DNA of 32,000 bases from Moraxella nasovis (lineage in GTDB: Bacteria > Pseudomonadota > Gammaproteobacteria > Pseudomonadales > Moraxellaceae). How positions within the stretch are numbered: position 1 is the stretch's first letter; every line of letters begins with the position of its first letter. The stretch spans positions 1,996,237 to 2,028,236 of the forward strand of contig NZ_CP089976.1 of the NCBI RefSeq assembly GCF_022701215.1. The letters run 5' to 3'. Below are positions 1 to 32,000 of this stretch, one piece after another. The position numbers were made by a program, and so were the translations under genes. The notes under the pieces are model-generated. The model searched no databases and had not been told where the DNA came from. It worked only from the letters and a program-made list of their open reading frames with translations.

Positions 1-2916
1 AAAGAAACTGACCATACACCAGCACATAGATTGGTTGCACTTAGTTTAACCAGTGAGCAGATGTACAATCTGTTAAACCAAAAACGTCAAATATTAAAAA
101 ATAAGTCTGATAATCAAAGCTGGTTTGATAAAGCTATGGGGTTATTTAAAACACTATTAGATGTGCTACTACAAAAAGTGAAAGGGGATAAGTCTAAGCC
201 TATTAATGCACAGATTGATTTTTTGGTAAATAAACTAACAAAATTAGATGAGCATTATAGATTACAAAGTCTAAGACGCTCTGATAAGCTATGGGAGTAC
301 AGAAAGTTTATTACTGTACCTGCTAATAAAGCGGTGAAAGGGGCACTTGATGTGGGTAAATCAGTTACTGTGGCTGTATTTCCTAAAACACAGACTTATT
401 TTGATGCTGTGGTAAAAACACCATCACAGATTGCACGAGACATATCAAATGCCATCAATGCGTCAGATTCGTCTGATAAACCACTAGGCACACTAAGAGA
501 GCTGATGAATGAATATGGTACAACAACCATCATGCAAAAGCTTATGACTCGTATGCTAGCAACAACTCAAAGCATAGGACAAGAACGAGAGTTAACACGA
601 GCTTCTACCAAGAGTCAGTTACTGGCATTTTTTAAGGATAAGCCTACAGCAAACCAAGCACAAGCAATAACTAAGGGGCTATATGAGACAGACGCAAGTA
701 GCTTACTTAATTATCATGATATGGATACCACGCTTGGGTTAATCGTAAATCATAGCTTACGAGATGGGCGTATCACAGCGATACGTAATCAGATTACACA
801 TAACTTTCAGCTAAACTTAGATGAGATAAATGGGATTATTAAAGCAACAATGGTCGCTGCTCGTAAAATGTATGATGGGGCAACTTTAGCAGATTATTTC
901 TCAAATCCTGAGTTAATTGCCTTTACTTATAATAAACCAAATAATAAAGAATTAATTGGTTTAATTGATGAGCTAACCACGCTTACTGCGTTACGTTATT
1001 CACACGATGGTGTATATAAAAAAGCAGATATGAGTGAGCTTATCGCATTAATCCAAAATGATGAAGATGCCATTCGTCAAGTTTTAAAGCACCATCATAC
1101 GCATATGACTGCATTTAAAACACAAGAATTTGCATCAAATCCTTTTAGTTTTACCAAAGGCTATACACCTGAGCTATATGATGAGCTAAGAGCGGTAAAA
1201 GCTGTAACAGGTGAAGAGCTTCAAGAATACTTAAATAAAGGATGGGCGTTAGAAACACCTGATGGGATAAAACAAGATGACTTTGATGATACACATACAC
1301 GCTATTTGGTAACAACAGCAGATGCTGGTAAACCCCATTATCAATCAGGTGTGTTAGAGTTATCTGATACCCATGCTAAAGGTACGGTGGTTTATGAAGA
1401 TTCTATACAAGTTGCTCAGATAGTTAAAAAACAAATCAAAGAGCGAGCTTTACATAATAAAGAAGTAAGCTGGCAATCTTTTAGTCCTTTTGATGAAGAT
1501 ACAAATCCAAAGGGTAGATTTATTGCATCTTATAATCCAGATGGTTCAGTTGCAAATCTACATTATGAGATGGAATCTAAAACAAGAGATAGACTGCTAA
1601 ACCGTAATTTAAATTTTAGTGACATTATGGGTTCTATGGTAGGTAACACACAAGCCAAACAACCAATGAGAGAACATCAAAGAGATATTGTGCGTGCATT
1701 ACATAAAGACTATACAGATGCAATGAAATCACCAGATGCTAATATGTTGGATTTTTTGGTATTAACACCTGATTCTTCTGACCCACAAATTGCAGAGCAT
1801 TACAGATTACTACCTTATAGTTTTAAAGATGAAGCCAATAAGTTATTTGGATATAACCGTCCTATTTATATTCGTAAAGATATTTATAATATGGTACTAG
1901 GCTATAGACGAGTAAGTTTAGCTAATGTGTGGGATAAACCAGAAAACGAGCTTAATGAGTTTGAAAAACGATTTAAAAATCTGGTTACATCTAAATGGGG
2001 TGATAAAGCACGTGGTAGAGTGTTATGGACAGGTAAACATTGGGGTGCTTTAGTTAAACAAGTACAAAAATCTTGGGTAGTACGTAATCCATCTACATTA
2101 AAAGGTAATGTGATTTCTAATGCACTACTGTTAAGCTTAAAAGGTGTAAATCCAAAAGAAGTGATAACAGGTCATGTACGAGTATGGAAACATGGTAAAG
2201 AGTATCGTGACCTTGTCACTAAGGTAGCTCGTATTAAGGTACAACTAGAAGCAGGTACAGCTAATCAAGACCATCTACTAAGACAGCTAACAAACCTAAC
2301 AGCAAGCATTAATTCACATTATTTACATAAGTTTATGCAAGCTGGTTTGATGAGTACGATTGTAGAAGACATTTCAGATGATAAAGGTCAATACACGTCA
2401 GCTTTAACGCGTAAGTTAGATAAATTTTATAATAATTTACCTAAGCCTTTAAAAGCTACGTTAGATTTTGTGTTTATTACTGAAGATTCTAAGTTGTATA
2501 AAGCTCTTTATGATGCAACGCAATTTAGTGACTTTGCTGCTAAAGTGTTATTAATGGAGCAATTAATGAAAGAAGGACATAGTTTTAATTATGCTTATAG
2601 TGAAGCTCAAGATGCCTTTATTGCTTTTGATGTGCCTACCAGTAAGTATATGGATTATGCAAATCGTATTGGTTTATTTATGTTTACTAAGTGGGCAATA
2701 CGCTTTCAACGAGTGCTTGAAAAGCAATTTAAGAAAACACCAGCATCTGTCATAATGCAACACCTGTTAATAGAGAAGTTTACTGATGAAGCAGGTATTG
2801 CTAATCCTTGGGTAGGATTTGATATTATCTCTGGGAATACTGGTTTAGAAGATGGTGCATTTGGTTTATTAGATGCCTATTTACATACGCCTGTGATAGA
2901 CCATATCGTTGATTAG
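1..2916 (+). CDS. Large hypothetical protein, 5'-partial (at least 971 codons); probably island or prophage encoded, function unknown
   Basis: Frame 1 is open from base 1 (no stop before the TTG at 31) and runs uninterrupted to TAG 2914-2916. A perfect 12-bp-stem terminator follows. I could not assign any catalytic motif. Confidence 0.8.
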   Translation, partial: KETDHTPAHRLVALSLTSEQMYNLLNQKRQILKNKSDNQSWFDKAMGLFKTLLDVLLQKVKGDKSKPINAQIDFLVNKLTKLDEHYRLQSLRRSDKLWEYRKFITVPANKAVKGALDVGKSVTVAVFPKTQTYFDAVVKTPSQIARDISNAINASDSSDKPLGTLRELMNEYGTTTIMQKLMTRMLATTQSIGQERELTRASTKSQLLAFFKDKPTANQAQAITKGLYETDASSLLNYHDMDTTLGLIVNHSLRDGRITAIRNQITHNFQLNLDEINGIIKATMVAARKMYDGATLADYFSNPELIAFTYNKPNNKELIGLIDELTTLTALRYSHDGVYKKADMSELIALIQNDEDAIRQVLKHHHTHMTAFKTQEFASNPFSFTKGYTPELYDELRAVKAVTGEELQEYLNKGWALETPDGIKQDDFDDTHTRYLVTTADAGKPHYQSGVLELSDTHAKGTVVYEDSIQVAQIVKKQIKERALHNKEVSWQSFSPFDEDTNPKGRFIASYNPDGSVANLHYEMESKTRDRLLNRNLNFSDIMGSMVGNTQAKQPMREHQRDIVRALHKDYTDAMKSPDANMLDFLVLTPDSSDPQIAEHYRLLPYSFKDEANKLFGYNRPIYIRKDIYNMVLGYRRVSLANVWDKPENELNEFEKRFKNLVTSKWGDKARGRVLWTGKHWGALVKQVQKSWVVRNPSTLKGNVISNALLLSLKGVNPKEVITGHVRVWKHGKEYRDLVTKVARIKVQLEAGTANQDHLLRQLTNLTASINSHYLHKFMQAGLMSTIVEDISDDKGQYTSALTRKLDKFYNNLPKPLKATLDFVFITEDSKLYKALYDATQFSDFAAKVLLMEQLMKEGHSFNYAYSEAQDAFIAFDVPTSKYMDYANRIGLFMFTKWAIRFQRVLEKQFKKTPASVIMQHLLIEKFTDEAGIANPWVGFDIISGNTGLEDGAFGLLDAYLHTPVIDHIVD

Positions 2917-2940
2917 GGAAAAACCATAATAAAATAAATT

Positions 2941-2971
2941 AAATAAACCCACTTAATTGGTGGGTTTATTT
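2941..2971. terminator. Bidirectional intrinsic terminator hairpin between convergent genes
   Basis: AAATAAACCCAC (2941-2952) and GTGGGTTTATTT (2960-2971) are perfect reverse complements with a 7-nt loop. A/T runs flank both sides. Confidence 0.8.
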
Positions 2972-2995
2972 ATTATATGGTTTACAAATTATGGG

Positions 2996-3331
2996 TTAGT
3001 TAGCACTAAAAACTTTATCTAAGTTTACCCCATGAACTACTAACCATGCTTGAGCAGGGTAGCTATTGACTGTTAAACGTCCTACTTCTACTTGGTGGAA
3101 TTCCAGCTCATTTTCTAAACAGTAGTGACGTAAACTATGCCATGAGTAAGATTGTCCTGTAATATTACTAACTTCAGAAGTAGATGCAGAAGGTACTTTA
3201 AACTTAAGGGGTTCAGCTGGTTTATCTGATTCATCAGCTAGTACTTCGTTAGTTAGATAATCTATCATAATTTGAATCGCATTTCGTACTTCATCTTTTG
3301 AATAAATGTGGTTTAGCGTGGTCATTGACAT
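2996..3331 (-). CDS. Hypothetical small protein (111 aa) co-oriented with and downstream of the integrase
   Basis: ATG at 3331 is preceded by a GGAG Shine-Dalgarno (reverse complement of 3338-3343). It sits 28 bp downstream of the integrase stop. No recognisable motif. Confidence 0.65.
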   Translation of the reverse strand: MSMTTLNHIYSKDEVRNAIQIMIDYLTNEVLADESDKPAEPLKFKVPSASTSEVSNITGQSYSWHSLRHYCLENELEFHQVEVGRLTVNSYPAQAWLVVHGVNLDKVFSAN

Positions 3332-3359
3332 AATAACTCCTTAGTTTTGTTGATTAAAA

Positions 3360-4265
3360 TTAAAGTTTAGTTGCTTGTTGTTTTAGACTATTCAAATAAT
3401 TAAACCACAAGCGATAAGCATTGGTTTGTTCAGGTAAGTAATGGTAATGGTCGTAAACACTACGAATACCTGTGACTTGATGCCCTAGCATCATCTCAGC
3501 AACTGTAAGTGACGTAAAACTACTAAATCTAGTTCTTGCTGTGCGTCTTAGGTCGTGAATACACCAAGGCTTCATCACATAGTGATACTGCTGATTTAGG
3601 TGTTGTCTGATACGTAGGGGTATTAAATTAGCCCAAGTGCGGGCTATAGGCTCATTAGCAGATATTTTCTTAATTTGACGATTGCAAAGCAGTAATTCAT
3701 TACCACTTAAAGCAATTAACTCATCAATAACTGCCAAAGATTCGTCCAGTATGGGACGAAAGATAGGCGTGTGGGTACGATACCCCATCTTATGGTTAGA
3801 CTGTGGTACAGTCCAAACCATCTGGATAAAATCAAAATCAGCCTTACGAGCTAATCTTAACTCTCCATTACGACAACCGTACAACAAAAGAAACTGAATG
3901 GCTAGACAGTTACGTTTAAATAAAGCACCATCTTGTAGTGCTTTAAATAACCATATCAATTCTTCATCATTCAGTACTCTTGACTTTTGTGGTTTTACAA
4001 TCCCAAAATCAGCATAAGCGGTTAATTCTTTTAAGGGATTAGTAGTGATATAGCCGTGAGTTACGCACCATTTCATTACCATACGAGCATAGATTAAAAT
4101 TCTGTTGGCTATGCTAGGGGATTTTTGTTTAACTTCATCAATCAAACTGACCCAAAAACTCGTGCTAAGCTTATCTACAGGTATATCACCATATTTTTTT
4201 GAGGGGGGTTGATGTTGGATAAAAATATGGCATGGAGGCGGTAGGTGAAGTGGTTTGATGGGCAT
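3360..4265 (-). CDS. Tyrosine recombinase (phage/P4-family-like integrase) lacking an N-terminal arm-binding region
   Basis: Catalytic signature is present: R in GCRNGELRLARKADF, HDLRRTARTR (HxxR), and LGHQ...VYDHYHY (H and Y). The core-binding-like segment is IANRILIYARMVMKWCVTHGYITTNPLKEL. An in-frame TAA lies 5 codons upstream of the ATG at 4265, so no longer N-terminus is encoded. Confidence 0.85.
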   Translation of the reverse strand: MPIKPLHLPPPCHIFIQHQPPSKKYGDIPVDKLSTSFWVSLIDEVKQKSPSIANRILIYARMVMKWCVTHGYITTNPLKELTAYADFGIVKPQKSRVLNDEELIWLFKALQDGALFKRNCLAIQFLLLYGCRNGELRLARKADFDFIQMVWTVPQSNHKMGYRTHTPIFRPILDESLAVIDELIALSGNELLLCNRQIKKISANEPIARTWANLIPLRIRQHLNQQYHYVMKPWCIHDLRRTARTRFSSFTSLTVAEMMLGHQVTGIRSVYDHYHYLPEQTNAYRLWFNYLNSLKQQATKL

Positions 4266-4308
4266 CGTGATGATCGATTATTGTTCATGATGGGTTAAGC
4301 TGATGGTT

Positions 4309-4698
4309 TTATCTTGGCTGATGTTTGTGTGTTGTTTGGCGTGGTTTTTTGTGGGTAGGCTTGATATGTACCTTAACGATGCCTTGTGATAACGGTGCAA
4401 GATGTGAGAACGCTTTTTTGGTCAAATCAATACGACCTGATTTACCGATACGGTCATTGACTTTGCAGATGATGGATTTGCCATTTTTTGCGTTGATGAC
4501 TTTAACATAACTGCCAAGTTTGAACTGGTTGGACGCACAAGTCATGCCTTGATTGCTAAATCGCTCGCCATTGGCGGTTTTGCGTCCATTGAATTTATCG
4601 GCATAATAAGAGGCGGTTGCTGCTTGAGCGTGAATGGAGAGCGTGGTCAGTGCAATTGCCAAAAAAGCAGCAAAATAACTTTTTAAAGAATGATTCAT
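4309..4698 (-). CDS. RlpA-family double-psi beta-barrel (DPBB) secreted protein
   Basis: N-terminal signal peptide (FLAIALTTLSIHAQA). The segment ASYYADKFNGRKTANGERF...KVNDRIGKSGRIDL matches the RlpA-like DPBB pattern. Confidence 0.8.
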   Translation of the reverse strand: MNHSLKSYFAAFLAIALTTLSIHAQAATASYYADKFNGRKTANGERFSNQGMTCASNQFKLGSYVKVINAKNGKSIICKVNDRIGKSGRIDLTKKAFSHLAPLSQGIVKVHIKPTHKKPRQTTHKHQPR

Positions 4699-4973
4699 AA
4701 TATTTGTTGGTTACAATGAATGGTCATTATACTAGATGATAAATTGTATTTGCAAATAATATGCCATAGCTTTACTTTGTCATCACAAAAAGATAAGGTT
4801 TGGGAAATATTGTTAAAAACGATGATTCAAAAACCACTATTTAAAAATAAGCCATCTTAAATCATAACCTACCTTAAATCAAATCTACCCTACCTAATGC
4901 AAAAAGCACTACTTAAAAGCACTCAAATTGCAAAGATGAATTGGTAGGTTGAGAATAACTATGTGTGGTGATG

Positions 4974-5002
4974 TTGCAGTGGTATGATGAATTGTTTATA
5001 AT
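4974..5002 (+). promoter_or_regulatory. Candidate sigma70 promoter for pgk
   Basis: TTGCAG (4974-4979), a 17-nt spacer, then TATAAT (4997-5002), about 55 nt upstream of the pgk start. Confidence 0.4.
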
Positions 5003-5057
5003 ATTTGGATATCTTTTATCATTATTTTTTATTATCATTAACAAAGGGTGTTAGGCT

Positions 5058-6266
5058 GTGGCAATTTTATCTATGCAGGATTTGGATTTATTAGGCAAGC
5101 GTGTGCTGATTCGTGAAGATTTGAATGTGCCGATTAAAGACGGCGTAATTACAAGTGATATACGTCTTAAAGCTGCTATTCCTACCGTTGAAGAAGCCTT
5201 GAAAAAAGGAGCAGCAGTTATTGTGGCATCGCATTTAGGTCGTCCAACTGAAGGGGAAAAGGAGCAAAAATACTCGCTTAAGCCTGTGGCAGATTATTTG
5301 GCAAAAAACTTAGATTACCCTGTGTCTTTTTCAAATGACTACCTAGAGCATGGCGTAGACGCTAAGGCAGGCGAGCTGATAGTACTAGAAAACGTACGTT
5401 TTAACCAAGGCGAAAAGAAAAACAGCGAAACACTATCTAAACAATATGCCGATTTGTGTGACGTTTTCGTGATGGACGCATTTGGCACGGCACACAGAGC
5501 CCAAGCATCAACCGAAGGGGTTATTCGTGCAGCTGCTCGTGACGGTAAGCCTGTGTGTGCTGGTAATCTTTTATCAACGGAACTATCAGCACTGGCTACC
5601 GCACTAAATCAGCCAAAGCCACCTGTGCTTGCCATTGTTGGTGGCTCAAAAGTATCTACCAAGCTTGATGTGTTATTAAGCCTAGCTAAGATATGCGATA
5701 GTATTGTTGTGGGCGGTGGTATTGCCAATACGTTTTTGGCAGCCCAAGGGGTGAATGTCGGTGCATCACTATATGAGCCTGACTTGATTGACACTGCTAA
5801 GGCTATCATGACGCAGACAAACATTTTATTACCAGATTATGTCGTTGTCGCTGATAAAGCCCAGATTGATTTTGATGACTTTTTAGGTTCACTTTCTAAG
5901 GCAGATGCAGTCGTTAAGTCTGTTACTGAAATAGGCGAAAATGATATGATTTTAGACATTGCCAAACAAAGTGCTGAAAAAATTGGCGATGCGATTAAAA
6001 ATGCCAAAACCATACTTTGGAATGGACCTGTGGGCGTCTTTGAAGTGGATAAATTTGGTATAGGTACACAGATTTTGTCTTTGGCAGTAAAAGACAGTGA
6101 TGCTTTTAGTATTGCAGGTGGTGGTGATACATTGGCAGCAATTGATAAATATGGCGTAGCAGATGATGTCAGTTATCTATCCACAGGCGGTGGGGCGTTT
6201 TTAGAGTTTGTTGAAGGTAAGACTTTGCCTGCCATTGCAGCATTAGAAGAGTTTGTTGCCAAATAA
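5058..6266 (+). CDS. pgk: Phosphoglycerate kinase
   Basis: [25 protein letters not shown]...SHLGRPTEG parallels the E. coli Pgk N-terminus. GTG start sits 7 nt after AAGGGTG. Typical length of 402 aa. Confidence 0.96.
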
Positions 6267-6428
6267 ATTGAAATAATTTTATTTTATATTAAGCTAAAAA
6301 TCATTAATAGGTTAAATTATTGTAATGTTTTGTATTTAGACGGTAAAATCTATTGCAAATCATTGCAAATTTACCTATGATAGCATATTGTTTGATATAG
6401 ATTACACGTTTAACTAGGTAGGTTTATC

Positions 6429-6683
6429 ATGAAAAAATTAGCTATATTTGGAGCGATGGTGGCACTTGTGGCTTTGACAGCGTGCAGTCAAGAGACACAA
6501 GATAAAGCTGCTGAAGCTGTAGATTCAGCGAAAACAGATACTGCTGAAGTTGCTAAGCAAGCAGAAGCCGCAGCTCAAGGTGTTGCAGATGAAGCTGTCG
6601 CTGTCGCTCAAGATGTTAGCAGCGAAGTTGCAGCAGCAGAGAATACCGCAGAAAGCCAAGTGCCAGAAGATCAAAAATACTAA
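6429..6683 (+). CDS. Small Ala/Glu-rich lipoprotein (84 aa)
   Basis: Signal peptide with lipobox LTAC (MKKLAIFGAMVALVALTAC). The mature part is low-complexity and A/E/V-rich. A terminator follows. Confidence 0.75.
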   Translation: MKKLAIFGAMVALVALTACSQETQDKAAEAVDSAKTDTAEVAKQAEAAAQGVADEAVAVAQDVSSEVAAAENTAESQVPEDQKY

Positions 6684-6720
6684 GCTTGGCTACTTGGTAT
6701 GTTAAGCTAACAGCGTACTA

Positions 6721-6746
6721 AGCTCGACTTATCGTCGGGCTTTTTT
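6721..6746 (+). terminator. Intrinsic terminator after the lipoprotein gene
   Basis: AGCTCGAC / GTCGGGCT form an 8-bp stem (one G.U pair) with a 5-nt loop, followed by a T6 run (6741-6746). Confidence 0.7.
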
Positions 6747-6822
6747 GTTGATTAGTCATGCAAGACAGCTTATTATTTGGTATAATACCAGGTAAATTTA
6801 TCACTATCTTAAGGAGAATTTC

Positions 6823-7860
6823 ATGGCACTCGTATCACTACGCCAATTACTTGATCATGCAGGCGAACACGCTTATGGCTTACCCGCCTTTAATGTCAAT
6901 AACTTAGAGCAAATGCGTGCCATTATGATGGCGGCTGATGAGACCGACTCACCAGTCATTGTCCAAGCATCGGCAGGTGCCAGAAAATATGCAGGCGCAC
7001 CTTTTTTGCGTCATTTGATTTTATCTGCCATTGAAGAGTGGCCACACATTCCTGTGGTCATGCACCAAGACCACGGCACAAGCCCAGCTGTCTGTCAGCG
7101 TTCTATTCAGCTTGGATTTAGTTCGGTGATGATGGACGGCTCACTACGTGAAGACGGCAAAACTCCTGCTGATTATGAATATAACGTCGCCGTTACTCGT
7201 GAAGTGGTCAAGATGGCTCATGCGTGTGGTGTGTCGGTTGAAGGCGAAATTGGCTGTTTGGGTAGCTTAGAAACTGGCATGGCAGGCGAAGAAGACGGCG
7301 TGGGTGCAGAAGGGGTGTTAGATCATAGCCAATTATTGACCTCAGTAGAAGAAGCTCGTCAATTTGTATCAGACACGAACGTTGACGCTTTGGCGATTGC
7401 TGTGGGGACATCGCACGGTGCTTATAAATTCACACGACCACCAACAGGCGATATTTTGGCAATAGACCGCATTAAAGAGATTCACGAAGCCCTACCAAAT
7501 ACGCATTTGGTCATGCACGGCTCATCTAGCGTGCCACAAGAATGGCTACAAATCATCAATGAAAATGGTGGTAATATCGGTGAGACTTATGGCGTGCCTG
7601 TTGAGCAGTTGGTTGATGCCATCAAACATGGCGTGCGTAAGATTAACATTGATACCGATTTGCGTTTGGCAAGCACTGGGGCTATTCGTCAATTTTTAAA
7701 TGAACACCCTGCTGAATTTGACCCACGCAAATATCTAACTGCATCTATCAATGCCATGAAAGACATCTGTGTGGCACGTTATGAAGCCTTTGGTTCGGCA
7801 GGCAATGCCAGTAAGATTCGCCCCATCTCGCTTGAAAAAATGGTAGATTATTATAATTAA
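6823..7860 (+). CDS. fba: Fructose-bisphosphate aldolase, class II
   Basis: Class II aldolase motifs are present: [49 protein letters not shown]. Length is 345 aa and GGAG lies upstream of the ATG. Confidence 0.95.
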
Positions 7861-7872
7861 GCTATTGCTTTT

Positions 7873-7905
7873 TATAAAACCCAGCTTTTTTTGTTGGGTT
7901 TTATA
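7873..7905 (+). terminator. Intrinsic terminator after fba
   Basis: TATAAAACCCA (7873-7883) pairs with TGGGTTTTATA (7895-7905). The loop and flanks are T-rich. Confidence 0.75.
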
Positions 7906-7926
7906 GTTTTAAGACAAAGGATTTTT

Positions 7927-8550
7927 ATGATTGCAATGATTACAGGGCAAGTGCAATACCTAAATGCACCATTTGCTTGTATTATGACAACGCACGGCGT
8001 TGGCTATGAGATTGAGTTGCCCATCCCTGCATTTTGTACATTAGCGGTGGGTGCTCAAGCGTCACTTTTTACGCATTTACACGTGCGTGAAGATGCGCAG
8101 CTGCTTTTTGGGTTCATAAGTCAGACCGAACGAGATACATTTCGAAAGCTTATTAAGATTACAGGTGTGGGGGCAAAAATGGCGGTGGCAATCTTATCCA
8201 CGCTATCGGTTGATGAACTTCGCCAAGCAGTCGAATGTAATAATGATGCAGCTTTGGTTCGTGTCCCCGGCATTGGCAAAAAAACCGCTCAGCGTCTAGT
8301 GATAGACTTAAAAGGCAAACTTACGCAGTTTGGCGGTGGGATACTTGATGGTCAAGGTGAATTTTTTGATGTTGGCGTGATAGGCGATACCACCATGAGA
8401 GTGATTGCTGAAGTGGAGAGTGCTTTGGTTAGCTTAGGCTATAAAGAAAAAGAAGCTCAAAAAGCGATTAAAAACGCCCAGCAGGATTTGGACGATATAA
8501 ATACCCAAACCCTACTAAAAGCCGCTTTAAAGGCTCTGTCTGGATTCTGA
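7927..8550 (+). CDS. ruvA: Holliday junction branch-migration complex subunit RuvA
   Basis: M(IAM)ITGQV..., HVREDAQLLFGF, and HhH motifs ITGVGAKMAVAILS and VPGIGKKTAQRLV, plus C-terminal domain III (ALVSLGYKEKEAQKAI). ATG 7927 follows AAGGA. The upstream part of the tracked ORF overlaps the fba terminator. Confidence 0.93.
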   Translation: MIAMITGQVQYLNAPFACIMTTHGVGYEIELPIPAFCTLAVGAQASLFTHLHVREDAQLLFGFISQTERDTFRKLIKITGVGAKMAVAILSTLSVDELRQAVECNNDAALVRVPGIGKKTAQRLVIDLKGKLTQFGGGILDGQGEFFDVGVIGDTTMRVIAEVESALVSLGYKEKEAQKAIKNAQQDLDDINTQTLLKAALKALSGF

Positions 8551-9429
8551 TTCATAGGGGTATTGCACTTGCAGCAGGTCTATAAGTGCTTGGGTGCTGC
8601 CAGAACGAGTTAGATTTGGGTTGGTCACCACGCCTAAGTGACGCTGTAATTCAATATCGTCTGCCATGTCAATCTTGACCAAATCTTGATTGATTAAAGT
8701 CTCTGGCAATACCGACCAGCCTAAGCCTATTGAGACAAGCATACGTATGGATTCAAGTGGATTGGTACTCATTGTGGCATAAGGACGTAAATTGTGCTTA
8801 CCAAATTCTGCCAAAGTGATTTGACTGGTAAAGGTATTTGCCGCAGGCAATATGGCAGGGTGATGGGCAAGCTGTAAAAGGCTGACGTCGCTTTTTTGGG
8901 CAAGTGTGCTGAGCGTCCCTGTTACAAAATACAGCGGATCTGACCATAGTGTATGGTACTGCAATCTGCGATCATAGGTAGGCGGTAGGGTTAAGAATGC
9001 TAAAGCAACATCACCATCGAGTACGGCTTTATGTGCCTCTTCACTATCCATAAATCGCACTTCAAGCTGTACAGCAGGGTGGGTTTGGATAAATTGCTTA
9101 AGCACAGAAGAAAGATGGTGCAATCCGATATGGTGGCTTGTGCCGATAACAAGCTTCCCTGCAGCGATTTCCTTAGATTTTTGTAAATGAATGCGGCATA
9201 ACTCATAGTCTTCAAGCCATTTTTTGGCATGGGGTAATAATTCATGTGCGGTCGCTGTTGGAATAATGCCTCGACCGACTGTATCAAAGAGTGTTACGCC
9301 AAATTCTTCTTCTAGGTTTTTGATGCGTTTACTGACAGCAGGCTGGGTGATGAATAAGTTCTCGGCTGCACCAGAGATACTGCCCGTTTTCATCACGGTA
9401 ATAAAAGTAGTTAGATTTGTAGTATTCAT
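8527..9429 (-). CDS. LysR-family transcriptional regulator, divergent from leuC
   Basis: N-terminal wHTH FITVMKTGSISGAAENLFITQPAVSKRIKNLEEEFGVTLFD. ATG at 9429 has an AAGGA Shine-Dalgarno 8-9 nt upstream. The 3' end overlaps the ruvA 3' end by 24 bp. Confidence 0.9.
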   Translation of the reverse strand: MNTTNLTTFITVMKTGSISGAAENLFITQPAVSKRIKNLEEEFGVTLFDTVGRGIIPTATAHELLPHAKKWLEDYELCRIHLQKSKEIAAGKLVIGTSHHIGLHHLSSVLKQFIQTHPAVQLEVRFMDSEEAHKAVLDGDVALAFLTLPPTYDRRLQYHTLWSDPLYFVTGTLSTLAQKSDVSLLQLAHHPAILPAANTFTSQITLAEFGKHNLRPYATMSTNPLESIRMLVSIGLGWSVLPETLINQDLVKIDMADDIELQRHLGVVTNPNLTRSGSTQALIDLLQVQYPYESESRQSL

Positions 9430-9719
9430 GAAGATAGTCCTTATTTTCATAATAGAAAGCAGTATTATAATAAATTTTTTGTTATAGATAAACCAATTTC
9501 TAGAAATTTTAGTTAAAATTAATCATTTTCTTATAATTAGCTAAACTTTATATTTTATATTCGACTTTATATTTATAAAAATAAGGAATTAAAAAAATAA
9601 AAAATAATAAATAATTATTATTATAAAGCTATGCTATACTGCTTTTAAACAAACTATAGCCTAGCTTTAAACACACCCCAACTTACGCTTGCTAAGATAT
9701 AGACATAACGGAGCAACTC

Positions 9720-11138
9720 ATGGTAGGCAAAACCCTATACGATAAATTATGGCAAGACCATTTGGTCAAACAGCGTGATGATGGCTCGGCACTCATCTAT
9801 ATTGACCGCCATTTATTGCATGAAGTAACTAGCCCCCAAGCTTTTGAAGGCTTATCTTTGGCAGGGCGGACACCTTGGCGATTGTCTGCTAATATCGCAA
9901 CGCCTGACCATAACGTCCCCACTTCCACTTTTGAGCGTACACAAGGCATTAGCGGCATTAGCGATGACATCTCACGCATTCAAGTCAAAACGCTTGATGA
10001 CAACTGCAAAAATTTTAATGTCATGCAGTTTGGTATTAATGACGAACGCCAAGGCATTGTGCATGTGGTCGGGCCTGAGCAAGGGCTTGTTTTACCGGGT
10101 ATGACGGTGGTGTGCGGTGATAGTCATACTGCCACGCATGGGGCTTTGGGCTGTTTGGCACATGGTATTGGCACAAGTGAAGTGGAACACGTCTTGGCAA
10201 CAGGGTGCTTGATTGCCAAAAAAATGAAAAATATGCGTATCGTGGTTGATGGCAGACTTGCCAAAGGCGTAACGCCAAAAGACGTGGTGCTGGCGATTAT
10301 CGGTAACATTGGTACGGCTGGTGGTACAGGCTATGCCATTGAATTTGCAGGCGAAGTATTCAATGATATGTCTATTGAAGGGCGTATGACTGTTTGTAAT
10401 ATGGCGATTGAAGCTGGGGCAAGGGTGGGACTTGTGGCGGTGGACGATAAAACCATTGACTATGTCAAAGGTCGTCCTTATGCACCCACAGGCGAGGATT
10501 GGGAGTGTGCGGCTACTTATTGGCGGTCGTTGCATTCTGACGAAGGGGCTGTCTTTGATAAAGAGATTTGGCTTGATGGCAGTCAAATTGCACCGCAGGT
10601 ATCGTGGGGGACATCGCCTGAAATGGTGGTGGACATCACCCAATCTGTTCCGACTTTGCAGATGGCAAAAGATGAGACGCAAAAGGCAGATTGGCAACGT
10701 GCCTATGCTTATATGGGGCTGACAGCAGGTCAGTCATTAAGCGACATCAAGCTTGACCGTGTATTTATTGGGTCGTGTACCAATTCACGCATTGAAGATT
10801 TGCGAGCGGCGGCAAGCGTGATAAAAGGTCGCAAAGTAGCGGATACTATCAAAGAAGCGTTGGTGGTGGCAGGCTCTGGATTGGTTAAAGCCCAAGCCGA
10901 ACAAGAAGGTTTGGACAAAATCTTTAAAGAGGCAGGGTTTGAATGGCGGCAGCCGGGGTGTTCTATGTGCCTTGCGATGAATGCTGATAAACTTAAAGCA
11001 GGTGAGCATTGTGCCAGTACCAGTAACCGTAATTTTGAAGGTCGTCAAGGCAATGGTGGACGCACGCACCTTGTCAGTCCAGAAATGGCGGCAGCGGCAG
11101 CGATAGCAGGGCATTTTGTGGACGTGCGGACGTTTTGA
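9720..11138 (+). CDS. leuC: 3-isopropylmalate dehydratase large subunit
   Basis: Aconitase-family motifs are present: [33 protein letters not shown] and CSMCLAMN (Fe-S ligands). Length is 472 aa. Confidence 0.97.
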
Positions 11139-11146
11139 TTTTGACC

Positions 11147-11182
11147 AATGAACGCGCTAAGATAAACTAGTGCGTTCATTTT
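11147..11182 (+). terminator. Terminator-like hairpin directly after leuC
   Basis: AATGAACGC (11147-11155) pairs with GCGTTCATT (11172-11180) around a 16-nt loop, followed by TT. Confidence 0.5.
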
Positions 11183-11192
11183 GGAGAAAATT

Positions 11193-11379
11193 ATGCTGTT
11201 ATCAATTTTTGAGCAACATTAATCAAATGGTTCAGCATTTGGATAATGCCGTCAAAATACAATTGATTGAGCAGTTACAAAAAGATATTGCCAATAAACC
11301 ACCTGATGATTTATCAAAATTCACCCCAAGAAATGATTTGGTTGTGGGTAACTTTGATGATTTGGGAAATATCAGTTAG
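11193..11379 (+). pseudogene. Possible degenerate antitoxin gene of a VapBC-like pair
   Basis: A good SD and start (GGAGAAAATTATG, 11193) opens a 9-codon frame that stops. The long frame (from ATG 11227, ...IEQLQKDIANKPPDDLSKF...) has no Shine-Dalgarno and ends 16 nt before the PIN-like ORF. Assignment rests on position only. Confidence 0.3.
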
Positions 11380-11395
11380 GAAAAGGAGTTAAGTC

Positions 11396-11593
11396 TTGAA
11401 TTTCCCCAATAGTGTATGTCTTGATACTCATGCGGTTGTTTGGCTTGAAAATGGCGAAATATATAGATTTGGTAAACGGTCGCTAGATTATTTGGCAAAT
11501 TGTCGTTTGCTGATACAGTTATTTAAAATATTGCTAATAAAGCAAATTTTAATATTTACCAAAAATCTTGGTTTGATAAAAATCTTGGTTTGA
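11396..11593 (+). pseudogene. Truncated PIN-domain (VapC-like) toxin gene
   Basis: TTG start follows AAGGAG. The N-terminus ...VCLDTHAVVWLENGE... matches the LLDTHxxxW motif that opens VapC/PIN toxins. After about 40 codons the frame runs into the 17-bp tandem repeat and loses PIN features. Confidence 0.5.
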
Positions 11594-11663
11594 TAAAAAT
11601 CTTGGTTTGATAAAAATCTTGGTTTGATAAAAATCTTGGTTTGATAAAAATCTTGGTTTGATG
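11562..11663. repeat. Tandem repeat, 17-bp unit AAAATCTTGGTTTGATA x6
   Basis: Period 17 was read directly: TCTTGG starts at 11566, 11583, 11600, 11617, 11634 and 11651. Five copies are perfect and the last has 16/17 matches. Confidence 0.95.
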
Positions 11664-11849
11664 CTGTTAATATCGCCTTGCATTGCAATTTTACTAAAGA
11701 CGCATTTGACGCTTGATTATCACACATGCCATGATAGATAATAGCATGCTAATCAGTACAGATGAAAAAAATTAACTAAGCATTATACCAATTATGTTTG
11801 GTAAAATTTCAGCAATTAAATTTTGTAAAACAATCACAAGGAAAATCCC

Positions 11850-12380
11850 ATGAATCTAACTGCCAACACCTACCTAGATGTCCGTAATCCCACCCAGCCC
11901 ACAGGCGAGATGATATTGACCTGTGCCGATATTGCCAATGAAAGCACATTATCTAATGACTATGTCGCCAATATTTGGGGCTATACAGGGGGTAATATCA
12001 GCCCAGAATTGATGTGGCAAAATGCCCCCAAAGACACCAAAAGTTTTGTCATCACGCTATTTGACCCTGACGCACCCACAGGCTCTGGCTTTTGGCATTG
12101 GAATGTGTTTAATATTCCTGCTGATTGGACGGCATTACCCAAAAATAAATCCAATGATTTTGGTGATGGTATTATTGAGCTTAAAAATGACGCAGGACTA
12201 ACTGGCTTTATTGGGGCATTTCCACCCAAAGGCGATAAACCACACCGCTATATTTTTACGCTATACGCCCTAAATGAAAAACTGGATTTAAACAATAGCA
12301 TTAGCCCTGCGGTATTGGGATTTAATTTAAATGGTAAAGTTTTGGCGACAGCTAAATTGACGGCTTATTATCATTGGTAA
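11850..12380 (+). CDS. YbhB/YbcL-family PEBP (Raf kinase inhibitor-like) protein
   Basis: GGNISPELMW..., TLFDPDAPTGSGFWHWNVFNIPA and PPKGDKPHRYIFTLYAL closely parallel E. coli YbhB. AAGGA lies 8 nt before the ATG. Confidence 0.88.
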   Translation: MNLTANTYLDVRNPTQPTGEMILTCADIANESTLSNDYVANIWGYTGGNISPELMWQNAPKDTKSFVITLFDPDAPTGSGFWHWNVFNIPADWTALPKNKSNDFGDGIIELKNDAGLTGFIGAFPPKGDKPHRYIFTLYALNEKLDLNNSISPAVLGFNLNGKVLATAKLTAYYHW

Positions 12381-12390
12381 TTATTGAACA

Positions 12391-12768
12391 ATGAAAGAAA
12401 ATAGCGATTTTTTAGACTTTTATAGAAATATCACATTTTCTGATAACTATGATGTTAATTCATTTATTGGTAAATGGATTGATGATGCGATTTGGTCGGA
12501 TGAAGAGTATATCAAATTAGAAAAATCGCTATTGACTATTCAAAAAGCATATCCCTATCCAACCGATATTCCAAGAGAAATTATCATATCACTTTATAGA
12601 ATTATTGAGTTGATGATGATACCAAATTGGTTAGATTTTGATGTTGAAAAATCCAATCTGAATGATGAGAGTGATATCTTTGATAGATTTGAGAGATTAA
12701 AATTGGTCATTTCTTATGTTTTGTCTGGCAATGATATTCAAGAAATAGGATTTGGTTATAATCCATAA
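12391..12768 (+). CDS. Hypothetical acidic protein (125 aa)
   Basis: Clean ORF 10 nt after the PEBP stop. AT-rich codon usage. No recognisable motif. Confidence 0.6.
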   Translation: MKENSDFLDFYRNITFSDNYDVNSFIGKWIDDAIWSDEEYIKLEKSLLTIQKAYPYPTDIPREIIISLYRIIELMMIPNWLDFDVEKSNLNDESDIFDRFERLKLVISYVLSGNDIQEIGFGYNP

Positions 12769-12831
12769 TTATTTGTTAAAATTAAGGCAATCTATTTGGA
12801 TTATCTTATTTTTTTGAAATTAAGGTGTAAA

Positions 12832-13479
12832 ATGAAAAAATACCTAACCGAAATCGGCATTGTTGCCCCATTAGACCGTGCCAATGTAGATACCGATTTA
12901 ATTATCCCCAAGCAGTTTTTAAAATCCATCAAACGCACAGGGTTTGGTGATAATTTATTTGATGAACTGCGTTATTTGGACGAAGGCTACTTGGGGCAAG
13001 ACATCAATAAACGCCCCAAAAATCCTGATTTTATCTTAAATCAAGACCGCTATGCCAACGCCACCATCTTGCTTGCTCGTGCTAATTTTGGCTGTGGGTC
13101 TAGCCGTGAACACGCACCGTGGGCGTTGAATGAATTTGGGTTTCGCACGGTGATCGCCCCAAGTTTTGCTGATATTTTTTATAATAACTGTTTTAAAAAC
13201 GGAATGCTCCCTGTTATTTTAAAAGAAAGTGAAATTGATGAATTATTCAAAGAATGTTTTGATAATATCGGCTACCAATTAACGGTGGATTTGGCAAATC
13301 AAAAAGTGATTAGCCCAAGTGGTAAAGAATACCATTTTGAAGTTGATGAATTTCGTAAGCATTGCTTGCTTAATGGCTTAGATGATATTGGTTTGACGTT
13401 GCAAAATAGCGATGAAATTCGTGCCTTTGAAGAAAAGGCGAGAGCGGATAGACCTTGGGTGTTTAGAGAGTTAAGATGA
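12832..13479 (+). CDS. leuD: 3-isopropylmalate dehydratase small subunit
   Basis: [31 protein letters not shown] and [18 protein letters not shown] 12832 follows AAGGTG. Confidence 0.95.
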
Positions 13480-14122
13480 ATGAAAAACTTATTTTTATCA
13501 TCTTCTTTGTTTGATGTTGCAAAATTTTTGCCGAGTTTTTTAAGTGGTATTGACAAAAATAAGCAATTTAAAAGCGTGGCTTTTATTGATGTTGCCAGTC
13601 AAATAGAAGAGTATAAAGCCAATATTGACCGTGCCAAATGTGCTTTTGATGAGCTTGGTTTTTTGATTGAAATGATTGACTTTAACCAATCATCTGATGA
13701 CATCAAAAAATCCATTGTTTATTGCGATATGGTTTATGTTGCTGGTGGTAATACGCCTTATTTATTAGAGAAATTAAAAGCCAAAAATTTATTAGAGCAA
13801 TTAAAAGCCAAAAAGATTGATGTTTTTTTTAATTGAATGGATTGGACAAGGCAAACCCTATATCGGTGAGAGTGCAGGCAGTGCCATTTTGGCTCAGGAT
13901 ATTAAATATATTTTACCACTAGAAAATGAAGTAGAGCGATTTGATGATTTTGTTGGATTGGGTGTGATAGATTTTTATCCTTTGGTGCATTTTGGTGATA
14001 AACCATTTGATGAAGCTACCAAAACGATTTTTGATAATTATTCATCAAAAGATAAAATGATAGCATTAAACAATCGGCAAGCATTGATAATCTATGACAA
14101 TAAAATGTTAATTCCATCTTAA
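13480..14122 (+). pseudogene. S51 (peptidase E-like) serine peptidase gene split by a frameshift in a T8 tract
   Basis: ORF A (13480-13836) carries VYVAGGNTPYLL. ORF B (13817-14122, +1 frame) carries YIGESAGSAIL (GxSAG nucleophile elbow). The frames meet at the T8 run 13823-13830, and removing one T fuses them into a product of about 212 aa. Confidence 0.75.
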
Positions 14123-14142
14123 TTAAATCAAAAGGTAATCCT

Positions 14143-15213
14143 ATGACCAAACACATCGCCATCTTAGAAGGAGATGGTATTGGACCTGAAATTATCCAGC
14201 AGGCGGTCAAAGTCTTGGATAAATTAAAATCGCAAGGGCTTGACGTGTCCTATGAATACGGACTTTTGGGCGGGTCGGCATATGACAAGTACGGCAAGCC
14301 TTACCCAGATGAGACCCGCACGCTTTGCCAAAAGGCGGATGCCGTACTGCTTGGGGCGGTGGGGTCGCCACAGTATGACAGCTTGCCACGAGATGTCCGC
14401 CCTGAACGTGGACTACTTGCCATTCGCCGTGATTTAAATTTATTTGCCAATCTGCGTCCTGCGATTTTATATAAGGAGCTGGCGAACGCTTCTACTTTAA
14501 AGCCTGATGTGGTGGCAGGGCTTGATATTTTGATAGTCAGAGAGCTGACAGGCGACATTTATTTTGGCGAGCCACGGGGTATTCGTGTGCTTGAAAACGG
14601 CGAGCGTGAAGGCTTTAATACGATGAAATATTCAGAGAGCGAGATTTATCGTATCGCCCATGTGTCGTTTAGGTCGGCTCAAAAACGACACAAAAAACTG
14701 TGTAGCGTAGACAAAGCCAATGTGTTAGAAACCACCGAGCTTTGGAGACAGATTTTTAATGACGTTGCCAAAGAGTATCCAGATGTTGAGCTTAGTCATA
14801 TGTATGTGGACAATGCGGCAATGCAACTTGTCAAAAACCCCAAACAGTTTGATGTGATTGCCACAGGTAATATTTTTGGTGATATTTTGTCAGATTTGGC
14901 AAGTATGCTCACAGGCTCCATCGGTATGCTCCCATCAGCCAGCCTAAATGAGACTGGCAAAGGGCTGTATGAGCCAAGCCATGGCTCAGCCCCTGATATT
15001 GCAGGTCTTGATAAAGCCAATCCACTTGCCACGATTTTGTCACTCGCCATGCTTGTGCGGTATAGTTTGGGTGATGAAAGCCGTGCTGTACAAATTGAGA
15101 CAGCGGTACAAAACGTGCTAAAACAAGGCTATCGTACAGCGGATATTTTTGAAGATGGTTGTACGCTTGTTGGCTGTGAACAAATGGGGGATTTGGTAGC
15201 TAATTGCCTGTAA
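14143..15213 (+). CDS. leuB: 3-isopropylmalate dehydrogenase
   Basis: [47 protein letters not shown] and [12 protein letters not shown]. Length is 356 aa. Confidence 0.97.
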
Positions 15214-15240
15214 TTTTTTGATTGATCGAACATGAGAATA

Positions 15241-15275
15241 AATCGGGATTGGGTATCAGTTCCGATTTTATTATT
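15241..15275 (+). terminator. Probable intrinsic terminator after leuB
   Basis: AATCGG (15241-15246) pairs with CCGATT (15262-15267), followed by TTTATTATTTT. Confidence 0.5.
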
Positions 15276-15361
15276 TTATAGGCAGATATTTTATTTTCAC
15301 ATTGTCGGGTGGTGGTTTTTTATTGTAAAATGGTTGATAAGTCATTTTTAAGGGGGATAAG

Positions 15362-16270
15362 ATGAGATTAAAAGTATTAACAGGCGTAATTTTAGTGGTG
15401 CTTGGTTTGGCAGGGTGTCAAGATGCCAACACTTTTCAAAGACCTGTGGTTAATCAAGAGCAAAACGCCACCACGCCAAAAATTGATGAGCAAAAAAGCA
15501 TTTCTGATACGCTAAAGGCGGTTGATGAGAATCTTGCCAATGTCGCCAAAGGCATTAAAAAAGTAACTTTTAAGGAAGTGCCGGTAGAATACACCCTTCC
15601 AAAATCAGTCTCATCGGTGTGTAAAGCTGAACCAGATTGGGAAAAACAAGAAATCGCCTGCCCAAATATCAATATCTCAGTAGCCGACGTTGAACCTAAA
15701 TGGATTGAGCGGTCGGTTAATCTTGCCATTACAAATGATGATAATCCAAAATTACTCAAATTTCGCCGTGCTTTGGACAAGTTTGCCGTAAGTCAAGTCA
15801 GTGATGGCTACTCAACGCCATACCTTTGGGAACTTAAGCCCACCTACTTAGGCATGCATAATAATTTAGCACAATTTGCTGTAACTGAAGACATGTATCT
15901 TGGTGGTGCTCATGGCATGCAGTCAGAGACATATTTAGTTTATGATTTGGATTTGGGCAGTAGAATCCAGTTGTACGATATTGAAAAAGATGATTTGATC
16001 GATAGTGAATTATCGCTTTATACGCTGGCAACCGATGCTTATGACGACTATTTAAAGCAGCAATTAGAAGATAGCCAAAGCATCGAACAGCACAAAAGTG
16101 ATTATCCACTTGAGCTTACCGAAGATTTTTATTTTGATGAACAAGGCCTGATACTGCATTATAATCCTTATCGTCTTGGCCCTTATGCTATGGGCCCAAT
16201 TGAGTTAATCATCCCTTATCGCAGCTTAAAAGGCGTGATTCGTGATGAATATTTGCCTGCCATGAAATAA
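15362..16270 (+). CDS. Lipoprotein, DUF3298/DUF4163-like (family assignment tentative)
   Basis: Lipobox LAGC (MRLKVLTGVILVVLGLAGC). The YLGGAHGM motif is typical of DUF3298-type proteins. Length is 302 aa. Confidence 0.75.
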   Translation: MRLKVLTGVILVVLGLAGCQDANTFQRPVVNQEQNATTPKIDEQKSISDTLKAVDENLANVAKGIKKVTFKEVPVEYTLPKSVSSVCKAEPDWEKQEIACPNINISVADVEPKWIERSVNLAITNDDNPKLLKFRRALDKFAVSQVSDGYSTPYLWELKPTYLGMHNNLAQFAVTEDMYLGGAHGMQSETYLVYDLDLGSRIQLYDIEKDDLIDSELSLYTLATDAYDDYLKQQLEDSQSIEQHKSDYPLELTEDFYFDEQGLILHYNPYRLGPYAMGPIELIIPYRSLKGVIRDEYLPAMK

Positions 16271-16332
16271 TAAAAACACCTGAGTACTGTTATACGCATT
16301 AAATTATGCGATAATTTAACAAATAATACACA

Positions 16333-16368
16333 ATATCATTTGATAATGGTTATTTATTAGGTTATAAT
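16333..16368 (+). promoter_or_regulatory. Candidate sigma70 promoter of tonB-exbB-exbD with an overlapping Fur-like site
   Basis: TTGATA (16340-16345), a 17-nt spacer, then TATAAT (16363-16368). The -35 is embedded in ATATCATTTGATAATGG, which contains ATCATT/GATAAT Fur-type hexamers. Confidence 0.45.
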
Positions 16369-16399
16369 GTGTTAAAATTTAATGGCGTGAGCGGTATTC

Positions 16400-17287
16400 A
16401 TGAGTGATCTATTGAGTAAATCTTCTGGACAACGAAACTTAGCAATTGGCATAGCGGTGGCAATACACGGTTTAGTAGGGCTGGGGCTGTCGTTTATGCC
16501 AACAATGACCATCAAACCCATTGAGCCAACTAAACCGCTTGAAATTCAAATGATCTCGATTAATAACGAGCAATCAGAAGAGCCGACAAAACAGATGCCA
16601 AAGCCTGTGGTAGAGCCTAAGGTGACGCCCAAGCCCGTTGTAGAACCCAAGCCTGTAGTTGAGCCTAAGCCTGTGGTAGAACCTAAACCTGTGGTGAAGC
16701 CTGTGCCGACACCAAAAGTGGAAACGCCCAGGCCTGTCATCGCAACGGAAAAACCAGCACCAACCCCTCATGCGGTAGAAAAACCACAACCCAAGCCTGA
16801 AGTAGCCGAGCCTGTAAAAACAGCAACACCAAAGACTGAAAAAGTAGAGCCTATCTCTGCACCACCACAGCCCGAACAAGCACCAGTCAGCTCTAAGCCG
16901 CCAAATGAACCAGCTCCTAAATCTAGTCAGCCAAGTAAGCCTGCTCCAGCTGCTGAGAAAAATACTACGACAGAGCTGACCAATCAAGATTTGACAAATC
17001 AGATTAATGCCAGCTGGAAAAGAAAGCCAAGATTAGAGACGATCGATATAGATGATGTTGGCAAAAGAAGCTTGCTTGGTACGACAGTCAGCACGAATAT
17101 TAAACTTTCCATCGATAAAGATGGCAAAATTACTTCGGTATCTGGAATTGATCTTGGTGACGCACGTCTAAATAAAAAAGTGGAGCATCTGATTCTAGCA
17201 GGGCGATTCCACCCCTTTAAAAATGCTAATGGGCAACCGATGTCAGGGCATGCTAGTTGGACCATCAACATTACTATCCCTGATTAG
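16400..17287 (+). CDS. tonB: Energy transducer TonB
   Basis: N-terminal TM segment with a conserved His (IAVAIHGLVGL). A long Pro-rich spacer includes KPVVEP repeats. The C-terminal TonB-type domain is (...AGRFHPFKNANGQP...). Confidence 0.88.
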   Translation: MSDLLSKSSGQRNLAIGIAVAIHGLVGLGLSFMPTMTIKPIEPTKPLEIQMISINNEQSEEPTKQMPKPVVEPKVTPKPVVEPKPVVEPKPVVEPKPVVKPVPTPKVETPRPVIATEKPAPTPHAVEKPQPKPEVAEPVKTATPKTEKVEPISAPPQPEQAPVSSKPPNEPAPKSSQPSKPAPAAEKNTTTELTNQDLTNQINASWKRKPRLETIDIDDVGKRSLLGTTVSTNIKLSIDKDGKITSVSGIDLGDARLNKKVEHLILAGRFHPFKNANGQPMSGHASWTINITIPD

Positions 17288-17348
17288 GCTATCCCTGATT
17301 AGTTTAGTTTATATCATCATTTAACAATTTAATTTTTAAGGAATTTTT

Positions 17349-17903
17349 ATGAATTTTGCACATTATTGGCAGTACACTGATGCTGTAAGCAAGACACTAT
17401 TTTTTATTTTGTTCGCTCTTTCGGTCTTGTCGTGGGTTGTGGGTATTTTACGCATATTAAAATCTCGTAAACTTGCAAATGACATCGCAAGCGATTTACA
17501 ATCAACCATCACTTCTAAGCAAAACGACTTATCCAAGCTAGAATTTAGTCAGCGTAAAATGGTAGCAGAACAAACCCTACTCCAAAAAATCGCTCAGTAC
17601 CGTTTTGAATCTGAAAAAGGGTTGCCTGTGCTTGGTACGACGGCTGCAATCGCGCCGTTTATTGGGTTATTTGGTACAGTGTGGGGGATTTTTCACGCTT
17701 TACATAGCATTGCTGAAAGCGGTCAGGCAGGCTTAGCTCAAGTGGCAGGACCTGTGGGTGAAGCTCTCATCATGACAGCATTGGGGTTGGCAGTGGCTAT
17801 TCCTGCTGTGGTCTTTTTTAATATCGCTACCCGTCTTAATAAGCGAGCCATGCATGTCGCCACCGATACTGCTCATCTAATTCTTGCTAAAACCGCAAGC
17901 TAG
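17349..17903 (+). CDS. exbB: MotA/TolQ/ExbB-family proton channel (ExbB)
   Basis: LGTTAAIAPFIGLFGTVWGI and GPVGEALIMTALGLAVAIPAVVFFN. It sits between tonB and exbD. Confidence 0.9.
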   Translation: MNFAHYWQYTDAVSKTLFFILFALSVLSWVVGILRILKSRKLANDIASDLQSTITSKQNDLSKLEFSQRKMVAEQTLLQKIAQYRFESEKGLPVLGTTAAIAPFIGLFGTVWGIFHALHSIAESGQAGLAQVAGPVGEALIMTALGLAVAIPAVVFFNIATRLNKRAMHVATDTAHLILAKTAS

Positions 17904-17912
17904 GAGAACATT

Positions 17913-18314
17913 ATGGCTTTTGAATTAGGCGATAGCCAAGACCAAGGTATGAGCGAGATTAATCTTATTCCACTCATTGATATTATGCTAGTTTTGATGA
18001 TTATCTTTTTGGTAACGGCAACGGTGCTAAATCCAAGCGTTCCACTTGATTTGCCAAAAACGACAGCTCAAATCAATCAGCTGCCACCAAAGGTTATCCA
18101 AGTGAGTATCGATGCCAATGAGACTATTTTTTGGGATGATCAAAAAATCAGCATTGACGAGTTACAAGCTCGATTTGCCAAAGCAGCTAGTGGCGATGAA
18201 GATCCACAAGTGCAGCTAAGAGCAGACAAAAATGGCAAATATGATACGGTTGCTCAAGTTTTGGCAAGTGCCAGCACAGCAGGACTATCAAAGATTGCTT
18301 TTGTGAATGACTAA
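17913..18314 (+). CDS. exbD: Biopolymer transport protein ExbD
   Basis: EINLIPLIDIMLVLMIIFLV TM motif followed by an ExbD/TolR-type periplasmic domain. It starts 9 nt after the exbB stop. Confidence 0.9.
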   Translation: MAFELGDSQDQGMSEINLIPLIDIMLVLMIIFLVTATVLNPSVPLDLPKTTAQINQLPPKVIQVSIDANETIFWDDQKISIDELQARFAKAASGDEDPQVQLRADKNGKYDTVAQVLASASTAGLSKIAFVND

Positions 18315-18335
18315 ATTTTCATAAAATGACCAAAG

Positions 18336-18360
18336 CCGCTCCATATAAGGGGCGGTTTTT
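18336..18360. terminator. Bidirectional terminator between exbD and the RnfB-like gene
   Basis: CCGCTCC / GGGGCGG form a stem (one G.U pair) with a 6-nt loop, followed by T5 (18356-18360). An A-run lies upstream. Confidence 0.7.
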
Positions 18361-18380
18361 AATGGGTGGATTAGGGTTCA

Positions 18381-19232
18381 CTAAGAAGACAGCTGTTTAA
18401 GCCTATCTTGCAATTGTAATAGCTTGGCATTCGCATCATCAGTATAGCGTACAGATAACTGCTTGGTTAGTTTTTTGATTTGGGTGCGGATTTTTGCCAG
18501 CTCAACGGTATTTTTGGCAAGATTTTCACTTGGAGCATCTGGTGTGATAGTAGGCATAAGAGCGTTTGCCATTGCACTTTCAACAGCACTAACGACAGGC
18601 TTTGCCCCTTCGGTGATCGTCTTAGCAACTCGATTGAGATGCTGATGATAGCGTCGTCTTAGGTGTTCTTGTTCATTTTGGCGTTCATCATCACTTAGTA
18701 CCCTTGGAAATTCTACCAGATCAATGCAGTCCACAGGACAAGGAGTAAGGCACAGTTCACAGCCTGTACATAGCTCTTTAATAATACTGTGCATGTGCTT
18801 AGCTGTTCCGATGATGGCATCGACAGGGCAGGCAGGAATACACTTGGTGCAACCAATGCAGTTTGGCTCATCAATCACCGCACGCACTTCGATTGGGCGA
18901 CCTGTCTGCTCATGGGTCTGCCACTTACTCGGGGTGGCGGCAAGTGACTGCTTCCCTATAATGGCAGCGATTTGGTCGGCGACTACTTGACCACCCGGTA
19001 TGCACAGATTGGTTGGCTCATTATGCATGATAATGCCACAAGCATAGGGTAAGCACCCATCATGATGACCGCATAGGCCGCACTGCGTTTGGGGTAGTGT
19101 GGCGTCAATTTGGGCGACTTTTTGGCGGTCTTGAGCTGTCAGTGTATCTAACTGTAAGGACTTAAAAAGTACTGGCAAATCGTCCAAACGTGCTGTCAAA
19201 TCAGTATTTTCAATGTGTATGGTTAAGGTCAT
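18381..19232 (-). CDS. RnfB/RsxB-like Fe-S protein (ferredoxin-type), stand-alone
   Basis: N-terminal cluster motif CGLCGHHDGCLPYAC, plus two 4Fe-4S motifs, CIGCTKCIPACP and CTGCELCLTPCP. It has a C-terminal charged extension. No other rnf genes are nearby. Confidence 0.8.
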   Translation of the reverse strand: MTLTIHIENTDLTARLDDLPVLFKSLQLDTLTAQDRQKVAQIDATLPQTQCGLCGHHDGCLPYACGIIMHNEPTNLCIPGGQVVADQIAAIIGKQSLAATPSKWQTHEQTGRPIEVRAVIDEPNCIGCTKCIPACPVDAIIGTAKHMHSIIKELCTGCELCLTPCPVDCIDLVEFPRVLSDDERQNEQEHLRRRYHQHLNRVAKTITEGAKPVVSAVESAMANALMPTITPDAPSENLAKNTVELAKIRTQIKKLTKQLSVRYTDDANAKLLQLQDRLKQLSS

Positions 19233-19241
19233 GACAATAGG

Positions 19242-20102
19242 CTAAGTTAGGGCAATGCCACACTCTTTGGCGGCTTGGCAAATTAAAGCACGGGCAATAG
19301 TGCCAACTTCAGGAATGGCTGGCAAATCATGAAAATCAAAAAACTGAGCATGGCTTATCTCATCTGTCTGCGGGGTGATCACGCCACCATCATAGTGAGC
19401 AATAAACCCAAGCATAAGATTAGTCGGATAAGGCCACGGCTGACTGCTGATATAGCGTGGTTCACGAATCGTTACGTTTACTTCTTCTAGTGTTTCACGG
19501 CATAAAGCAGATTCTAAGGATTCGCCCGCTTCTACAAAGCCTGCAATCAGCCCATAAACTCCTTTATCGGCATGGCGATGGTGCTTGGCAAGTAAGATTT
19601 GCGGCTTGTGATTGGTAGGGTGATTTCTTATGATGGCGACAATGATGCAAGGCTGAACCCTAGGATAGGCATGATGTCGGCAAGCAGGGCAAATCATGGC
19701 ATTTTCGCTGTGGTGCATTTTAGTTGGTGTGCCACATCGTGAACAAAAGCGATGATCGTTTTGCCAAAGGACTAACTGAATGGCTCGGCTTAGCTGTTCG
19801 GCAGTCTGTGAATCACAGTGATATGCCAACTGACGAAATGATATCAGCTCCAAACATGGATGTGTGGTCGTGGTGTAGCCACTCCCAAAAGCTCCCACTA
19901 AGCCACAGGCTAATGCACGATCTAGATCAATAACATGGCTGATAACGCCATAAGAAGCGGTCTTTGGCAAAATTTCACCAAAAGCAAGGCTTATTGCACC
20001 TAAATCAGCAAGTTGATTTGTGGATATGTTAAATAAGACAGGTACGCCATTATGGCATAATACGCTGTCATTTTTTATGATTAAAGCTGCTTGATGGGTC
20101 AT
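19242..20102 (-). CDS. nudC: NAD(+) diphosphatase NudC
   Basis: Zinc ribbon CSRCGTPT...CPAC, Nudix box GFVEAGESLESALCRETLEEVNV, and SQPWPYP downstream. ATG 20102 lies 9 nt after the upstream gene stop. Confidence 0.88.
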   Translation of the reverse strand: MTHQAALIIKNDSVLCHNGVPVLFNISTNQLADLGAISLAFGEILPKTASYGVISHVIDLDRALACGLVGAFGSGYTTTTHPCLELISFRQLAYHCDSQTAEQLSRAIQLVLWQNDHRFCSRCGTPTKMHHSENAMICPACRHHAYPRVQPCIIVAIIRNHPTNHKPQILLAKHHRHADKGVYGLIAGFVEAGESLESALCRETLEEVNVTIREPRYISSQPWPYPTNLMLGFIAHYDGGVITPQTDEISHAQFFDFHDLPAIPEVGTIARALICQAAKECGIALT

Positions 20103-20110
20103 ATTTGCTC

Positions 20111-21427
20111 TTATTTTAGTATAGCGGCACGCCAAGCTGCATCACCGTCTATGTCGCTTGCAGAAACACGTAAACCATCAGCAAAATCATTTAGACGGCG
20201 AAAGCTGGCTAAGCCTGTGTTAGTCTGATTCTCAGCGTCATAATCGTCCATATTAATCGCCATTTGACCACCTGTCATCGCCAAATAGACTTCTGCTAGA
20301 ATCTCTGAGTCAAGCAAAGCCCCGTGGAATGTACGATCTTGAGTGCCGACGTTTAGCCTGCGTCTTAGGGCGTCAAGGGAGTTTTTTTGACCTGGATACA
20401 GCTGTTTGGCGATGTCTAAGGAATCGGTAACCTTCACCCGCTCACTAAAGTCAGTCAATCCAACCTTGTCAAATTCCATTTTCAAAAATCGCATATCAAA
20501 CGGTGCGTTATGGGCGATAACTTCACTGCCGACCATAAAATCATAGATTGCTTGGGCGACGTCTTTAAACTTTGGTTTATCTTCTAAAAACTCGTTAGAA
20601 ATACCGTGAATGCGAATGACTTCTTCGTCCATTTGTTTATCAGGATTGATATAGACGTGTAGCTGATTGCCTGTAAACTTACGCCCAACCATCTCAATAA
20701 TCCCCACCTCGACAATGCGATCACCGTTTTGATCCTCAAAGCCTGTGGTCTCTGTATCCATAATCAGCTGTCTGTTTGAGCTATTTTGGTTGCTAGGCTT
20801 AGGCAAAATCGCCCAAAAGTCGGCATTGGCTTGGCTGGTTTTGCCATCATAGGCAGGATTTTGGGCGTCATTTGGGCTAACAGCAAAACCTTGTTGGTAC
20901 ACATCTATCGCATGCTCTTGTGGTGGAGCGTCGTCAGGTTTGCCATCAGTTGTTTCATTGGCTTTGATAAGCTTACGCCCAGAGCTTGTCACCCCTAGAT
21001 TTGCCAAGTGATCTGCCTTGGTGTTACCTGCATGACCTGCATGACCCTTGACCCAGCACCACTCAATGGTACGGTTTTGGCGAAGCTCATCAAGCTTTTG
21101 CCACAAGTCAAGGTTGATGACAGATTTGCCATCTGCCTTTTGCCAGTTTTTTTGTTTCCAACCGTCAAGCCATTCACTCATGCCTTGCTTAACGTAATTT
21201 GAGTCCGTCCAAAGTTGTAACGGCACATCACTTGGCGTGTTCTGTAAGGCAACGATTGCTGCCATCAGCTCCATGCGGTTATTGGTCGTGTCTGCATCGC
21301 CACCCCAGATATTCTCAATATTACCATCAGTATGGTGGATGTGAACGCCAAAACCGCCAGCCGCTTGGCTGTTTTTGCCATTGCCTTTACAAGCTCCGTC
21401 GGTATAAGCGATTGTTTGATTTATCAT
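20111..21427 (-). CDS. dnaQ: Fusion protein: RNase HI (N-terminal) plus DNA polymerase III epsilon proofreading exonuclease (C-terminal)
   Basis: RNase H part: IAYTDGACKGNG, NNRMELMAAIVAL, WTDSNYV, WVKGHAGHAGNTKADHLAN. A low-complexity linker of about 70 aa follows. DnaQ part: LIMDTETTGF (Exo I), VIAHNAPFDMRFL (Exo II), HGALLDSEILAEVYLAM (Exo III). Confidence 0.92.
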   Translation of the reverse strand: MINQTIAYTDGACKGNGKNSQAAGGFGVHIHHTDGNIENIWGGDADTTNNRMELMAAIVALQNTPSDVPLQLWTDSNYVKQGMSEWLDGWKQKNWQKADGKSVINLDLWQKLDELRQNRTIEWCWVKGHAGHAGNTKADHLANLGVTSSGRKLIKANETTDGKPDDAPPQEHAIDVYQQGFAVSPNDAQNPAYDGKTSQANADFWAILPKPSNQNSSNRQLIMDTETTGFEDQNGDRIVEVGIIEMVGRKFTGNQLHVYINPDKQMDEEVIRIHGISNEFLEDKPKFKDVAQAIYDFMVGSEVIAHNAPFDMRFLKMEFDKVGLTDFSERVKVTDSLDIAKQLYPGQKNSLDALRRRLNVGTQDRTFHGALLDSEILAEVYLAMTGGQMAINMDDYDAENQTNTGLASFRRLNDFADGLRVSASDIDGDAAWRAAILK

Positions 21428-21563
21428 ATGAGTATCTTTTATCACAAAAGCTTAATTATAATCTATTTAGGCATTTTTGTCATGAAACAAGCCTGTGCAT
21501 TTTTAGACCAACTTTGTTATAATGCCATACGATTTGCCACCACAACCCTTATAAAGCCCCATC

Positions 21564-22229
21564 ATGACTGATTTATCTCATCGTTTTGCTCGCCCATTTC
21601 GCCCAGAAGTATTGATTAGCCCTAAGCACATTAAGTTATCGCCACTTGATAATCGTCCATTATTTTTTGAGATTGGGGCAGGCAAGGGCAAGCATGCTTT
21701 ACTGTTTGCACATGATAACCCAAACAAGCAACTGCTCGCTGTAGAACGCACCCATGAGAAAATTACTGCCTTTCATAAGCAACTTACAAACTTAGCTTGT
21801 GATAATTTATACGCCATTCAAGCTGACGCCATCGCCTTTGCTGTGCATTATCTACCGCCAAATTCTCTTGATGGGGTGTTTATCTTATATCCCAATCCCG
21901 AGCCGCACAATAAAAACCAACGCTGGCTAAATATGCCGTTTTTTGAATTTTTAATCTCACGCATGAAAGCAGGGGCTAAGCTTACCTTAGTTAGCAACAT
22001 CGCTTGGTACATAGACGAAGCTGAAGAAAAGCTAAACAATACATGGCTGCTGCCTTATGACAAGCACCAAGTTGCCACCGATTCAGCTCGCACACATTTT
22101 GAGATAAAATATCTACAACGTGGCGAGACTTGCACCGAACTTAATATCCTAAAGCCGAACTATTATCGCACGCGGTTTGATGACTTTTGTCAGGATATAT
22201 CGCAGACGCTGATTAAGCCTGCTGTGTAG
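21564..22229 (+). CDS. trmB: tRNA (guanine-N7)-methyltransferase TrmB
   Basis: SAM-binding FFEIGAGKGKHALLFA, plus ILYPNPEPHNKNQRW and the downstream TrmB-like region. Length is 221 aa. Confidence 0.85.
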   Translation: MTDLSHRFARPFRPEVLISPKHIKLSPLDNRPLFFEIGAGKGKHALLFAHDNPNKQLLAVERTHEKITAFHKQLTNLACDNLYAIQADAIAFAVHYLPPNSLDGVFILYPNPEPHNKNQRWLNMPFFEFLISRMKAGAKLTLVSNIAWYIDEAEEKLNNTWLLPYDKHQVATDSARTHFEIKYLQRGETCTELNILKPNYYRTRFDDFCQDISQTLIKPAV

Positions 22230-22571
22230 TGTCCAATTTATCGAAGTGGGGGTGTTGGGCTTATGGCAACAAAAATACTGCTTGCTTGTTAGGGAAGGTA
22301 TCGGTTTTTGAGAAGATGCTAAAAAGTGAGCGTGGTTAAAAGCATACAACTTCTACAAAATTACTATAATTTTTATAAATAAAATTTGTTATAATAAAGT
22401 TGCGAACAAGGGCTGGTTATATTCCCAATTTAGGTCGCCAAGATTATCAACCCTTTTACCGACATATCGCACGATGACCTAAAATTCGCCCTAGCCATGA
22501 AAAAAGTGGCAGAGCCGATTTATACTTAAATTAAAAGATGGGTGTGAACCAAAGATAAATATGAATATGAT

Positions 22572-23456
22572 ATGTTAAAACCGATTTTAAAATGGGCTGG
22601 TGGCAAGAGTCAGCTGTTATCTCAAATCCAAAACCGCCTGCCAACTTATGTACAAACCCAAGATTTTTGTTTGGTTGAGCCATTTGTTGGTGGTGGGGCG
22701 GTAAGTTTTTGGGCGTTATCGCATTTTCCTAATCTAAAACGGCTGATTATTAATGACATCAATCACGATCTTATTAATGTCTATCGTGTTATTCGTCAAT
22801 CCGCTGACAGATTGATTGATGTGCTTTTTCATATCCAGCAAGAATATGATAATTTAACTGATTTAGAAAGCAAAAAGCCTTATTATTATGCCAAGCGAGA
22901 TTTATATAACTCTCGTAAGTCTGATAATATTACCCAAGCCGCTTTATTCATTTTTTTAAACAAAGCGGGCTTTAATGGTCTATATCGTGTCAATAAAAAT
23001 AATGAATTTAATGTGCCAATTGGCAGTTACAAAAAACCACAATTTTTAGACAAAGAGCTGATTTATCAATTGCAAAAATACCTAAAAAATGTGGAAATAT
23101 TAACAGGTGATTATGAGCAAATTTTGAATAAACTAGACAATACTCTACCTTGTTTATTTTATATTGATCCTCCCTATCGCCCGCTTAGTAATACATCAAA
23201 CTTTAATCATTATGCTCATCAAGAATTTGATGATAATGAACAGGTTCGTCTAGCACAATTTTGTCGTCAATTAGATAAATTAGGTTATCAATTTTTACTG
23301 AGTAATTCTGACCCCAAAAATAGCAATCCTAATGACAATTTTTTTGATGAACTGTATCAACAGTTTACCATCGAGAGAGTGATGGCGAAACGTGCAATCA
23401 ATGCCAAAGGCGATGGACGGTCGGCGATTAGCGAGATTTTAGTTTATAATTATTAG
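22572..23456 (+). CDS. Dam-family (alpha class) GATC N6-adenine DNA methyltransferase, DpnM / M.MboIA-like
   Basis: [21 protein letters not shown] (FxGxG) and a central IDPPY. It is the first gene of the three-gene cassette. Confidence 0.92.
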
Positions 23457-23464
23457 GAGTGTAT

Positions 23465-24352
23465 ATGAAAGATATTTATGATTCAGCACATTTTGACCTA
23501 CTCATAAGCACTTTAAAAGAAAAGGGCTTGATACAATATGATTATTTTGTAAATTGGGCAAAAGTTTTTGATAATATCACGCCGATTGAAAAAGAATTGA
23601 ATTTATTAAATACAGCAATTGGTAAGGATAATGTTGATGAAGTGCTATTTGATATTTTTAAAACTTATCCAAAAACTATTAAAGTCATTCCTATTTTATT
23701 GGCTATTCGTGATAAATCTATTGAAGTTTTGATAGATAGCTCAAATTTTATTTATAGAAATTTTAACTTTAATGATAAAAACATTGATGATGATAAAATT
23801 CATGGACTAATTGAGCTTCTGCTACAAAGTGGTTTTGTTGAATTGATTAAAAATAAACAAATAAAAAATTTGGTAGATTATTGTATTGGCGTAGAAGTAG
23901 GTCTAGATAGTAATGGACGTAAAAACCGTAGTGGTACATCTATGGAGATACTGGTGGAGTCTTTTGTTGCGTTATTCTGTCATAATCATAATTTAGAATA
24001 TCTCGTACAAGCCAATGCCAAAAAAATTGCGGACGCTTGGGGAATAGAAATACAAATTGATAAAACATCTCGTATTATAGATTTTGTTATAAAAAACGGA
24101 GAGAAATTATATTTTATTGAATGTAATTTTTATAAGGGCGGTGGCTCTAAGCTCAAATCAACCGCAACCGAATATATAGAAATGGCTCGTTTTTGGAAAA
24201 ACCAAGATATTGAATTTATTTGGGTAACAGACGGTGCAGGTTGGGCAGGAACACATAGACCACTAAGAGATTATTTTAATAAGGGTAATATTTTATTGAA
24301 TATACAGATGTTACAAGATGATTATTTAGCAAAAATAATTTTGGATAACTGA
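23465..24352 (+). CDS. Type II restriction endonuclease, DpnII/MboI family (GATC)
   Basis: IGVEVGLDSNGRKNRSGTSME, IDFVIKNGEKLYFIECNFYKGGGSKLKSTA and WVTDGAGW match the blocks I recall from R.DpnII. AGGAG lies 5 nt before ATG 23465. Confidence 0.88.
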   Translation: MKDIYDSAHFDLLISTLKEKGLIQYDYFVNWAKVFDNITPIEKELNLLNTAIGKDNVDEVLFDIFKTYPKTIKVIPILLAIRDKSIEVLIDSSNFIYRNFNFNDKNIDDDKIHGLIELLLQSGFVELIKNKQIKNLVDYCIGVEVGLDSNGRKNRSGTSMEILVESFVALFCHNHNLEYLVQANAKKIADAWGIEIQIDKTSRIIDFVIKNGEKLYFIECNFYKGGGSKLKSTATEYIEMARFWKNQDIEFIWVTDGAGWAGTHRPLRDYFNKGNILLNIQMLQDDYLAKIILDN

Positions 24353-25165
24353 ATGCTATATTTTCAATCTACCGATAAAAATTTTAATTTATATCAAGGC
24401 GATTGTATAAAAATCATGCCAACATTGCAGGCAAATAGCATTGATATGATCTTTGCCGATCCGCCTTATTTTTTATCTAATGATGGTTTGACAGTTAAAG
24501 ATGGTGTGATTCAATCGGTTAATAAAGGCAATTGGGATAAGTTTAGTACAGATGATGAAATTTATCGTTTTACTTATGAATGGTTAAATGAATCTCGGAG
24601 AATTTTAAAAGATAATGGCACAATTTGGATAAGTGGCACACATCATAATATTTTTATGTTAGGGCGTATTTTAGAGCAATTGGGTTTTAAGATATTAAAT
24701 ATGATTACTTGGGAGAAACCAAATCCGCCACCAAATTTCTCATGTCGTTATTTTACTTATTCTGCCGAGTGGATTATTTGGGCAAGAAAATATCCCAAGA
24801 TCCCACATTATTTCAATTATGAGTTAATGAAAAAACTCAATGCTAATAAGCAAGCCAAAGATGTTTGGCGACTGCCTGCGGTGAATAAATGGGAAAAACA
24901 ACAAGGCAGGCACCCAACTCAAAAACCACTAGGGTTGTTATCTCGGATTATTTTGGCCTCTACCCAAGAATATGATATTATTGTAGACCCATTCTCAGGT
25001 TCGGCAACCACAGGGATTGCTGGTGCAATTTTAAATAGAAAATTCATCGGTATTGAATCAAACGATGAATTTTTAGCACTATCTAAAAGGCGTTATATTG
25101 ACTTAACGCCCAACAACAAAACGTCATTAAAACAAAAAATCAGAGAGCAAATCAGTTTAATATGA
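24353..25165 (+). CDS. Second (beta class) N6-adenine DNA methyltransferase, DpnA / M.MboIC-like
   Basis: N-terminal FADPPY and C-terminal DPFSGSATTG (SAM-binding). The start directly abuts the endonuclease stop (TGAATG). Confidence 0.9.
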   Translation: MLYFQSTDKNFNLYQGDCIKIMPTLQANSIDMIFADPPYFLSNDGLTVKDGVIQSVNKGNWDKFSTDDEIYRFTYEWLNESRRILKDNGTIWISGTHHNIFMLGRILEQLGFKILNMITWEKPNPPPNFSCRYFTYSAEWIIWARKYPKIPHYFNYELMKKLNANKQAKDVWRLPAVNKWEKQQGRHPTQKPLGLLSRIILASTQEYDIIVDPFSGSATTGIAGAILNRKFIGIESNDEFLALSKRRYIDLTPNNKTSLKQKIREQISLI

Positions 25166-25365
25166 AAGACACACAATCCACCATCACCCACTACCAAGTC
25201 TTGTATTGTAAATAGTCAGACCTATGTACCGAATGCGTGTGCTTTTATGATGAATCGCACAAGGCTTACCCCATTGATTGCATCATCAAAGATGAAGAGT
25301 AAGACGAGAATACTGATAAACTCATGGCAAAATATCGACGAATGTGGCATAAATCATTTGAATAA
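25162..25365 (+). pseudogene. Decayed 3' portion of an Alvin-type 2[4Fe-4S] ferredoxin (fdx/yfhL-like) gene
   Basis: A single frame reads ...THYQVLYCK*SDLCTECVCFYDESHKAYPIDCIIKDEE*DENTDKLMAKYRRMW... Compare A. vinosum-type Fdx ...[53 protein letters not shown]. There are two in-frame stops (25213, 25300), cluster Cys residues are lost, and the N-terminal CxxCxxCxxxCP half is absent. Confidence 0.7.
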
Positions 25366-25399
25366 AAAACACCCTAAACTTAGCATTTAGGGTGTTTTT
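25364..25399. terminator. Bidirectional intrinsic terminator
   Basis: ACACCCTAAA (25369-25378) pairs with TTTAGGGTGT (25386-25395) as a perfect 10-bp stem. An A5 run lies upstream and a T4 run downstream. It separates the ferredoxin remnant from the convergent receptor gene. Confidence 0.85.
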
Positions 25400-25412
25400 G
25401 TGCATAATCAAC

Positions 25413-27935
25413 TTAATATTTCACACTTGCACCGATACTAAAATTACGTCCCATTTGTGGAGTGTACGGTATGTACGTTTCGTGGGCATAGATGGTATCA
25501 TTGAGTAGGTTGTTGCCTTGCAAAAATACCGAATATTCTAGGTTGTTTTTGTAAGTGTGATAATCTATCCCAAGATTTAGCAAGCGATGTCCTTGCGTTG
25601 CCTTAAAGTTGCGTTCGTGATGGCGGTCAGGCACTTTGTTTTGGGCAAAAACGTGGGTATATTCTAAACTGCCAGACCACTTATCATTAAAGTTAGCCAA
25701 AACTTTTGCACCAAGTCGCATGGGCGGTAGGCGTGGTGTATAGGTGTCTGGTTGAGATTTGTAGTTAAAGGTCTCTTCACCAGTCCAACGATTAGGCTCG
25801 TAACCGACAACCACATCGGGTAAATGATGCAGACGACCTTTGACATAATCGCCAAAAATCTCGCCATAATAGCGGTCGTTAAATTGATAGCCAATTTTAC
25901 CTTCTATGCCATAGAATTTGGCAGGGGCTTGATTGTAGCGATTAATGTGTAGCATTTGTGGGTGTTTGACGACTTCTGTGCCTAAGTGGTCGTTGACGGT
26001 TTCAAGGTAAATATAATTATCAAAATCATACAGATAACTGCCAAGTTGATAATTAAATTTATCGCCTTGATATTTAAATGACAGCTCGTAGTTATTGGTC
26101 TTTTCTTTGGTCAGATTGCGATTACCCGCCTCAAACGAATTGGTCGCCAAATGCGGTCCGTGCGTGTACAGCTCTTGGGCATTGGGTAGGCGTTCTTGGT
26201 GCGAGACGTTCAGCGACAGTGTATGATTAGGCAAAAACCGCCAATGCACACCGCCAGCATAAGATACAGCGGTTTTTTTGTGCGGTGCTGTGGCTTTTTT
26301 GGCTTCAATGGTGGCTTGTTCTAGCTCATCGCCTTTTAGGTGACTTCTGTCTTTCATGGTTTTTTCAATGAAATCTAGATCATAATCCATGCTGATTTTT
26401 TGATGTTCCACTCGTGTGCCAAAATCTAGCGTGACTTTATCAAAATCTAACTTCTCAATGCCAAAAATACTGCTATTTTTGGTGGTGTTCTCAGTAAGTA
26501 GTGGTTGCTCTCGCCATTCGTTAATCGGGTTTTTGGCACTGCTTTTTTGATTAGTGTGCTGCACACCCCACACGCCAGATAAATTACCACCAAAAGCAGG
26601 CTTGGGTGCAAGCGTGGCTTCTAGGCGAGCTGCCACTCCTTTATTTTTAAAGACATTGGTTGCAAAACTACCTTCTTTTTCGTTATGCTGATAATCCACA
26701 TAAGCAGCATCACCACGGATTTTTGAGATGGCTTGCCAAGGGGTGTTCTGCCATTCGCCACGCATATCAAAACGTTTAGTAGTCAAGTCAATCATCGGTG
26801 CACCACCACCTGTATGAAAATGTCCTTTGTGTTCGTTGTGGCAATCGGGGCGTGGGTTTAGGTAATTGATGTCTTTATCGGTACTCAGCTGTGGGTATTT
26901 TGCCAAATAGGGGTGGGTGTAGAGTTTGTCAAAAATGTAAGACGCTCCACAGCCTTCATATAGATGATTATGAGCAGGCAGACCATACTCATCGTGGCGG
27001 TGGCTAAACGCCCCCCCAAGATAGCCATTATCGCCAACCCAAGATACACCAATACTGGCAGATTTAGAATCTGCCCAGCTGTCTGGCAGCTTGTCAAAGC
27101 TTTTGTATTTGATTGAATTTTTGACTTCATGCAGACGAGCTTTTTCGGCTTCGTATTTGGCGTGGCTATTGGTGTATACGTAGTCATAGACACTATTGGA
27201 GTAGCGTAATTCGCCTTTTTTCCATTTGTCATAGTCGGCTTGTAGATTTTCTAAGTCATAAGGCACGTTGGCATAGGCTTTTAATTCATCAATGCTAGAA
27301 AACTGCTCTTGGCGATAACGTGGCGTGCGGTAGTTGTCTGCATTTTTGTGCAGGCCTTCAATATGTAGAACAAAATTATCGCCAATTGGACCAGTAAGCT
27401 GTGTGGTGAGAAGCTTTTCTTGATTACCTGTGTTAAAGCGTACGCTGGTCTCTGTGGTGAGCTGGTTGGGAATTTGGGTGGGGATTTTATTGTCAATGAC
27501 GTTCACCGCACCTGCTGAGTTGCCTGAGCTGTATTTTAGGGTGTTGACACCACGCACAATCTCAACTCTTCTTGCCAAAGGTGTATCAACGGTGATGGCA
27601 TGATCGGGCGATAAATTTGCCATATCAATAACATCAGCACCGTTTTGTAAAATCTTTAGTCGCTTGCCTTCTTGACCACGAATGATGGGGGCGGACGCAC
27701 CACCACCAAATTGGTTGGAGTGAATGCCAAGCTCGTCAGATAACGCATCGCCTAGCGTGGTGGCACGTTTTTTGAGTACGTCGTGACTTACTCGCTGGTC
27801 ACTGATGTTGGTTTTGCCTTTGACGTTGACGGTCAGCGTATCTAAGACGACATTGGGGTCGTCATTGGCATGAACGACACTCACTAAGGCTAAGCTTAAG
27901 CTAATGGCAAGGCTGGTAGGTTTAAATAGTTTCAT
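25413..27935 (-). CDS. TonB-dependent outer-membrane receptor, ZnuD-like (metal piracy type)
   Basis: Signal peptide MKLFKPTSLAISLSLALVSVVHA, TonB-box-like DTLTVNV, a plug domain, and a C-terminal beta-barrel ending ...FSIGASVKY. His/Cys-rich loops are AHNHLYEGCG and PDCHNEHKGHFHTGGG. ATG 27935 is chosen over the upstream extension in the ORF track. Confidence 0.85.
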   Translation of the reverse strand: MKLFKPTSLAISLSLALVSVVHANDDPNVVLDTLTVNVKGKTNISDQRVSHDVLKKRATTLGDALSDELGIHSNQFGGGASAPIIRGQEGKRLKILQNGADVIDMANLSPDHAITVDTPLARRVEIVRGVNTLKYSSGNSAGAVNVIDNKIPTQIPNQLTTETSVRFNTGNQEKLLTTQLTGPIGDNFVLHIEGLHKNADNYRTPRYRQEQFSSIDELKAYANVPYDLENLQADYDKWKKGELRYSNSVYDYVYTNSHAKYEAEKARLHEVKNSIKYKSFDKLPDSWADSKSASIGVSWVGDNGYLGGAFSHRHDEYGLPAHNHLYEGCGASYIFDKLYTHPYLAKYPQLSTDKDINYLNPRPDCHNEHKGHFHTGGGAPMIDLTTKRFDMRGEWQNTPWQAISKIRGDAAYVDYQHNEKEGSFATNVFKNKGVAARLEATLAPKPAFGGNLSGVWGVQHTNQKSSAKNPINEWREQPLLTENTTKNSSIFGIEKLDFDKVTLDFGTRVEHQKISMDYDLDFIEKTMKDRSHLKGDELEQATIEAKKATAPHKKTAVSYAGGVHWRFLPNHTLSLNVSHQERLPNAQELYTHGPHLATNSFEAGNRNLTKEKTNNYELSFKYQGDKFNYQLGSYLYDFDNYIYLETVNDHLGTEVVKHPQMLHINRYNQAPAKFYGIEGKIGYQFNDRYYGEIFGDYVKGRLHHLPDVVVGYEPNRWTGEETFNYKSQPDTYTPRLPPMRLGAKVLANFNDKWSGSLEYTHVFAQNKVPDRHHERNFKATQGHRLLNLGIDYHTYKNNLEYSVFLQGNNLLNDTIYAHETYIPYTPQMGRNFSIGASVKY

Positions 27936-27965
27936 GGCATTTACACAGGTGGTTAACATTAAAAG

Positions 27966-27996
27966 TATATTATAACATAATAATAACATGATGCAA
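27966..27996 (-). promoter_or_regulatory. Candidate promoter of the receptor gene with a Zur-box-like operator
   Basis: The minus strand reads TTGCAT (27996-27991), 16 nt, then TATAAT (27974-27969). ATGTTATAATATA (27978-27966) matches the left half and centre of the gammaproteobacterial Zur box GAAATGTTATAnTATAACATTTC. Additional ATGTTA repeats flank it. Confidence 0.4.
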
Positions 27997-28345
27997 TAAT
28001 ATTTCACTATATTAAGCAAGTATTGCTGGTTGCACTATATTGATAGCTGTATTAATAGTAGTGCAAGCTGTTGCAAATAAACAGGTATGACGCTATCTTA
28101 AGGGGGTGTGATTTTAAAAAAAAGACAAAAATTGTAAATTTTTTTTAAGTTTTGCACCATATTTTTCATGGTTACCTTAATTACCAAACCAAAAATTACC
28201 AAACTAAAGGTGTTCTTATTTTGCTAAGTTTGGATAAAAATTTAGATTTCATTCAGATTGGCTGTAATCAGCTTAAGGTGCTTAGCAATTGGTGTGGGAT
28301 TTACGGCTGGTTTAATACAGCCCCTTATTTATGGCATGGTGTTTT

Positions 28346-28573
28346 ATGCTAAACCAAGATAAAGATAAAATCTTAAATATGATTGACAAAGAAATAAATA
28401 GCAGTTATGTTAATTATCTAAGTAAACAACAGATGAAGGCACTCTTTGAAGGCTTTCAAAAAGACCAATTAACTGATGATGATAAAAAAGACATTGCCAA
28501 CCATATCTTAGCTAATTATCTTGATGATATGCATGAGACAGAAAGACTGATAGATGTCTTATTAAATGAATGA
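28346..28573 (+). CDS. Hypothetical acidic helical protein (75 aa), possible orphan immunity-type gene
   Basis: ATG 28346 overlaps the stop of a possible upstream 43-codon ORF (ATGCTAA). AT-rich. No motif recognised. Confidence 0.5.
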   Translation: MLNQDKDKILNMIDKEINSSYVNYLSKQQMKALFEGFQKDQLTDDDKKDIANHILANYLDDMHETERLIDVLLNE

Positions 28574-28729
28574 CACAAGAGAAAAAAAGATTTGGGCTGT
28601 CATAGCTTTTAGGGTTGTCGTAGGTGGGCGGCTTTTCCTATGGGTTTCAATAAAATTTGACAAAGATAATAGCCTTTAAATTATTTAACTTTAAGTGCTA
28701 AATTTACATTATAAAAATTATCATCTATT

Positions 28730-28972
28730 ATGTTTGAATTTATTGCAGGTATCTTTTCATATCTTGGCTCTGATATAGAAAAAACCAAATCAATAAAAGT
28801 GCAATTATTGATTTCATTATTTTTTGGTTTTTGTATTTTTATTGTCATATGTGTTAAAGAATTTTTCATTAACTCTGATATAAAGCTGATCGCTTTTTCG
28901 CTCATATTATCGCTTTTGGTTTCAATATTTTTCTTTATTTGTTTTTTGATTTCTAATTTATTCAAAAAATAA
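28730..28972 (+). CDS. Small polytopic membrane protein (80 aa), possible orphan bacteriocin-immunity gene
   Basis: Two to three hydrophobic segments (LLISLFFGFCIFIVICV, LIAFSLILSLLVSIFFFICFLI). It has the same orientation as all other island genes. A competing antisense ORF (28681-28965) exists, so the call is tentative. Confidence 0.4.
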   Translation: MFEFIAGIFSYLGSDIEKTKSIKVQLLISLFFGFCIFIVICVKEFFINSDIKLIAFSLILSLLVSIFFFICFLISNLFKK

Positions 28973-29037
28973 TTTTTTAGGTTTATCTGTTATAGCTCTA
29001 AGCTTTTTATTGATACAATATGCGGTTTAAATATTTG

Positions 29038-29124
29038 ATGAAAAAACTCGTTTTATACTTATCTTGCGGATTTGTACTATCCGCCCACACCCACTTACTG
29101 CCCCAACCAAAGATAATATCCTAA
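29038..29124 (+). CDS. Micro-ORF (28 aa) MKKLVLYLSCGFVLSAHTHLLPQPKIIS; signal-peptide-like or small hydrophobic peptide
   Basis: ATG start. The C-terminal AHTHLLPQPKIIS part lies in the conserved module and is identical in the paralogous micro-ORF at 30983-31072. The N-terminal halves differ in nucleotides, but both are MKK plus a hydrophobic stretch. Confidence 0.35.
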   Translation: MKKLVLYLSCGFVLSAHTHLLPQPKIIS

Positions 29125-29177
29125 CAACTAATAACTGTCTTTAAAATAACCAACCAACCAAATCTTTATCACACCTA

Positions 29178-29207
29178 TTGACAAAGTACAAGTGTTCTTA
29201 GTAATAT
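29178..29207 (+). promoter_or_regulatory. Cassette promoter, copy 1
   Basis: TTGACA (29178-29183), 18 nt, then TAATAT (29202-29207). It is identical in all three copies. Confidence 0.65.
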
Positions 29208-29211
29208 CAAT

Positions 29212-29292
29212 GATAACTGCTCCAAGATGATAATCATTCCACCTATCATCACCTTGGACAGTTATCGGCTATCAGTTTGACTGATAGTTTTT
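29212..29292 (+). promoter_or_regulatory. Structured leader, copy 1: a long hairpin containing a Fur-box-like core, then a terminator-like hairpin with a U-tract
   Basis: Hairpin 1 (29212-29266) pairs GATAACTG/CAGTTATC, TCCAAG/CTTGGA and ATGATA/TATCAT, about 20 bp in total. Hairpin 2 (29269-29287) pairs CTATCAGT-ttg-ACTGATAG and is followed by T5. ATGATAATCATT lies at 29227-29238. Confidence 0.6.
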
Positions 29293-29322
29293 CATAACAT
29301 CAATTTAGTTAAGGAAAACTTT

Positions 29323-29409
29323 ATGAAAAAGCTATCAATCCTAGCACTAACAATAAGTGCTACCGTAGCCACTGCTCCTGCATTTGCAAAAGACAGCAAC
29401 CAATTATAA
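29323..29409 (+). CDS. uORF encoding only a Sec-type signal peptide: MKKLSILALTISATVATAPAFA/KDSNQL (28 aa)
   Basis: This is the best Shine-Dalgarno of the cassette (AAGGA 7 nt before the ATG). It shows the canonical n/h/c regions with an AFA cleavage motif, then a stop 6 codons later. It is conserved in all three copies. Confidence 0.55.
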   Translation: MKKLSILALTISATVATAPAFAKDSNQL

Positions 29410-29436
29410 CACAGCTATCCCAACCACGAAGCAGAT

Positions 29437-29703
29437 TTGTCTTTTGCATTTGATGATAGTCAAAACTTGCAAGCGGTTACCATGACTGATAGCCAAATGC
29501 AAGAGACACAAGGGGCTTGGATTGGTAATGCCTTTGGCGGCTTAATGGGAGGTGTTGGCGGTCATTATGGCTATATGGCGAGTGCTGTGGCTAGCGGCAC
29601 CTATAATAGAAACGCACATCTTGCAGCGATTGGCACAGGTGCAGTTGTTGGCGGTATTAATGGATATGCAAGTACAACTGGCAAAAATATCAAGATTCGT
29701 TAA
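29437..29703 (+). CDS. Bacteriocin/microcin precursor 1: GA-type double-glycine leader plus a 61-aa Gly/Ala-rich peptide
   Basis: Leader (M)SFAFDDSQNLQAVTMTDSQMQETQGA, then WIGNAFGGLMGGVGGHYGYMASAVASG...GAVVGGINGYA (colicin V / class II microcin-like composition). The start is uncertain (TTG 29437 or ATG 29482). Confidence 0.7.
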   Translation: MSFAFDDSQNLQAVTMTDSQMQETQGAWIGNAFGGLMGGVGGHYGYMASAVASGTYNRNAHLAAIGTGAVVGGINGYASTTGKNIKIR

Positions 29704-29759
29704 TCAACTTTCTAAAAAGCGTTACTACTTTTATTGGTAACACTTTAAGAGATTTTCTC

Positions 29760-30032
29760 ATGATAATTATTTATATTGTGGCAACTTTGGGATTATTTAT
29801 TGGTTGGATTAAAAATACCTACCTGTTTAAAGGTAAGTTGTGGCTAGATAGGATATTTCTTTTAATATCAACTTCATTGCTAATATGGTGTTGTGTAAGT
29901 ATTACAAAATATGTCAATCATCTTAGCGATAATTTGGCTTTTATTCATTTGGCTTGTTATTTTGGATATCTTTTATTTTTGACTGTGGTTTTTTATAAAT
30001 TGGTAAAGCTTTTTGATAAGAAATTTTCATGA
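29760..30032 (+). CDS. Putative immunity protein 1 (90 aa, about 3 TM segments)
   Basis: It lies immediately downstream of bacteriocin 1. Hydrophobic segments: IIIYIVATLGLFIGWI, IFLLISTSLLIWCCVSI, LACYFGYLLFLTVVFY. Confidence 0.65.
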   Translation: MIIIYIVATLGLFIGWIKNTYLFKGKLWLDRIFLLISTSLLIWCCVSITKYVNHLSDNLAFIHLACYFGYLLFLTVVFYKLVKLFDKKFS

Positions 30033-30091
30033 AAATATCCTTATTACTTTTACCTTTTATAACAACCATCGCCACGCCGACCTACCCCTAA
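30029..30091 (+). CDS. Micro-ORF (20 aa) MKISLLLLPFITTIATPTYP
   Basis: The ATG overlaps the immunity-1 stop (ATGA). It is positionally equivalent to the micro-ORFs at 29038 and 30983. Confidence 0.25.
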   Translation: MKISLLLLPFITTIATPTYP

Positions 30092-30165
30092 CGGCTGATG
30101 ATATTTTGGCGGATAAAAATCGTTTTAAATAAAATAATTAACCAAACAAATCTTTACCATACTTA

Positions 30166-30195
30166 TTGACAAAGTACAAGTGTTCTTAGTAATAT
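30166..30195 (+). promoter_or_regulatory. Cassette promoter, copy 2
   Basis: TTGACA (30166-30171), 18 nt, then TAATAT (30190-30195). Confidence 0.65.
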
Positions 30196-30199
30196 CAAT

Positions 30200-30281
30200 G
30201 ATAACTGCTCCAAGATGATAATCATTCAACCTATCATCACCTTGGATAGTTATCGGCTATCAGTTTTGATTGATAGTTTTT
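30200..30281 (+). promoter_or_regulatory. Structured leader, copy 2
   Basis: It forms the same two hairpins. Stem differences from copy 1 are C-to-T changes giving G.U pairs (TAGTTATC, ATTGATAG). ATGATAATCATT lies at 30215-30226 and a T5 run at 30277-30281. Confidence 0.6.
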
Positions 30282-30306
30282 CACAAAGTCAATTAAGGAA
30301 AACTCT

Positions 30307-30387
30307 ATGAAAAAGTTATCAATCCTAGCACTAACAATAAGTGCTACCGTAGCCACTACTCCTGCATTTGCAAAAGATAGCGACTAA
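30307..30387 (+). CDS. uORF encoding only a signal peptide: MKKLSILALTISATVATTPAFA/KDSD (26 aa)
   Basis: It has the same Shine-Dalgarno and signal peptide as copy 1. The stop lies 13 nt upstream of the ATG of toxin 2. Confidence 0.55.
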   Translation: MKKLSILALTISATVATTPAFAKDSD

Positions 30388-30400
30388 TTATAGCACTGCC

Positions 30401-30667
30401 ATGACGGATAGCCAAATGCAGGAAACACAAGGGGCAAGATTTCCAAAATTTATTAGCAATGTAAGAGTGGATGGTCCAGATAAAGGATTTCGACAACATA
30501 GCAATGGCAGAATATTTCAAATAAGGTATGGCAATACCCCAAAAACTAGAACGCCTGTATTTAGGTTAGATCCCCATGACAACCCATCTCCAACCAAATT
30601 GCATATGCACATTGCACCAGATATCAATGCACATAGACCTTGGAATGCACCTTGGAAAAAATTTTAG
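30401..30667 (+). CDS. Toxin precursor 2: MTDSQMQETQGA leader plus a 76-aa basic, His-containing domain of unknown fold
   Basis: The leader is identical to copy 1. The mature part is RFPKFISNVRVDGPDKGFRQHSNGRIFQIRYGN...FRLDPHDNPSPTKLHMHIAPDINAHRPWNAPWKKF, which is not Gly-rich or hydrophobic. An alternative TTG start lies at 30368. Confidence 0.65.
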   Translation: MTDSQMQETQGARFPKFISNVRVDGPDKGFRQHSNGRIFQIRYGNTPKTRTPVFRLDPHDNPSPTKLHMHIAPDINAHRPWNAPWKKF

Positions 30668-30676
30668 GTACTATAA

Positions 30677-30937
30677 ATGAAATATGATAATTTTATCAAT
30701 AGTTTGAATGATTATTTGCATGGTCGTATTGATGGGAGATTATTATTAAATGCTTGGCAGGACTGCCCAGAAGAATTAAAACCCATTTACTATCAATTAT
30801 TTCATTTGATTGGCGATGAAGACATACGAAAAAAGGACGTGGATTACAAAAATTTTCAACTATCCTTGGTTAACAATGTAATTGGATTATTAAAAGCAGG
30901 TGATATTGAAAAATTACAAGGTATCAGCTTAATATAG
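30677..30937 (+). CDS. Putative immunity protein 2 (86 aa, soluble, acidic)
   Basis: It starts 9 nt after the toxin-2 stop. It has no signal peptide or TM segment. Its size and position resemble immunity proteins of enzymatic bacteriocins. Confidence 0.6.
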   Translation: MKYDNFINSLNDYLHGRIDGRLLLNAWQDCPEELKPIYYQLFHLIGDEDIRKKDVDYKNFQLSLVNNVIGLLKAGDIEKLQGISLI

Positions 30938-30982
30938 AGCTGATGATAAAGTAAAAGTTATTTAAAAATTTTGGGAAATTTT

Positions 30983-31072
30983 GTGAAAAAATCGTTTTTA
31001 TCTTTTTTAGTGTTAGGTTTTATAACCACCGCCCACACCCACTTACTGCCCCAACCAAAGATAATATCCTAA
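30983..31072 (+). CDS. Micro-ORF (29 aa) (M)KKSFLSFLVLGFITTAHTHLLPQPKIIS
   Basis: GTG start. The C-terminal 13 residues are identical to the 29038 micro-ORF. Confidence 0.3.
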   Translation: MKKSFLSFLVLGFITTAHTHLLPQPKIIS

Positions 31073-31142
31073 CAAATAATAACTGTCTTTAAAATAATTA
31101 AAAAAATAAAATAATTAACCAAATAAATCTTTATCACACCTA

Positions 31143-31172
31143 TTGACAAAGTACAAGTGTTCTTAGTAATAT
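31143..31172 (+). promoter_or_regulatory. Cassette promoter, copy 3
   Basis: TTGACA (31143-31148), 18 nt, then TAATAT (31167-31172). Confidence 0.65.
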
Positions 31173-31176
31173 CAAT

Positions 31177-31258
31177 GATAACTGCTCCAAGATGATAATC
31201 ATTCCACCTATCATCACCTTGGGTAGTTATCGGCTATCAGTTTTGACTGATAGTTTTT
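31177..31258 (+). promoter_or_regulatory. Structured leader, copy 3
   Basis: It forms the same two hairpins. CTTGGGTAGTTATC replaces CTTGGACAGTTATC, giving two wobble-compatible changes. ATGATAATCATT lies at 31192-31203 and a T5 run at 31254-31258. Confidence 0.6.
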
Positions 31259-31283
31259 CACAAAGTCAATTAAGGAAAACTCT

Positions 31284-31370
31284 ATGAAAAAGTTATCAAT
31301 CCTAGCACTAACAATAAGTGCTACCGTAGCCACTGCTTCTGCATTTGCAAAAAACAGCAACCAATTATAA
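31284..31370 (+). CDS. uORF encoding only a signal peptide: MKKLSILALTISATVATASAFA/KNSNQL (28 aa)
   Basis: Same architecture as copies 1 and 2. Confidence 0.55.
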   Translation: MKKLSILALTISATVATASAFAKNSNQL

Positions 31371-31401
31371 CACAGCTATCCCAACCACCCAAGAAGTAGA
31401 T

Positions 31402-31608
31402 TTGTCTTTTGCTTTTGACGATAGTCAAAACTTGCAAGCGGTTGACATGACTGATGATGAGATGAAAGAGACGGAAGGGGCTTTTGTTCCTATTGTGCTT
31501 AATTTAGCTGGACGTTTTATTACTAGCCAAGTTGCAAAACACCATTTAACCAATGTAGGCTTGGTCTATGGTACTTATACTTGGGGCAAAAGCCAAGGCA
31601 AAAAATAA
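31402..31608 (+). CDS. Bacteriocin precursor 3: GA-type leader plus a 41-aa cationic peptide
   Basis: Leader (M)SFAFDDSQNLQAVDMTDDEMKETEGA, then FVPIVLNLAGRFITSQVAKHHLTNVGLVYGTYTWGKSQGKK. The start is uncertain (TTG 31402 or ATG 31447). Confidence 0.65.
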   Translation: MSFAFDDSQNLQAVDMTDDEMKETEGAFVPIVLNLAGRFITSQVAKHHLTNVGLVYGTYTWGKSQGKK

Positions 31609-31637
31609 CTGAATTAAAGTCAAAACTTAATTCTATA

Positions 31638-31676
31638 AATATCAAGCTATTTGCTGAAAAAGCAAATAGCTTGATA
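31638..31676 (+). other. Perfect 16-bp-stem hairpin between bacteriocin 3 and its immunity gene
   Basis: ATATCAAGCTATTTGC (31638-31653) and GCAAATAGCTTGATAT (31661-31676) flank a 7-nt loop. No U-tract follows directly. Confidence 0.7.
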
Positions 31677-31706
31677 TACCCAAAATTTTAGATACAAGAT
31701 TTAATT

Positions 31707-31979
31707 ATGAAAAAATGTCCAAATTGCCATAAACATTGCATTACAATTTCTGAATTTTCAGGTGTATGCCCAAATTGTCATACAGAACTTAAAACTTCTC
31801 ATGTTTTTTCCATGTTAATCATAATAATATTGTTGCTTATTATAGCTATTAGTGGAGTTTTAGGAAATTTCTACATATCTACATTTGCCCTACTAGCCAT
31901 TCTTATATACAAACTATTTAGTTATCAAATAGAAATTTTGCTATTTCCTTTACTAATTAAAAAATCCAATCTCTTATGA
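31707..31979 (+). CDS. Putative immunity protein 3 (90 aa): N-terminal CxxC...CxxC ribbon plus 2 TM segments
   Basis: CPNCHKHC...CPNCH is followed by the hydrophobic segments MLIIIILLLIIAISGVL and ISTFALLAILIY. Confidence 0.6.
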   Translation: MKKCPNCHKHCITISEFSGVCPNCHTELKTSHVFSMLIIIILLLIIAISGVLGNFYISTFALLAILIYKLFSYQIEILLFPLLIKKSNLL

Positions 31980-32000
31980 TGAAAAAAAATTATCTTATTC
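31976..32000 (+). CDS. Start of a further small ORF (MMKKNYLI...), 3'-partial at the window edge
   Basis: The ATG overlaps the immunity-3 stop (ATGA), the same arrangement as at 30029. Confidence 0.2.

Follow-up and report, generated by a model that had tools for sequence, protein, structure and literature searches.

A tandem toxin–immunity cassette array in Moraxella nasovis, probably belonging to a Sec-dependent FapF/FapD-type locus with silent toxins

The window, a stretch of 32,000 nucleotides of Moraxella nasovis analysed as a whole, holds three tandem units from position 29038 on, which share one common 5′ module and carry unlike payloads. At the head of each unit lies a 5′-end remnant of a FapF-like outer-membrane protein (OMP) gene, and the complete repeat unit reads OMP remnant, sigma-70-type promoter, structured 5′-UTR, precursor 5′ module, payload and immunity gene. 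The individual features are as follows.

28331–28573, plus strand: ORF of 80 aa, acidic, soluble, pI 4.6, resembling I2 in position, size and charge
28730–28972, plus strand: ORF of 80 aa with two transmembrane (TM) segments, orphan immunity-type gene with homologues in other Moraxella arrays
29038–29124, plus strand: OMP 5′-end remnant 1, degenerate, aligning with remnants 2 and 3 and with the inter-cassette remnants of locus L007
29178–29207, plus strand: promoter-like site of unit 1, TTGACA-18-TAATAT
29203–29325, plus strand: structured 5′-UTR RNA of unit 1 (covariance model R1, 119 bits)
29323–29409, plus strand: Sec signal-peptide ORF of precursor 1, MKKLSILALTISATVATAPAFA/KDSNQL-TAA, severed from the rest (intact equivalents in P0010 and the L007 cassettes)
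29410–29517, plus strand: linker DLSFAFDDSQNLQAV and pro-peptide MTDSQMQETQGA of precursor 1 (unit alignment and relatives)
29518–29703, plus strand: putative payload T1, a 61-aa Gly/Ala-rich peptide (homologues P0002–P0008)
29760–30032, plus strand: putative immunity protein I1, 90 aa, three TM segments (linkage to T1 homologues, NapC match)
30029–30132, plus strand: OMP 5′-end remnant 2 (...HADLPLTADDILADKNRFK; match to P0063)
30166–30195, plus strand: promoter-like site of unit 2, TTGACA-18-TAATAT
30191–30309, plus strand: structured 5′-UTR RNA of unit 2 (R1, 124 bits)
30307–30387, plus strand: signal-peptide ORF of precursor 2, severed by a +1 insertion (comparison with relatives)
30401–30436, plus strand: pro-peptide MTDSQMQETQGA of precursor 2, its linker removed by a 69-nt deletion (unit alignment)
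30437–30667, plus strand: putative payload T2, a 76-aa basic toxin domain (16 relatives)
30677–30937, plus strand: putative immunity protein I2, 86 aa, acidic, soluble, no TM segment (M. oculi homologue)
30983–31072, plus strand: OMP 5′-end remnant 3, degenerate, near-identical to remnant 1 (unit alignment)
31143–31172, plus strand: promoter-like site of unit 3, TTGACA-18-TAATAT
31168–31286, plus strand: structured 5′-UTR RNA of unit 3 (R1, 126 bits)
31284–31370, plus strand: signal-peptide ORF of precursor 3, severed by a +1 insertion, here in an A6 run (comparison with relatives)
31371–31482, plus strand: linker and pro-peptide MTDDEMKETEGA of precursor 3 (unit alignment and relatives)
31483–31608, plus strand: putative payload T3, a 41-aa cationic peptide, pI 10.3 (homologues in five loci)
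31707–31979, plus strand: putative immunity protein I3, 90 aa, zinc ribbon CxxC...CxxC plus TM segments (follows T3 homologues)
31976–32000, plus strand: probable start of a full-length FapF-like OMP gene (MMKKNYLI...), running off the window (synteny)

In a segment-wise comparison, the module is 95–98% identical across the three units from the promoter through the start codon; identity is 92–97% in the signal-peptide ORF (28 codons), 67–89% in the 36 nt of the GA leader, and 63–84% in the OMP remnant region 5′ of the modules. Past GGGGC(T/A), the first 13–14 aligned nucleotides are about 40–50% identical, which is background; therefore, similarity ends directly 3′ of Gly-Ala. The first-pass annotation had proposed a near-identical 5′ module in three units, similarity stopping exactly at Gly-Ala, unlike payloads and neighbour genes of the sizes and properties found here, and a separate promoter for each cassette, all of which are borne out; the promoter-like site occurs in each unit (3/3) and aligns with TTGACA/TACTAT of L007. 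Its suggestion that the module is a substrate for recombination is likewise supported, while the OMP remnants, the 5′-UTR RNA and the signal-peptide ORF of each module had been overlooked. The left end of the array probably lies upstream of 29038, because the ORF at 28730–28972 belongs to a family found within other Moraxella arrays (L007:6085-6336, L012:6335-6586 and L020:3491-3757, the last directly 3′ of a Gly-rich toxin). The ORF at 28331–28573 may tentatively be regarded as an orphan immunity gene at the array's left edge, with no homologue among the compared loci and no Pfam family.

The module carries a covarying, unnamed 5′-UTR RNA, in which a long hairpin is followed by a terminator-like hairpin with a U-run and then by the ribosome-binding site. 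The RNA occurs in 29 copies from 14 Moraxella sources, with compensatory changes in 12 of 24 pairs, and the unit 1 fold has a z of -6.25; 91% of the alignment cells are paired, a figure that is inflated, the alignment having been fitted to the model. No Rfam family matches it.

The payloads, which are predicted toxins, differ in kind from cassette to cassette. T1 (Gly+Ala 39%, pI 10.0) has 61 aa versus 86–87 aa in its homologues, and the C-terminal region of this type is the part kept in gonococcal NapB; I1 is linked to T1 homologues in seven loci (L016, L018, L001, L002–L005). T2 (pI 11.3) has invariant R, D, H-x-H and H across its 16 relatives, in nearly all of which the domain is C-terminal, either on precursors with a signal peptide and LSxxEMxETEGA or on Rhs/YD cores; it matches no Pfam family and no PDB fold. 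A homologue of its neighbour I2 lies at L016:4383-4643, within the array of M. oculi (E = 7e-30). T3 homologues are found in L006, L007, L012, L019 and L024 (Shewanella), with an I3-type gene 3′ of them in five loci, and I3 itself gives weak zinc-ribbon Pfam matches. Toxin–immunity linkage is thus kept across genera, T1-I1 and T3-I3 recurring as linked pairs, which supports the view of the units as toxin–immunity cassettes; the polymorphic-toxin logic proposed for them is supported by one N-terminal module bearing many payloads and by the presence of the T2 domain at the C-terminus of Rhs proteins.

Every module holds an ATG ORF, MKKLSILALTISATVAT(A/T)(P/S)AFAK..., which encodes a Sec-type signal peptide and stops after 26–28 codons; in relatives, its counterpart is the N-terminus of the same precursor. 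In intact relatives (e.g., P0002–P0007, P0010–P0012 and five L007 cassettes), a single ORF runs from a Sec signal peptide through a linker and [L/M]-[S/T]-x-x-E-M-x-E-T-E-G-A to the payload, and many different payloads follow the same N-terminal module. In the array the linker reads DLSFAFDDxxNLQ and the pro-peptide M-T-x-x-[E/Q]-M-x-E-T-[E/Q]-G-A. Among 102 precursors from 87 loci, 85 have a Sec signal peptide and a 20–45 aa linker ahead of the internal motif, and 28 of 36 precursors in other Moraxella loci are intact. Across 90 unique sequences the leader is under strong constraint: position -1 is Ala or Glu, never Gly, and position -12 is Met in Moraxella.

A stand-alone C39 peptidase accompanies the family in these 87 loci, which supports the reading of the GA motif as a double-glycine-type processing signal. 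The peptidase is present in 137 species genomes as an ORF of median 233 aa, with an N-terminal signal peptide and catalytic Cys and His, and fusion to ABC motifs or an ABC domain was never seen; among curated families it matches FapD best (E = 1e-22 to 1e-31), and it matches PCAT peptidase structures as well. A FapF-like OMP gene lies upstream in 65 of the 87 C39 loci, the full-length copy being on the same strand in 58 of 58. The M. nasovis OMP, P0063, is encoded on the same 2.03-Mb contig as the array, and residues 12–30 of P0063 agree with remnant 2 at 18 of 19 positions; remnants of a similar kind lie between cassettes in L001 and L007. For the AlphaFold model of P0063 (pLDDT 78), the top 17 Foldseek matches are all FapF (E = 8.5e-15, TM 0.69–0.74), and a search of the PDB with the OMP profile returned FapF as the only match. 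The gene order in M. cuniculi (L006) is T3-I3-OMP-C39; judged from this synteny and the last 25 nt of the window, P0063 would adjoin the window end. A fused query returned only OMPs from M. nasovis and did not recover its C39 peptidase, the gene of which we infer to be adjacent to that of the OMP.

In relatives, these components suggest a little-studied route in two steps: Sec first, then a C39 protease in the periplasm together with a FapF-like channel in the outer membrane. The intact precursor would be exported by Sec and cleaved by signal peptidase I, the stand-alone periplasmic C39 peptidase would cut after G-A, and the product would leave through the FapF-like barrel; the G-A junction would then be cleavage site and recombination boundary at once, and the OMP 5′ remnant could act as the right-hand homology arm in cassette exchange. 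The first-pass annotation had instead read the Met of MTDSQMQETQGA as the start of a 12-aa microcin-type leader, exported in one step by a PCAT and an HlyD-type partner encoded elsewhere. The motif does fit LSxxELxxIxGG, G-A can be used by class II microcins (PMC5557850), the longest ORFs as sequenced lack a signal peptide, and a PCAT-type bacteriocin locus is known in M. catarrhalis (PMC2761928). The Met at -12 in Moraxella also fits such a start but is just as present in intact Moraxella precursors, and the internal ATG has no preceding Shine-Dalgarno sequence. Moreover, the motif is internal in the great majority of homologous precursors, the peptidase is paired with a FapF-like barrel, no ABC exporter lies near any of the 87 loci, and the GG-leader bacteriocin models of NCBIfam and Pfam give no match. 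One-step export is very improbable, and the model of a microcin-type leader with a PCAT/HlyD exporter is not sustained; as had been stated, the window has no ABC exporter or membrane-fusion genes. Given the stand-alone peptidase and the FapF-like barrel, the absence of a PCAT from the genome, once named as grounds for refutation, cannot validly serve as a test.

Among described systems, the Neisseria nap island, which comprises NapR/A/B/C, NapI, NapH, NapP and NapF (PLoS Biol 2025, PMC11798529), comes closest. Both are AT-rich islands of small genes with a stand-alone, signal-peptide-bearing C39 peptidase (NapP shares 88% identity with its L002 counterpart and 41% with that of M. cuniculi) and a FapF-like OMP (identity between NapF and the L002 OMP is 69% over the first 162 aa of the latter); L002–L005 have the flanks of the nap island, a pseudouridine synthase and hisS. 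NapC shares 82% identity with the immunity protein of L002 and 34% (E = 1e-9) with I1, and NapB, over its last 34 residues, shares 88% with the C-terminus of an intact T1-type toxin. NapB and NapC have been taken as GG-cleaved cationic peptides in autolysis that do not kill competitors, and synthetic Nap peptides were without antibacterial activity in this sole experimental paper on a related locus (PMC11798529). In contrast to that view, precursors of the intact family carry a Sec signal peptide and an LSxxEMxETEG[A/E] pro-peptide, their payloads are diverse and immunity genes are linked to them; on this reading, NapB resembles the remains of a toxin gene, and NapC an immunity protein. Unlike the nap island, the Moraxella loci are multi-cassette arrays with OMP 5′ remnants and a structured 5′-UTR at a different chromosomal site.

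The secretion system for the functional amyloid Fap of Pseudomonas is comparable: Sec takes the substrates across the inner membrane, a C39-type cysteine peptidase is needed in the periplasm, and a barrel of the FapF fold serves as conduit through the outer membrane (PMC5557850). The structural model of the M. nasovis OMP matches FapF, and FapD is the curated family closest to the peptidase; however, C39 and OMP scores fall well short of the equivalog cutoffs for FapD and FapF, homologues of FapA/B/C/E are absent, and the substrates are not amyloid subunits. The barrels of the present family have about 290–320 aa; a long N-terminal coiled-coil region is described for FapF. The family has an explicit conserved G-A motif, whereas FapD has no known cleavage site. 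Class II microcins and GG bacteriocins (colicin V, M. catarrhalis McbABCI) share an LSxxELxxIxGG-type pro-peptide, here ending in G-A, C39-family processing, small and sometimes Gly-rich payloads, and an adjoining immunity gene; these are exported by PCAT-MFP type I systems, whereas here the leader is internal, following a Sec signal peptide, a periplasmic peptidase is unfused to any ABC transporter, there is no membrane-fusion protein, and export would run in two steps through the barrel. Polymorphic toxins (CdiA-CT/CdiI, Rhs-CT, MafB) are alike in their constant N-terminal trafficking module, sharp junction motif, variable C-terminal toxins, cognate immunity genes, and arrays with broken or orphan cassettes and orphan immunity genes, and the T2 domain is common to Rhs proteins and cassette 2. 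In this family, by contrast, the whole toxin protein is tiny (about 100–160 aa), and what a cassette retains is not just a C-terminal tip but also a promoter, a signal peptide and a leader of its own; the delivery route is absent from those catalogued by Zhang et al. 2012 (PMC3482391).

As sequenced, the M. nasovis precursors are interrupted. Between GCA (the end of AFA) and TATAAC, the spacing is 16 nt in all three units and 15 nt in intact relatives; the insertion follows directly on the signal-peptidase site, ahead of the leader, and severs the signal-peptide ORFs, so that all three precursors are disrupted, in disagreement with the earlier assumption that they are functional. Removing one nucleotide yields a 119-aa precursor in unit 2, which also bears the 69-nt linker deletion, and a 107-aa precursor in unit 3 that is collinear with M. 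cuniculi P0010; unit 1 has lost a further 4 nt and regains the frame with a single TAA remaining. The same sequence context surrounds the insertion in all three repeats, and the payload ORFs remain open, which is unexpected if the pseudogenes were old. Elsewhere in the window, a T8 run marks the point at which pepE is split in two.

The frameshifts might stem from assembly errors, the extra base being a polishing artefact in three near-identical repeats and precursors 2 and 3 being intact. The pepE split suggests indel errors, a recurring context could yield systematic error or cross-mapped polishing, and one base restores both precursors; yet the position is no homopolymer in units 1 and 2 (AAAAGA), the 4-nt and 69-nt losses are untypical of consensus errors, and every other long ORF of the window is intact, which makes an artefact unlikely. 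Alternatively, the interruption might be functional, through programmed +1 frameshifting, readthrough of the unit 1 TAA or A-run phase variation, which would switch precursor synthesis on in part of the cells and hold toxin levels low. The identical place of the lesion, the open payload ORFs, the restored frame of unit 1, the pure A6 run of unit 3, on which tRNA-Lys, having paired with AAA, could pair again with AAA or AAG after a shift to the +1 frame, and the phase-variable homopolymer tracts in the 5′ regions of nap genes (PMC11798529) all accord with this. The tract is nevertheless short and broken up in units 1 and 2, unlike fixes would be needed (a +1 slip in units 2 and 3, readthrough in unit 1), the site has no rare codon, stop codon or Shine-Dalgarno-like stimulator, and intact relatives have no such feature. 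About 22% of cassettes in other arrays are broken by unrelated lesions, so decay is common, and a functional interruption appears quite unlikely.

The account that we consider probable is that the region forms the visible portion of a chromosomal array of bacteriocin-like cassettes in a Sec-dependent FapF/FapD (NapF/NapP)-type locus, the toxins of which are now silent. As the sequence stands, the predicted toxins are unable to enter the Sec/C39/barrel route, while promoters, 5′-UTRs and immunity genes are intact in all units; therefore, the locus is now most likely an immunity island and a store of silent toxin cassettes.

The array at window positions 29038–32000 adds a new variant, polymorphic and array-forming, to the Nap/Fap-type secretion loci described recently and named after the gonococcal nap island (PMC11798529) and the Pseudomonas functional-amyloid system (PMC5557850), with functional steps that we infer. 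It is AT-rich (28–35% GC against 40–44% in the neighbouring sequence) and is composed of three tandem units, each comprising a shared 5' module, a payload (T1, T2 or T3) and a putative immunity gene (I1, I2 or I3). In a nucleotide comparison of the three units, identity is 95–98% from a promoter-like site to the start codon, 92–97% across a 28-codon open reading frame (ORF) and 67–89% across the 36 nt coding for the Gly-Ala leader; right after GGGGC(T/A), it drops to a background level of about 40–50%. The first-pass annotation had described three tandem cassettes whose similarity ends after a Gly-Ala dipeptide, each with its own promoter, and both points are borne out, the latter by a TTGACA-18-TAATAT site in every unit. 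The encoded products are likewise as it described them, namely a 61-aa Gly/Ala-rich peptide with a 3-TM protein, a 76-aa basic domain with an 86-aa acidic protein, and a 41-aa cationic peptide with a zinc-ribbon plus 2-TM protein. Its interpretation stands in part, in that the observation and the toxin/immunity pairing hold, while the microcin-type export does not.

A constant N-terminal module joined at a sharp junction to diverse C-terminal payloads is the organization expected of polymorphic toxins. The start of the array probably lies before 29038, because the ORF at 28730–28972 belongs to a family whose members occur inside other arrays. A fourth, degenerate module at 28020–28345, suggested by a repeat match, received no support from alignment. 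The remainder of the window is ordinary chromosome (pgk, fba, ruvA, leuCDB, exbBD, nudC, a DpnII restriction-modification system and a TonB-dependent receptor), in which the following features were recorded:

31–4698: 961-aa ORF without a Pfam match, next to a phage-type integrase gene (3360–4265) and a DPBB lytic-transglycosylase-like gene (4309–4698); may be a mobile-element edge
11850–12768: PEBP-family gene and Imm41 (polymorphic-toxin immunity) gene between leuC (9720–11138) and leuD (12796–13479); the Imm41 gene is an orphan inserted in a housekeeping operon
20111–21445: single 444-aa ORF with an RNase H domain fused to an RNase T/DnaQ-type exonuclease domain
22572–25165: low-GC (30–33%) DpnII-type cassette with a D12 adenine methylase, a DpnII endonuclease and a second N6/N4 methylase
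25413–28019, minus strand: TonB-dependent receptor beside the array, with a His-rich stretch (…HNEHKGHFH…)

Every module contains an ATG ORF, MKKLSILALTISATVAT(A/T)(P/S)AFA↓K…, which encodes a textbook Sec signal peptide and ends after 26–28 codons. A search with precursor 1 retrieved longer homologues from Wielerella bovis and metagenomes, in which a signal peptide, a linker, the motif ELSQxEMKETEGA and a Gly-rich domain occupy one ORF; with the reconstructed intact module as the query, P0010 of M. cuniculi and other precursors of identical layout were obtained. Nucleotide alignment places 16 nt directly after the AFA cleavage site in all three window units, as opposed to 15 in the intact relatives, and the in silico deletion of one base yields complete precursors of 119 aa in unit 2 and 107 aa in unit 3. 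In unit 2, a 69-nt deletion, which keeps the frame when the extra base is taken out, has additionally eliminated the conserved linker; unit 1 misses a further 4 nt and, as sequenced, is back in frame with one interrupting TAA. The signal peptide is thereby in frame in none of the three window cassettes, compared with 28 of 36 cassettes elsewhere in Moraxella. Because the lesion is shared and lies within flanks that are 95–98% identical, it points to duplication or gene conversion having propagated a module that already bore the frameshift; judging from the sequence, the toxins encoded at this M. nasovis locus seem to be disabled.

Alternatively, the extra base could be an assembly error. The peptidase E (S51) gene pepE, elsewhere in the window (13480–14122), is divided into two overlapping ORFs at a T8 homopolymer (about 13823–13830); this split marks a genuine pseudogene or else an assembly indel, and it bears on how the cassette frameshifts are judged. 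An error of this kind is disfavoured by the site itself, which reads AAAAGA in units 1 and 2. The interruption could also represent phase variation or recoding, in keeping with the A6 run at the site in unit 3 and with the phase-variable tracts in nap genes (PMC11798529), but the tract is short and different units require different fixes. Under the preferred reading, in which a frameshifted module has been copied across the array, the retention of three immunity genes and their promoters with all three toxins disabled fits a 'resistant non-producer' strategy.

The shared leader had been taken as a microcin-type signal for a C39-peptidase-fused ABC exporter (PCAT) with an HlyD-type partner, a proposal that the related loci do not support. 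In microcins, a leader of about 15–25 aa ending in GG, GA or GS is placed at the extreme N-terminus, whereas here the motif is internal, behind a Sec signal peptide and a linker of 20–45 aa, in 85 of 102 precursors; the C39 ORF carries no ABC motifs in any of 87 related loci. The consensus of 90 unique leaders is [L/M]-[S/T]-x-x-[E/Q]-M-x-E-T-[E/Q]-G-[A/E], followed by W, V or F, and none of the 90 has Gly at position −1, though the search pattern permitted it. No ABC exporter or membrane-fusion gene was found within the window, in agreement with the first reading. The profile search it had proposed, against curated GG-leader bacteriocin models, gave no Pfam or NCBIfam match for any precursor. 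Similarly, the six payload and neighbour ORFs matched nothing in Pfam or NCBIfam, and a weak TagQ match among them was dismissed as composition-driven and far under its cutoff. One microcin feature, an adjacent candidate immunity gene, is present in the conserved T1-I1 and T3-I3 linkage.

An ABC transporter beside C39 was considered for L013, L015, L016 and L020, four related Moraxella loci with Walker-A/LSGGQ ORFs of 1,214–1,353 aa; these are probably smc, by analogy, because a Moraxella-like contig (L007) has an SMC-domain gene at the same position. The smc-type gene after C39 in these five loci predicts the content past the window end in M. nasovis. In Helicobacter-type loci (L036, a Helicobacteraceae MAG, at 2924–8300; L032, L042 and L051), up to four tandem precursors are found, with the leader LSP(H/Y)EMQTTEGE; its position −1 is Glu, not Ala, and thus G-E appears to be tolerated by the cleavage motif of the family.

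Precursor genes adjoin two partner genes in W. bovis (L001), the Neisseria-like metagenome loci (L002–L005), M. cuniculi (L006) and L007. The first partner, of about 290–320 aa, has a signal peptide and beta-barrel character, and it ends in the barrel-typical HNF/HTF in L001 and L002. The second is a stand-alone C39 peptidase of about 211–235 aa, which likewise carries a signal peptide and in which the catalytic Cys and His are conserved. In a scan of one genome per species, the C39 peptidase profile matched 137 genomes, including many of Moraxella as well as Psychrobacter, Acinetobacter, Shewanella, Helicobacter, Neisseria, Kingella and Thauera. The C39 ORF has a median length of 233 aa (87 loci), with the barrel gene upstream of it in 65 of the 87; both genes share a strand in all 58 loci with a full-length barrel. 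Nearly all loci with enough sequence hold at least one precursor, defined by a Sec signal peptide, a linker of 20–45 aa, the leader and a payload of 20–120 aa.

The sole match of the barrel profile in the PDB is FapF (E = 3.5e-4). In M. nasovis, the barrel is represented by P0063, an outer-membrane protein (OMP) annotated as 'transporter' and encoded on the same 2.03-Mb contig as the window; the top 17 Foldseek matches of its AlphaFold model (pLDDT 78) are all FapF, ahead of other barrels (E = 8.5e-15, TM 0.69–0.74). The best curated family for the C39 peptidase is FapD, below the equivalog cutoff, and the peptidase also matches the double-glycine protease domains of PCATs. M. cuniculi and 12 further Moraxella loci have it directly behind the OMP; a query in which OMP and C39 were fused matched OMP relatives only, with no C39 from M. 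nasovis. In Pseudomonas, Sec-exported substrates depend on the periplasmic C39 peptidase FapD in order to exit via FapF (PMC5557850). Because of this role, the FapF fold and the FapD-like peptidase, the export route here would proceed by Sec, periplasmic cleavage after G-A and release through the barrel.

That the cassettes pair toxin with immunity genes, as proposed at first, is upheld at sequence level by linkage that is conserved across loci. T1 and I1 adjoin in M. oculi (L016), Moraxella sp. (L018), W. bovis and L002–L005, and T3 and I3 recur together in L006, L007, L012, L019 and the Shewanella locus L024; the single homologue of I2 is an orphan sitting at the margin of the M. oculi array. 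For T2, 16 relatives were found in a library of 1.84 billion proteins, with the domain C-terminal in nearly all of them and R43, D45, H56, H58 and H66 invariant; a fold comparison of T2 with the PDB gave no match. Some of these relatives are precursors with a signal peptide and LSxxEMxETEGA, and in others the domain comes after the end of an Rhs/YD core. The Rhs/YD proteins P0089, P0094 and P0096 end in it, which is the toxin sharing characteristic of polymorphic toxins; together with the constant module and variable payloads, it agrees with the polymorphic-toxin logic that had been suggested. Upstream of barrel and C39 in L008 (M. cuniculi DSM 21768, 8053–9052), I1- and I3-type immunity homologues are present and a leader-bearing precursor was not detected; this may be an immunity-only locus.

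The short ORFs opening each unit are remnants of the 5' end of the barrel gene. The unit 2 remnant encodes HADLPLTADDILADKNRFK, which matches residues 12–30 of P0063 at 18 of 19 positions, and the copies in units 1 and 3 are more decayed. Remnants of the same type lie between cassettes in L001 and L007, and in M. cuniculi the homologues of T3 and I3 are followed by the barrel and C39 genes, in that order. The last 25 nt of the window, overlapping the I3 stop codon, are the start of an ORF (MMKKNYLI…, from 31976) that is probably the start of P0063, whose annotated start is without a signal-peptide n-region. Each cassette thus has a conserved homology arm on either side, formed on the left by the leader module and on the right by the barrel-5' remnant, an arrangement that would permit cassettes to be gained and replaced through recombination.

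After the promoter, the transcript is predicted to form a long hairpin and a second, terminator-like one that ends in a U-run (at about 29292), ahead of the ribosome-binding site; the z score of the fold is −6.25. The hairpin arms diverge among M. nasovis, M. cuniculi and L007 with complementarity kept. With a covariance model, 29 copies were detected in 14 Moraxella sources; every one lies on the coding strand, immediately ahead of a precursor gene. In the alignment, which was fitted to the model, 91% of the cells pair, against 22–58% with the partners slid, and compensatory double changes occur in 12 of 24 pairs, a count reached by 1 of 500 shuffles; its many G·U pairs indicate an RNA and not a DNA palindrome. 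Rfam returned no match at gathering or permissive thresholds, and an exact 28-mer of the hairpin is absent from species-representative genomes. The element would act as a cis-regulatory leader, possibly an attenuator, and its high conservation may reflect a need for continued immunity-gene expression. An unrelated 'type B' leader (L007:9905–10006, and upstream of L007:13840 and L007:14995) precedes one Moraxella precursor subfamily; it has long-range pairing and then a U-run, with no significant predicted stability in L007 (z = 0).

This gene set has been described as a peptide system only for the nap island, in which NapP (a C39 protein with signal peptide 1–23), the FapF homologue NapF and 'GG peptides' are encoded between hisS and a pseudouridine synthase gene (PMC11798529). 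Its role in stationary-phase autolysis is a phenotype reported solely for N. gonorrhoeae (PMC11798529). L002–L005 have the same flanking genes. NapP is 88% identical to the L002 peptidase and 41% to the M. cuniculi enzyme; NapF of FA1090 belongs to the same OMP family as P0063 and aligns to only the first 162 of 289 barrel residues. I1 shares 34% identity with NapC (E = 1e-9), which in turn is 82% identical to the L002 immunity protein; in NapB, the final 34 residues align at 88% identity with the C-terminus of an intact T1-type toxin. Because of these alignments, the nap island looks like a decayed cassette of the cassette 1 type, a homology that leaves the published autolysis phenotypes uncontradicted. 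In the comparison with Fap, the channel and the peptidase are homologues and not orthologues of FapF and FapD. Genes for the amyloid subunits FapB, FapC and FapE (N/Q-rich repeats) and the chaperone FapA were found neither in the window nor in related loci, and the payloads are instead unrelated small peptides or toxin domains. The survey of polymorphic toxins by Zhang et al. (2012) does not give this route and has C39-like domains only as toxins (PMC3482391). A 2026 paper on an Acinetobacter microcin was set aside as a parallel, as it deals with canonical PCAT/MFP export, a different system.

Taken jointly, in a reading to which we assign evenly balanced chances, these loci would constitute a widespread and essentially unrecognised polymorphic-toxin pathway in at least 137 species genomes of Gamma-, Beta- and Epsilonproteobacteria. 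Its elements would be a Sec signal peptide and a near-universal L-S-x-x-E-M-x-E-T-E-G-A, periplasmic C39 maturation, release by a FapF-like barrel, cassette exchange through the leader module and OMP-5' remnants, and structured 5'-UTR control in Moraxella, with NapB and NapC as a decayed toxin gene and immunity protein. The valuable parts are the wider family, the conserved pro-peptide, the RNA leader and the Nap reinterpretation, the last of which is a testable alternative reading of the Neisseria gonorrhoeae island. With its covariation, the 5'-UTR is a candidate for a new type of cis-regulatory RNA at toxin loci, and …E-M-x-E-T-E-G-A↓W/V/F is a conserved candidate substrate motif for FapD-type peptidases. 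If the reading is true, double-glycine-type processing in Gram-negatives is not bound to ABC exporters, and Sec, a periplasmic C39 peptidase and a FapF-like barrel would serve as the route for a large number of bacteriocin-like toxins of diverse kinds, among them an enzymatic-looking domain shared with Rhs proteins.

What the first reader, a model, noticed from the sequence alone, without database searches (positions are those of the whole stretch)
29212..29292. Conserved 5' leader of each cassette: a 20-bp-stem hairpin followed by a terminator-like hairpin, with wobble-compatible substitutions only
The predicted transcription start lies about 7 nt after the -10, almost exactly at the base of hairpin 1 (29212-29266). 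Hairpin 2 (CTATCAGT-ttg-ACTGATAG plus T5, 29269-29292) looks like an intrinsic terminator placed before the first Shine-Dalgarno sequence. So each cassette starts with either a transcription attenuator or riboregulator, or an sRNA of about 80 nt.

Across the three copies, all four stem differences preserve pairing only in a + strand RNA. They are C-to-T changes giving G.U (30247, 31224, 30270) and A-to-G giving U.G (31223). The other differences fall in loops: C-to-A in the hairpin-1 loop of copy 2, and an extra T in the hairpin-2 loop of copies 2 and 3. These changes would break a DNA palindrome or a minus-strand RNA. I do not recognise this fold as a known riboswitch class.
Basis: seen in the sequence. 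Interest (0 to 1): 0.75.

Follow-up and report, generated by a model that had tools for sequence, protein, structure and literature searches.

The report
Two-strand RNA head of bacteriocin cassettes
Each bacteriocin cassette in this Moraxella genome starts with a conserved, unannotated pair of hairpins; the second behaves like a sense-strand terminator, but the first fits the opposite strand and probably belongs to an antisense RNA that covers the gene's start.

Summary
All three cassette heads of this Moraxella nasovis window carry a TTGACA-18-TAATAT promoter. It is followed by a 20-bp hairpin (29212-29266) and then an 8-9-bp hairpin plus T5 (29268-29292). The four stem substitutions are as described. 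Rfam has no match.

I collected 24 distinct homologous leaders from about 10 Moraxella lineages. Both hairpins are conserved and show compensatory changes. The element occurs only at cassette heads.

The strand inference splits in two:
- **Hairpin 2** behaves as a plus-strand RNA: 55 G.U pairs on plus versus 3 on minus, and a U-run is nearly always present. It is a weak terminator-like leader hairpin.
- **Hairpin 1** behaves as a minus-strand structure. Minus is more stable in 23 of 24 leaders (mean -25.4 versus -17.6 kcal/mol). G.U pairs number 67 on minus versus 7 on plus. The inner helix is 98% paired on minus and 77% on plus.

A perfect minus-strand extended -10 (TGnTATAAT; 29411-29403) is invariant in 18 distinct heads. 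The 177-nt stretch from there to hairpin 1 has a far better minus-strand consensus fold.

Best reading: a sense leader terminator plus a roughly 185-nt cis-antisense RNA. No transcript has been shown.

The parts
29178..29207 (+). Sense promoter of cassette 1: -35 TTGACA, 18-nt spacer, -10 TAATAT. The spacer holds a conserved inverted repeat, TACAAnTGT.
   Evidence: Consensus scan. The -35 and -10 sit at the same place in homologous heads.
29212..29266 (.). Hairpin 1 of cassette 1: a 55-nt inverted repeat. On plus it has 20 pairs with two bulges (-21.3 kcal/mol). On minus it has 22 pairs with one bulge (-28.7 kcal/mol).
   Evidence: Family-wide strand asymmetry is shown.
29268..29292 (+). Hairpin 2 (8-9 bp, loop UUG) plus U5. 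This is the sense-strand, terminator-like leader hairpin.
   Evidence: Covariation and plus-only G.U pairs are shown.
29288..29297 (+). The U-run plus CAUAA. It is the exact complement of UUAUGAAAAA (29321-29330), so it could pair with and hide the start codon.
   Evidence: Read from the sequence. It forms in the folds. The UUUUCA/UGAAAA pairing is conserved in A8.
29312..29409 (+). Shine-Dalgarno AGGAA (29312-29316) and a 28-codon signal-peptide ORF (ATG 29323, stop 29407-29409). The ORF is a frameshifted N-terminus of the bacteriocin precursor.
29403..29411 (-). Candidate antisense promoter: a perfect extended -10, TGTTATAAT, on the minus strand.
   Evidence: The core is invariant in 18 distinct heads while the flanks vary. 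Copy 2's version was also picked up by the consensus scan.
29205..29396 (-). Predicted cis-antisense RNA of cassette 1 (about 185-190 nt). It has a 5' hairpin, a central domain complementary to the SD, the AUG and hairpin 2, and a 3' long hairpin that is hairpin 1 read on the minus strand.
   Evidence: Minus-strand fold -72.8 kcal/mol, z -7.5, against -52.9 kcal/mol, z -6.0 on plus. Consensus structure. The transcript itself has not been shown.
30166..30281 (+). Cassette 2 head: promoter 30166-30195, hairpin 1 30200-30254, hairpin 2 plus U5 30256-30281.
30387..30395 (-). Cassette 2 minus-strand extended -10, TGCTATAAT, with -35 TTGGCT at 30415-30410.
31143..31258 (+). Cassette 3 head: promoter 31143-31172, hairpin 1 31177-31231, hairpin 2 plus U5 31233-31258.
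31364..31372 (-). Cassette 3 minus-strand extended -10, TGTTATAAT.

Best explanation
The cassette head is a convergent sense/antisense control module.

**Sense strand.** The cassette promoter starts transcription at the foot of hairpin 1. About 60 nt later the RNA forms hairpin 2 followed by a U-run. This is a weak intrinsic-terminator-like hairpin placed before the Shine-Dalgarno sequence. It should stop part of the transcripts, and its U-run can also pair with the AUGAAAA start region.

**Antisense strand.** A conserved extended -10 promoter (TGnTATAAT) lies inside codons 25-27 of the precursor gene. It would drive a structured RNA of about 185 nt. That RNA is complementary to the signal-peptide codons, the start codon, the SD and the whole leader. 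Hairpin 1 is its long 3'-terminal stem-loop.

**Inferred function.** The antisense RNA would keep each bacteriocin precursor off by duplex formation over the ribosome-binding site. It could also favour termination at hairpin 2 or cleavage of the duplex.

**Shown:** conservation, covariation, the opposite strand signatures of the two hairpins, and the conserved promoter motif.

**Inferred:** that either RNA is made, where each ends, and the direction of regulation.
For: - **Restricted location.** Covariance model R1 finds 26 copies in 247 kb of related loci. All are at cassette heads in the cassette's orientation, and none lie elsewhere.
- **Pairing is selected.** On A6, 91.4% of cells are paired, 7 pairs have compensatory change, and 0 of 500 shuffles reach this. 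The apical stem is replaced by unrelated paired sequences in L013, L010 and L031:8757.
- **Hairpin 2 follows plus-strand rules.** G.U pairs number 55 on plus versus 3 on minus. Plus is more stable in 22 of 24. A U-run of 4-6 follows in nearly all.
- **Hairpin 1 follows minus-strand rules.** Minus is more stable in 23 of 24 (mean -25.4 versus -17.6 kcal/mol). G.U pairs number 67 on minus versus 7 on plus. RNAalifold gives a 12-pair inner helix at -12.96 kcal/mol on minus, against 5 pairs at -1.61 on plus. That helix is 98.1% paired on minus and 77.4% on plus. Ten columns carry G.U on minus, which I estimate as sign test p about 0.006.
- **Mutation bias does not explain it.** The plus strand of the window is G-rich overall, and the adjacent hairpin 2 shows the opposite bias.
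- **Conserved antisense promoter motif.** The minus-strand TGnTATAAT is perfect in 20 of 25 class-1 heads and in none of the class-2 or headless cassettes. Its 8 fixed bases are invariant in 18 distinct sequences while flanking sites take 2-4 states. The only variation is at 'n' and at the base before the hexamer, and both change the amino acid. The synonymous third positions never vary.
- **The whole region folds better on minus.** For the 177-nt region, mean dG is -65.0 kcal/mol (z -6.8) on minus and -43.3 (z -4.3) on plus, with minus better in 24 of 24. The minus consensus has 40 pairs, 11 of them compensatory, at -23.4 kcal/mol, with all five measures at 0 of 500 shuffles. The plus consensus has 22 pairs, 3 compensatory, at -9.66 kcal/mol.
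Against: - There are no transcript data for either strand.
- The promoter motif and hairpin 1 are inherited together in one 5' module, so their association is not independent evidence.
- The motif also encodes a conserved (H/N)YNT peptide.
- Minus-strand hairpin 1 is followed by a clear U-run in only about 10 of 24 heads, and not in M. nasovis (tail AUUGAUAUUA). It is not a canonical terminator.
- About half of the raw energy difference between strands comes from G+U-rich composition (shuffle means), although the z-scores still favour minus.
- The three substitutions among the window's own copies go the other way: they are plus-compatible and weaken the minus hairpin.
- Hairpin 2 is AU-rich (-8 to -12 kcal/mol) and borderline by the d'Aubenton-Carafa score.
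- The sequences are related and exchange by recombination, so cell counts overstate the number of independent events.
Confidence: 0.45

Rival explanations
1. One reading: both hairpins act in the plus-strand leader. Hairpin 1 is a 5'-terminal stabilising or regulatory stem. Hairpin 2 is a transcription attenuator, or the terminator of an approximately 80-nt sense sRNA. On this view the minus-strand pattern is incidental.
For: - Hairpin 1 starts 4-7 nt after the -10 in all species, which places it at the predicted 5' end.
- The plus strand also folds well: z -5.9 and z -6.45.
- The basal stem has true Watson-Crick-to-Watson-Crick covariation that is valid on both strands.
- The three changes among the window copies are plus-compatible.
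- Hairpin 2 is clearly plus-specific.
Against: - The inner 12 pairs of hairpin 1 are only 77% paired on plus, with 48 mismatched cells that are almost all A.C. Selection on a plus-strand RNA should purge these, as it does in hairpin 2.
- The plus consensus fold of hairpin 1 collapses to 5 pairs.
- No conserved alternative (antiterminator) pairing was seen in the folds.
Confidence: 0.25
2. Hairpin 1 is a bottom-strand single-stranded-DNA hairpin used for cassette recombination. This would resemble an integron attC site or the hairpin end of an HUH transposase element.
For: - Cassettes lie in arrays.
- The bottom strand folds better.
- AAC...GTT is invariant at the base of the stem, which recalls RYYYAAC/GTTRRRY.
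Against: - Homology between cassette heads runs straight through the hairpin into the promoter and the upstream remnant. There is no junction at GTT.
- No integrase or HUH gene is linked in eight loci. The only tyrosine recombinase in the window is 25 kb away.
- With DNA parameters the strand difference is small: -14.0 versus -12.9 kcal/mol.
- Minus-strand structure extends 120 nt beyond the hairpin into coding sequence.
- The full RYYYAAC/GTTRRRY boxes are not met.
Confidence: 0.05
3. Hairpin 1 is a double-stranded DNA operator for a repressor. One candidate is Fur, because the apex ATGATAATCAT matches the core of the Fur box and a TonB-dependent receptor gene is adjacent.
For: - ATGATAATCAT (29227-29237) equals positions 5-15 of GATAATGATAATCATTATC (sequence).
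- A TonB-dependent receptor gene lies at 25413-28019.
- The site sits just after the promoter.
Against: - The motif is not conserved. Relatives carry ATGACAATC, GGTGATATC or ACGATAATC, and L013, L010 and L031:8757 have unrelated stems.
- Pairing is conserved while sequence is not.
- The strand-specific wobble pattern has no meaning for duplex DNA.
Confidence: 0.05
4. The element has no function of its own. The hairpins would be relics carried along by duplication and gene conversion of the cassette 5' module.
For: - Copies within a genome are 91-94% identical.
- Many cassettes are decayed: frameshifts, in-frame stops or non-ATG starts.
- M. oculi has a degraded hairpin 2.
Against: - Compensatory changes and stem replacement with pairing kept occur across about 10 lineages.
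- The two adjacent hairpins have opposite, strand-specific wobble patterns.
Confidence: 0.1

Closest known systems
Countertranscript (antisense-RNA) driven transcriptional attenuation of plasmid rep genes (pT181, pIP501, pAMbeta1). Recalled from established knowledge.
   Same: The sense leader carries a terminator-like hairpin just 5' of the ribosome-binding site. An RNA read from the opposite strand of the same leader has stem-loops that are the parts under selection.
   Different: - Here the setting is chromosomal bacteriocin cassettes of a Gram-negative bacterium.
- The candidate antisense promoter lies inside the coding region, so the antisense RNA also covers the SD and AUG.
- No pre-emptor or antiterminator alternative fold was found.
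- Nothing has been shown experimentally.
Type I toxin-antitoxin loci (hok/sok, fst RNAI/RNAII). Recalled from established knowledge.
   Same: A cis-encoded antisense RNA overlaps the translation start of a toxic product. The sense leader is highly structured. The transcription units are convergent, with hairpins in the overlap.
   Different: The target is a secreted bacteriocin precursor of 100-210 aa with its own immunity gene, not a small membrane toxin. There is no Rfam match to any type I family.
Intrinsic (Rho-independent) terminators used as leader attenuators
   Same: A stem-loop is directly followed by 4-6 U, between promoter and SD. It is conserved with plus-strand covariation.
   Different: The stem is AU-rich with only 3 G-C pairs (-8 to -12 kcal/mol). 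The E. coli-calibrated score is borderline. No ligand-binding or antiterminator domain is evident.
Integron attC sites
   Same: A repeated imperfect inverted repeat sits at each cassette of an array. The bottom strand folds better. AAC...GTT lies at the stem base.
   Different: The hairpin is not a cassette junction. No integrase is linked. It lies between a promoter and the gene. The consensus boxes are not met.

Membership tests
Intrinsic terminator / leader attenuator | Stable G+C-rich stem-loop | tested here: inconclusive
   The stem has 8-10 bp with 3 G-C pairs. dG is -6.4 to -12.7 kcal/mol in 23 of 24 leaders. The tool's own terminator scan did not flag it.
Intrinsic terminator / leader attenuator | U-tract immediately 3' of the stem, on the transcribed strand | tested here: met
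   U4-U6 follows the stem in nearly all 24 leaders. It is interrupted in L009 (UCUUUU) and L031:10001 (UUCUUU).
Intrinsic terminator / leader attenuator | Pairing maintained on the sense strand (covariation, G.U tolerated, A.C avoided) | tested here: met
   On A6, helix 2 is 94.8% paired with 2 compensatory pairs. G.U pairs number 55 on plus versus 3 on minus.
Intrinsic terminator / leader attenuator | Mutually exclusive antiterminator structure, or a bound factor, that makes termination conditional | tested here: not met
   No conserved alternative pairing with the 5' arm of hairpin 2 appears in single or consensus folds. A protein or antisense factor cannot be excluded.
Intrinsic terminator / leader attenuator | RNA 3' ends at the U-tract in vivo or in vitro | not testable with these tools
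   Needs Term-seq, 3' RACE or in vitro transcription.
Cis-antisense RNA control (countertranscript / type I TA-like) | Promoter on the opposite strand facing the leader | tested here: met
   A perfect TGnTATAAT is present at a fixed position in 20 of 25 class-1 heads. The core is invariant while the flanks vary. This is a consensus match only; activity is untested.
Cis-antisense RNA control (countertranscript / type I TA-like) | Secondary structure selected on the antisense strand | tested here: met
   The minus consensus has 40 pairs, 11 of them compensatory, and is 97.5% paired. All measures give 0 of 500 shuffles.
Cis-antisense RNA control (countertranscript / type I TA-like) | Defined antisense 3' end (terminator) | tested here: inconclusive
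   The minus-strand hairpin 1 is followed by U4-U6 in about 10 of 24 heads, but not in M. nasovis.
Cis-antisense RNA control (countertranscript / type I TA-like) | Antisense transcript detected, with an effect on target expression | not testable with these tools
   Needs strand-specific RNA-seq or Northern blots, plus promoter mutants.
Known riboswitch or other Rfam family | Covariance-model match at or near the gathering score | tested here: not met
   The whole window gives 0 matches at gathering thresholds. The best permissive hit scores 18 bits against a 90-bit threshold and is a generic miRNA hairpin.
Integron attC | RYYYAAC ... GTTRRRY boxes, a cassette junction at G/TT, and a linked intI gene | tested here: not met
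   Only AAC/GTT is conserved. Homology crosses the site. No integrase is present in the related loci.
Fur box | Conserved match to the 19-bp GATAATGATAATCATTATC consensus | tested here: not met
   The 11-nt core is present in M. nasovis but is not conserved among homologous leaders.
Dispersed MITE / Correia-like element | Many copies scattered through the genome, independent of gene context | tested here: not met
   There are three copies in the 32-kb window. The 26 copies in 247 kb are all at cassette heads.

The most novel reading that the evidence does not exclude
Every cassette of a polymorphic bacteriocin array carries its own structured cis-antisense RNA of about 185 nt. This would be a new RNA family restricted to Moraxella. 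It acts together with a leader terminator, so each toxin gene is individually gated by antisense-assisted attenuation or translational block. That would be a plasmid-copy-control type of circuit reused to choose which bacteriocin of an array is expressed.
Probability: 0.3. Interest if true: 0.7.

Novelty: new member of a known kind. Interest (0 to 1): 0.55.

Why it matters
Arrays of toxin and immunity cassettes are usually thought to be silent spares, or to be read through from one promoter. Here each cassette carries a private promoter, a leader terminator and apparently its own antisense RNA. All three are conserved across Moraxella species from cattle, sheep, rabbits and humans.

If confirmed, this would give a testable mechanism for how a cell decides which bacteriocin of an array to make. 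It would also add an unannotated RNA family with good covariation support.

There is a methodological point too. A strand call made from a few paralogue differences was overturned once homologues were collected.

Tried and rejected
- **Rfam.** Neither the gathering nor the permissive search found anything.
- **Pattern scan.** I used an SD+MKKLSILAL anchor instead. It gave only 3 genome loci and 4 metagenome loci, plus unrelated Desulfobacterales and other genes.
- **Source genome.** Its own contig could not be retrieved.
- **Neisseriaceae homologues.** Precursor homologues in Wielerella and an unnamed relative (L001-L008) lack the leader, so they did not help.
- **Fur-box idea.** Rejected because the motif is not conserved.
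- **attC-like idea.** Rejected (see rivals).
- **Small minus-strand ORF across hairpin 1** (29175-29252, MMIGGMIIILEQ...). Not conserved in L016, so rejected.
- **Internal plus-strand promoter in hairpin 2** (TTGACT...). Not conserved, so rejected.
- **MAFFT alignments.** They mis-register the middle of hairpin 1. My first hand alignment had a typing error in the nasovis rows. I therefore relied on per-sequence folds and RNAalifold.
- **Class-2 leaders.** The seven heads show no clear strand signal.
- **Terminator d-scores.** They are distorted when the fold absorbs U's into the stem.
- **One DNA fold.** The L017 fold used wrong coordinates and is ignored.
- **Literature.** Three searches found nothing on this family.

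Full report
**Context**

The window comes from Moraxella nasovis. The 88-aa product of 29437-29703 is 100% identical to NCBI LU293_09765.

Positions 29139-32000 hold three tandem cassettes (family D1; alignment A1). Each has the same layout:
- a promoter (TTGACA-18-TAATAT);
- the two hairpins;
- a Shine-Dalgarno AGGAA;
- a short ORF, MKKLSILALTISATVAT.PAFAK...;
- a variable toxin ORF preceded by a double-glycine-type leader (..MTDSQMQETQGA|), and a small immunity-like ORF.

None of these proteins matches Pfam.

**Checking the observation**

The coordinates, stems, loops, T5 run and all listed substitutions are correct. The folds are far better than shuffles: z -6.45 for the leader, -5.9 for hairpin 1 and -4.2 for hairpin 2.

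Rfam has no family for this element on either strand.

The four 'wobble-only' changes are three independent transitions. Any transition in a Watson-Crick pair gives G.U on one strand and A.C on the other. Three out of three on plus therefore has p of about 1/8. The strand argument needed homologues.

**Collecting homologues**

- Protein searches showed that relatives of the precursor carry an uninterrupted Sec-type signal peptide fused to the ADLSFAFDD..EMQETEGA leader.
- A profile of that N-terminus finds 170 proteins, all from Moraxella or Lwoffella.
- Contigs came from identity look-ups and from two collection scans with an SD+MKKLSILAL anchor that leaves the leader unconstrained.
- Species covered are M. 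cuniculi, M. lacunata, M. oculi, M. ovis, M. nonliquefaciens, two unnamed Moraxella and several metagenomic contigs.
- nhmmer found about 36 distinct cassette heads. Twenty-four have the two-hairpin 'class 1' leader. Seven have a different 'class 2' leader. Three lack promoter and hairpin 1.
- Neisseriaceae relatives (Wielerella and others) have no such leader.

**Both hairpins are real and conserved**

- Every class-1 leader folds on its own into hairpin 1, then hairpin 2, then a U-run.
- A covariance model of the basal stem of hairpin 1 plus hairpin 2 finds 26 copies in 247 kb. All are at cassette heads and in cassette orientation.
- On that alignment 91.4% of cells pair, against 14-50% when partners are slid. 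Seven pairs change on both sides, and no shuffle reaches the observed values (similar on A2).
- Examples of covariation: GATAACTG/CAGTTATC becomes GATAACCA/TGGTTATC or AATAACTA/TAGTTATT. In hairpin 2, A-U becomes G-C in M. cuniculi and L031.
- In L013, L010 and L031:8757 the upper stem of hairpin 1 is replaced by unrelated sequences that still pair. This rules out a sequence-specific operator such as a Fur box, whose core (ATGATAATCAT) is present in M. nasovis only by lineage.

**The two hairpins obey opposite strand rules**

| Measure | Hairpin 1 | Hairpin 2 |
|---|---|---|
| Mean dG, plus / minus (kcal/mol) | -17.6 / -25.4 | -9.6 / -6.0 |
| More stable strand | minus in 23 of 24 | plus in 22 of 24 |
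| G.U pairs in best folds, plus / minus | 7 / 67 | 55 / 3 |

These figures come from folding each of the 24 leaders on both strands. The three window copies follow the same pattern: minus -28.7/-25.6/-24.1 kcal/mol versus plus -21.3/-19.4/-21.4.

RNAalifold on 18 hairpin-1 sequences gives a 12-pair inner helix at -12.96 kcal/mol on minus. On plus it gives only 5 pairs at -1.61 kcal/mol. That helix is 98.1% paired on minus with 46 G.U cells. The same columns read on plus are 77.4% paired with 2 G.U cells.

Ten columns carry one-sided changes that stay paired only on minus. I estimate this as a sign test p of about 0.006.

Typical columns run U-A / U.G / C-G (3/10/5) and A-U / G.U / G-C / U-A (8/7/2/1).

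Mutation bias cannot explain the result. The plus strand of the window is G-rich overall, and hairpin 2, two bases away, shows the reverse bias. With DNA energy parameters the strand difference nearly vanishes (-14.0 versus -12.9 kcal/mol). This favours an RNA over a single-stranded-DNA explanation.

**A candidate antisense transcript**

On the minus strand a perfect extended -10, TGnTATAAT, lies 74 nt (81 in M. nasovis) into the ORF. In the window it is at 29411-29403, 30395-30387 and 31372-31364.

It is perfect in 20 of 25 class-1 heads and in none of the class-2 or headless cassettes.

In 18 distinct sequences its eight fixed bases are invariant, while neighbouring sites take 2-4 states. 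The only variation is at 'n' and at the base before the hexamer. Both are amino-acid-changing positions (H/N/Y and N/T/S). The three synonymous third positions inside the motif never change. That is the reverse of what coding constraint alone predicts.

A start about 7 nt downstream would give an RNA of about 185-190 nt. It would run through the signal-peptide codons, the AUG, the SD and hairpin 2, and end with hairpin 1.

Over this 177-nt stretch:
- the minus strand folds better in 24 of 24 leaders (mean -65.0 kcal/mol, z -6.8, versus -43.3, z -4.3);
- its consensus structure has 40 pairs, 11 with compensatory change, at -23.4 kcal/mol, is 97.5% paired, and all five measures exceed all 500 shuffles;
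- the plus consensus has 22 pairs, 3 compensatory, at -9.66 kcal/mol, and consists essentially of hairpin 2 and a U-run:AUG pairing.

In the window the predicted antisense RNA folds at -72.8 kcal/mol, z -7.5. It has a 5'-terminal hairpin, a central domain and the 22-bp hairpin 1 at its 3' end.

**What hairpin 2 is**

Hairpin 2 has the geometry of an intrinsic terminator between promoter and SD. It is conserved under plus-strand rules.

It is also AU-rich and borderline by the E. coli d'Aubenton-Carafa score. The tool's own scan did not flag it. I found no conserved antiterminator fold. It is therefore best called a weak, probably leaky, leader terminator.

In copy 1 its U-run plus CAUAA (29288-29297) is the exact complement of UUAUGAAAAA (29321-29330). 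A UUUUCA/UGAAAA pairing is conserved. It may therefore also mask the start codon.

**Caveats**

- No transcript has been observed.
- The promoter motif and hairpin 1 travel together in one recombining 5' module.
- The motif also encodes a conserved peptide.
- The minus-strand hairpin lacks a U-run in M. nasovis and in over half of the heads.
- Composition accounts for about half of the raw energy gap.
- The sequences are not independent.
- The window's own three substitutions favour plus.

The ssDNA, operator and no-function readings together get about 0.2.

**Comparison with known systems**

The layout works like countertranscript-driven attenuation of plasmid rep genes (pT181, pIP501) and like type I toxin-antitoxin loci. 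That comparison is from established knowledge, not tested here. It is not a member of any curated RNA family.

It fails the defining tests for attC sites, Fur boxes and dispersed MITEs.

I rate it a new member of a known kind: a cis-antisense RNA plus a leader terminator, in a new setting of individually gated cassettes in a bacteriocin array.

Noticed in passing
29323-29703; 30307-30667; 31284-31608: All three M. nasovis precursors are interrupted at the same place. One extra base after the signal peptide (GCAAAAGAC versus GCAGAGAC in relatives) shifts the frame and creates stops at 29407-29409, 30385-30387 and 31368-31370. Relatives such as M. cuniculi (104 aa) are intact. These genes are either pseudogenes or are restarted from an internal TTG or ATG without the signal peptide. 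Other species also carry cassettes with in-frame stops (L010, L013) or frameshifts (L017:2560).
   Followed up: partly
L009 10001-12324; L027 10001-19219; L031 10001-12930: This bacteriocin family combines a Sec-type signal peptide with a double-glycine-type leader (..EMQETEGA). Its arrays end with a beta-barrel outer-membrane protein of about 310 aa and a stand-alone Peptidase_C39, not a C39-ABC transporter. That suggests an unusual two-step export route. The 170 family members are all from Moraxella or Lwoffella, and I found no literature on them.
   Followed up: partly
29020-29124; 30030-30090; 30971-31072: Each cassette ends with a short remnant of a signal-peptide ORF (for example MKKSFLSFLVLGFITTAHTHLLPQPKIIS). 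It resembles the 5' end of the outer-membrane-protein gene that closes the arrays in other species. In M. cuniculi a 40-bp direct repeat flanks the single cassette. This points to cassette gain by homologous recombination.
   Followed up: partly
29187-29198 (also 30175-30186, 31152-31163): The spacer of the sense promoter holds a conserved inverted repeat, GTACAAnTGTAT (arms TACA/TGTA). It is present in most class-1 heads of all species and may be an operator for an unknown regulator.
   Followed up: no
L012 578-715; L010 9866-10003 and 11940-12077; L018 1462-1599; L027 8760, 11339, 12495: A second class of cassette head shares the SD and signal-peptide codons but has a different leader (GCAAGTCAGCACA...TGCTGAC...CTTGT plus T-run). 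It lacks the minus-strand TGnTATAAT and shows no clear strand asymmetry.
   Followed up: partly
L029 14314-14421; L032 8706-8813; L027 16177-16285: Some cassette heads keep only the 3' arm of hairpin 2, the U-run and the SD. Unrelated DNA lies upstream, so a recombination breakpoint falls inside hairpin 2. These heads have no promoter and no hairpin 1.
   Followed up: no
28152-28573 and 28195-28218: Upstream of cassette 1 there is a degenerate copy of the promoter region (79% identical over 24 nt) and two small ORFs (66 and 80 aa). This may be a decayed or different cassette. The covariance model finds no hairpins there.
   Followed up: no
22572-25165; 25413-28019 (-); 3360-4265 (-): Neighbouring genes: two DNA methylase-type ORFs flank a 297-aa ORF, which looks like a restriction-modification system. 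There is also a TonB-dependent receptor diverging from the cassettes, and a tyrosine recombinase 25 kb away.
   Followed up: partly

Follow-up and report, generated by a model that had tools for sequence, protein, structure and literature searches.

The pneumococcal blp 'cheater' loci and the orphan modules of CDI/Rhs systems are toxin-immunity arrays in which many of the toxins are truncated or frameshifted and the immunity genes are intact. Among upstream ORFs, SecM, VemP and MifM are 95-170 residues long and have a conserved arrest motif at the C-terminus, by which the ribosome is stalled once the signal is outside the exit tunnel, a space that holds about 30-40 residues. In the class II microcins (e.g. 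colicin V, McbC of M. catarrhalis and MccAB1 of A. baumannii, PMC13188072) the leader is cytoplasmic and is cut by a peptidase-containing ABC transporter in one-step type I secretion. The Fap system of Pseudomonas employs a periplasmic C39 peptidase, FapD, and an outer-membrane barrel, FapF, in the secretion of functional amyloid (Rouse et al. 2017, PMC5557850); that work left open which substrate FapD cleaves.

We have analyzed a window of 32,000 nucleotides of Moraxella nasovis (contig NZ_CP089976.1; 'window' denotes this whole stretch, and position 1 is its first nucleotide). It contains three cassettes in which a short ORF (sORF) encodes a Sec-type signal peptide and stops a few codons later. 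The sORFs are likely to be the front ends of bacteriocin precursor genes, cut off by the insertion of a single nucleotide, and the cassettes are most likely non-producing.

The three cassettes of M. nasovis

The elements of the cassettes and of their junctions are the following.

29178-29207, 30166-30195 and 31143-31172, forward strand: promoter-like site (TTGACA, 18-nt spacer, TAATAT; consensus scan)
29211-29295, forward strand: structured 5' leader of cassette 1 (89 bits with covariance model R1, which was built from a hand-specified structure)
30199-30284, forward strand: structured 5' leader of cassette 2 (same hand-specified model R1, 89.9 bits)
31176-31261, forward strand: structured 5' leader of cassette 3 (same hand-specified model R1, 92.8 bits)
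29311-29315, 30295-30299 and 31272-31276, forward strand: AAGGA Shine-Dalgarno of the precursor gene (duplex energy -6.1 kcal/mol)
29323-29409, forward strand: sORF 1, Sec signal peptide (residues 1-22), then K and five out-of-frame codons, TAA
30307-30387, forward strand: sORF 2, signal peptide and KDSD (end reads ...TTPAFAKDSD, stop)
31284-31370, forward strand: sORF 3, signal peptide and KNSNQL (end reads ...ASAFAKNSNQL, stop)
29389-29392 (copy 1, AAA G), 30373-30376 (AAA G) and 31350-31353 (AAA A), forward strand: site of the 1-nt insertion (DNA alignment)
29410-29517, forward strand: copy 1 linker remnant and double-glycine-type leader (HSYPNHEA-DLSFAFDDSQNLQAVTMTDSQMQETQGA)
29518-29703, forward strand: copy 1 core, a Gly/Ala-rich microcin-like peptide (tblastn; homologous to the core of M. 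oculi locus L003)
30401-30667, forward strand: copy 2 leader remnant (MTDSQMQETQGA only) and 76-residue core
31345-31608, forward strand: copy 3 +1 frame with linker (TATNYNTAIPTTQEV), leader (DLSFAFDDSQNLQAVDMTDDEMKETEGA) and full-length core (LU293_09775, annotated from an internal TTG)
29760-30032, forward strand: immunity-like small membrane protein 1, intact (unannotated in GenBank and not in the protein collection)
30677-30937, forward strand: immunity-like protein 2 (LU293_09770; 59% identity to an L003 ORF)
31707-31979, forward strand: immunity-like protein 3, zinc-ribbon-like N-terminus and membrane segment (unannotated in GenBank)
30029-30132, forward strand: decayed 5' fragment of a FapF-like outer-membrane gene (...HADLPLTADDILADKNRFK, stop) at a cassette junction
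29038-29124 and 30983-31072: more degraded outer-membrane gene fragments (together with 30029-30132, seen as repeats D3 and D6)

The three sORFs are near-identical, 26-28 codons long, and encode a signal peptide with the n/h/c layout and the A-x-A site (AFA↓K) that the original prediction had described, as direct reading of the sequence confirmed. The segments MKK, LSILALTISATVATA and P-A-F-A↓K, read by eye, are those of a Sec signal peptide processed by SPase I, and sORF 1 as a whole translates to MKKLSILALTISATVATAPAFAKDSNQL followed by a stop. Since all three lie within a 276-nt direct repeat (29139-29414, 30127-30402 and 31104-31379), they are not chance ORFs. Moreover, the signal-peptide consensus of the Moraxella precursor family described below matched each of the M. 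nasovis cassettes in tblastn (E = 2e-7 to 2e-9), and the n/h/c layout is kept throughout the alignment of that family.

The sequence of the promoter-like site is the same in the three cassettes, and TTGACA-like boxes are found at the matching relative place in relatives. The conserved 5' leader consists of a long hairpin, then a second hairpin with a U-run. Single-sequence folds gave z = -5.9 to -7.3, and RNAalifold on the raw MAFFT alignment recovered hairpin 2 only, owing to indels in hairpin 1. No Rfam family was matched in the whole window at gathering thresholds, so that the structured leader is uncatalogued. A Fur-box reading of TGATAATCATT in the nasovis leader, which has some likeness to such a box, was discarded, as the sequence represents the inner stem and loop of hairpin 1, is not kept in relatives and is probably coincidental. 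An integron attC-like hairpin was rejected as well: the R'/R'' consensus is unmatched, every cassette has its own promoter and the G.U pairs point to RNA structure.

The distribution of Shine-Dalgarno sequences is clear-cut. The energy of the duplex with the anti-Shine-Dalgarno is -6.1 kcal/mol at each sORF ATG, +0.6 to -2.4 kcal/mol at every candidate bacteriocin start and -0.7 to -3.7 kcal/mol at the starts of the immunity genes, and a value of -6 is reached at no more than 6.5% of the window positions. The earlier observation that the only strong Shine-Dalgarno of the cassette belongs to the sORF, those of the bacteriocin ORFs being weak or absent, is borne out by these energies, and it is what one expects if the sORF ATG is the true gene start. 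In fact, AAGGAAAA is near-invariant 5' of the intact precursors in Moraxella relatives. The sORF would represent the original start of the precursor gene, complete with promoter, structured leader, Shine-Dalgarno, ATG and Sec signal peptide.

Intact precursors in Moraxella and the site of the lesion

The sORFs are homologous to, and syntenic with, the 5' end of a gene that is intact in other species. In M. bovoculi, M. oculi, M. caprae, M. lacunata, M. nonliquefaciens, M. lincolnii and several MAGs, the signal peptide is in frame with linker, leader and core. The intact precursor starts with the signal peptide, continues with a variable linker rich in Thr, Ser, Pro and Gln and a conserved leader of the double-glycine type that ends in G-A (ADLSFAFDDxxNLQAxxMTxxEMQETEGA), and closes with a variable core. 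The end of the leader (..NLQAxxMTxxEMQETEG-A) is that of a double-glycine leader, with invariant M at -12, M at -7 and G at -2 and an atypical Thr at -4. In M. bovoculi L001, for instance, MKKLSILALTATVAIAPAFA is in frame with the linker, DLSFAFDD..EMQETEGA and the core (10802-11260 and 11885-12409). The 73-residue N-terminus of L001, used as query, retrieved 59 proteins, some 40 of which (from M. bovoculi, M. ovis, M. caprae, M. cuniculi and MAGs) have the fused N-terminus, signal peptide through G-A, with 96-100% query coverage.

A scan of GTDB yielded 17 loci from at least nine Moraxella species; M. nasovis, represented by a single genome in the collections, was not among the matches. The fused state prevails in the cassettes outside the window (27 of 46), 8 of the 46 have the signal peptide and are interrupted at scattered other sites, and the remaining 11 are without signal peptide. 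Signal-less cassettes of other species are of the 'ITKLSTKQADLSFAFDD' type in L008, L010 and L016, or start at MTDKQMEETQGA in L017. None of the 46 is interrupted at the nasovis site, and in none of them does the signal-peptide sORF occur as a separate conserved short ORF; scans of metagenomes for the nasovis-type signal peptide and junction gave no match. The original prediction had postulated a separate uORF before each bacteriocin gene, with a role in Sec sensing, translational coupling or the release of a hexapeptide, and had named homologous loci with an in-frame fusion to a full-length protein as one of the findings that would overturn it. The homologous loci have precisely this arrangement, the 'uORF' being fused to the full-length precursor.

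In M. nasovis all three copies have one extra nucleotide directly after the signal-peptidase site (GCA AAA [G/A] ACA). An unguided DNA alignment with five relatives placed a single-column gap in every relative exactly at this base, after the AAA of K23. Copy 1 has, in addition, a 4-nt deletion relative to copy 3 (between 29427 and 29428), and its leader and core are in the frame of the sORF, with a single TAA in between, whereas those of copies 2 and 3 are in the +1 frame. This difference in frame had been recognized correctly before, but the deduction that it marks a separate element fails, since the shared insertion and the deletion in copy 1 cause the frame differences. Copy 2 has suffered a 69-nt deletion that removed the linker and the DLSFAFDD..NLQAV segment, including the family-invariant DLSFAFDD motif, and its sORF stops earlier through a CAA-to-TAA change that is synonymous in the +1 frame (ACC to ACT). 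Copy 3 aligns end-to-end with the Moraxella precursor family after correction of the frameshift. The nasovis cassettes thus show the marks of a pseudogene, i.e. a frame disrupted with respect to intact orthologues together with additional lesions. The copy 1 core was not counted as truncated: its in-frame internal deletion of 25 residues relative to L003 leaves both ends preserved.

It is unlikely that the extra base is unreal, that is, a sequencing or assembly error in an A-run (AAAA-G; A6 in copy 3); copies 2 and 3 would then be intact, but the 4-nt deletion would keep copy 1 disrupted. With one base removed, copies 2 and 3 indeed read as full-length precursors typical of the family, the near-identical contexts of the three A-runs could all give rise to one systematic error, a Peptidase_S51 gene elsewhere in the window is split at a T8 run, and the export machinery seems intact. 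However, with only A4 in copies 1 and 2 the run is short for errors of the homopolymer kind, the other long ORFs of the window are unbroken and broken cassettes are frequent in independently sequenced relatives.

Programmed recoding or an ON-OFF switch, in which a +1 slip of tRNA-Lys from AAA to AAG/AAA, or slippage on the A-run, would provide a low, regulated level of full-length precursor, is very improbable. The same slight chance is given to the additional proposal that the shared AAA-R insertion is a recoding or switch site that restricts the toxin to a low output but leaves immunity on. In favour of recoding, each copy has the extra base directly behind AAA and a further Lys codon in the +1 frame (AAG, AAG, AAA), copies 2 and 3 have an open +1 frame and the peptidase gene is intact. 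Yet the next 0-frame codon is GAC, GAT or AAC and not a stop or rare codon, an upstream Shine-Dalgarno-like stimulator is lacking, A4 and A6 are short for slippage, and no relative has a shift at the nasovis site, the fused ORF being the rule. The site does not have the make-up of a prfB-type programmed +1 frameshift, although AAA-R permits re-pairing. Moreover, a +1 shift cannot rescue copy 1: a single recoding event cannot serve all copies, as copy 1 would require UAA readthrough and copies 2 and 3 a +1 shift.

Two observations on the copies run against a severed gene: copies 2 and 3 have no stop in the +1 frame over the entire precursor, and of the four substitutions in the overlap two leave the +1-frame protein unchanged.

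The peptide encoded by the stub offers little ground for a function of its own. The tails differ among the copies (KDSNQL, KDSD and KNSNQL), with no conserved tail or arrest motif. A released hexapeptide, one of the roles proposed originally, is disfavoured by this variation and by the new stop that shortened copy 2. The broader possibility that the stub is itself the product, its signal peptide delivering a periplasmic or secreted signalling peptide of 4-6 residues, is barely credible: the stub does have an undamaged signal peptide with its A-x-A site and a strong Shine-Dalgarno, but the tails vary between copies, one of them is shortened by a nonsense change, the tail is the linker read out of frame, and no such short ORF is kept in any relative. 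The proposed nascent-peptide role meets a physical obstacle, since a stub of 26-28 residues ends inside the ribosomal exit tunnel and hence cannot report co-translational SRP/Sec engagement.

The start of the downstream ORF deserves a remark. The annotated 87-aa ORF of copy 3 begins within sORF 3 (TTG at 31345), and an equivalent, unannotated ORF of copy 2 begins within sORF 2 (TTG at 30368). The spacing of 13-31 nt between the sORF stop and the bacteriocin ORF, as reported before, therefore depends on the start that is chosen. Co-option of the stub as a uORF builds on such starts: the stub would load ribosomes, and re-initiation at a nearby TTG or ATG would yield a signal-less double-glycine precursor and/or the immunity protein, with export supplied elsewhere, e.g. 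by a PCAT. We consider this decidedly unlikely. Candidate starts without Shine-Dalgarno do lie 14-77 nt from the sORF stop, signal-less cassettes exist in other species (see above) and the leader Met at -12 is invariant; nevertheless, neither the window nor the loci of relatives showed a PCAT or ABC gene, stop-to-start distance and frame vary across the three copies, the tail and stop of the stub are not conserved, and indels in an otherwise fused gene account entirely for the arrangement. Programmed recoding, sequencing error and co-opted coupling are each less likely than a frameshifted precursor. The suggestion that the sORF is the fossil of a Sec-dependent ancestor was essentially right, except that the ancestor is the bacteriocin precursor itself and not a captured foreign gene.

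Predicted export and immunity genes of the arrays

In 13 loci the array ends with an outer-membrane protein of 300-312 residues, followed by a C39 peptidase of ~195-210 residues. The array-end proteins that were inspected have their own signal peptide, with the exception of P0073, whose annotated N-terminus is short. The stand-alone peptidase matches NCBIfam C39_FapD (1.5e-18, below the equivalog cut-off) and Pfam Peptidase_C39 (3e-22), and these family matches together with its own signal peptide identify it as a periplasmic C39 peptidase of the FapD type. The barrel matches NCBIfam FapF weakly (3.7e-7, 29 bits against a cut-off of 700), and FapF is its best and only match among solved structures, again a weak one (E = 4e-5 to 7e-5, ~25 bits). 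No ABC, PCAT or MFP gene was found within 10 kb of the M. bovoculi L001 array or in the window, the loci of the relatives showed neither PCAT nor ABC genes, and no homologues of FapA, FapB, FapC or FapE are among the genes of the loci. The Pfam and NCBIfam searches gave no meaningful match for the three leader-core ORFs and the immunity ORFs.

The outer-membrane gene has left traces within the array: the L001 protein as tblastn query matches window positions 30073-30129, and like fragments are found between the cassettes in L001, L002, L005, L008, L009/L010 and L016. The C39 peptidase of M. nasovis, P0098, located two CDS after copy 3, is apparently intact (210 aa, with signal peptide and catalytic SCGAS motif). 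An intact P0098 beside three dead substrates is slightly awkward for a severed gene, and would imply recent inactivation, other substrates in the genome or a bypass of the frameshift.

From this gene content we infer a route for the intact precursor. It would cross the inner membrane via Sec and have its signal peptide removed at AFA↓E/K; the Sec-exported, stand-alone C39 peptidase from the array end would cleave it behind G-A in the periplasm, and the mature core (in M. nasovis, e.g. the predicted FVPIVLNLAGRF..KSQGKK) would leave via the adjoining FapF-like outer-membrane barrel. As read from their sequences, the Moraxella arrays imply a Fap-like two-step export of bacteriocins, of which we found no description: the literature on Sec plus double-glycine peptides, periplasmic C39 peptidases, FapF/FapD bacteriocins and Moraxella bacteriocins returned the classical type I microcins and the amyloid system Fap, and nothing else. 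On balance, we lean towards a class of bacteriocins with a Sec signal peptide and a double-glycine leader in series, exported in two steps via Sec and then a FapD-like C39 peptidase and FapF-like channel, with an uncatalogued structured 5' leader in each cassette and the nasovis stubs as relics.

An ORF for a small membrane protein is found behind each core, and the type of this ORF co-varies with the type of core across species. Immunity-like protein 1 has 54-58% identity to ORFs behind homologous cores in L003 and L016, and immunity-like protein 3 has 36-52% identity to those in L001, L002, L008 and L016. Judged by position and covariation, the small membrane protein behind each precursor is a putative immunity factor, and may confer immunity to the peptide encoded before it.

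The insertion in M. nasovis has most likely a single origin, and may then have spread to the three copies via gene conversion between the near-identical 5' modules. Ribosomes that load at the strong Shine-Dalgarno would now yield only the stub of 26-28 residues. The leader-core ORFs have neither Shine-Dalgarno nor signal peptide, and their product would be stranded in the cytoplasm, apart from the periplasmic peptidase, which makes it most likely that the cassettes are non-producing. The nasovis genes are probably frameshifted, non-exported precursors that have kept promoter, leader RNA and immunity genes. The promoter may still drive the intact immunity genes, and M. nasovis, with all toxins severed, is a candidate natural 'immune non-producer'.

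The stubs would then be neither a new kind of regulatory uORF nor a source of secreted hexapeptides, but a gene split by one base; when a signal peptide without further protein is encountered, a check of its homologues should come first. Beyond M. nasovis, polymorphic arrays of bacteriocin-like genes with Sec and double-glycine signals occur in many Moraxella, commensals and pathogens of livestock and humans. If the two-step route is confirmed, the FapD class of periplasmic C39 peptidases gains a sequence-defined substrate motif and microcin-like peptides a second export path, and there would be a reason for the Moraxella loci to escape microcin-mining tools whose searches depend on a PCAT transporter.

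Comparison with known systems

The nasovis stub resembles SecM, VemP and MifM in being an upstream ORF with a signal or membrane-targeting sequence ahead of another gene. Unlike these, it has only 26-28 residues, no conserved tail and no homologue as a separate ORF. The Moraxella arrays share with the orphan toxin loci of the blp and CDI/Rhs type the many broken toxin genes beside intact immunity genes (putative in Moraxella), the conserved 5' homology regions that permit recombination, and the scars of neighbouring genes at the junctions. M. nasovis differs from those orphans in that none of its modules has lost promoter, leader, Shine-Dalgarno or signal peptide, and one lesion is common to all three.

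The likeness to the class II microcins is considerable. In both, the cores are small and rich in Gly/Ala, the locus encodes a C39 cysteine peptidase, the leader ends G-A and has Glu/Gln at -8 besides hydrophobic residues at -7 and -12, and the genes form multi-cassette arrays with a small immunity gene directly downstream of the toxin gene (putative in Moraxella). In contrast to the class II microcins, the Moraxella family has a Sec signal peptide and a linker before the leader, Thr instead of a hydrophobic residue at -4, and a stand-alone, putatively periplasmic C39 protein; its loci are without ABC transporter or membrane-fusion gene.

In gene content, the Moraxella loci and Pseudomonas Fap (PMC5557850) have Sec-exported substrates (predicted in Moraxella) and a Sec-exported C39 peptidase that acts, or in Moraxella would act, in the periplasm in common; the adjoining barrel of Moraxella is a putative relative of FapF. 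The Moraxella barrel, however, is only a distant relative of FapF (~25 bits, far under the family cut-off), and the loci are without homologues of FapA, FapB, FapC and FapE. Whereas the Fap substrates are the amyloid subunits FapB and FapC, those of Moraxella are polymorphic bacteriocin-like peptides with immunity genes and, unlike the Fap case with its unresolved FapD substrate, they carry a clear cleavage motif of the GG type.

Repeated module and small ORFs of M. nasovis

Within positions 29139-31379 of the window a 276-nt module occurs three times. Each copy contains a promoter-like site, a two-hairpin region, the Shine-Dalgarno sequence AAGGA and the ATG of a 26-28 codon ORF, in that order. 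The three small ORFs are present where the original prediction had placed them, and the n/h/c layout and A-F-A site of their peptides (MKKLSILALTISATVAT(A/T)(P/S)AFAK..) are evident by eye.

Elements of the three module copies
Each copy: promoter-like site TTGACA-N18-TAATAT
29211-29295, 30199-30284, 31176-31261 (+): two-hairpin folding region of about 86 nt, also found upstream of cassette ATGs in L001-L015 (cassette loci of relatives)
Each copy, ahead of the small-ORF ATG: Shine-Dalgarno sequence AAGGA
29323-29409, 30307-30387, 31284-31370: small ORFs

As had been claimed, the ATG of the small ORF has the sole strong Shine-Dalgarno sequence in the cassettes (-6.1 kcal/mol versus +0.6 to -2.4 at all candidate bacteriocin starts). 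The frame relations to the bacteriocin ORF were likewise confirmed: copy 1 is in frame, with one TAA between the two parts, and the frame is +1 for copies 2 and 3.

Two adjacent hairpins, with a U-run after the second, separate the promoter from the Shine-Dalgarno sequence in every 'type A' cassette. Single-sequence folds gave z-values of -2.4 to -9.3 for 22 of 23 leaders and -0.2 for the M. oculi leader. A covariance model built on ten copies recovered 26 plus-strand copies in the window and L001-L015, directly upstream of the cassette ATG wherever coordinates were compared. In the leader alignment 92.8% of the cells are paired (16-57% in slid controls), compensatory changes are found in 11 of 26 pairs and none of 500 shuffles reached the observed values, figures that are biased in favour of the model to which the alignment was fitted. 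Since G.U pairs are frequent on the sense strand, an RNA structure is favoured over a DNA palindrome. A scan of the window revealed no matching Rfam family; the leader is possibly an attenuator, a stability element, an sRNA or another cis-regulatory RNA.

Intact precursors in related species

The 87-residue ORF (31345-31608) corresponds to LU293_09775 of M. nasovis with 100% identity; this annotated protein has homologues in other Moraxella, one of them in a complete genome of M. bovoculi (L001). There, two adjoining genes encode MKKLSILALTATVAIAPAFA-ETAVYQTIPSTT..QEA-DLSFAFDDIENLQATDMTLAEMQETEGA-core, in which the signal peptide known from the small ORFs runs on without a break into linker, double-glycine-type leader and toxin core. 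With the 73-residue N-terminus from L001 as query, 59 proteins were retrieved from M. bovoculi, ovis, caprae, cuniculi and uncultured Moraxella, about 40 of which cover the region from signal peptide to G-A. Scanning a single genome for each species yielded 17 loci in at least nine species. AAGGAAAA also precedes the intact precursors of relatives, and the strong Shine-Dalgarno sequence of the small ORF is the precursor gene's own.

All cassettes in the scanned loci were catalogued (46, after removal of the overlap between L009 and L010). The signal peptide is fused in frame to the leader in 27 of them, is present in eight that are interrupted at various sites and is absent from the remaining 11. 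The interruptions of these eight include an A7 run behind the ATG in M. bovoculi, linker nonsense codons in M. nonliquefaciens and M. lincolnii and, for M. lacunata and a MAG, frameshifts within signal peptide or leader. The site of the M. nasovis interruption is broken in none of the 46. In the first cassette of M. bovoculi (L001 9884-9893; L002 about 7784) this A7 shifts the frame (ATGAAAAAAATT); intact copies carry A6 there, and the longer run could be phase-variable or a sign of decay.

Several species share a cassette type that lacks the signal peptide (..ITKLSTKQADLSFAFDD..) and has its promoter almost abutting the linker end (L010 about 340-450, L016 about 5620-5730, L008 about 10740-10830, L009 18525). 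In the L016 cassette an ATG arising from the beginning of the hairpin sequence could give a near-leaderless mRNA. All 14 precursors in the family alignment have Met-Thr at leader positions -12/-11. Certain truncated cassettes (window copy 2, L017 11529) begin exactly at this Met, possibly because the conserved leader DNA holds a recombination breakpoint, or because the Met is an internal start.

The original prediction regarded the small ORF as a separate element, a view that by its own terms would fail if homologous loci had it fused in frame to a full-length protein. Exactly this fusion is found, and the separate element is not supported. Taken together with the extra base and the deletions in copies 1 and 2 (see below), the in-frame fusion in relatives indicates that the small ORF is the cut-off beginning of the precursor gene. 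The earlier suggestion of a fossil of a Sec-dependent ancestor came close, the ancestor being the bacteriocin precursor. A nascent peptide that senses Sec or SRP is physically implausible at 26-28 residues.

Lesions of the M. nasovis cassettes

After one base is skipped, the +1-frame peptide of copy 3, K-TATNYNTAIPTTQEV-DLSFAFDD.., can be aligned with the family over its whole length. In an unguided DNA alignment with five relatives all three M. nasovis copies have exactly one extra column, immediately 3' of the first codon beyond the signal-peptidase site (GCA AAA [G/A] ACA GCA.. versus GCA GAA - ACG ACG.. in the relatives). A further 4-nt deletion ahead of DLSF restores the original frame in copy 1, but the out-of-frame stretch had already created the TAA. 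Copy 2 has lost 69 nt comprising the linker and DLSFAFDD..NLQAV, a segment that is invariant in the family alignment.

The extra base is unlikely to be a sequencing artefact. It does sit in a short A-run, in identical contexts, and another gene in the window, Peptidase_S51, is split at a T8 run, but an A4 is rather short to provoke such an error and copy 1 is broken either way. The Peptidase_S51 gene occupies two ORFs (13480-13836 and 13817-14122, +; T8 at 13825-13832) and represents a genuine pseudogene or else a homopolymer error, which bears on assembly quality. Programmed recoding, by which ribosomes would bypass the extra base to yield the full precursor, is highly improbable: although AAA-G/A permits re-pairing of tRNA-Lys in the +1 frame, the codon after AAA is common, a stimulator is absent, no relative shifts at this site, and copy 1 would require UAA readthrough where copies 2 and 3 require a +1 shift. 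There is little reason to assume that the stub was co-opted for re-initiation at the downstream start, as nothing positive favours it, the frame and the spacing from stop to next start differ in each copy, and a product without signal peptide cannot reach the periplasmic peptidase. That the tail is a secreted peptide, the hexapeptide proposed originally, is very unlikely, because it is merely the linker read out of frame and is not conserved.

GenBank entries for the M. nasovis locus
UNU73333: bacteriocin of copy 1
UNU73334: immunity-like protein of copy 2
UNU73335: bacteriocin of copy 3
UNU73337: C39 peptidase (P0098, 210 aa, apparently intact), just past the window end, separated from the copy 3 bacteriocin gene by a single CDS

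The accession order makes copy 3 the last cassette. The consecutive locus tags LU293_09765, 09770 and 09775 cover only the first three entries, and the GenBank annotation lacks immunity-like ORFs 1 and 3 (29760-30032, 31707-31979) and the copy 2 bacteriocin ORF (30368-30667). M. nasovis apparently has the export machinery, but each of the three visible substrates is cut from its signal peptide. We consider it likely that the lesion is real: the insertion would have arisen a single time and have been carried to all copies by gene conversion between the near-identical 5' modules, leaving non-producing cassettes whose promoter would still serve the intact immunity genes. Such decay fits the extra lesions in copies 1 and 2 and the finding that about 40% of the relatives' cassettes are defective too.

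Array organization and proposed export route

In 13 loci the last genes of the array encode an outer-membrane protein of 300-312 residues and, behind it, a C39 peptidase of about 195-210 residues.

Barrel and C39 peptidase gene pair
L001 13004-14600; also L002-L004, L006, L008, L010, L012-L014, L017 and L018

The C39 peptidases whose N-termini were inspected have their own Sec signal peptide, save P0073 (annotated N-terminus short), and all inspected have the catalytic SCGAS motif. The peptidase matches Pfam Peptidase_C39 (3e-22) and NCBIfam FapD (1.5e-18). The best family match of the barrel is FapF (3.7e-7), distant and well under the family cut-offs, and FapF chains are the sole solved structures that its sequence matched (E = 4e-5 as single sequence, 7e-5 as profile). 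Within 10 kb of the M. bovoculi array there is neither an ABC transporter nor a membrane-fusion gene.

Behind every precursor comes an ORF for a small membrane protein; these ORFs co-vary with core type between species, consistent with a role in immunity. Upstream of cassette 1 three ORFs (28152-28352, 28331-28573 and 28730-28972, all +) have no bacteriocin precursor before them. The last encodes an 80-residue membrane protein, 50-56% identical to ORFs within the arrays of L008-L010 and L017, and is probably an orphan immunity gene; the 28152-28352 region may derive from the end of a core that has been lost. Decayed short 5' fragments of the FapF-like gene (..HADLPLTADDILADKNRFK) are found at every cassette junction, in the window (30029-30132; more degraded at 29038-29124 and 30983-31072) and in many species (L001 11663-11779 and others). 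These scars, left where cassettes were inserted 5' to the barrel gene, reveal the mode of array growth. Elsewhere the window contains an Imm41-family immunity protein (12391-12768, +) and a DpnII-type restriction-modification system (22572-25165, +; D12 methylase, DpnII endonuclease and a second N6/N4 methylase) adjoined by a TonB-dependent receptor (25413-28019, -).

The intact precursor would be exported via Sec and cut by signal peptidase between AFA and E, after which the C39 peptidase would cut behind G-A in the periplasm and the core would leave via the FapF-like barrel. We infer this four-step route, the most economical mechanism for intact members, from the architecture and from established knowledge on C39 peptidases, on Sec and on Fap secretion (PMC5557850). 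The genes at the array end, without an ABC exporter, imply a Fap-like two-step export of bacteriocins, a route of which we found no description in the literature; Acinetobacter microcins have a classical PCAT type I system. As a frameshift stub, the small ORF is nothing unusual. The family behind the stubs would combine a double-glycine bacteriocin with Fap-type secretion.

Follow-up and report, generated by a model that had tools for sequence, protein, structure and literature searches.

A probable polymorphic-toxin-type module with a frameshifted Sec-type signal peptide in a Moraxella cassette array

Relation to described export and toxin systems

The closest described system to the cassette array of Moraxella ovis, a relative of the organism whose 32-kb stretch of DNA (the window) was analyzed here, is the nap island of Neisseria. 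This island encodes the C39 peptidase NapP, the FapF-like channel NapF, the GG-motif peptides NapA-C, and NapI; the leader is lost through homopolymer tracts that lie in the 5′ parts of these genes, and the mature Nap peptides reportedly have no antimicrobial activity (PMC11798529). At the level of the described gene set the two loci are alike in that short GG-motif genes and an immunity-like gene are flanked by genes for a C39 peptidase that stands alone and for a FapF-like protein of the outer membrane, and both are low-GC islands. They differ in their cargo, which consists of cationic helices of 16-36 aa in the case of Nap, whereas cassette 2 of the window encodes a folded 76-aa Rhs-type domain together with a putative soluble immunity protein. 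The precursors of Moraxella and other carriers furthermore differ from those of the nap island by an explicit Sec signal peptide.

A second related system is Fap of Pseudomonas, in which the periplasmic C39 peptidase FapD is essential for secretion and FapF forms a trimeric barrel (PMC5557850). Sec-exported substrates, a periplasmic C39 peptidase, and a dedicated outer-membrane barrel are also the elements of the route proposed here for the Moraxella relatives. The cleavage target of FapD is unclear because the Fap proteins lack canonical C39 sites; the Fap cargo consists of amyloid subunits, whereas the cargo described here has a canonical GG-type site. FapD and FapF were the best NCBIfam matches of the respective M. 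ovis proteins, but far below the equivalog cut-offs (C39 peptidase versus FapD, E 2.7e-19 and 69 bits against a cut-off of 330 bits; putative barrel protein versus FapF, a weak match with E 1.6e-7 and 30.5 bits against 700 bits). The FapF model comprises 420 positions and the putative M. ovis barrel protein 312 aa, and as their alignment starts only at model position 121, the N-terminal region of FapF is apparently absent in the M. ovis protein.

In the framework of Zhang, Aravind, and colleagues, Rhs/YD proteins reportedly carry C-terminal toxins with immunity genes downstream. Polymorphic toxins place a small, variable C-terminal toxin domain on unrelated delivery modules, have the immunity gene immediately downstream, occur in arrays with orphan and truncated cassettes, and form toxin subclades that pair with different immunity families, and the locus described here behaves likewise in each respect. 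The toxin domain of cassette 2 differs in that no Pfam or other library model covers it, and its delivery would rely on Sec and a double-glycine-type propeptide instead of an Rhs cage, CdiA, or the DUF1020 domain of MafB. The MafB toxins of Neisseria are Sec-dependent polymorphic toxins (PMC4287609).

Cassette 2 also shares traits with two classes of bacteriocins. Like class II microcins (MccV and similar), it combines a mature product below 10 kDa with an N-terminal double-glycine-type leader and an adjacent immunity gene, but it differs from them by the lack of an ABC exporter and MFP, by the Sec signal peptide of its orthologs, by a cargo that is neither Gly-rich nor hydrophobic, and by the soluble nature of the immunity protein. 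The nuclease colicins and pyocins (E3, E5, E9, D) resemble it in having a basic toxin domain and an acidic, soluble immunity protein of ~85 aa encoded just downstream. However, no similarity to them was detected (Pfam with E up to 10; PDB searched with the toxin profiles only), and cassette 2 lacks receptor-binding and translocation domains and would use another secretion route.

The two genes of cassette 2 and their relatives

All features of cassette 2 described here lie on the + strand. The toxin ORF (30401-30667) begins with the double-glycine-type cleavage motif MTDSQMQETQGA (30401-30436), which is what is left of a propeptide and belongs to the D4 repeat. It is followed by a 76-aa domain of an unnamed polymorphic-toxin family (30437-30667 including the stop codon, with the domain codons at 30437-30664 and the stop codon at 30665-30667). 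The domain has a mass of 8.96 kDa, a pI of 11.3, a GRAVY value of -1.05, only 4 Gly, and five His residues (positions 21, 47, 56, 58, and 66), including those in KLHMHI and NAHRPW. The gene of the 86-aa partner (30677-30937) starts 9 nt past the toxin stop codon and encodes an acidic protein of 10.0 kDa with a pI of 5.2 and a conserved HL(I/V)xDEDIRK motif. As its maximum 19-residue Kyte-Doolittle mean is only 0.99, this protein is predicted to be soluble, with neither a transmembrane segment nor a signal peptide; the maxima of the cassette 1 and cassette 3 partners are 2.1 and 3.1. Recomputation reproduced the coordinates and content of both ORFs given in an initial annotation of this DNA, and its portrayal of a basic domain that is not Gly-rich and has five His residues with an HxH motif, next to a partner without signal peptide or transmembrane segment, holds.

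In comparison with M. ovis, both genes are under purifying selection, which is strong for the toxin: of the changes between the toxin domains, 35 are synonymous and 12 non-synonymous, corresponding to a dN/dS of 0.04, and the value for the partner is 0.15. The pairing of the two genes is thus not fortuitous. The pair is also present in Moraxella sp. VT-16-12 and in two metagenome contigs besides M. ovis, and a homolog of the immunity gene lies directly 3′ of the toxin gene in five loci (L001, L003, L005, and L011 among them). Other subclades of the toxin have partners from at least three further families of small soluble proteins.

A profile search with the 76-aa domain retrieved 24 relatives, all of which carry the domain at the C terminus, and the delivery modules in front of it differ. 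It follows either an Rhs/YD core ending in PxxxxDPxGL (P0024, P0026, P0015, P0010, P0013, P0017, P0019) or a Sec signal peptide and a double-glycine-type propeptide of the form ..LSxxEMxxTxG(A/E), the latter in Saprospiraceae, Sulfurovum, Sulfurimonas, Thiosymbion, and unassigned metagenome contigs. The motif, in the wider form ..(L/M)(S/T)xxEMxxTxG(A/E), recurs in relatives from other phyla. Further Rhs fusions were found in metagenomes, one of them a 1444-aa ORF, and one carrier is a fusion with a C39 peptidase. Since a C-terminal domain on differing delivery modules is the signature of polymorphic toxins, these contexts, along with the downstream partner gene, support the proposal of the initial annotation that the two genes form a toxin/immunity pair.

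Judged by library searches, the 76-aa domain represents a rare family without a Pfam model. Scans of Pfam, NCBIfam, PHROGs, and PADLOC gave no meaningful match for the toxin, the immunity protein, the other family members, or the alternative immunity families, in line with the earlier statement that neither protein could be placed in a known family. For the immunity protein, no Pfam or NCBIfam match was obtained up to E 10, including the colicin/pyocin immunity families PF01320 and PF09204, and a word-indexed search returned only the window's own protein, though homologs exist.

Export signals and the state of the cassette

Cassette 2 is preceded by a sigma-70-like promoter (30166-30195; TTGACA, 18 nt, TAATAT) that sits within the 276-nt D1 repeat, and the same promoter site is present in cassette 1 (29178) and cassette 3 (31143). 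The conserved 5′ leader (30196-30306) contains two hairpins, the second of which is followed by a T-run and, further on, by the Shine-Dalgarno sequence AAGGAAA (AAGGA at 30295), so that the second hairpin with its T-run is attenuator-like. An RNAalifold comparison of this leader with M. ovis gave 30 pairs, -26.8 kcal/mol, and one compensatory pair, and no match was found in Rfam.

The Shine-Dalgarno sequence belongs to a mini-ORF (30307-30387) that encodes a Sec-type signal peptide alone (MKKLSILALTISATVATTPAFA-KDSD*) and is +1 out of frame with the toxin ORF. In the M. ovis ortholog P0001 (149 aa) the same signal peptide is joined in frame to a toxin precursor with a longer propeptide. In a DNA alignment, each of the three window cassettes has one additional base behind GCATTTGCA, a frameshift that separates off the signal peptide; a Sec signal peptide in the same frame as the toxin is absent in the window, but present in M. 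ovis and in the relatives from other phyla. Relative to cassette 3, the propeptide of cassette 2 has in addition lost 23 codons with the DLSFAFDD..NLQAV box. Precursors of intact relatives consist of a Sec signal peptide, a propeptide of ~50 aa ending in ...DLSFAFDD..NLQAVAMTDSQMQETEGA, and the toxin, and by this comparison the leader of cassette 2 is to be read as the tail of a propeptide behind a Sec signal peptide, not as a stand-alone leader. No Shine-Dalgarno sequence was found in front of ATG 30401, and the only AAGGA Shine-Dalgarno sequences before start codons in the array are those of the signal-peptide mini-ORFs.

Each cassette end bears the remnant of an outer-membrane-protein gene. 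At the 3′ edge of cassette 2 this is a degenerate 5′ remnant of a FapF-like gene (30971-31072), which is tied by the repeats D3 and D6 to 29020-29124 and 30030-30132; a better-kept remnant (30037-30129) corresponds to the N terminus of the M. ovis 312-aa protein (tblastn E 8e-7). These remnants, the upstream mini-ORF, and the missing Shine-Dalgarno sequence at ATG 30401 had escaped the initial annotation. The 32-kb window holds no intact FapF-like or C39 gene. The M. ovis array, which lies at ~62-83 kb of CP011158, by comparison ends with the 312-aa FapF-like protein, which has a signal peptide and also matches Phenol_MetA_deg (24 bits, cut-off 22), and with a C39 peptidase with a Sec signal (17231-17881). 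This peptidase is free-standing, as are those in L005, L009, and L030, and FapF-like and C39 genes flank the toxin gene in L005, L009, L012, L017, and L030. Neither an ABC exporter nor MFP genes were found in the M. ovis array or in the window.

Having lost its signal peptide to the frameshift and 23 codons of its propeptide to the deletion, the cassette 2 copy is probably not exported. With its export part broken by these two changes, the cassette is most likely silent or in decay, and its immunity gene would still be of use. The identical +1 shift in all three cassettes could also reflect a regulated state instead of decay. As tRNA-Lys can re-pair at GCA-AAA-G/A, a programmed +1 frameshift at this site is possible in formal terms; we do not favor it, given that a stimulatory element is lacking and that a further event would be required in cassette 1.

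The initial annotation regarded the start of the toxin ORF as a microcin-type leader. The 88-aa ORF from ATG 30401 would then be the full precursor of a class II microcin with a 12-residue double-glycine leader, cleaved and exported in one step by a C39-bearing ABC transporter encoded elsewhere in the genome. The leader does show the double-glycine pattern at -12, -7, -4, and -2/-1, the mature size of 8.96 kDa and the adjoining immunity gene fit, and Moraxella catarrhalis is reported to have with mcbABCI an ABC-type bacteriocin locus (PMC2761928). We nevertheless consider a microcin quite improbable, and the description of the leader as microcin-type needs correction: the propeptide of the M. 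ovis ortholog is longer and preceded by a Sec signal peptide, the peptidases of the relatives are free-standing proteins with signal peptides, ABC and MFP genes are missing from both the window and the M. ovis array, and the strong Shine-Dalgarno sequence lies at the signal-peptide mini-ORF and not at ATG 30401. A more serious possibility, if one we still hold to be less likely than its opposite, is that the toxin gene is an untranslated pseudogene and the locus a relic in which the immunity gene protects against the toxin of related strains, in the manner of orphan immunity genes or cheaters. The +1 frameshift in three of three cassettes and the 23-codon deletion agree with this, as does the content of the genome's protein records, in which the immunity protein is listed, as is the product of cassette 1, but neither the 88-aa nor the 99-aa toxin product; Moraxella sp. 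VT-16-12 has a truncated toxin with an intact immunity gene, and L003 contains an orphan copy with a truncated leader. On the other hand, the toxin domain is intact, free of internal stop codons, and conserved with the low dN/dS given above, re-initiation at ATG 30401 is possible because the mini-ORF stop codon lies only 13 nt before it, and a one-base change in the A-run would rejoin the fusion in cassettes 2 and 3. The relic reading overlaps with the explanation favored below and differs from it solely in whether any toxin is made. A self-directed or signaling role in place of interbacterial killing would have a parallel in the Nap peptides, which reportedly favor self-lysis of the producing cells over the killing of competitors; the nap island, as the closest described gene set, is reported to mediate autolysis (PMC11798529). 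We regard such a role as very improbable for cassette 2, where every copy of the toxin gene comes with a dedicated downstream partner gene, and where the diversified arrays with orphan immunity genes are of the kind that competition loci usually have. The toxin domain moreover also forms the C-terminal tip of Rhs proteins, which are regarded as antibacterial effectors.

The explanation that we consider probable is that cassette 2 is a polymorphic-toxin-type module, whose toxicity we infer, with a Sec/C39/FapF-like export that is broken in this copy. The 76-aa basic domain would be a self-contained toxin, the same domain that serves as the C-terminal warhead of Rhs/YD proteins, and the 86-aa acidic protein would be its cognate cytoplasmic immunity protein. 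In an intact system, the precursor would enter the periplasm via Sec, a periplasmic FapD-like C39 peptidase would cut it after GA, and the mature toxin would be released through a FapF-like outer-membrane barrel. Neighboring bacteria would take up the toxin, which would act in their cytoplasm on RNA or another nucleic acid or nucleotide substrate. The mature toxin shows no obvious module for receptor binding or translocation; if the scheme is confirmed, an Rhs-type warhead could be delivered as a 9-kDa secreted protein, which raises the question of how two target membranes are crossed.

With more reserve, and falling just short of an even judgment, we suggest that the domain may be a new enzymatic toxin fold, and that a bacteriocin export route of the Sec/double-glycine/C39/FapF type, which would extend across phyla and has hardly been recognized so far, may have in it a first soluble cargo with a cytoplasmic site of action. 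If true, these loci would supply natural substrates with GG-type sites for periplasmic C39 peptidases, which the Fap field lacks, and Rhs warheads would have been repackaged as free, diffusible, microcin-sized toxins. On confirmation, the repertoire of polymorphic toxins would gain a new toxin family along with one or more new families of immunity proteins. Confirmation would also link FapD/FapF functional-amyloid secretion, the nap island, and the bacteriocin arrays of Moraxella, Campylobacterota, Bacteroidota, and sulfur-oxidizing Gammaproteobacteria, which would look like one Sec-dependent, ABC-independent export route, and since its shared cleavage motif is clearly readable, the targets of periplasmic C39 peptidases would become directly testable. 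Moraxella ovis and related species colonize the eyes and airways of ruminants, so strain competition among them would be of veterinary relevance.

Predicted structure and candidate chemistry of the toxin domain

An AlphaFold prediction of the toxin domain with a 3-sequence alignment reached a pLDDT of only 39, and a 26-sequence alignment was used instead, which yielded a model with a pLDDT of 85.6 and a pTM of 0.70. In the predicted layout, a meander of four strands comes after the helices. Strands at residues 27-31 and 39-46 bear out the beta-strand-like segments noted in the initial annotation, and the reading of the toxin as a folded domain instead of a pore-forming peptide is supported. 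The residues R43, D45, H56, and H58 are invariant in the family, and G13, R25, P40, F42, P50, L55, and H66 nearly so. Going by the alternating pattern along the predicted strands, the conserved polar residues Q28, R30, R43, D45, H56, H58, and H66 appear to share one face of the sheet, and we propose that R43, D45, H56, H58, and H66 may form an active site on one face of the four-stranded sheet. The invariant R, D, and HxH residues and the cytoplasmic-type partner would fit the suggested cytoplasm-acting enzyme. The profile search and structure prediction of the domain alone that had been recommended thus led to a confident model, but not to the assignment of a fold or family: Foldseek searches of PDB and BFVD gave a best E of ~1 and, among the listed matches, query-normalized TM-scores of at most 0.45.

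The only PDB sequence match, obtained with the domain-only profile, was the histidine-triad hairpin of aprataxin (E 0.015), in which FRLGYHAIPSMSHVHLHV is aligned with PVFRLDYHxNPSPSKLHFHI. This match raises the question of a non-RNase chemistry, either that of a metal-dependent hydrolase (for example a DNase or phosphoesterase) binding zinc via H56, H58, and H66 on adjacent strands, or that of a HIT-like nucleotide hydrolase or transferase using the LHxH strand. An HxH motif with a further His on a neighboring strand does resemble three-His metal sites, which are known from structures such as carbonic anhydrase. However, the aprataxin alignment is local (23 residues) and borderline, Foldseek retrieved neither a HIT nor a metallo-hydrolase fold, and hhalign probabilities for HINT1 and FHIT were ~1% or less. 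The long helix of the HIT fold is also missing from the predicted topology, and the toxin family has only xLHxHxx in place of HxHxHxx: where the triad has its first His, the family members carry K, R, T, S, or some other residue. We consider such chemistry unlikely, and membership in the HIT family itself was rejected.

An RNase activity of the toxin is possible and is our tentative choice. Assignment to barnase/RNase Sa (PF00545) or to the RelE-like BECR group was likewise rejected, as neither Pfam nor Foldseek nor hhalign supported it (hhalign probabilities of 1.1% for RNase Sa, 0.2% for barnase, and 0.3% for RelE). M23 peptidases (HxH), ADP-ribosyltransferases, deaminases, and HNH were considered from motifs alone and dropped because their defining residues are missing or not conserved in the family alignment, and also because a periplasmic target would be at odds with signal-less immunity proteins. 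The four invariant residues and the confident model make mutagenesis and structural work straightforward. In its general layout the model is compatible with the helix-on-sheet fold of microbial RNases and BECR proteins, and the toxin segment DGP..NGRIFQIR resembles DGP..DGVVFQNRE of RNase Sa, but of the catalytic Glu, Arg, and His of the family motif the Glu is missing.

Coding capacity and setting of cassette 2

The end of the window (GC content 39%) is formed by an array of at least three cassettes with a common 276-nt 5′ repeat. Each cassette runs from a promoter-like site (TTGACA-18-TAATAT) through a two-hairpin leader, a Shine-Dalgarno sequence, and a mini-ORF whose product is a Sec-type signal peptide alone (MKKLSILALTISATVAT..AFA) to a MTDSQMQETQGA-type motif preceding the payload, followed by a partner gene and a remnant of an outer membrane protein gene. 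Encoded 5′ to the array are a TonB-dependent receptor and, at 22572-25165, a restriction-modification system of the DpnII type that has two methylases. The window also contains a 961-aa ORF without a Pfam match (31-2916), a phage-integrase-family gene (3360-4265), and a gene for an RNase H-exonuclease (RNase_T) fusion protein (20111-21445).

The two ORFs of cassette 2 were found at the positions assigned to them in the initial annotation. The toxin ORF starts with MTDSQMQETQGA at ATG 30401, encodes the mature 76-aa domain at 30437-30664, and ends with the stop codon at 30665-30667; the partner ORF (30677-30937, 86 aa) starts 9 nt past this stop. With a mass of 8.96 kDa, a pI of 11.3, a GRAVY of -1.05, 4 Gly, and 5 His residues (positions 21, 47, 56, 58, and 66), the mature domain is indeed basic, equipped with five histidines, and not Gly-rich, as had been described. 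The partner (10.0 kDa, pI 5.2) is likewise confirmed as soluble, as it lacks a hydrophobic stretch: its maximal 19-residue hydropathy is 0.99, whereas the membrane partners in cassette 1 and cassette 3 reach 2.1 and 3.1, respectively. The toxin gene differs from its Moraxella ovis ortholog by 35 synonymous and 12 non-synonymous changes (dN/dS 0.04), and dN/dS for the partner gene is 0.15. Both genes are genuine coding sequences.

The 5′ leader between promoter and Shine-Dalgarno sequence (29208-29322, 30196-30306, and 31173-31283; 13888-14000 in L001, the M. ovis locus) forms a long imperfect hairpin directly followed by a 10-bp hairpin with a T-run and looks attenuator- or terminator-like. 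It shows one compensatory pair relative to M. ovis and matched no Rfam family; the upstream region of the other M. ovis cassettes differs from this conserved leader. The promoter-region repeat recurs in partial form 5′ of cassette 1 (28195-28218), and the region 28150-28972 harbors two partner-like ORFs of 80 aa without a toxin, one soluble and acidic (28331-28573) and one membrane protein (28730-28972), which are possibly orphan immunity genes.

A putative C-terminal toxin domain on different carriers

A word-indexed search with the toxin retrieved only two close homologs, an orphan copy on a short metagenome contig and a 149-aa M. ovis protein with 90% identity, in which Sec signal peptide, propeptide, and toxin are encoded in a single frame (MKKLSILALTATIATAPAFA-ETTVYQTIPSTTPSVELSTQPIQATDLSFAFDDTQNLQAVAMTDSQMQETEGA-RFPKF...). 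An exhaustive HMMER profile search yielded 24 more distant relatives, all of which (24/24) carry the domain at the C terminus. In the Rhs/YD carriers P0024, P0026, P0015, P0010, P0013, P0017, and P0019 it directly follows the end of the Rhs core, PxxxxDPxGL, and four of them (P0024, P0026, P0015, and P0017) match Pfam RHS_repeat, RHS, or TEN_YD-shell. The relatives P0006, P0009, P0011, P0018, P0021, and P0023 are small carriers in which a Sec signal peptide is followed by a propeptide with ..(L/M)(S/T)xxEMxxTxG(A/E) at its end. The 548-aa protein P0016 (JGI metagenome, locus L007, 613-2265) is a fusion of signal peptide, C39 peptidase domain, LSQQEMMETVGA propeptide motif, and toxin domain; this joining of peptidase and substrate argues that C39 peptidases of this type would process the propeptide motif. 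Scans of genomes and metagenomes gave further copies of both main carrier kinds, including a 1444-aa Rhs ORF and Sec/propeptide copies from Saprospiraceae, Sulfurovum, Sulfurimonas, and a Thiosymbion symbiont. In P0004, P0009, P0016, P0021, and P0023, the G-A cleavage site and the toxin domain are separated by 25-60 aa of hydrophobic or Gly-rich sequence. This segment resembles a bacteriocin module of the pore-former type, may serve uptake or membrane insertion, and is absent from the window copy.

Four further loci encode a homolog of the 86-aa partner, with the core HL(I/V)xDEDIRK, directly 3′ of the toxin, namely those of M. ovis, the orphan metagenome contig L003, the JGI contig L005, and Moraxella sp. 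VT-16-12; in the last of these, the toxin is truncated. The toxin loci of Campylobacterota and Thiosymbion encode a partner family of 138-160 aa, the Rhs copies one of 118-157 aa (..AYQDGG..WW), and the toxin subclades include at least one further partner family. None of these subclade partners matched Pfam, and inspection of the partner sequences revealed no N-terminal signal peptide, which would fit neutralization of the toxin in the cytoplasm. Another soluble pair is present in the M. ovis array (L001), comprising a basic 96-aa ORF without leader (12895-13185), which ends in ..YTHYHPNPRNGSHIWYGKPR, an HxH..H motif reminiscent of the cassette 2 toxin, and after it a 123-aa partner (13259-13630); this pair had no match in any library.

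Polymorphic toxins are defined by a variable C-terminal domain found on different delivery modules and followed by a small partner gene. The assignment of the cassette 2 domain as a toxin is based mainly on its occurrence on Rhs and another delivery module, always with a partner gene next to it. Of the enzymatic toxin/immunity pair proposed initially, the toxin/immunity part is thus supported by comparative evidence, and enzymatic activity remains putative. The domain could not be placed in the initial annotation, and no model in Pfam, NCBIfam, PHROGs, or PADLOC covers it in any family member; all named database entries read "hypothetical protein." The toxin and immunity families are new, and the type of system, polymorphic toxin, is already known. 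The combination of an Rhs-type warhead with a Sec/FapD/FapF-like export route is unusual.

Predicted fold and chemistry of the toxin

The AlphaFold model of the toxin domain, calculated with 26 sequences, is confident (pLDDT 85.6, pTM 0.70) and shows a short helix, a strand, a second helix, and then four antiparallel strands (27-31, 39-46, 55-59, and 62-68). R43, D45, H56, and H58 are invariant in the family alignment, and G13, R25, P40, F42, P50, L55, and H66 nearly so. From the alternating pattern within the strands, Q28, R30, R43, D45, H56, H58, and H66 are predicted to lie on one face of the sheet.

Foldseek searches with the model against PDB and BFVD found nothing, and neither these nor the PDB sequence search nor hhalign provided an assignment of fold or activity. 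The combination of a small, very basic helix-plus-sheet domain with His, Arg, and Asp on an open face, an acidic immunity protein, and cytoplasmic neutralization leads us to favor, tentatively, a metal-independent RNase or other nuclease, a reading that we regard as possible rather than probable. HIT-like nucleotide chemistry and a metal site formed by three His residues are live alternatives. The sole PDB sequence match covers 23 residues of the histidine-triad hairpin of aprataxin, with E values of 0.22 for the full profile and 0.015 for the domain-only profile. In the hhalign alignments, LHxH of the toxin fell on the HIT motif, and the toxin stretch DGP..NGRIFQIR on DGP..DGVVFQNRE of RNase Sa. 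As relatives of the toxin, HINT1, FHIT, RelE, RNase Sa, and barnase all had hhalign probabilities of about 1% or below.

Proposed export route, and damage in the window copy

The M. ovis array comprises seven cassettes followed by two terminal genes. Each product carries a signal peptide. The first, 312 aa long, scores above the cutoff of the Phenol_MetA_deg barrel model and has FapF as top NCBIfam match (E 1.6e-7); the second is a C39 peptidase of 216 aa with FapD (E 2.7e-19) and FilB as top matches. The gene order is barrel, toxin, insertion sequence, C39 in a Saprospiraceae MAG; in Sulfurovum, the barrel gene accompanies the toxin and immunity genes, and barrel/C39-type genes adjoin toxin copies on several metagenome contigs. 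No ABC exporter was found in the M. ovis array or within the window. In Pseudomonas, the periplasmic C39 peptidase FapD is required for secretion via the FapF barrel; what FapD cleaves has yet to be established (PMC5557850). The Neisseria nap island combines the C39 peptidase NapP and the FapF homolog NapF with GG-motif peptides (PMC11798529). By their gene content, the Moraxella-type loci would fit this kind of system. The precursor would likely be carried out of the cytoplasm by Sec and cleaved after G-A/E in the periplasm, and the mature toxin would likely leave through the outer membrane barrel. The microcin-type leader named in the initial annotation was recognized correctly only in part. 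The cassette 2 module is probably part of a Sec-dependent export system of the FapD/FapF-like (Nap-like) kind.

The window copy is damaged in its export part. In each of the three window cassettes, a single base is inserted relative to M. ovis within an A-run (A4G or A6) that follows AFA, immediately past the point of signal-peptide cleavage (GCATTTGCAAAAG/A...). Translation of the signal peptide therefore stops after 26-28 codons, with the remainder in the +1 frame. The resulting mini-ORFs (29323-29409, 30307-30387, and 31284-31370) are preceded by the only AAGGA motifs ahead of a start codon in the array, and ATG 30401 has no Shine-Dalgarno sequence. In cassette 1 a second difference of 4 nt restores frame 0 with the in-frame TAA retained. 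A further 69 nt (23 codons) are missing from cassette 2; they encode IPTT..DLSFAFDDSQNLQAV, a box conserved across phyla. The 88-aa and 99-aa products are absent from the proteins recorded for the genome, in which the neighboring proteins are present. From the frameshift, the 23-codon loss, the missing Shine-Dalgarno sequence, and the missing protein records, Sec-dependent export of the cassette 2 toxin is probably absent in this strain. Re-initiation 13 nt past the mini-ORF stop may allow weak synthesis of the toxin, or no toxin may be made; the immunity gene remains intact. The insertion common to the three cassettes could be an on/off switch or an artifact of sequencing, or reflect decay propagated among them by gene conversion.

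The barrel gene is represented in the window by fragments only. Degenerate or frameshifted 5′ fragments of a FapF-like gene, encoding the signal peptide plus ADLPLTADDILADKNRFK, lie at the cassette ends (29020-29124, 30030-30132, and 30971-31072), the clearest being 30037-30129 (HADLPLTADDILADKNRFK; tblastn E 8e-7). As such fragments terminate every cassette, they suggest that cassettes accumulate through recombination events at the 5′ end of the barrel gene, each of which inserts a new cassette beside it and shifts the older ones upstream. Orphan modules in other polymorphic-toxin loci accumulate in this way. A decayed counterpart of cassette 2 is found in Moraxella sp. VT-16-12 (L011, 7798-8920), with a signal peptide, the last ~37 toxin residues, an intact immunity homolog, a truncated FapF-like gene, and then an ORF resembling a tyrosine recombinase by sequence.
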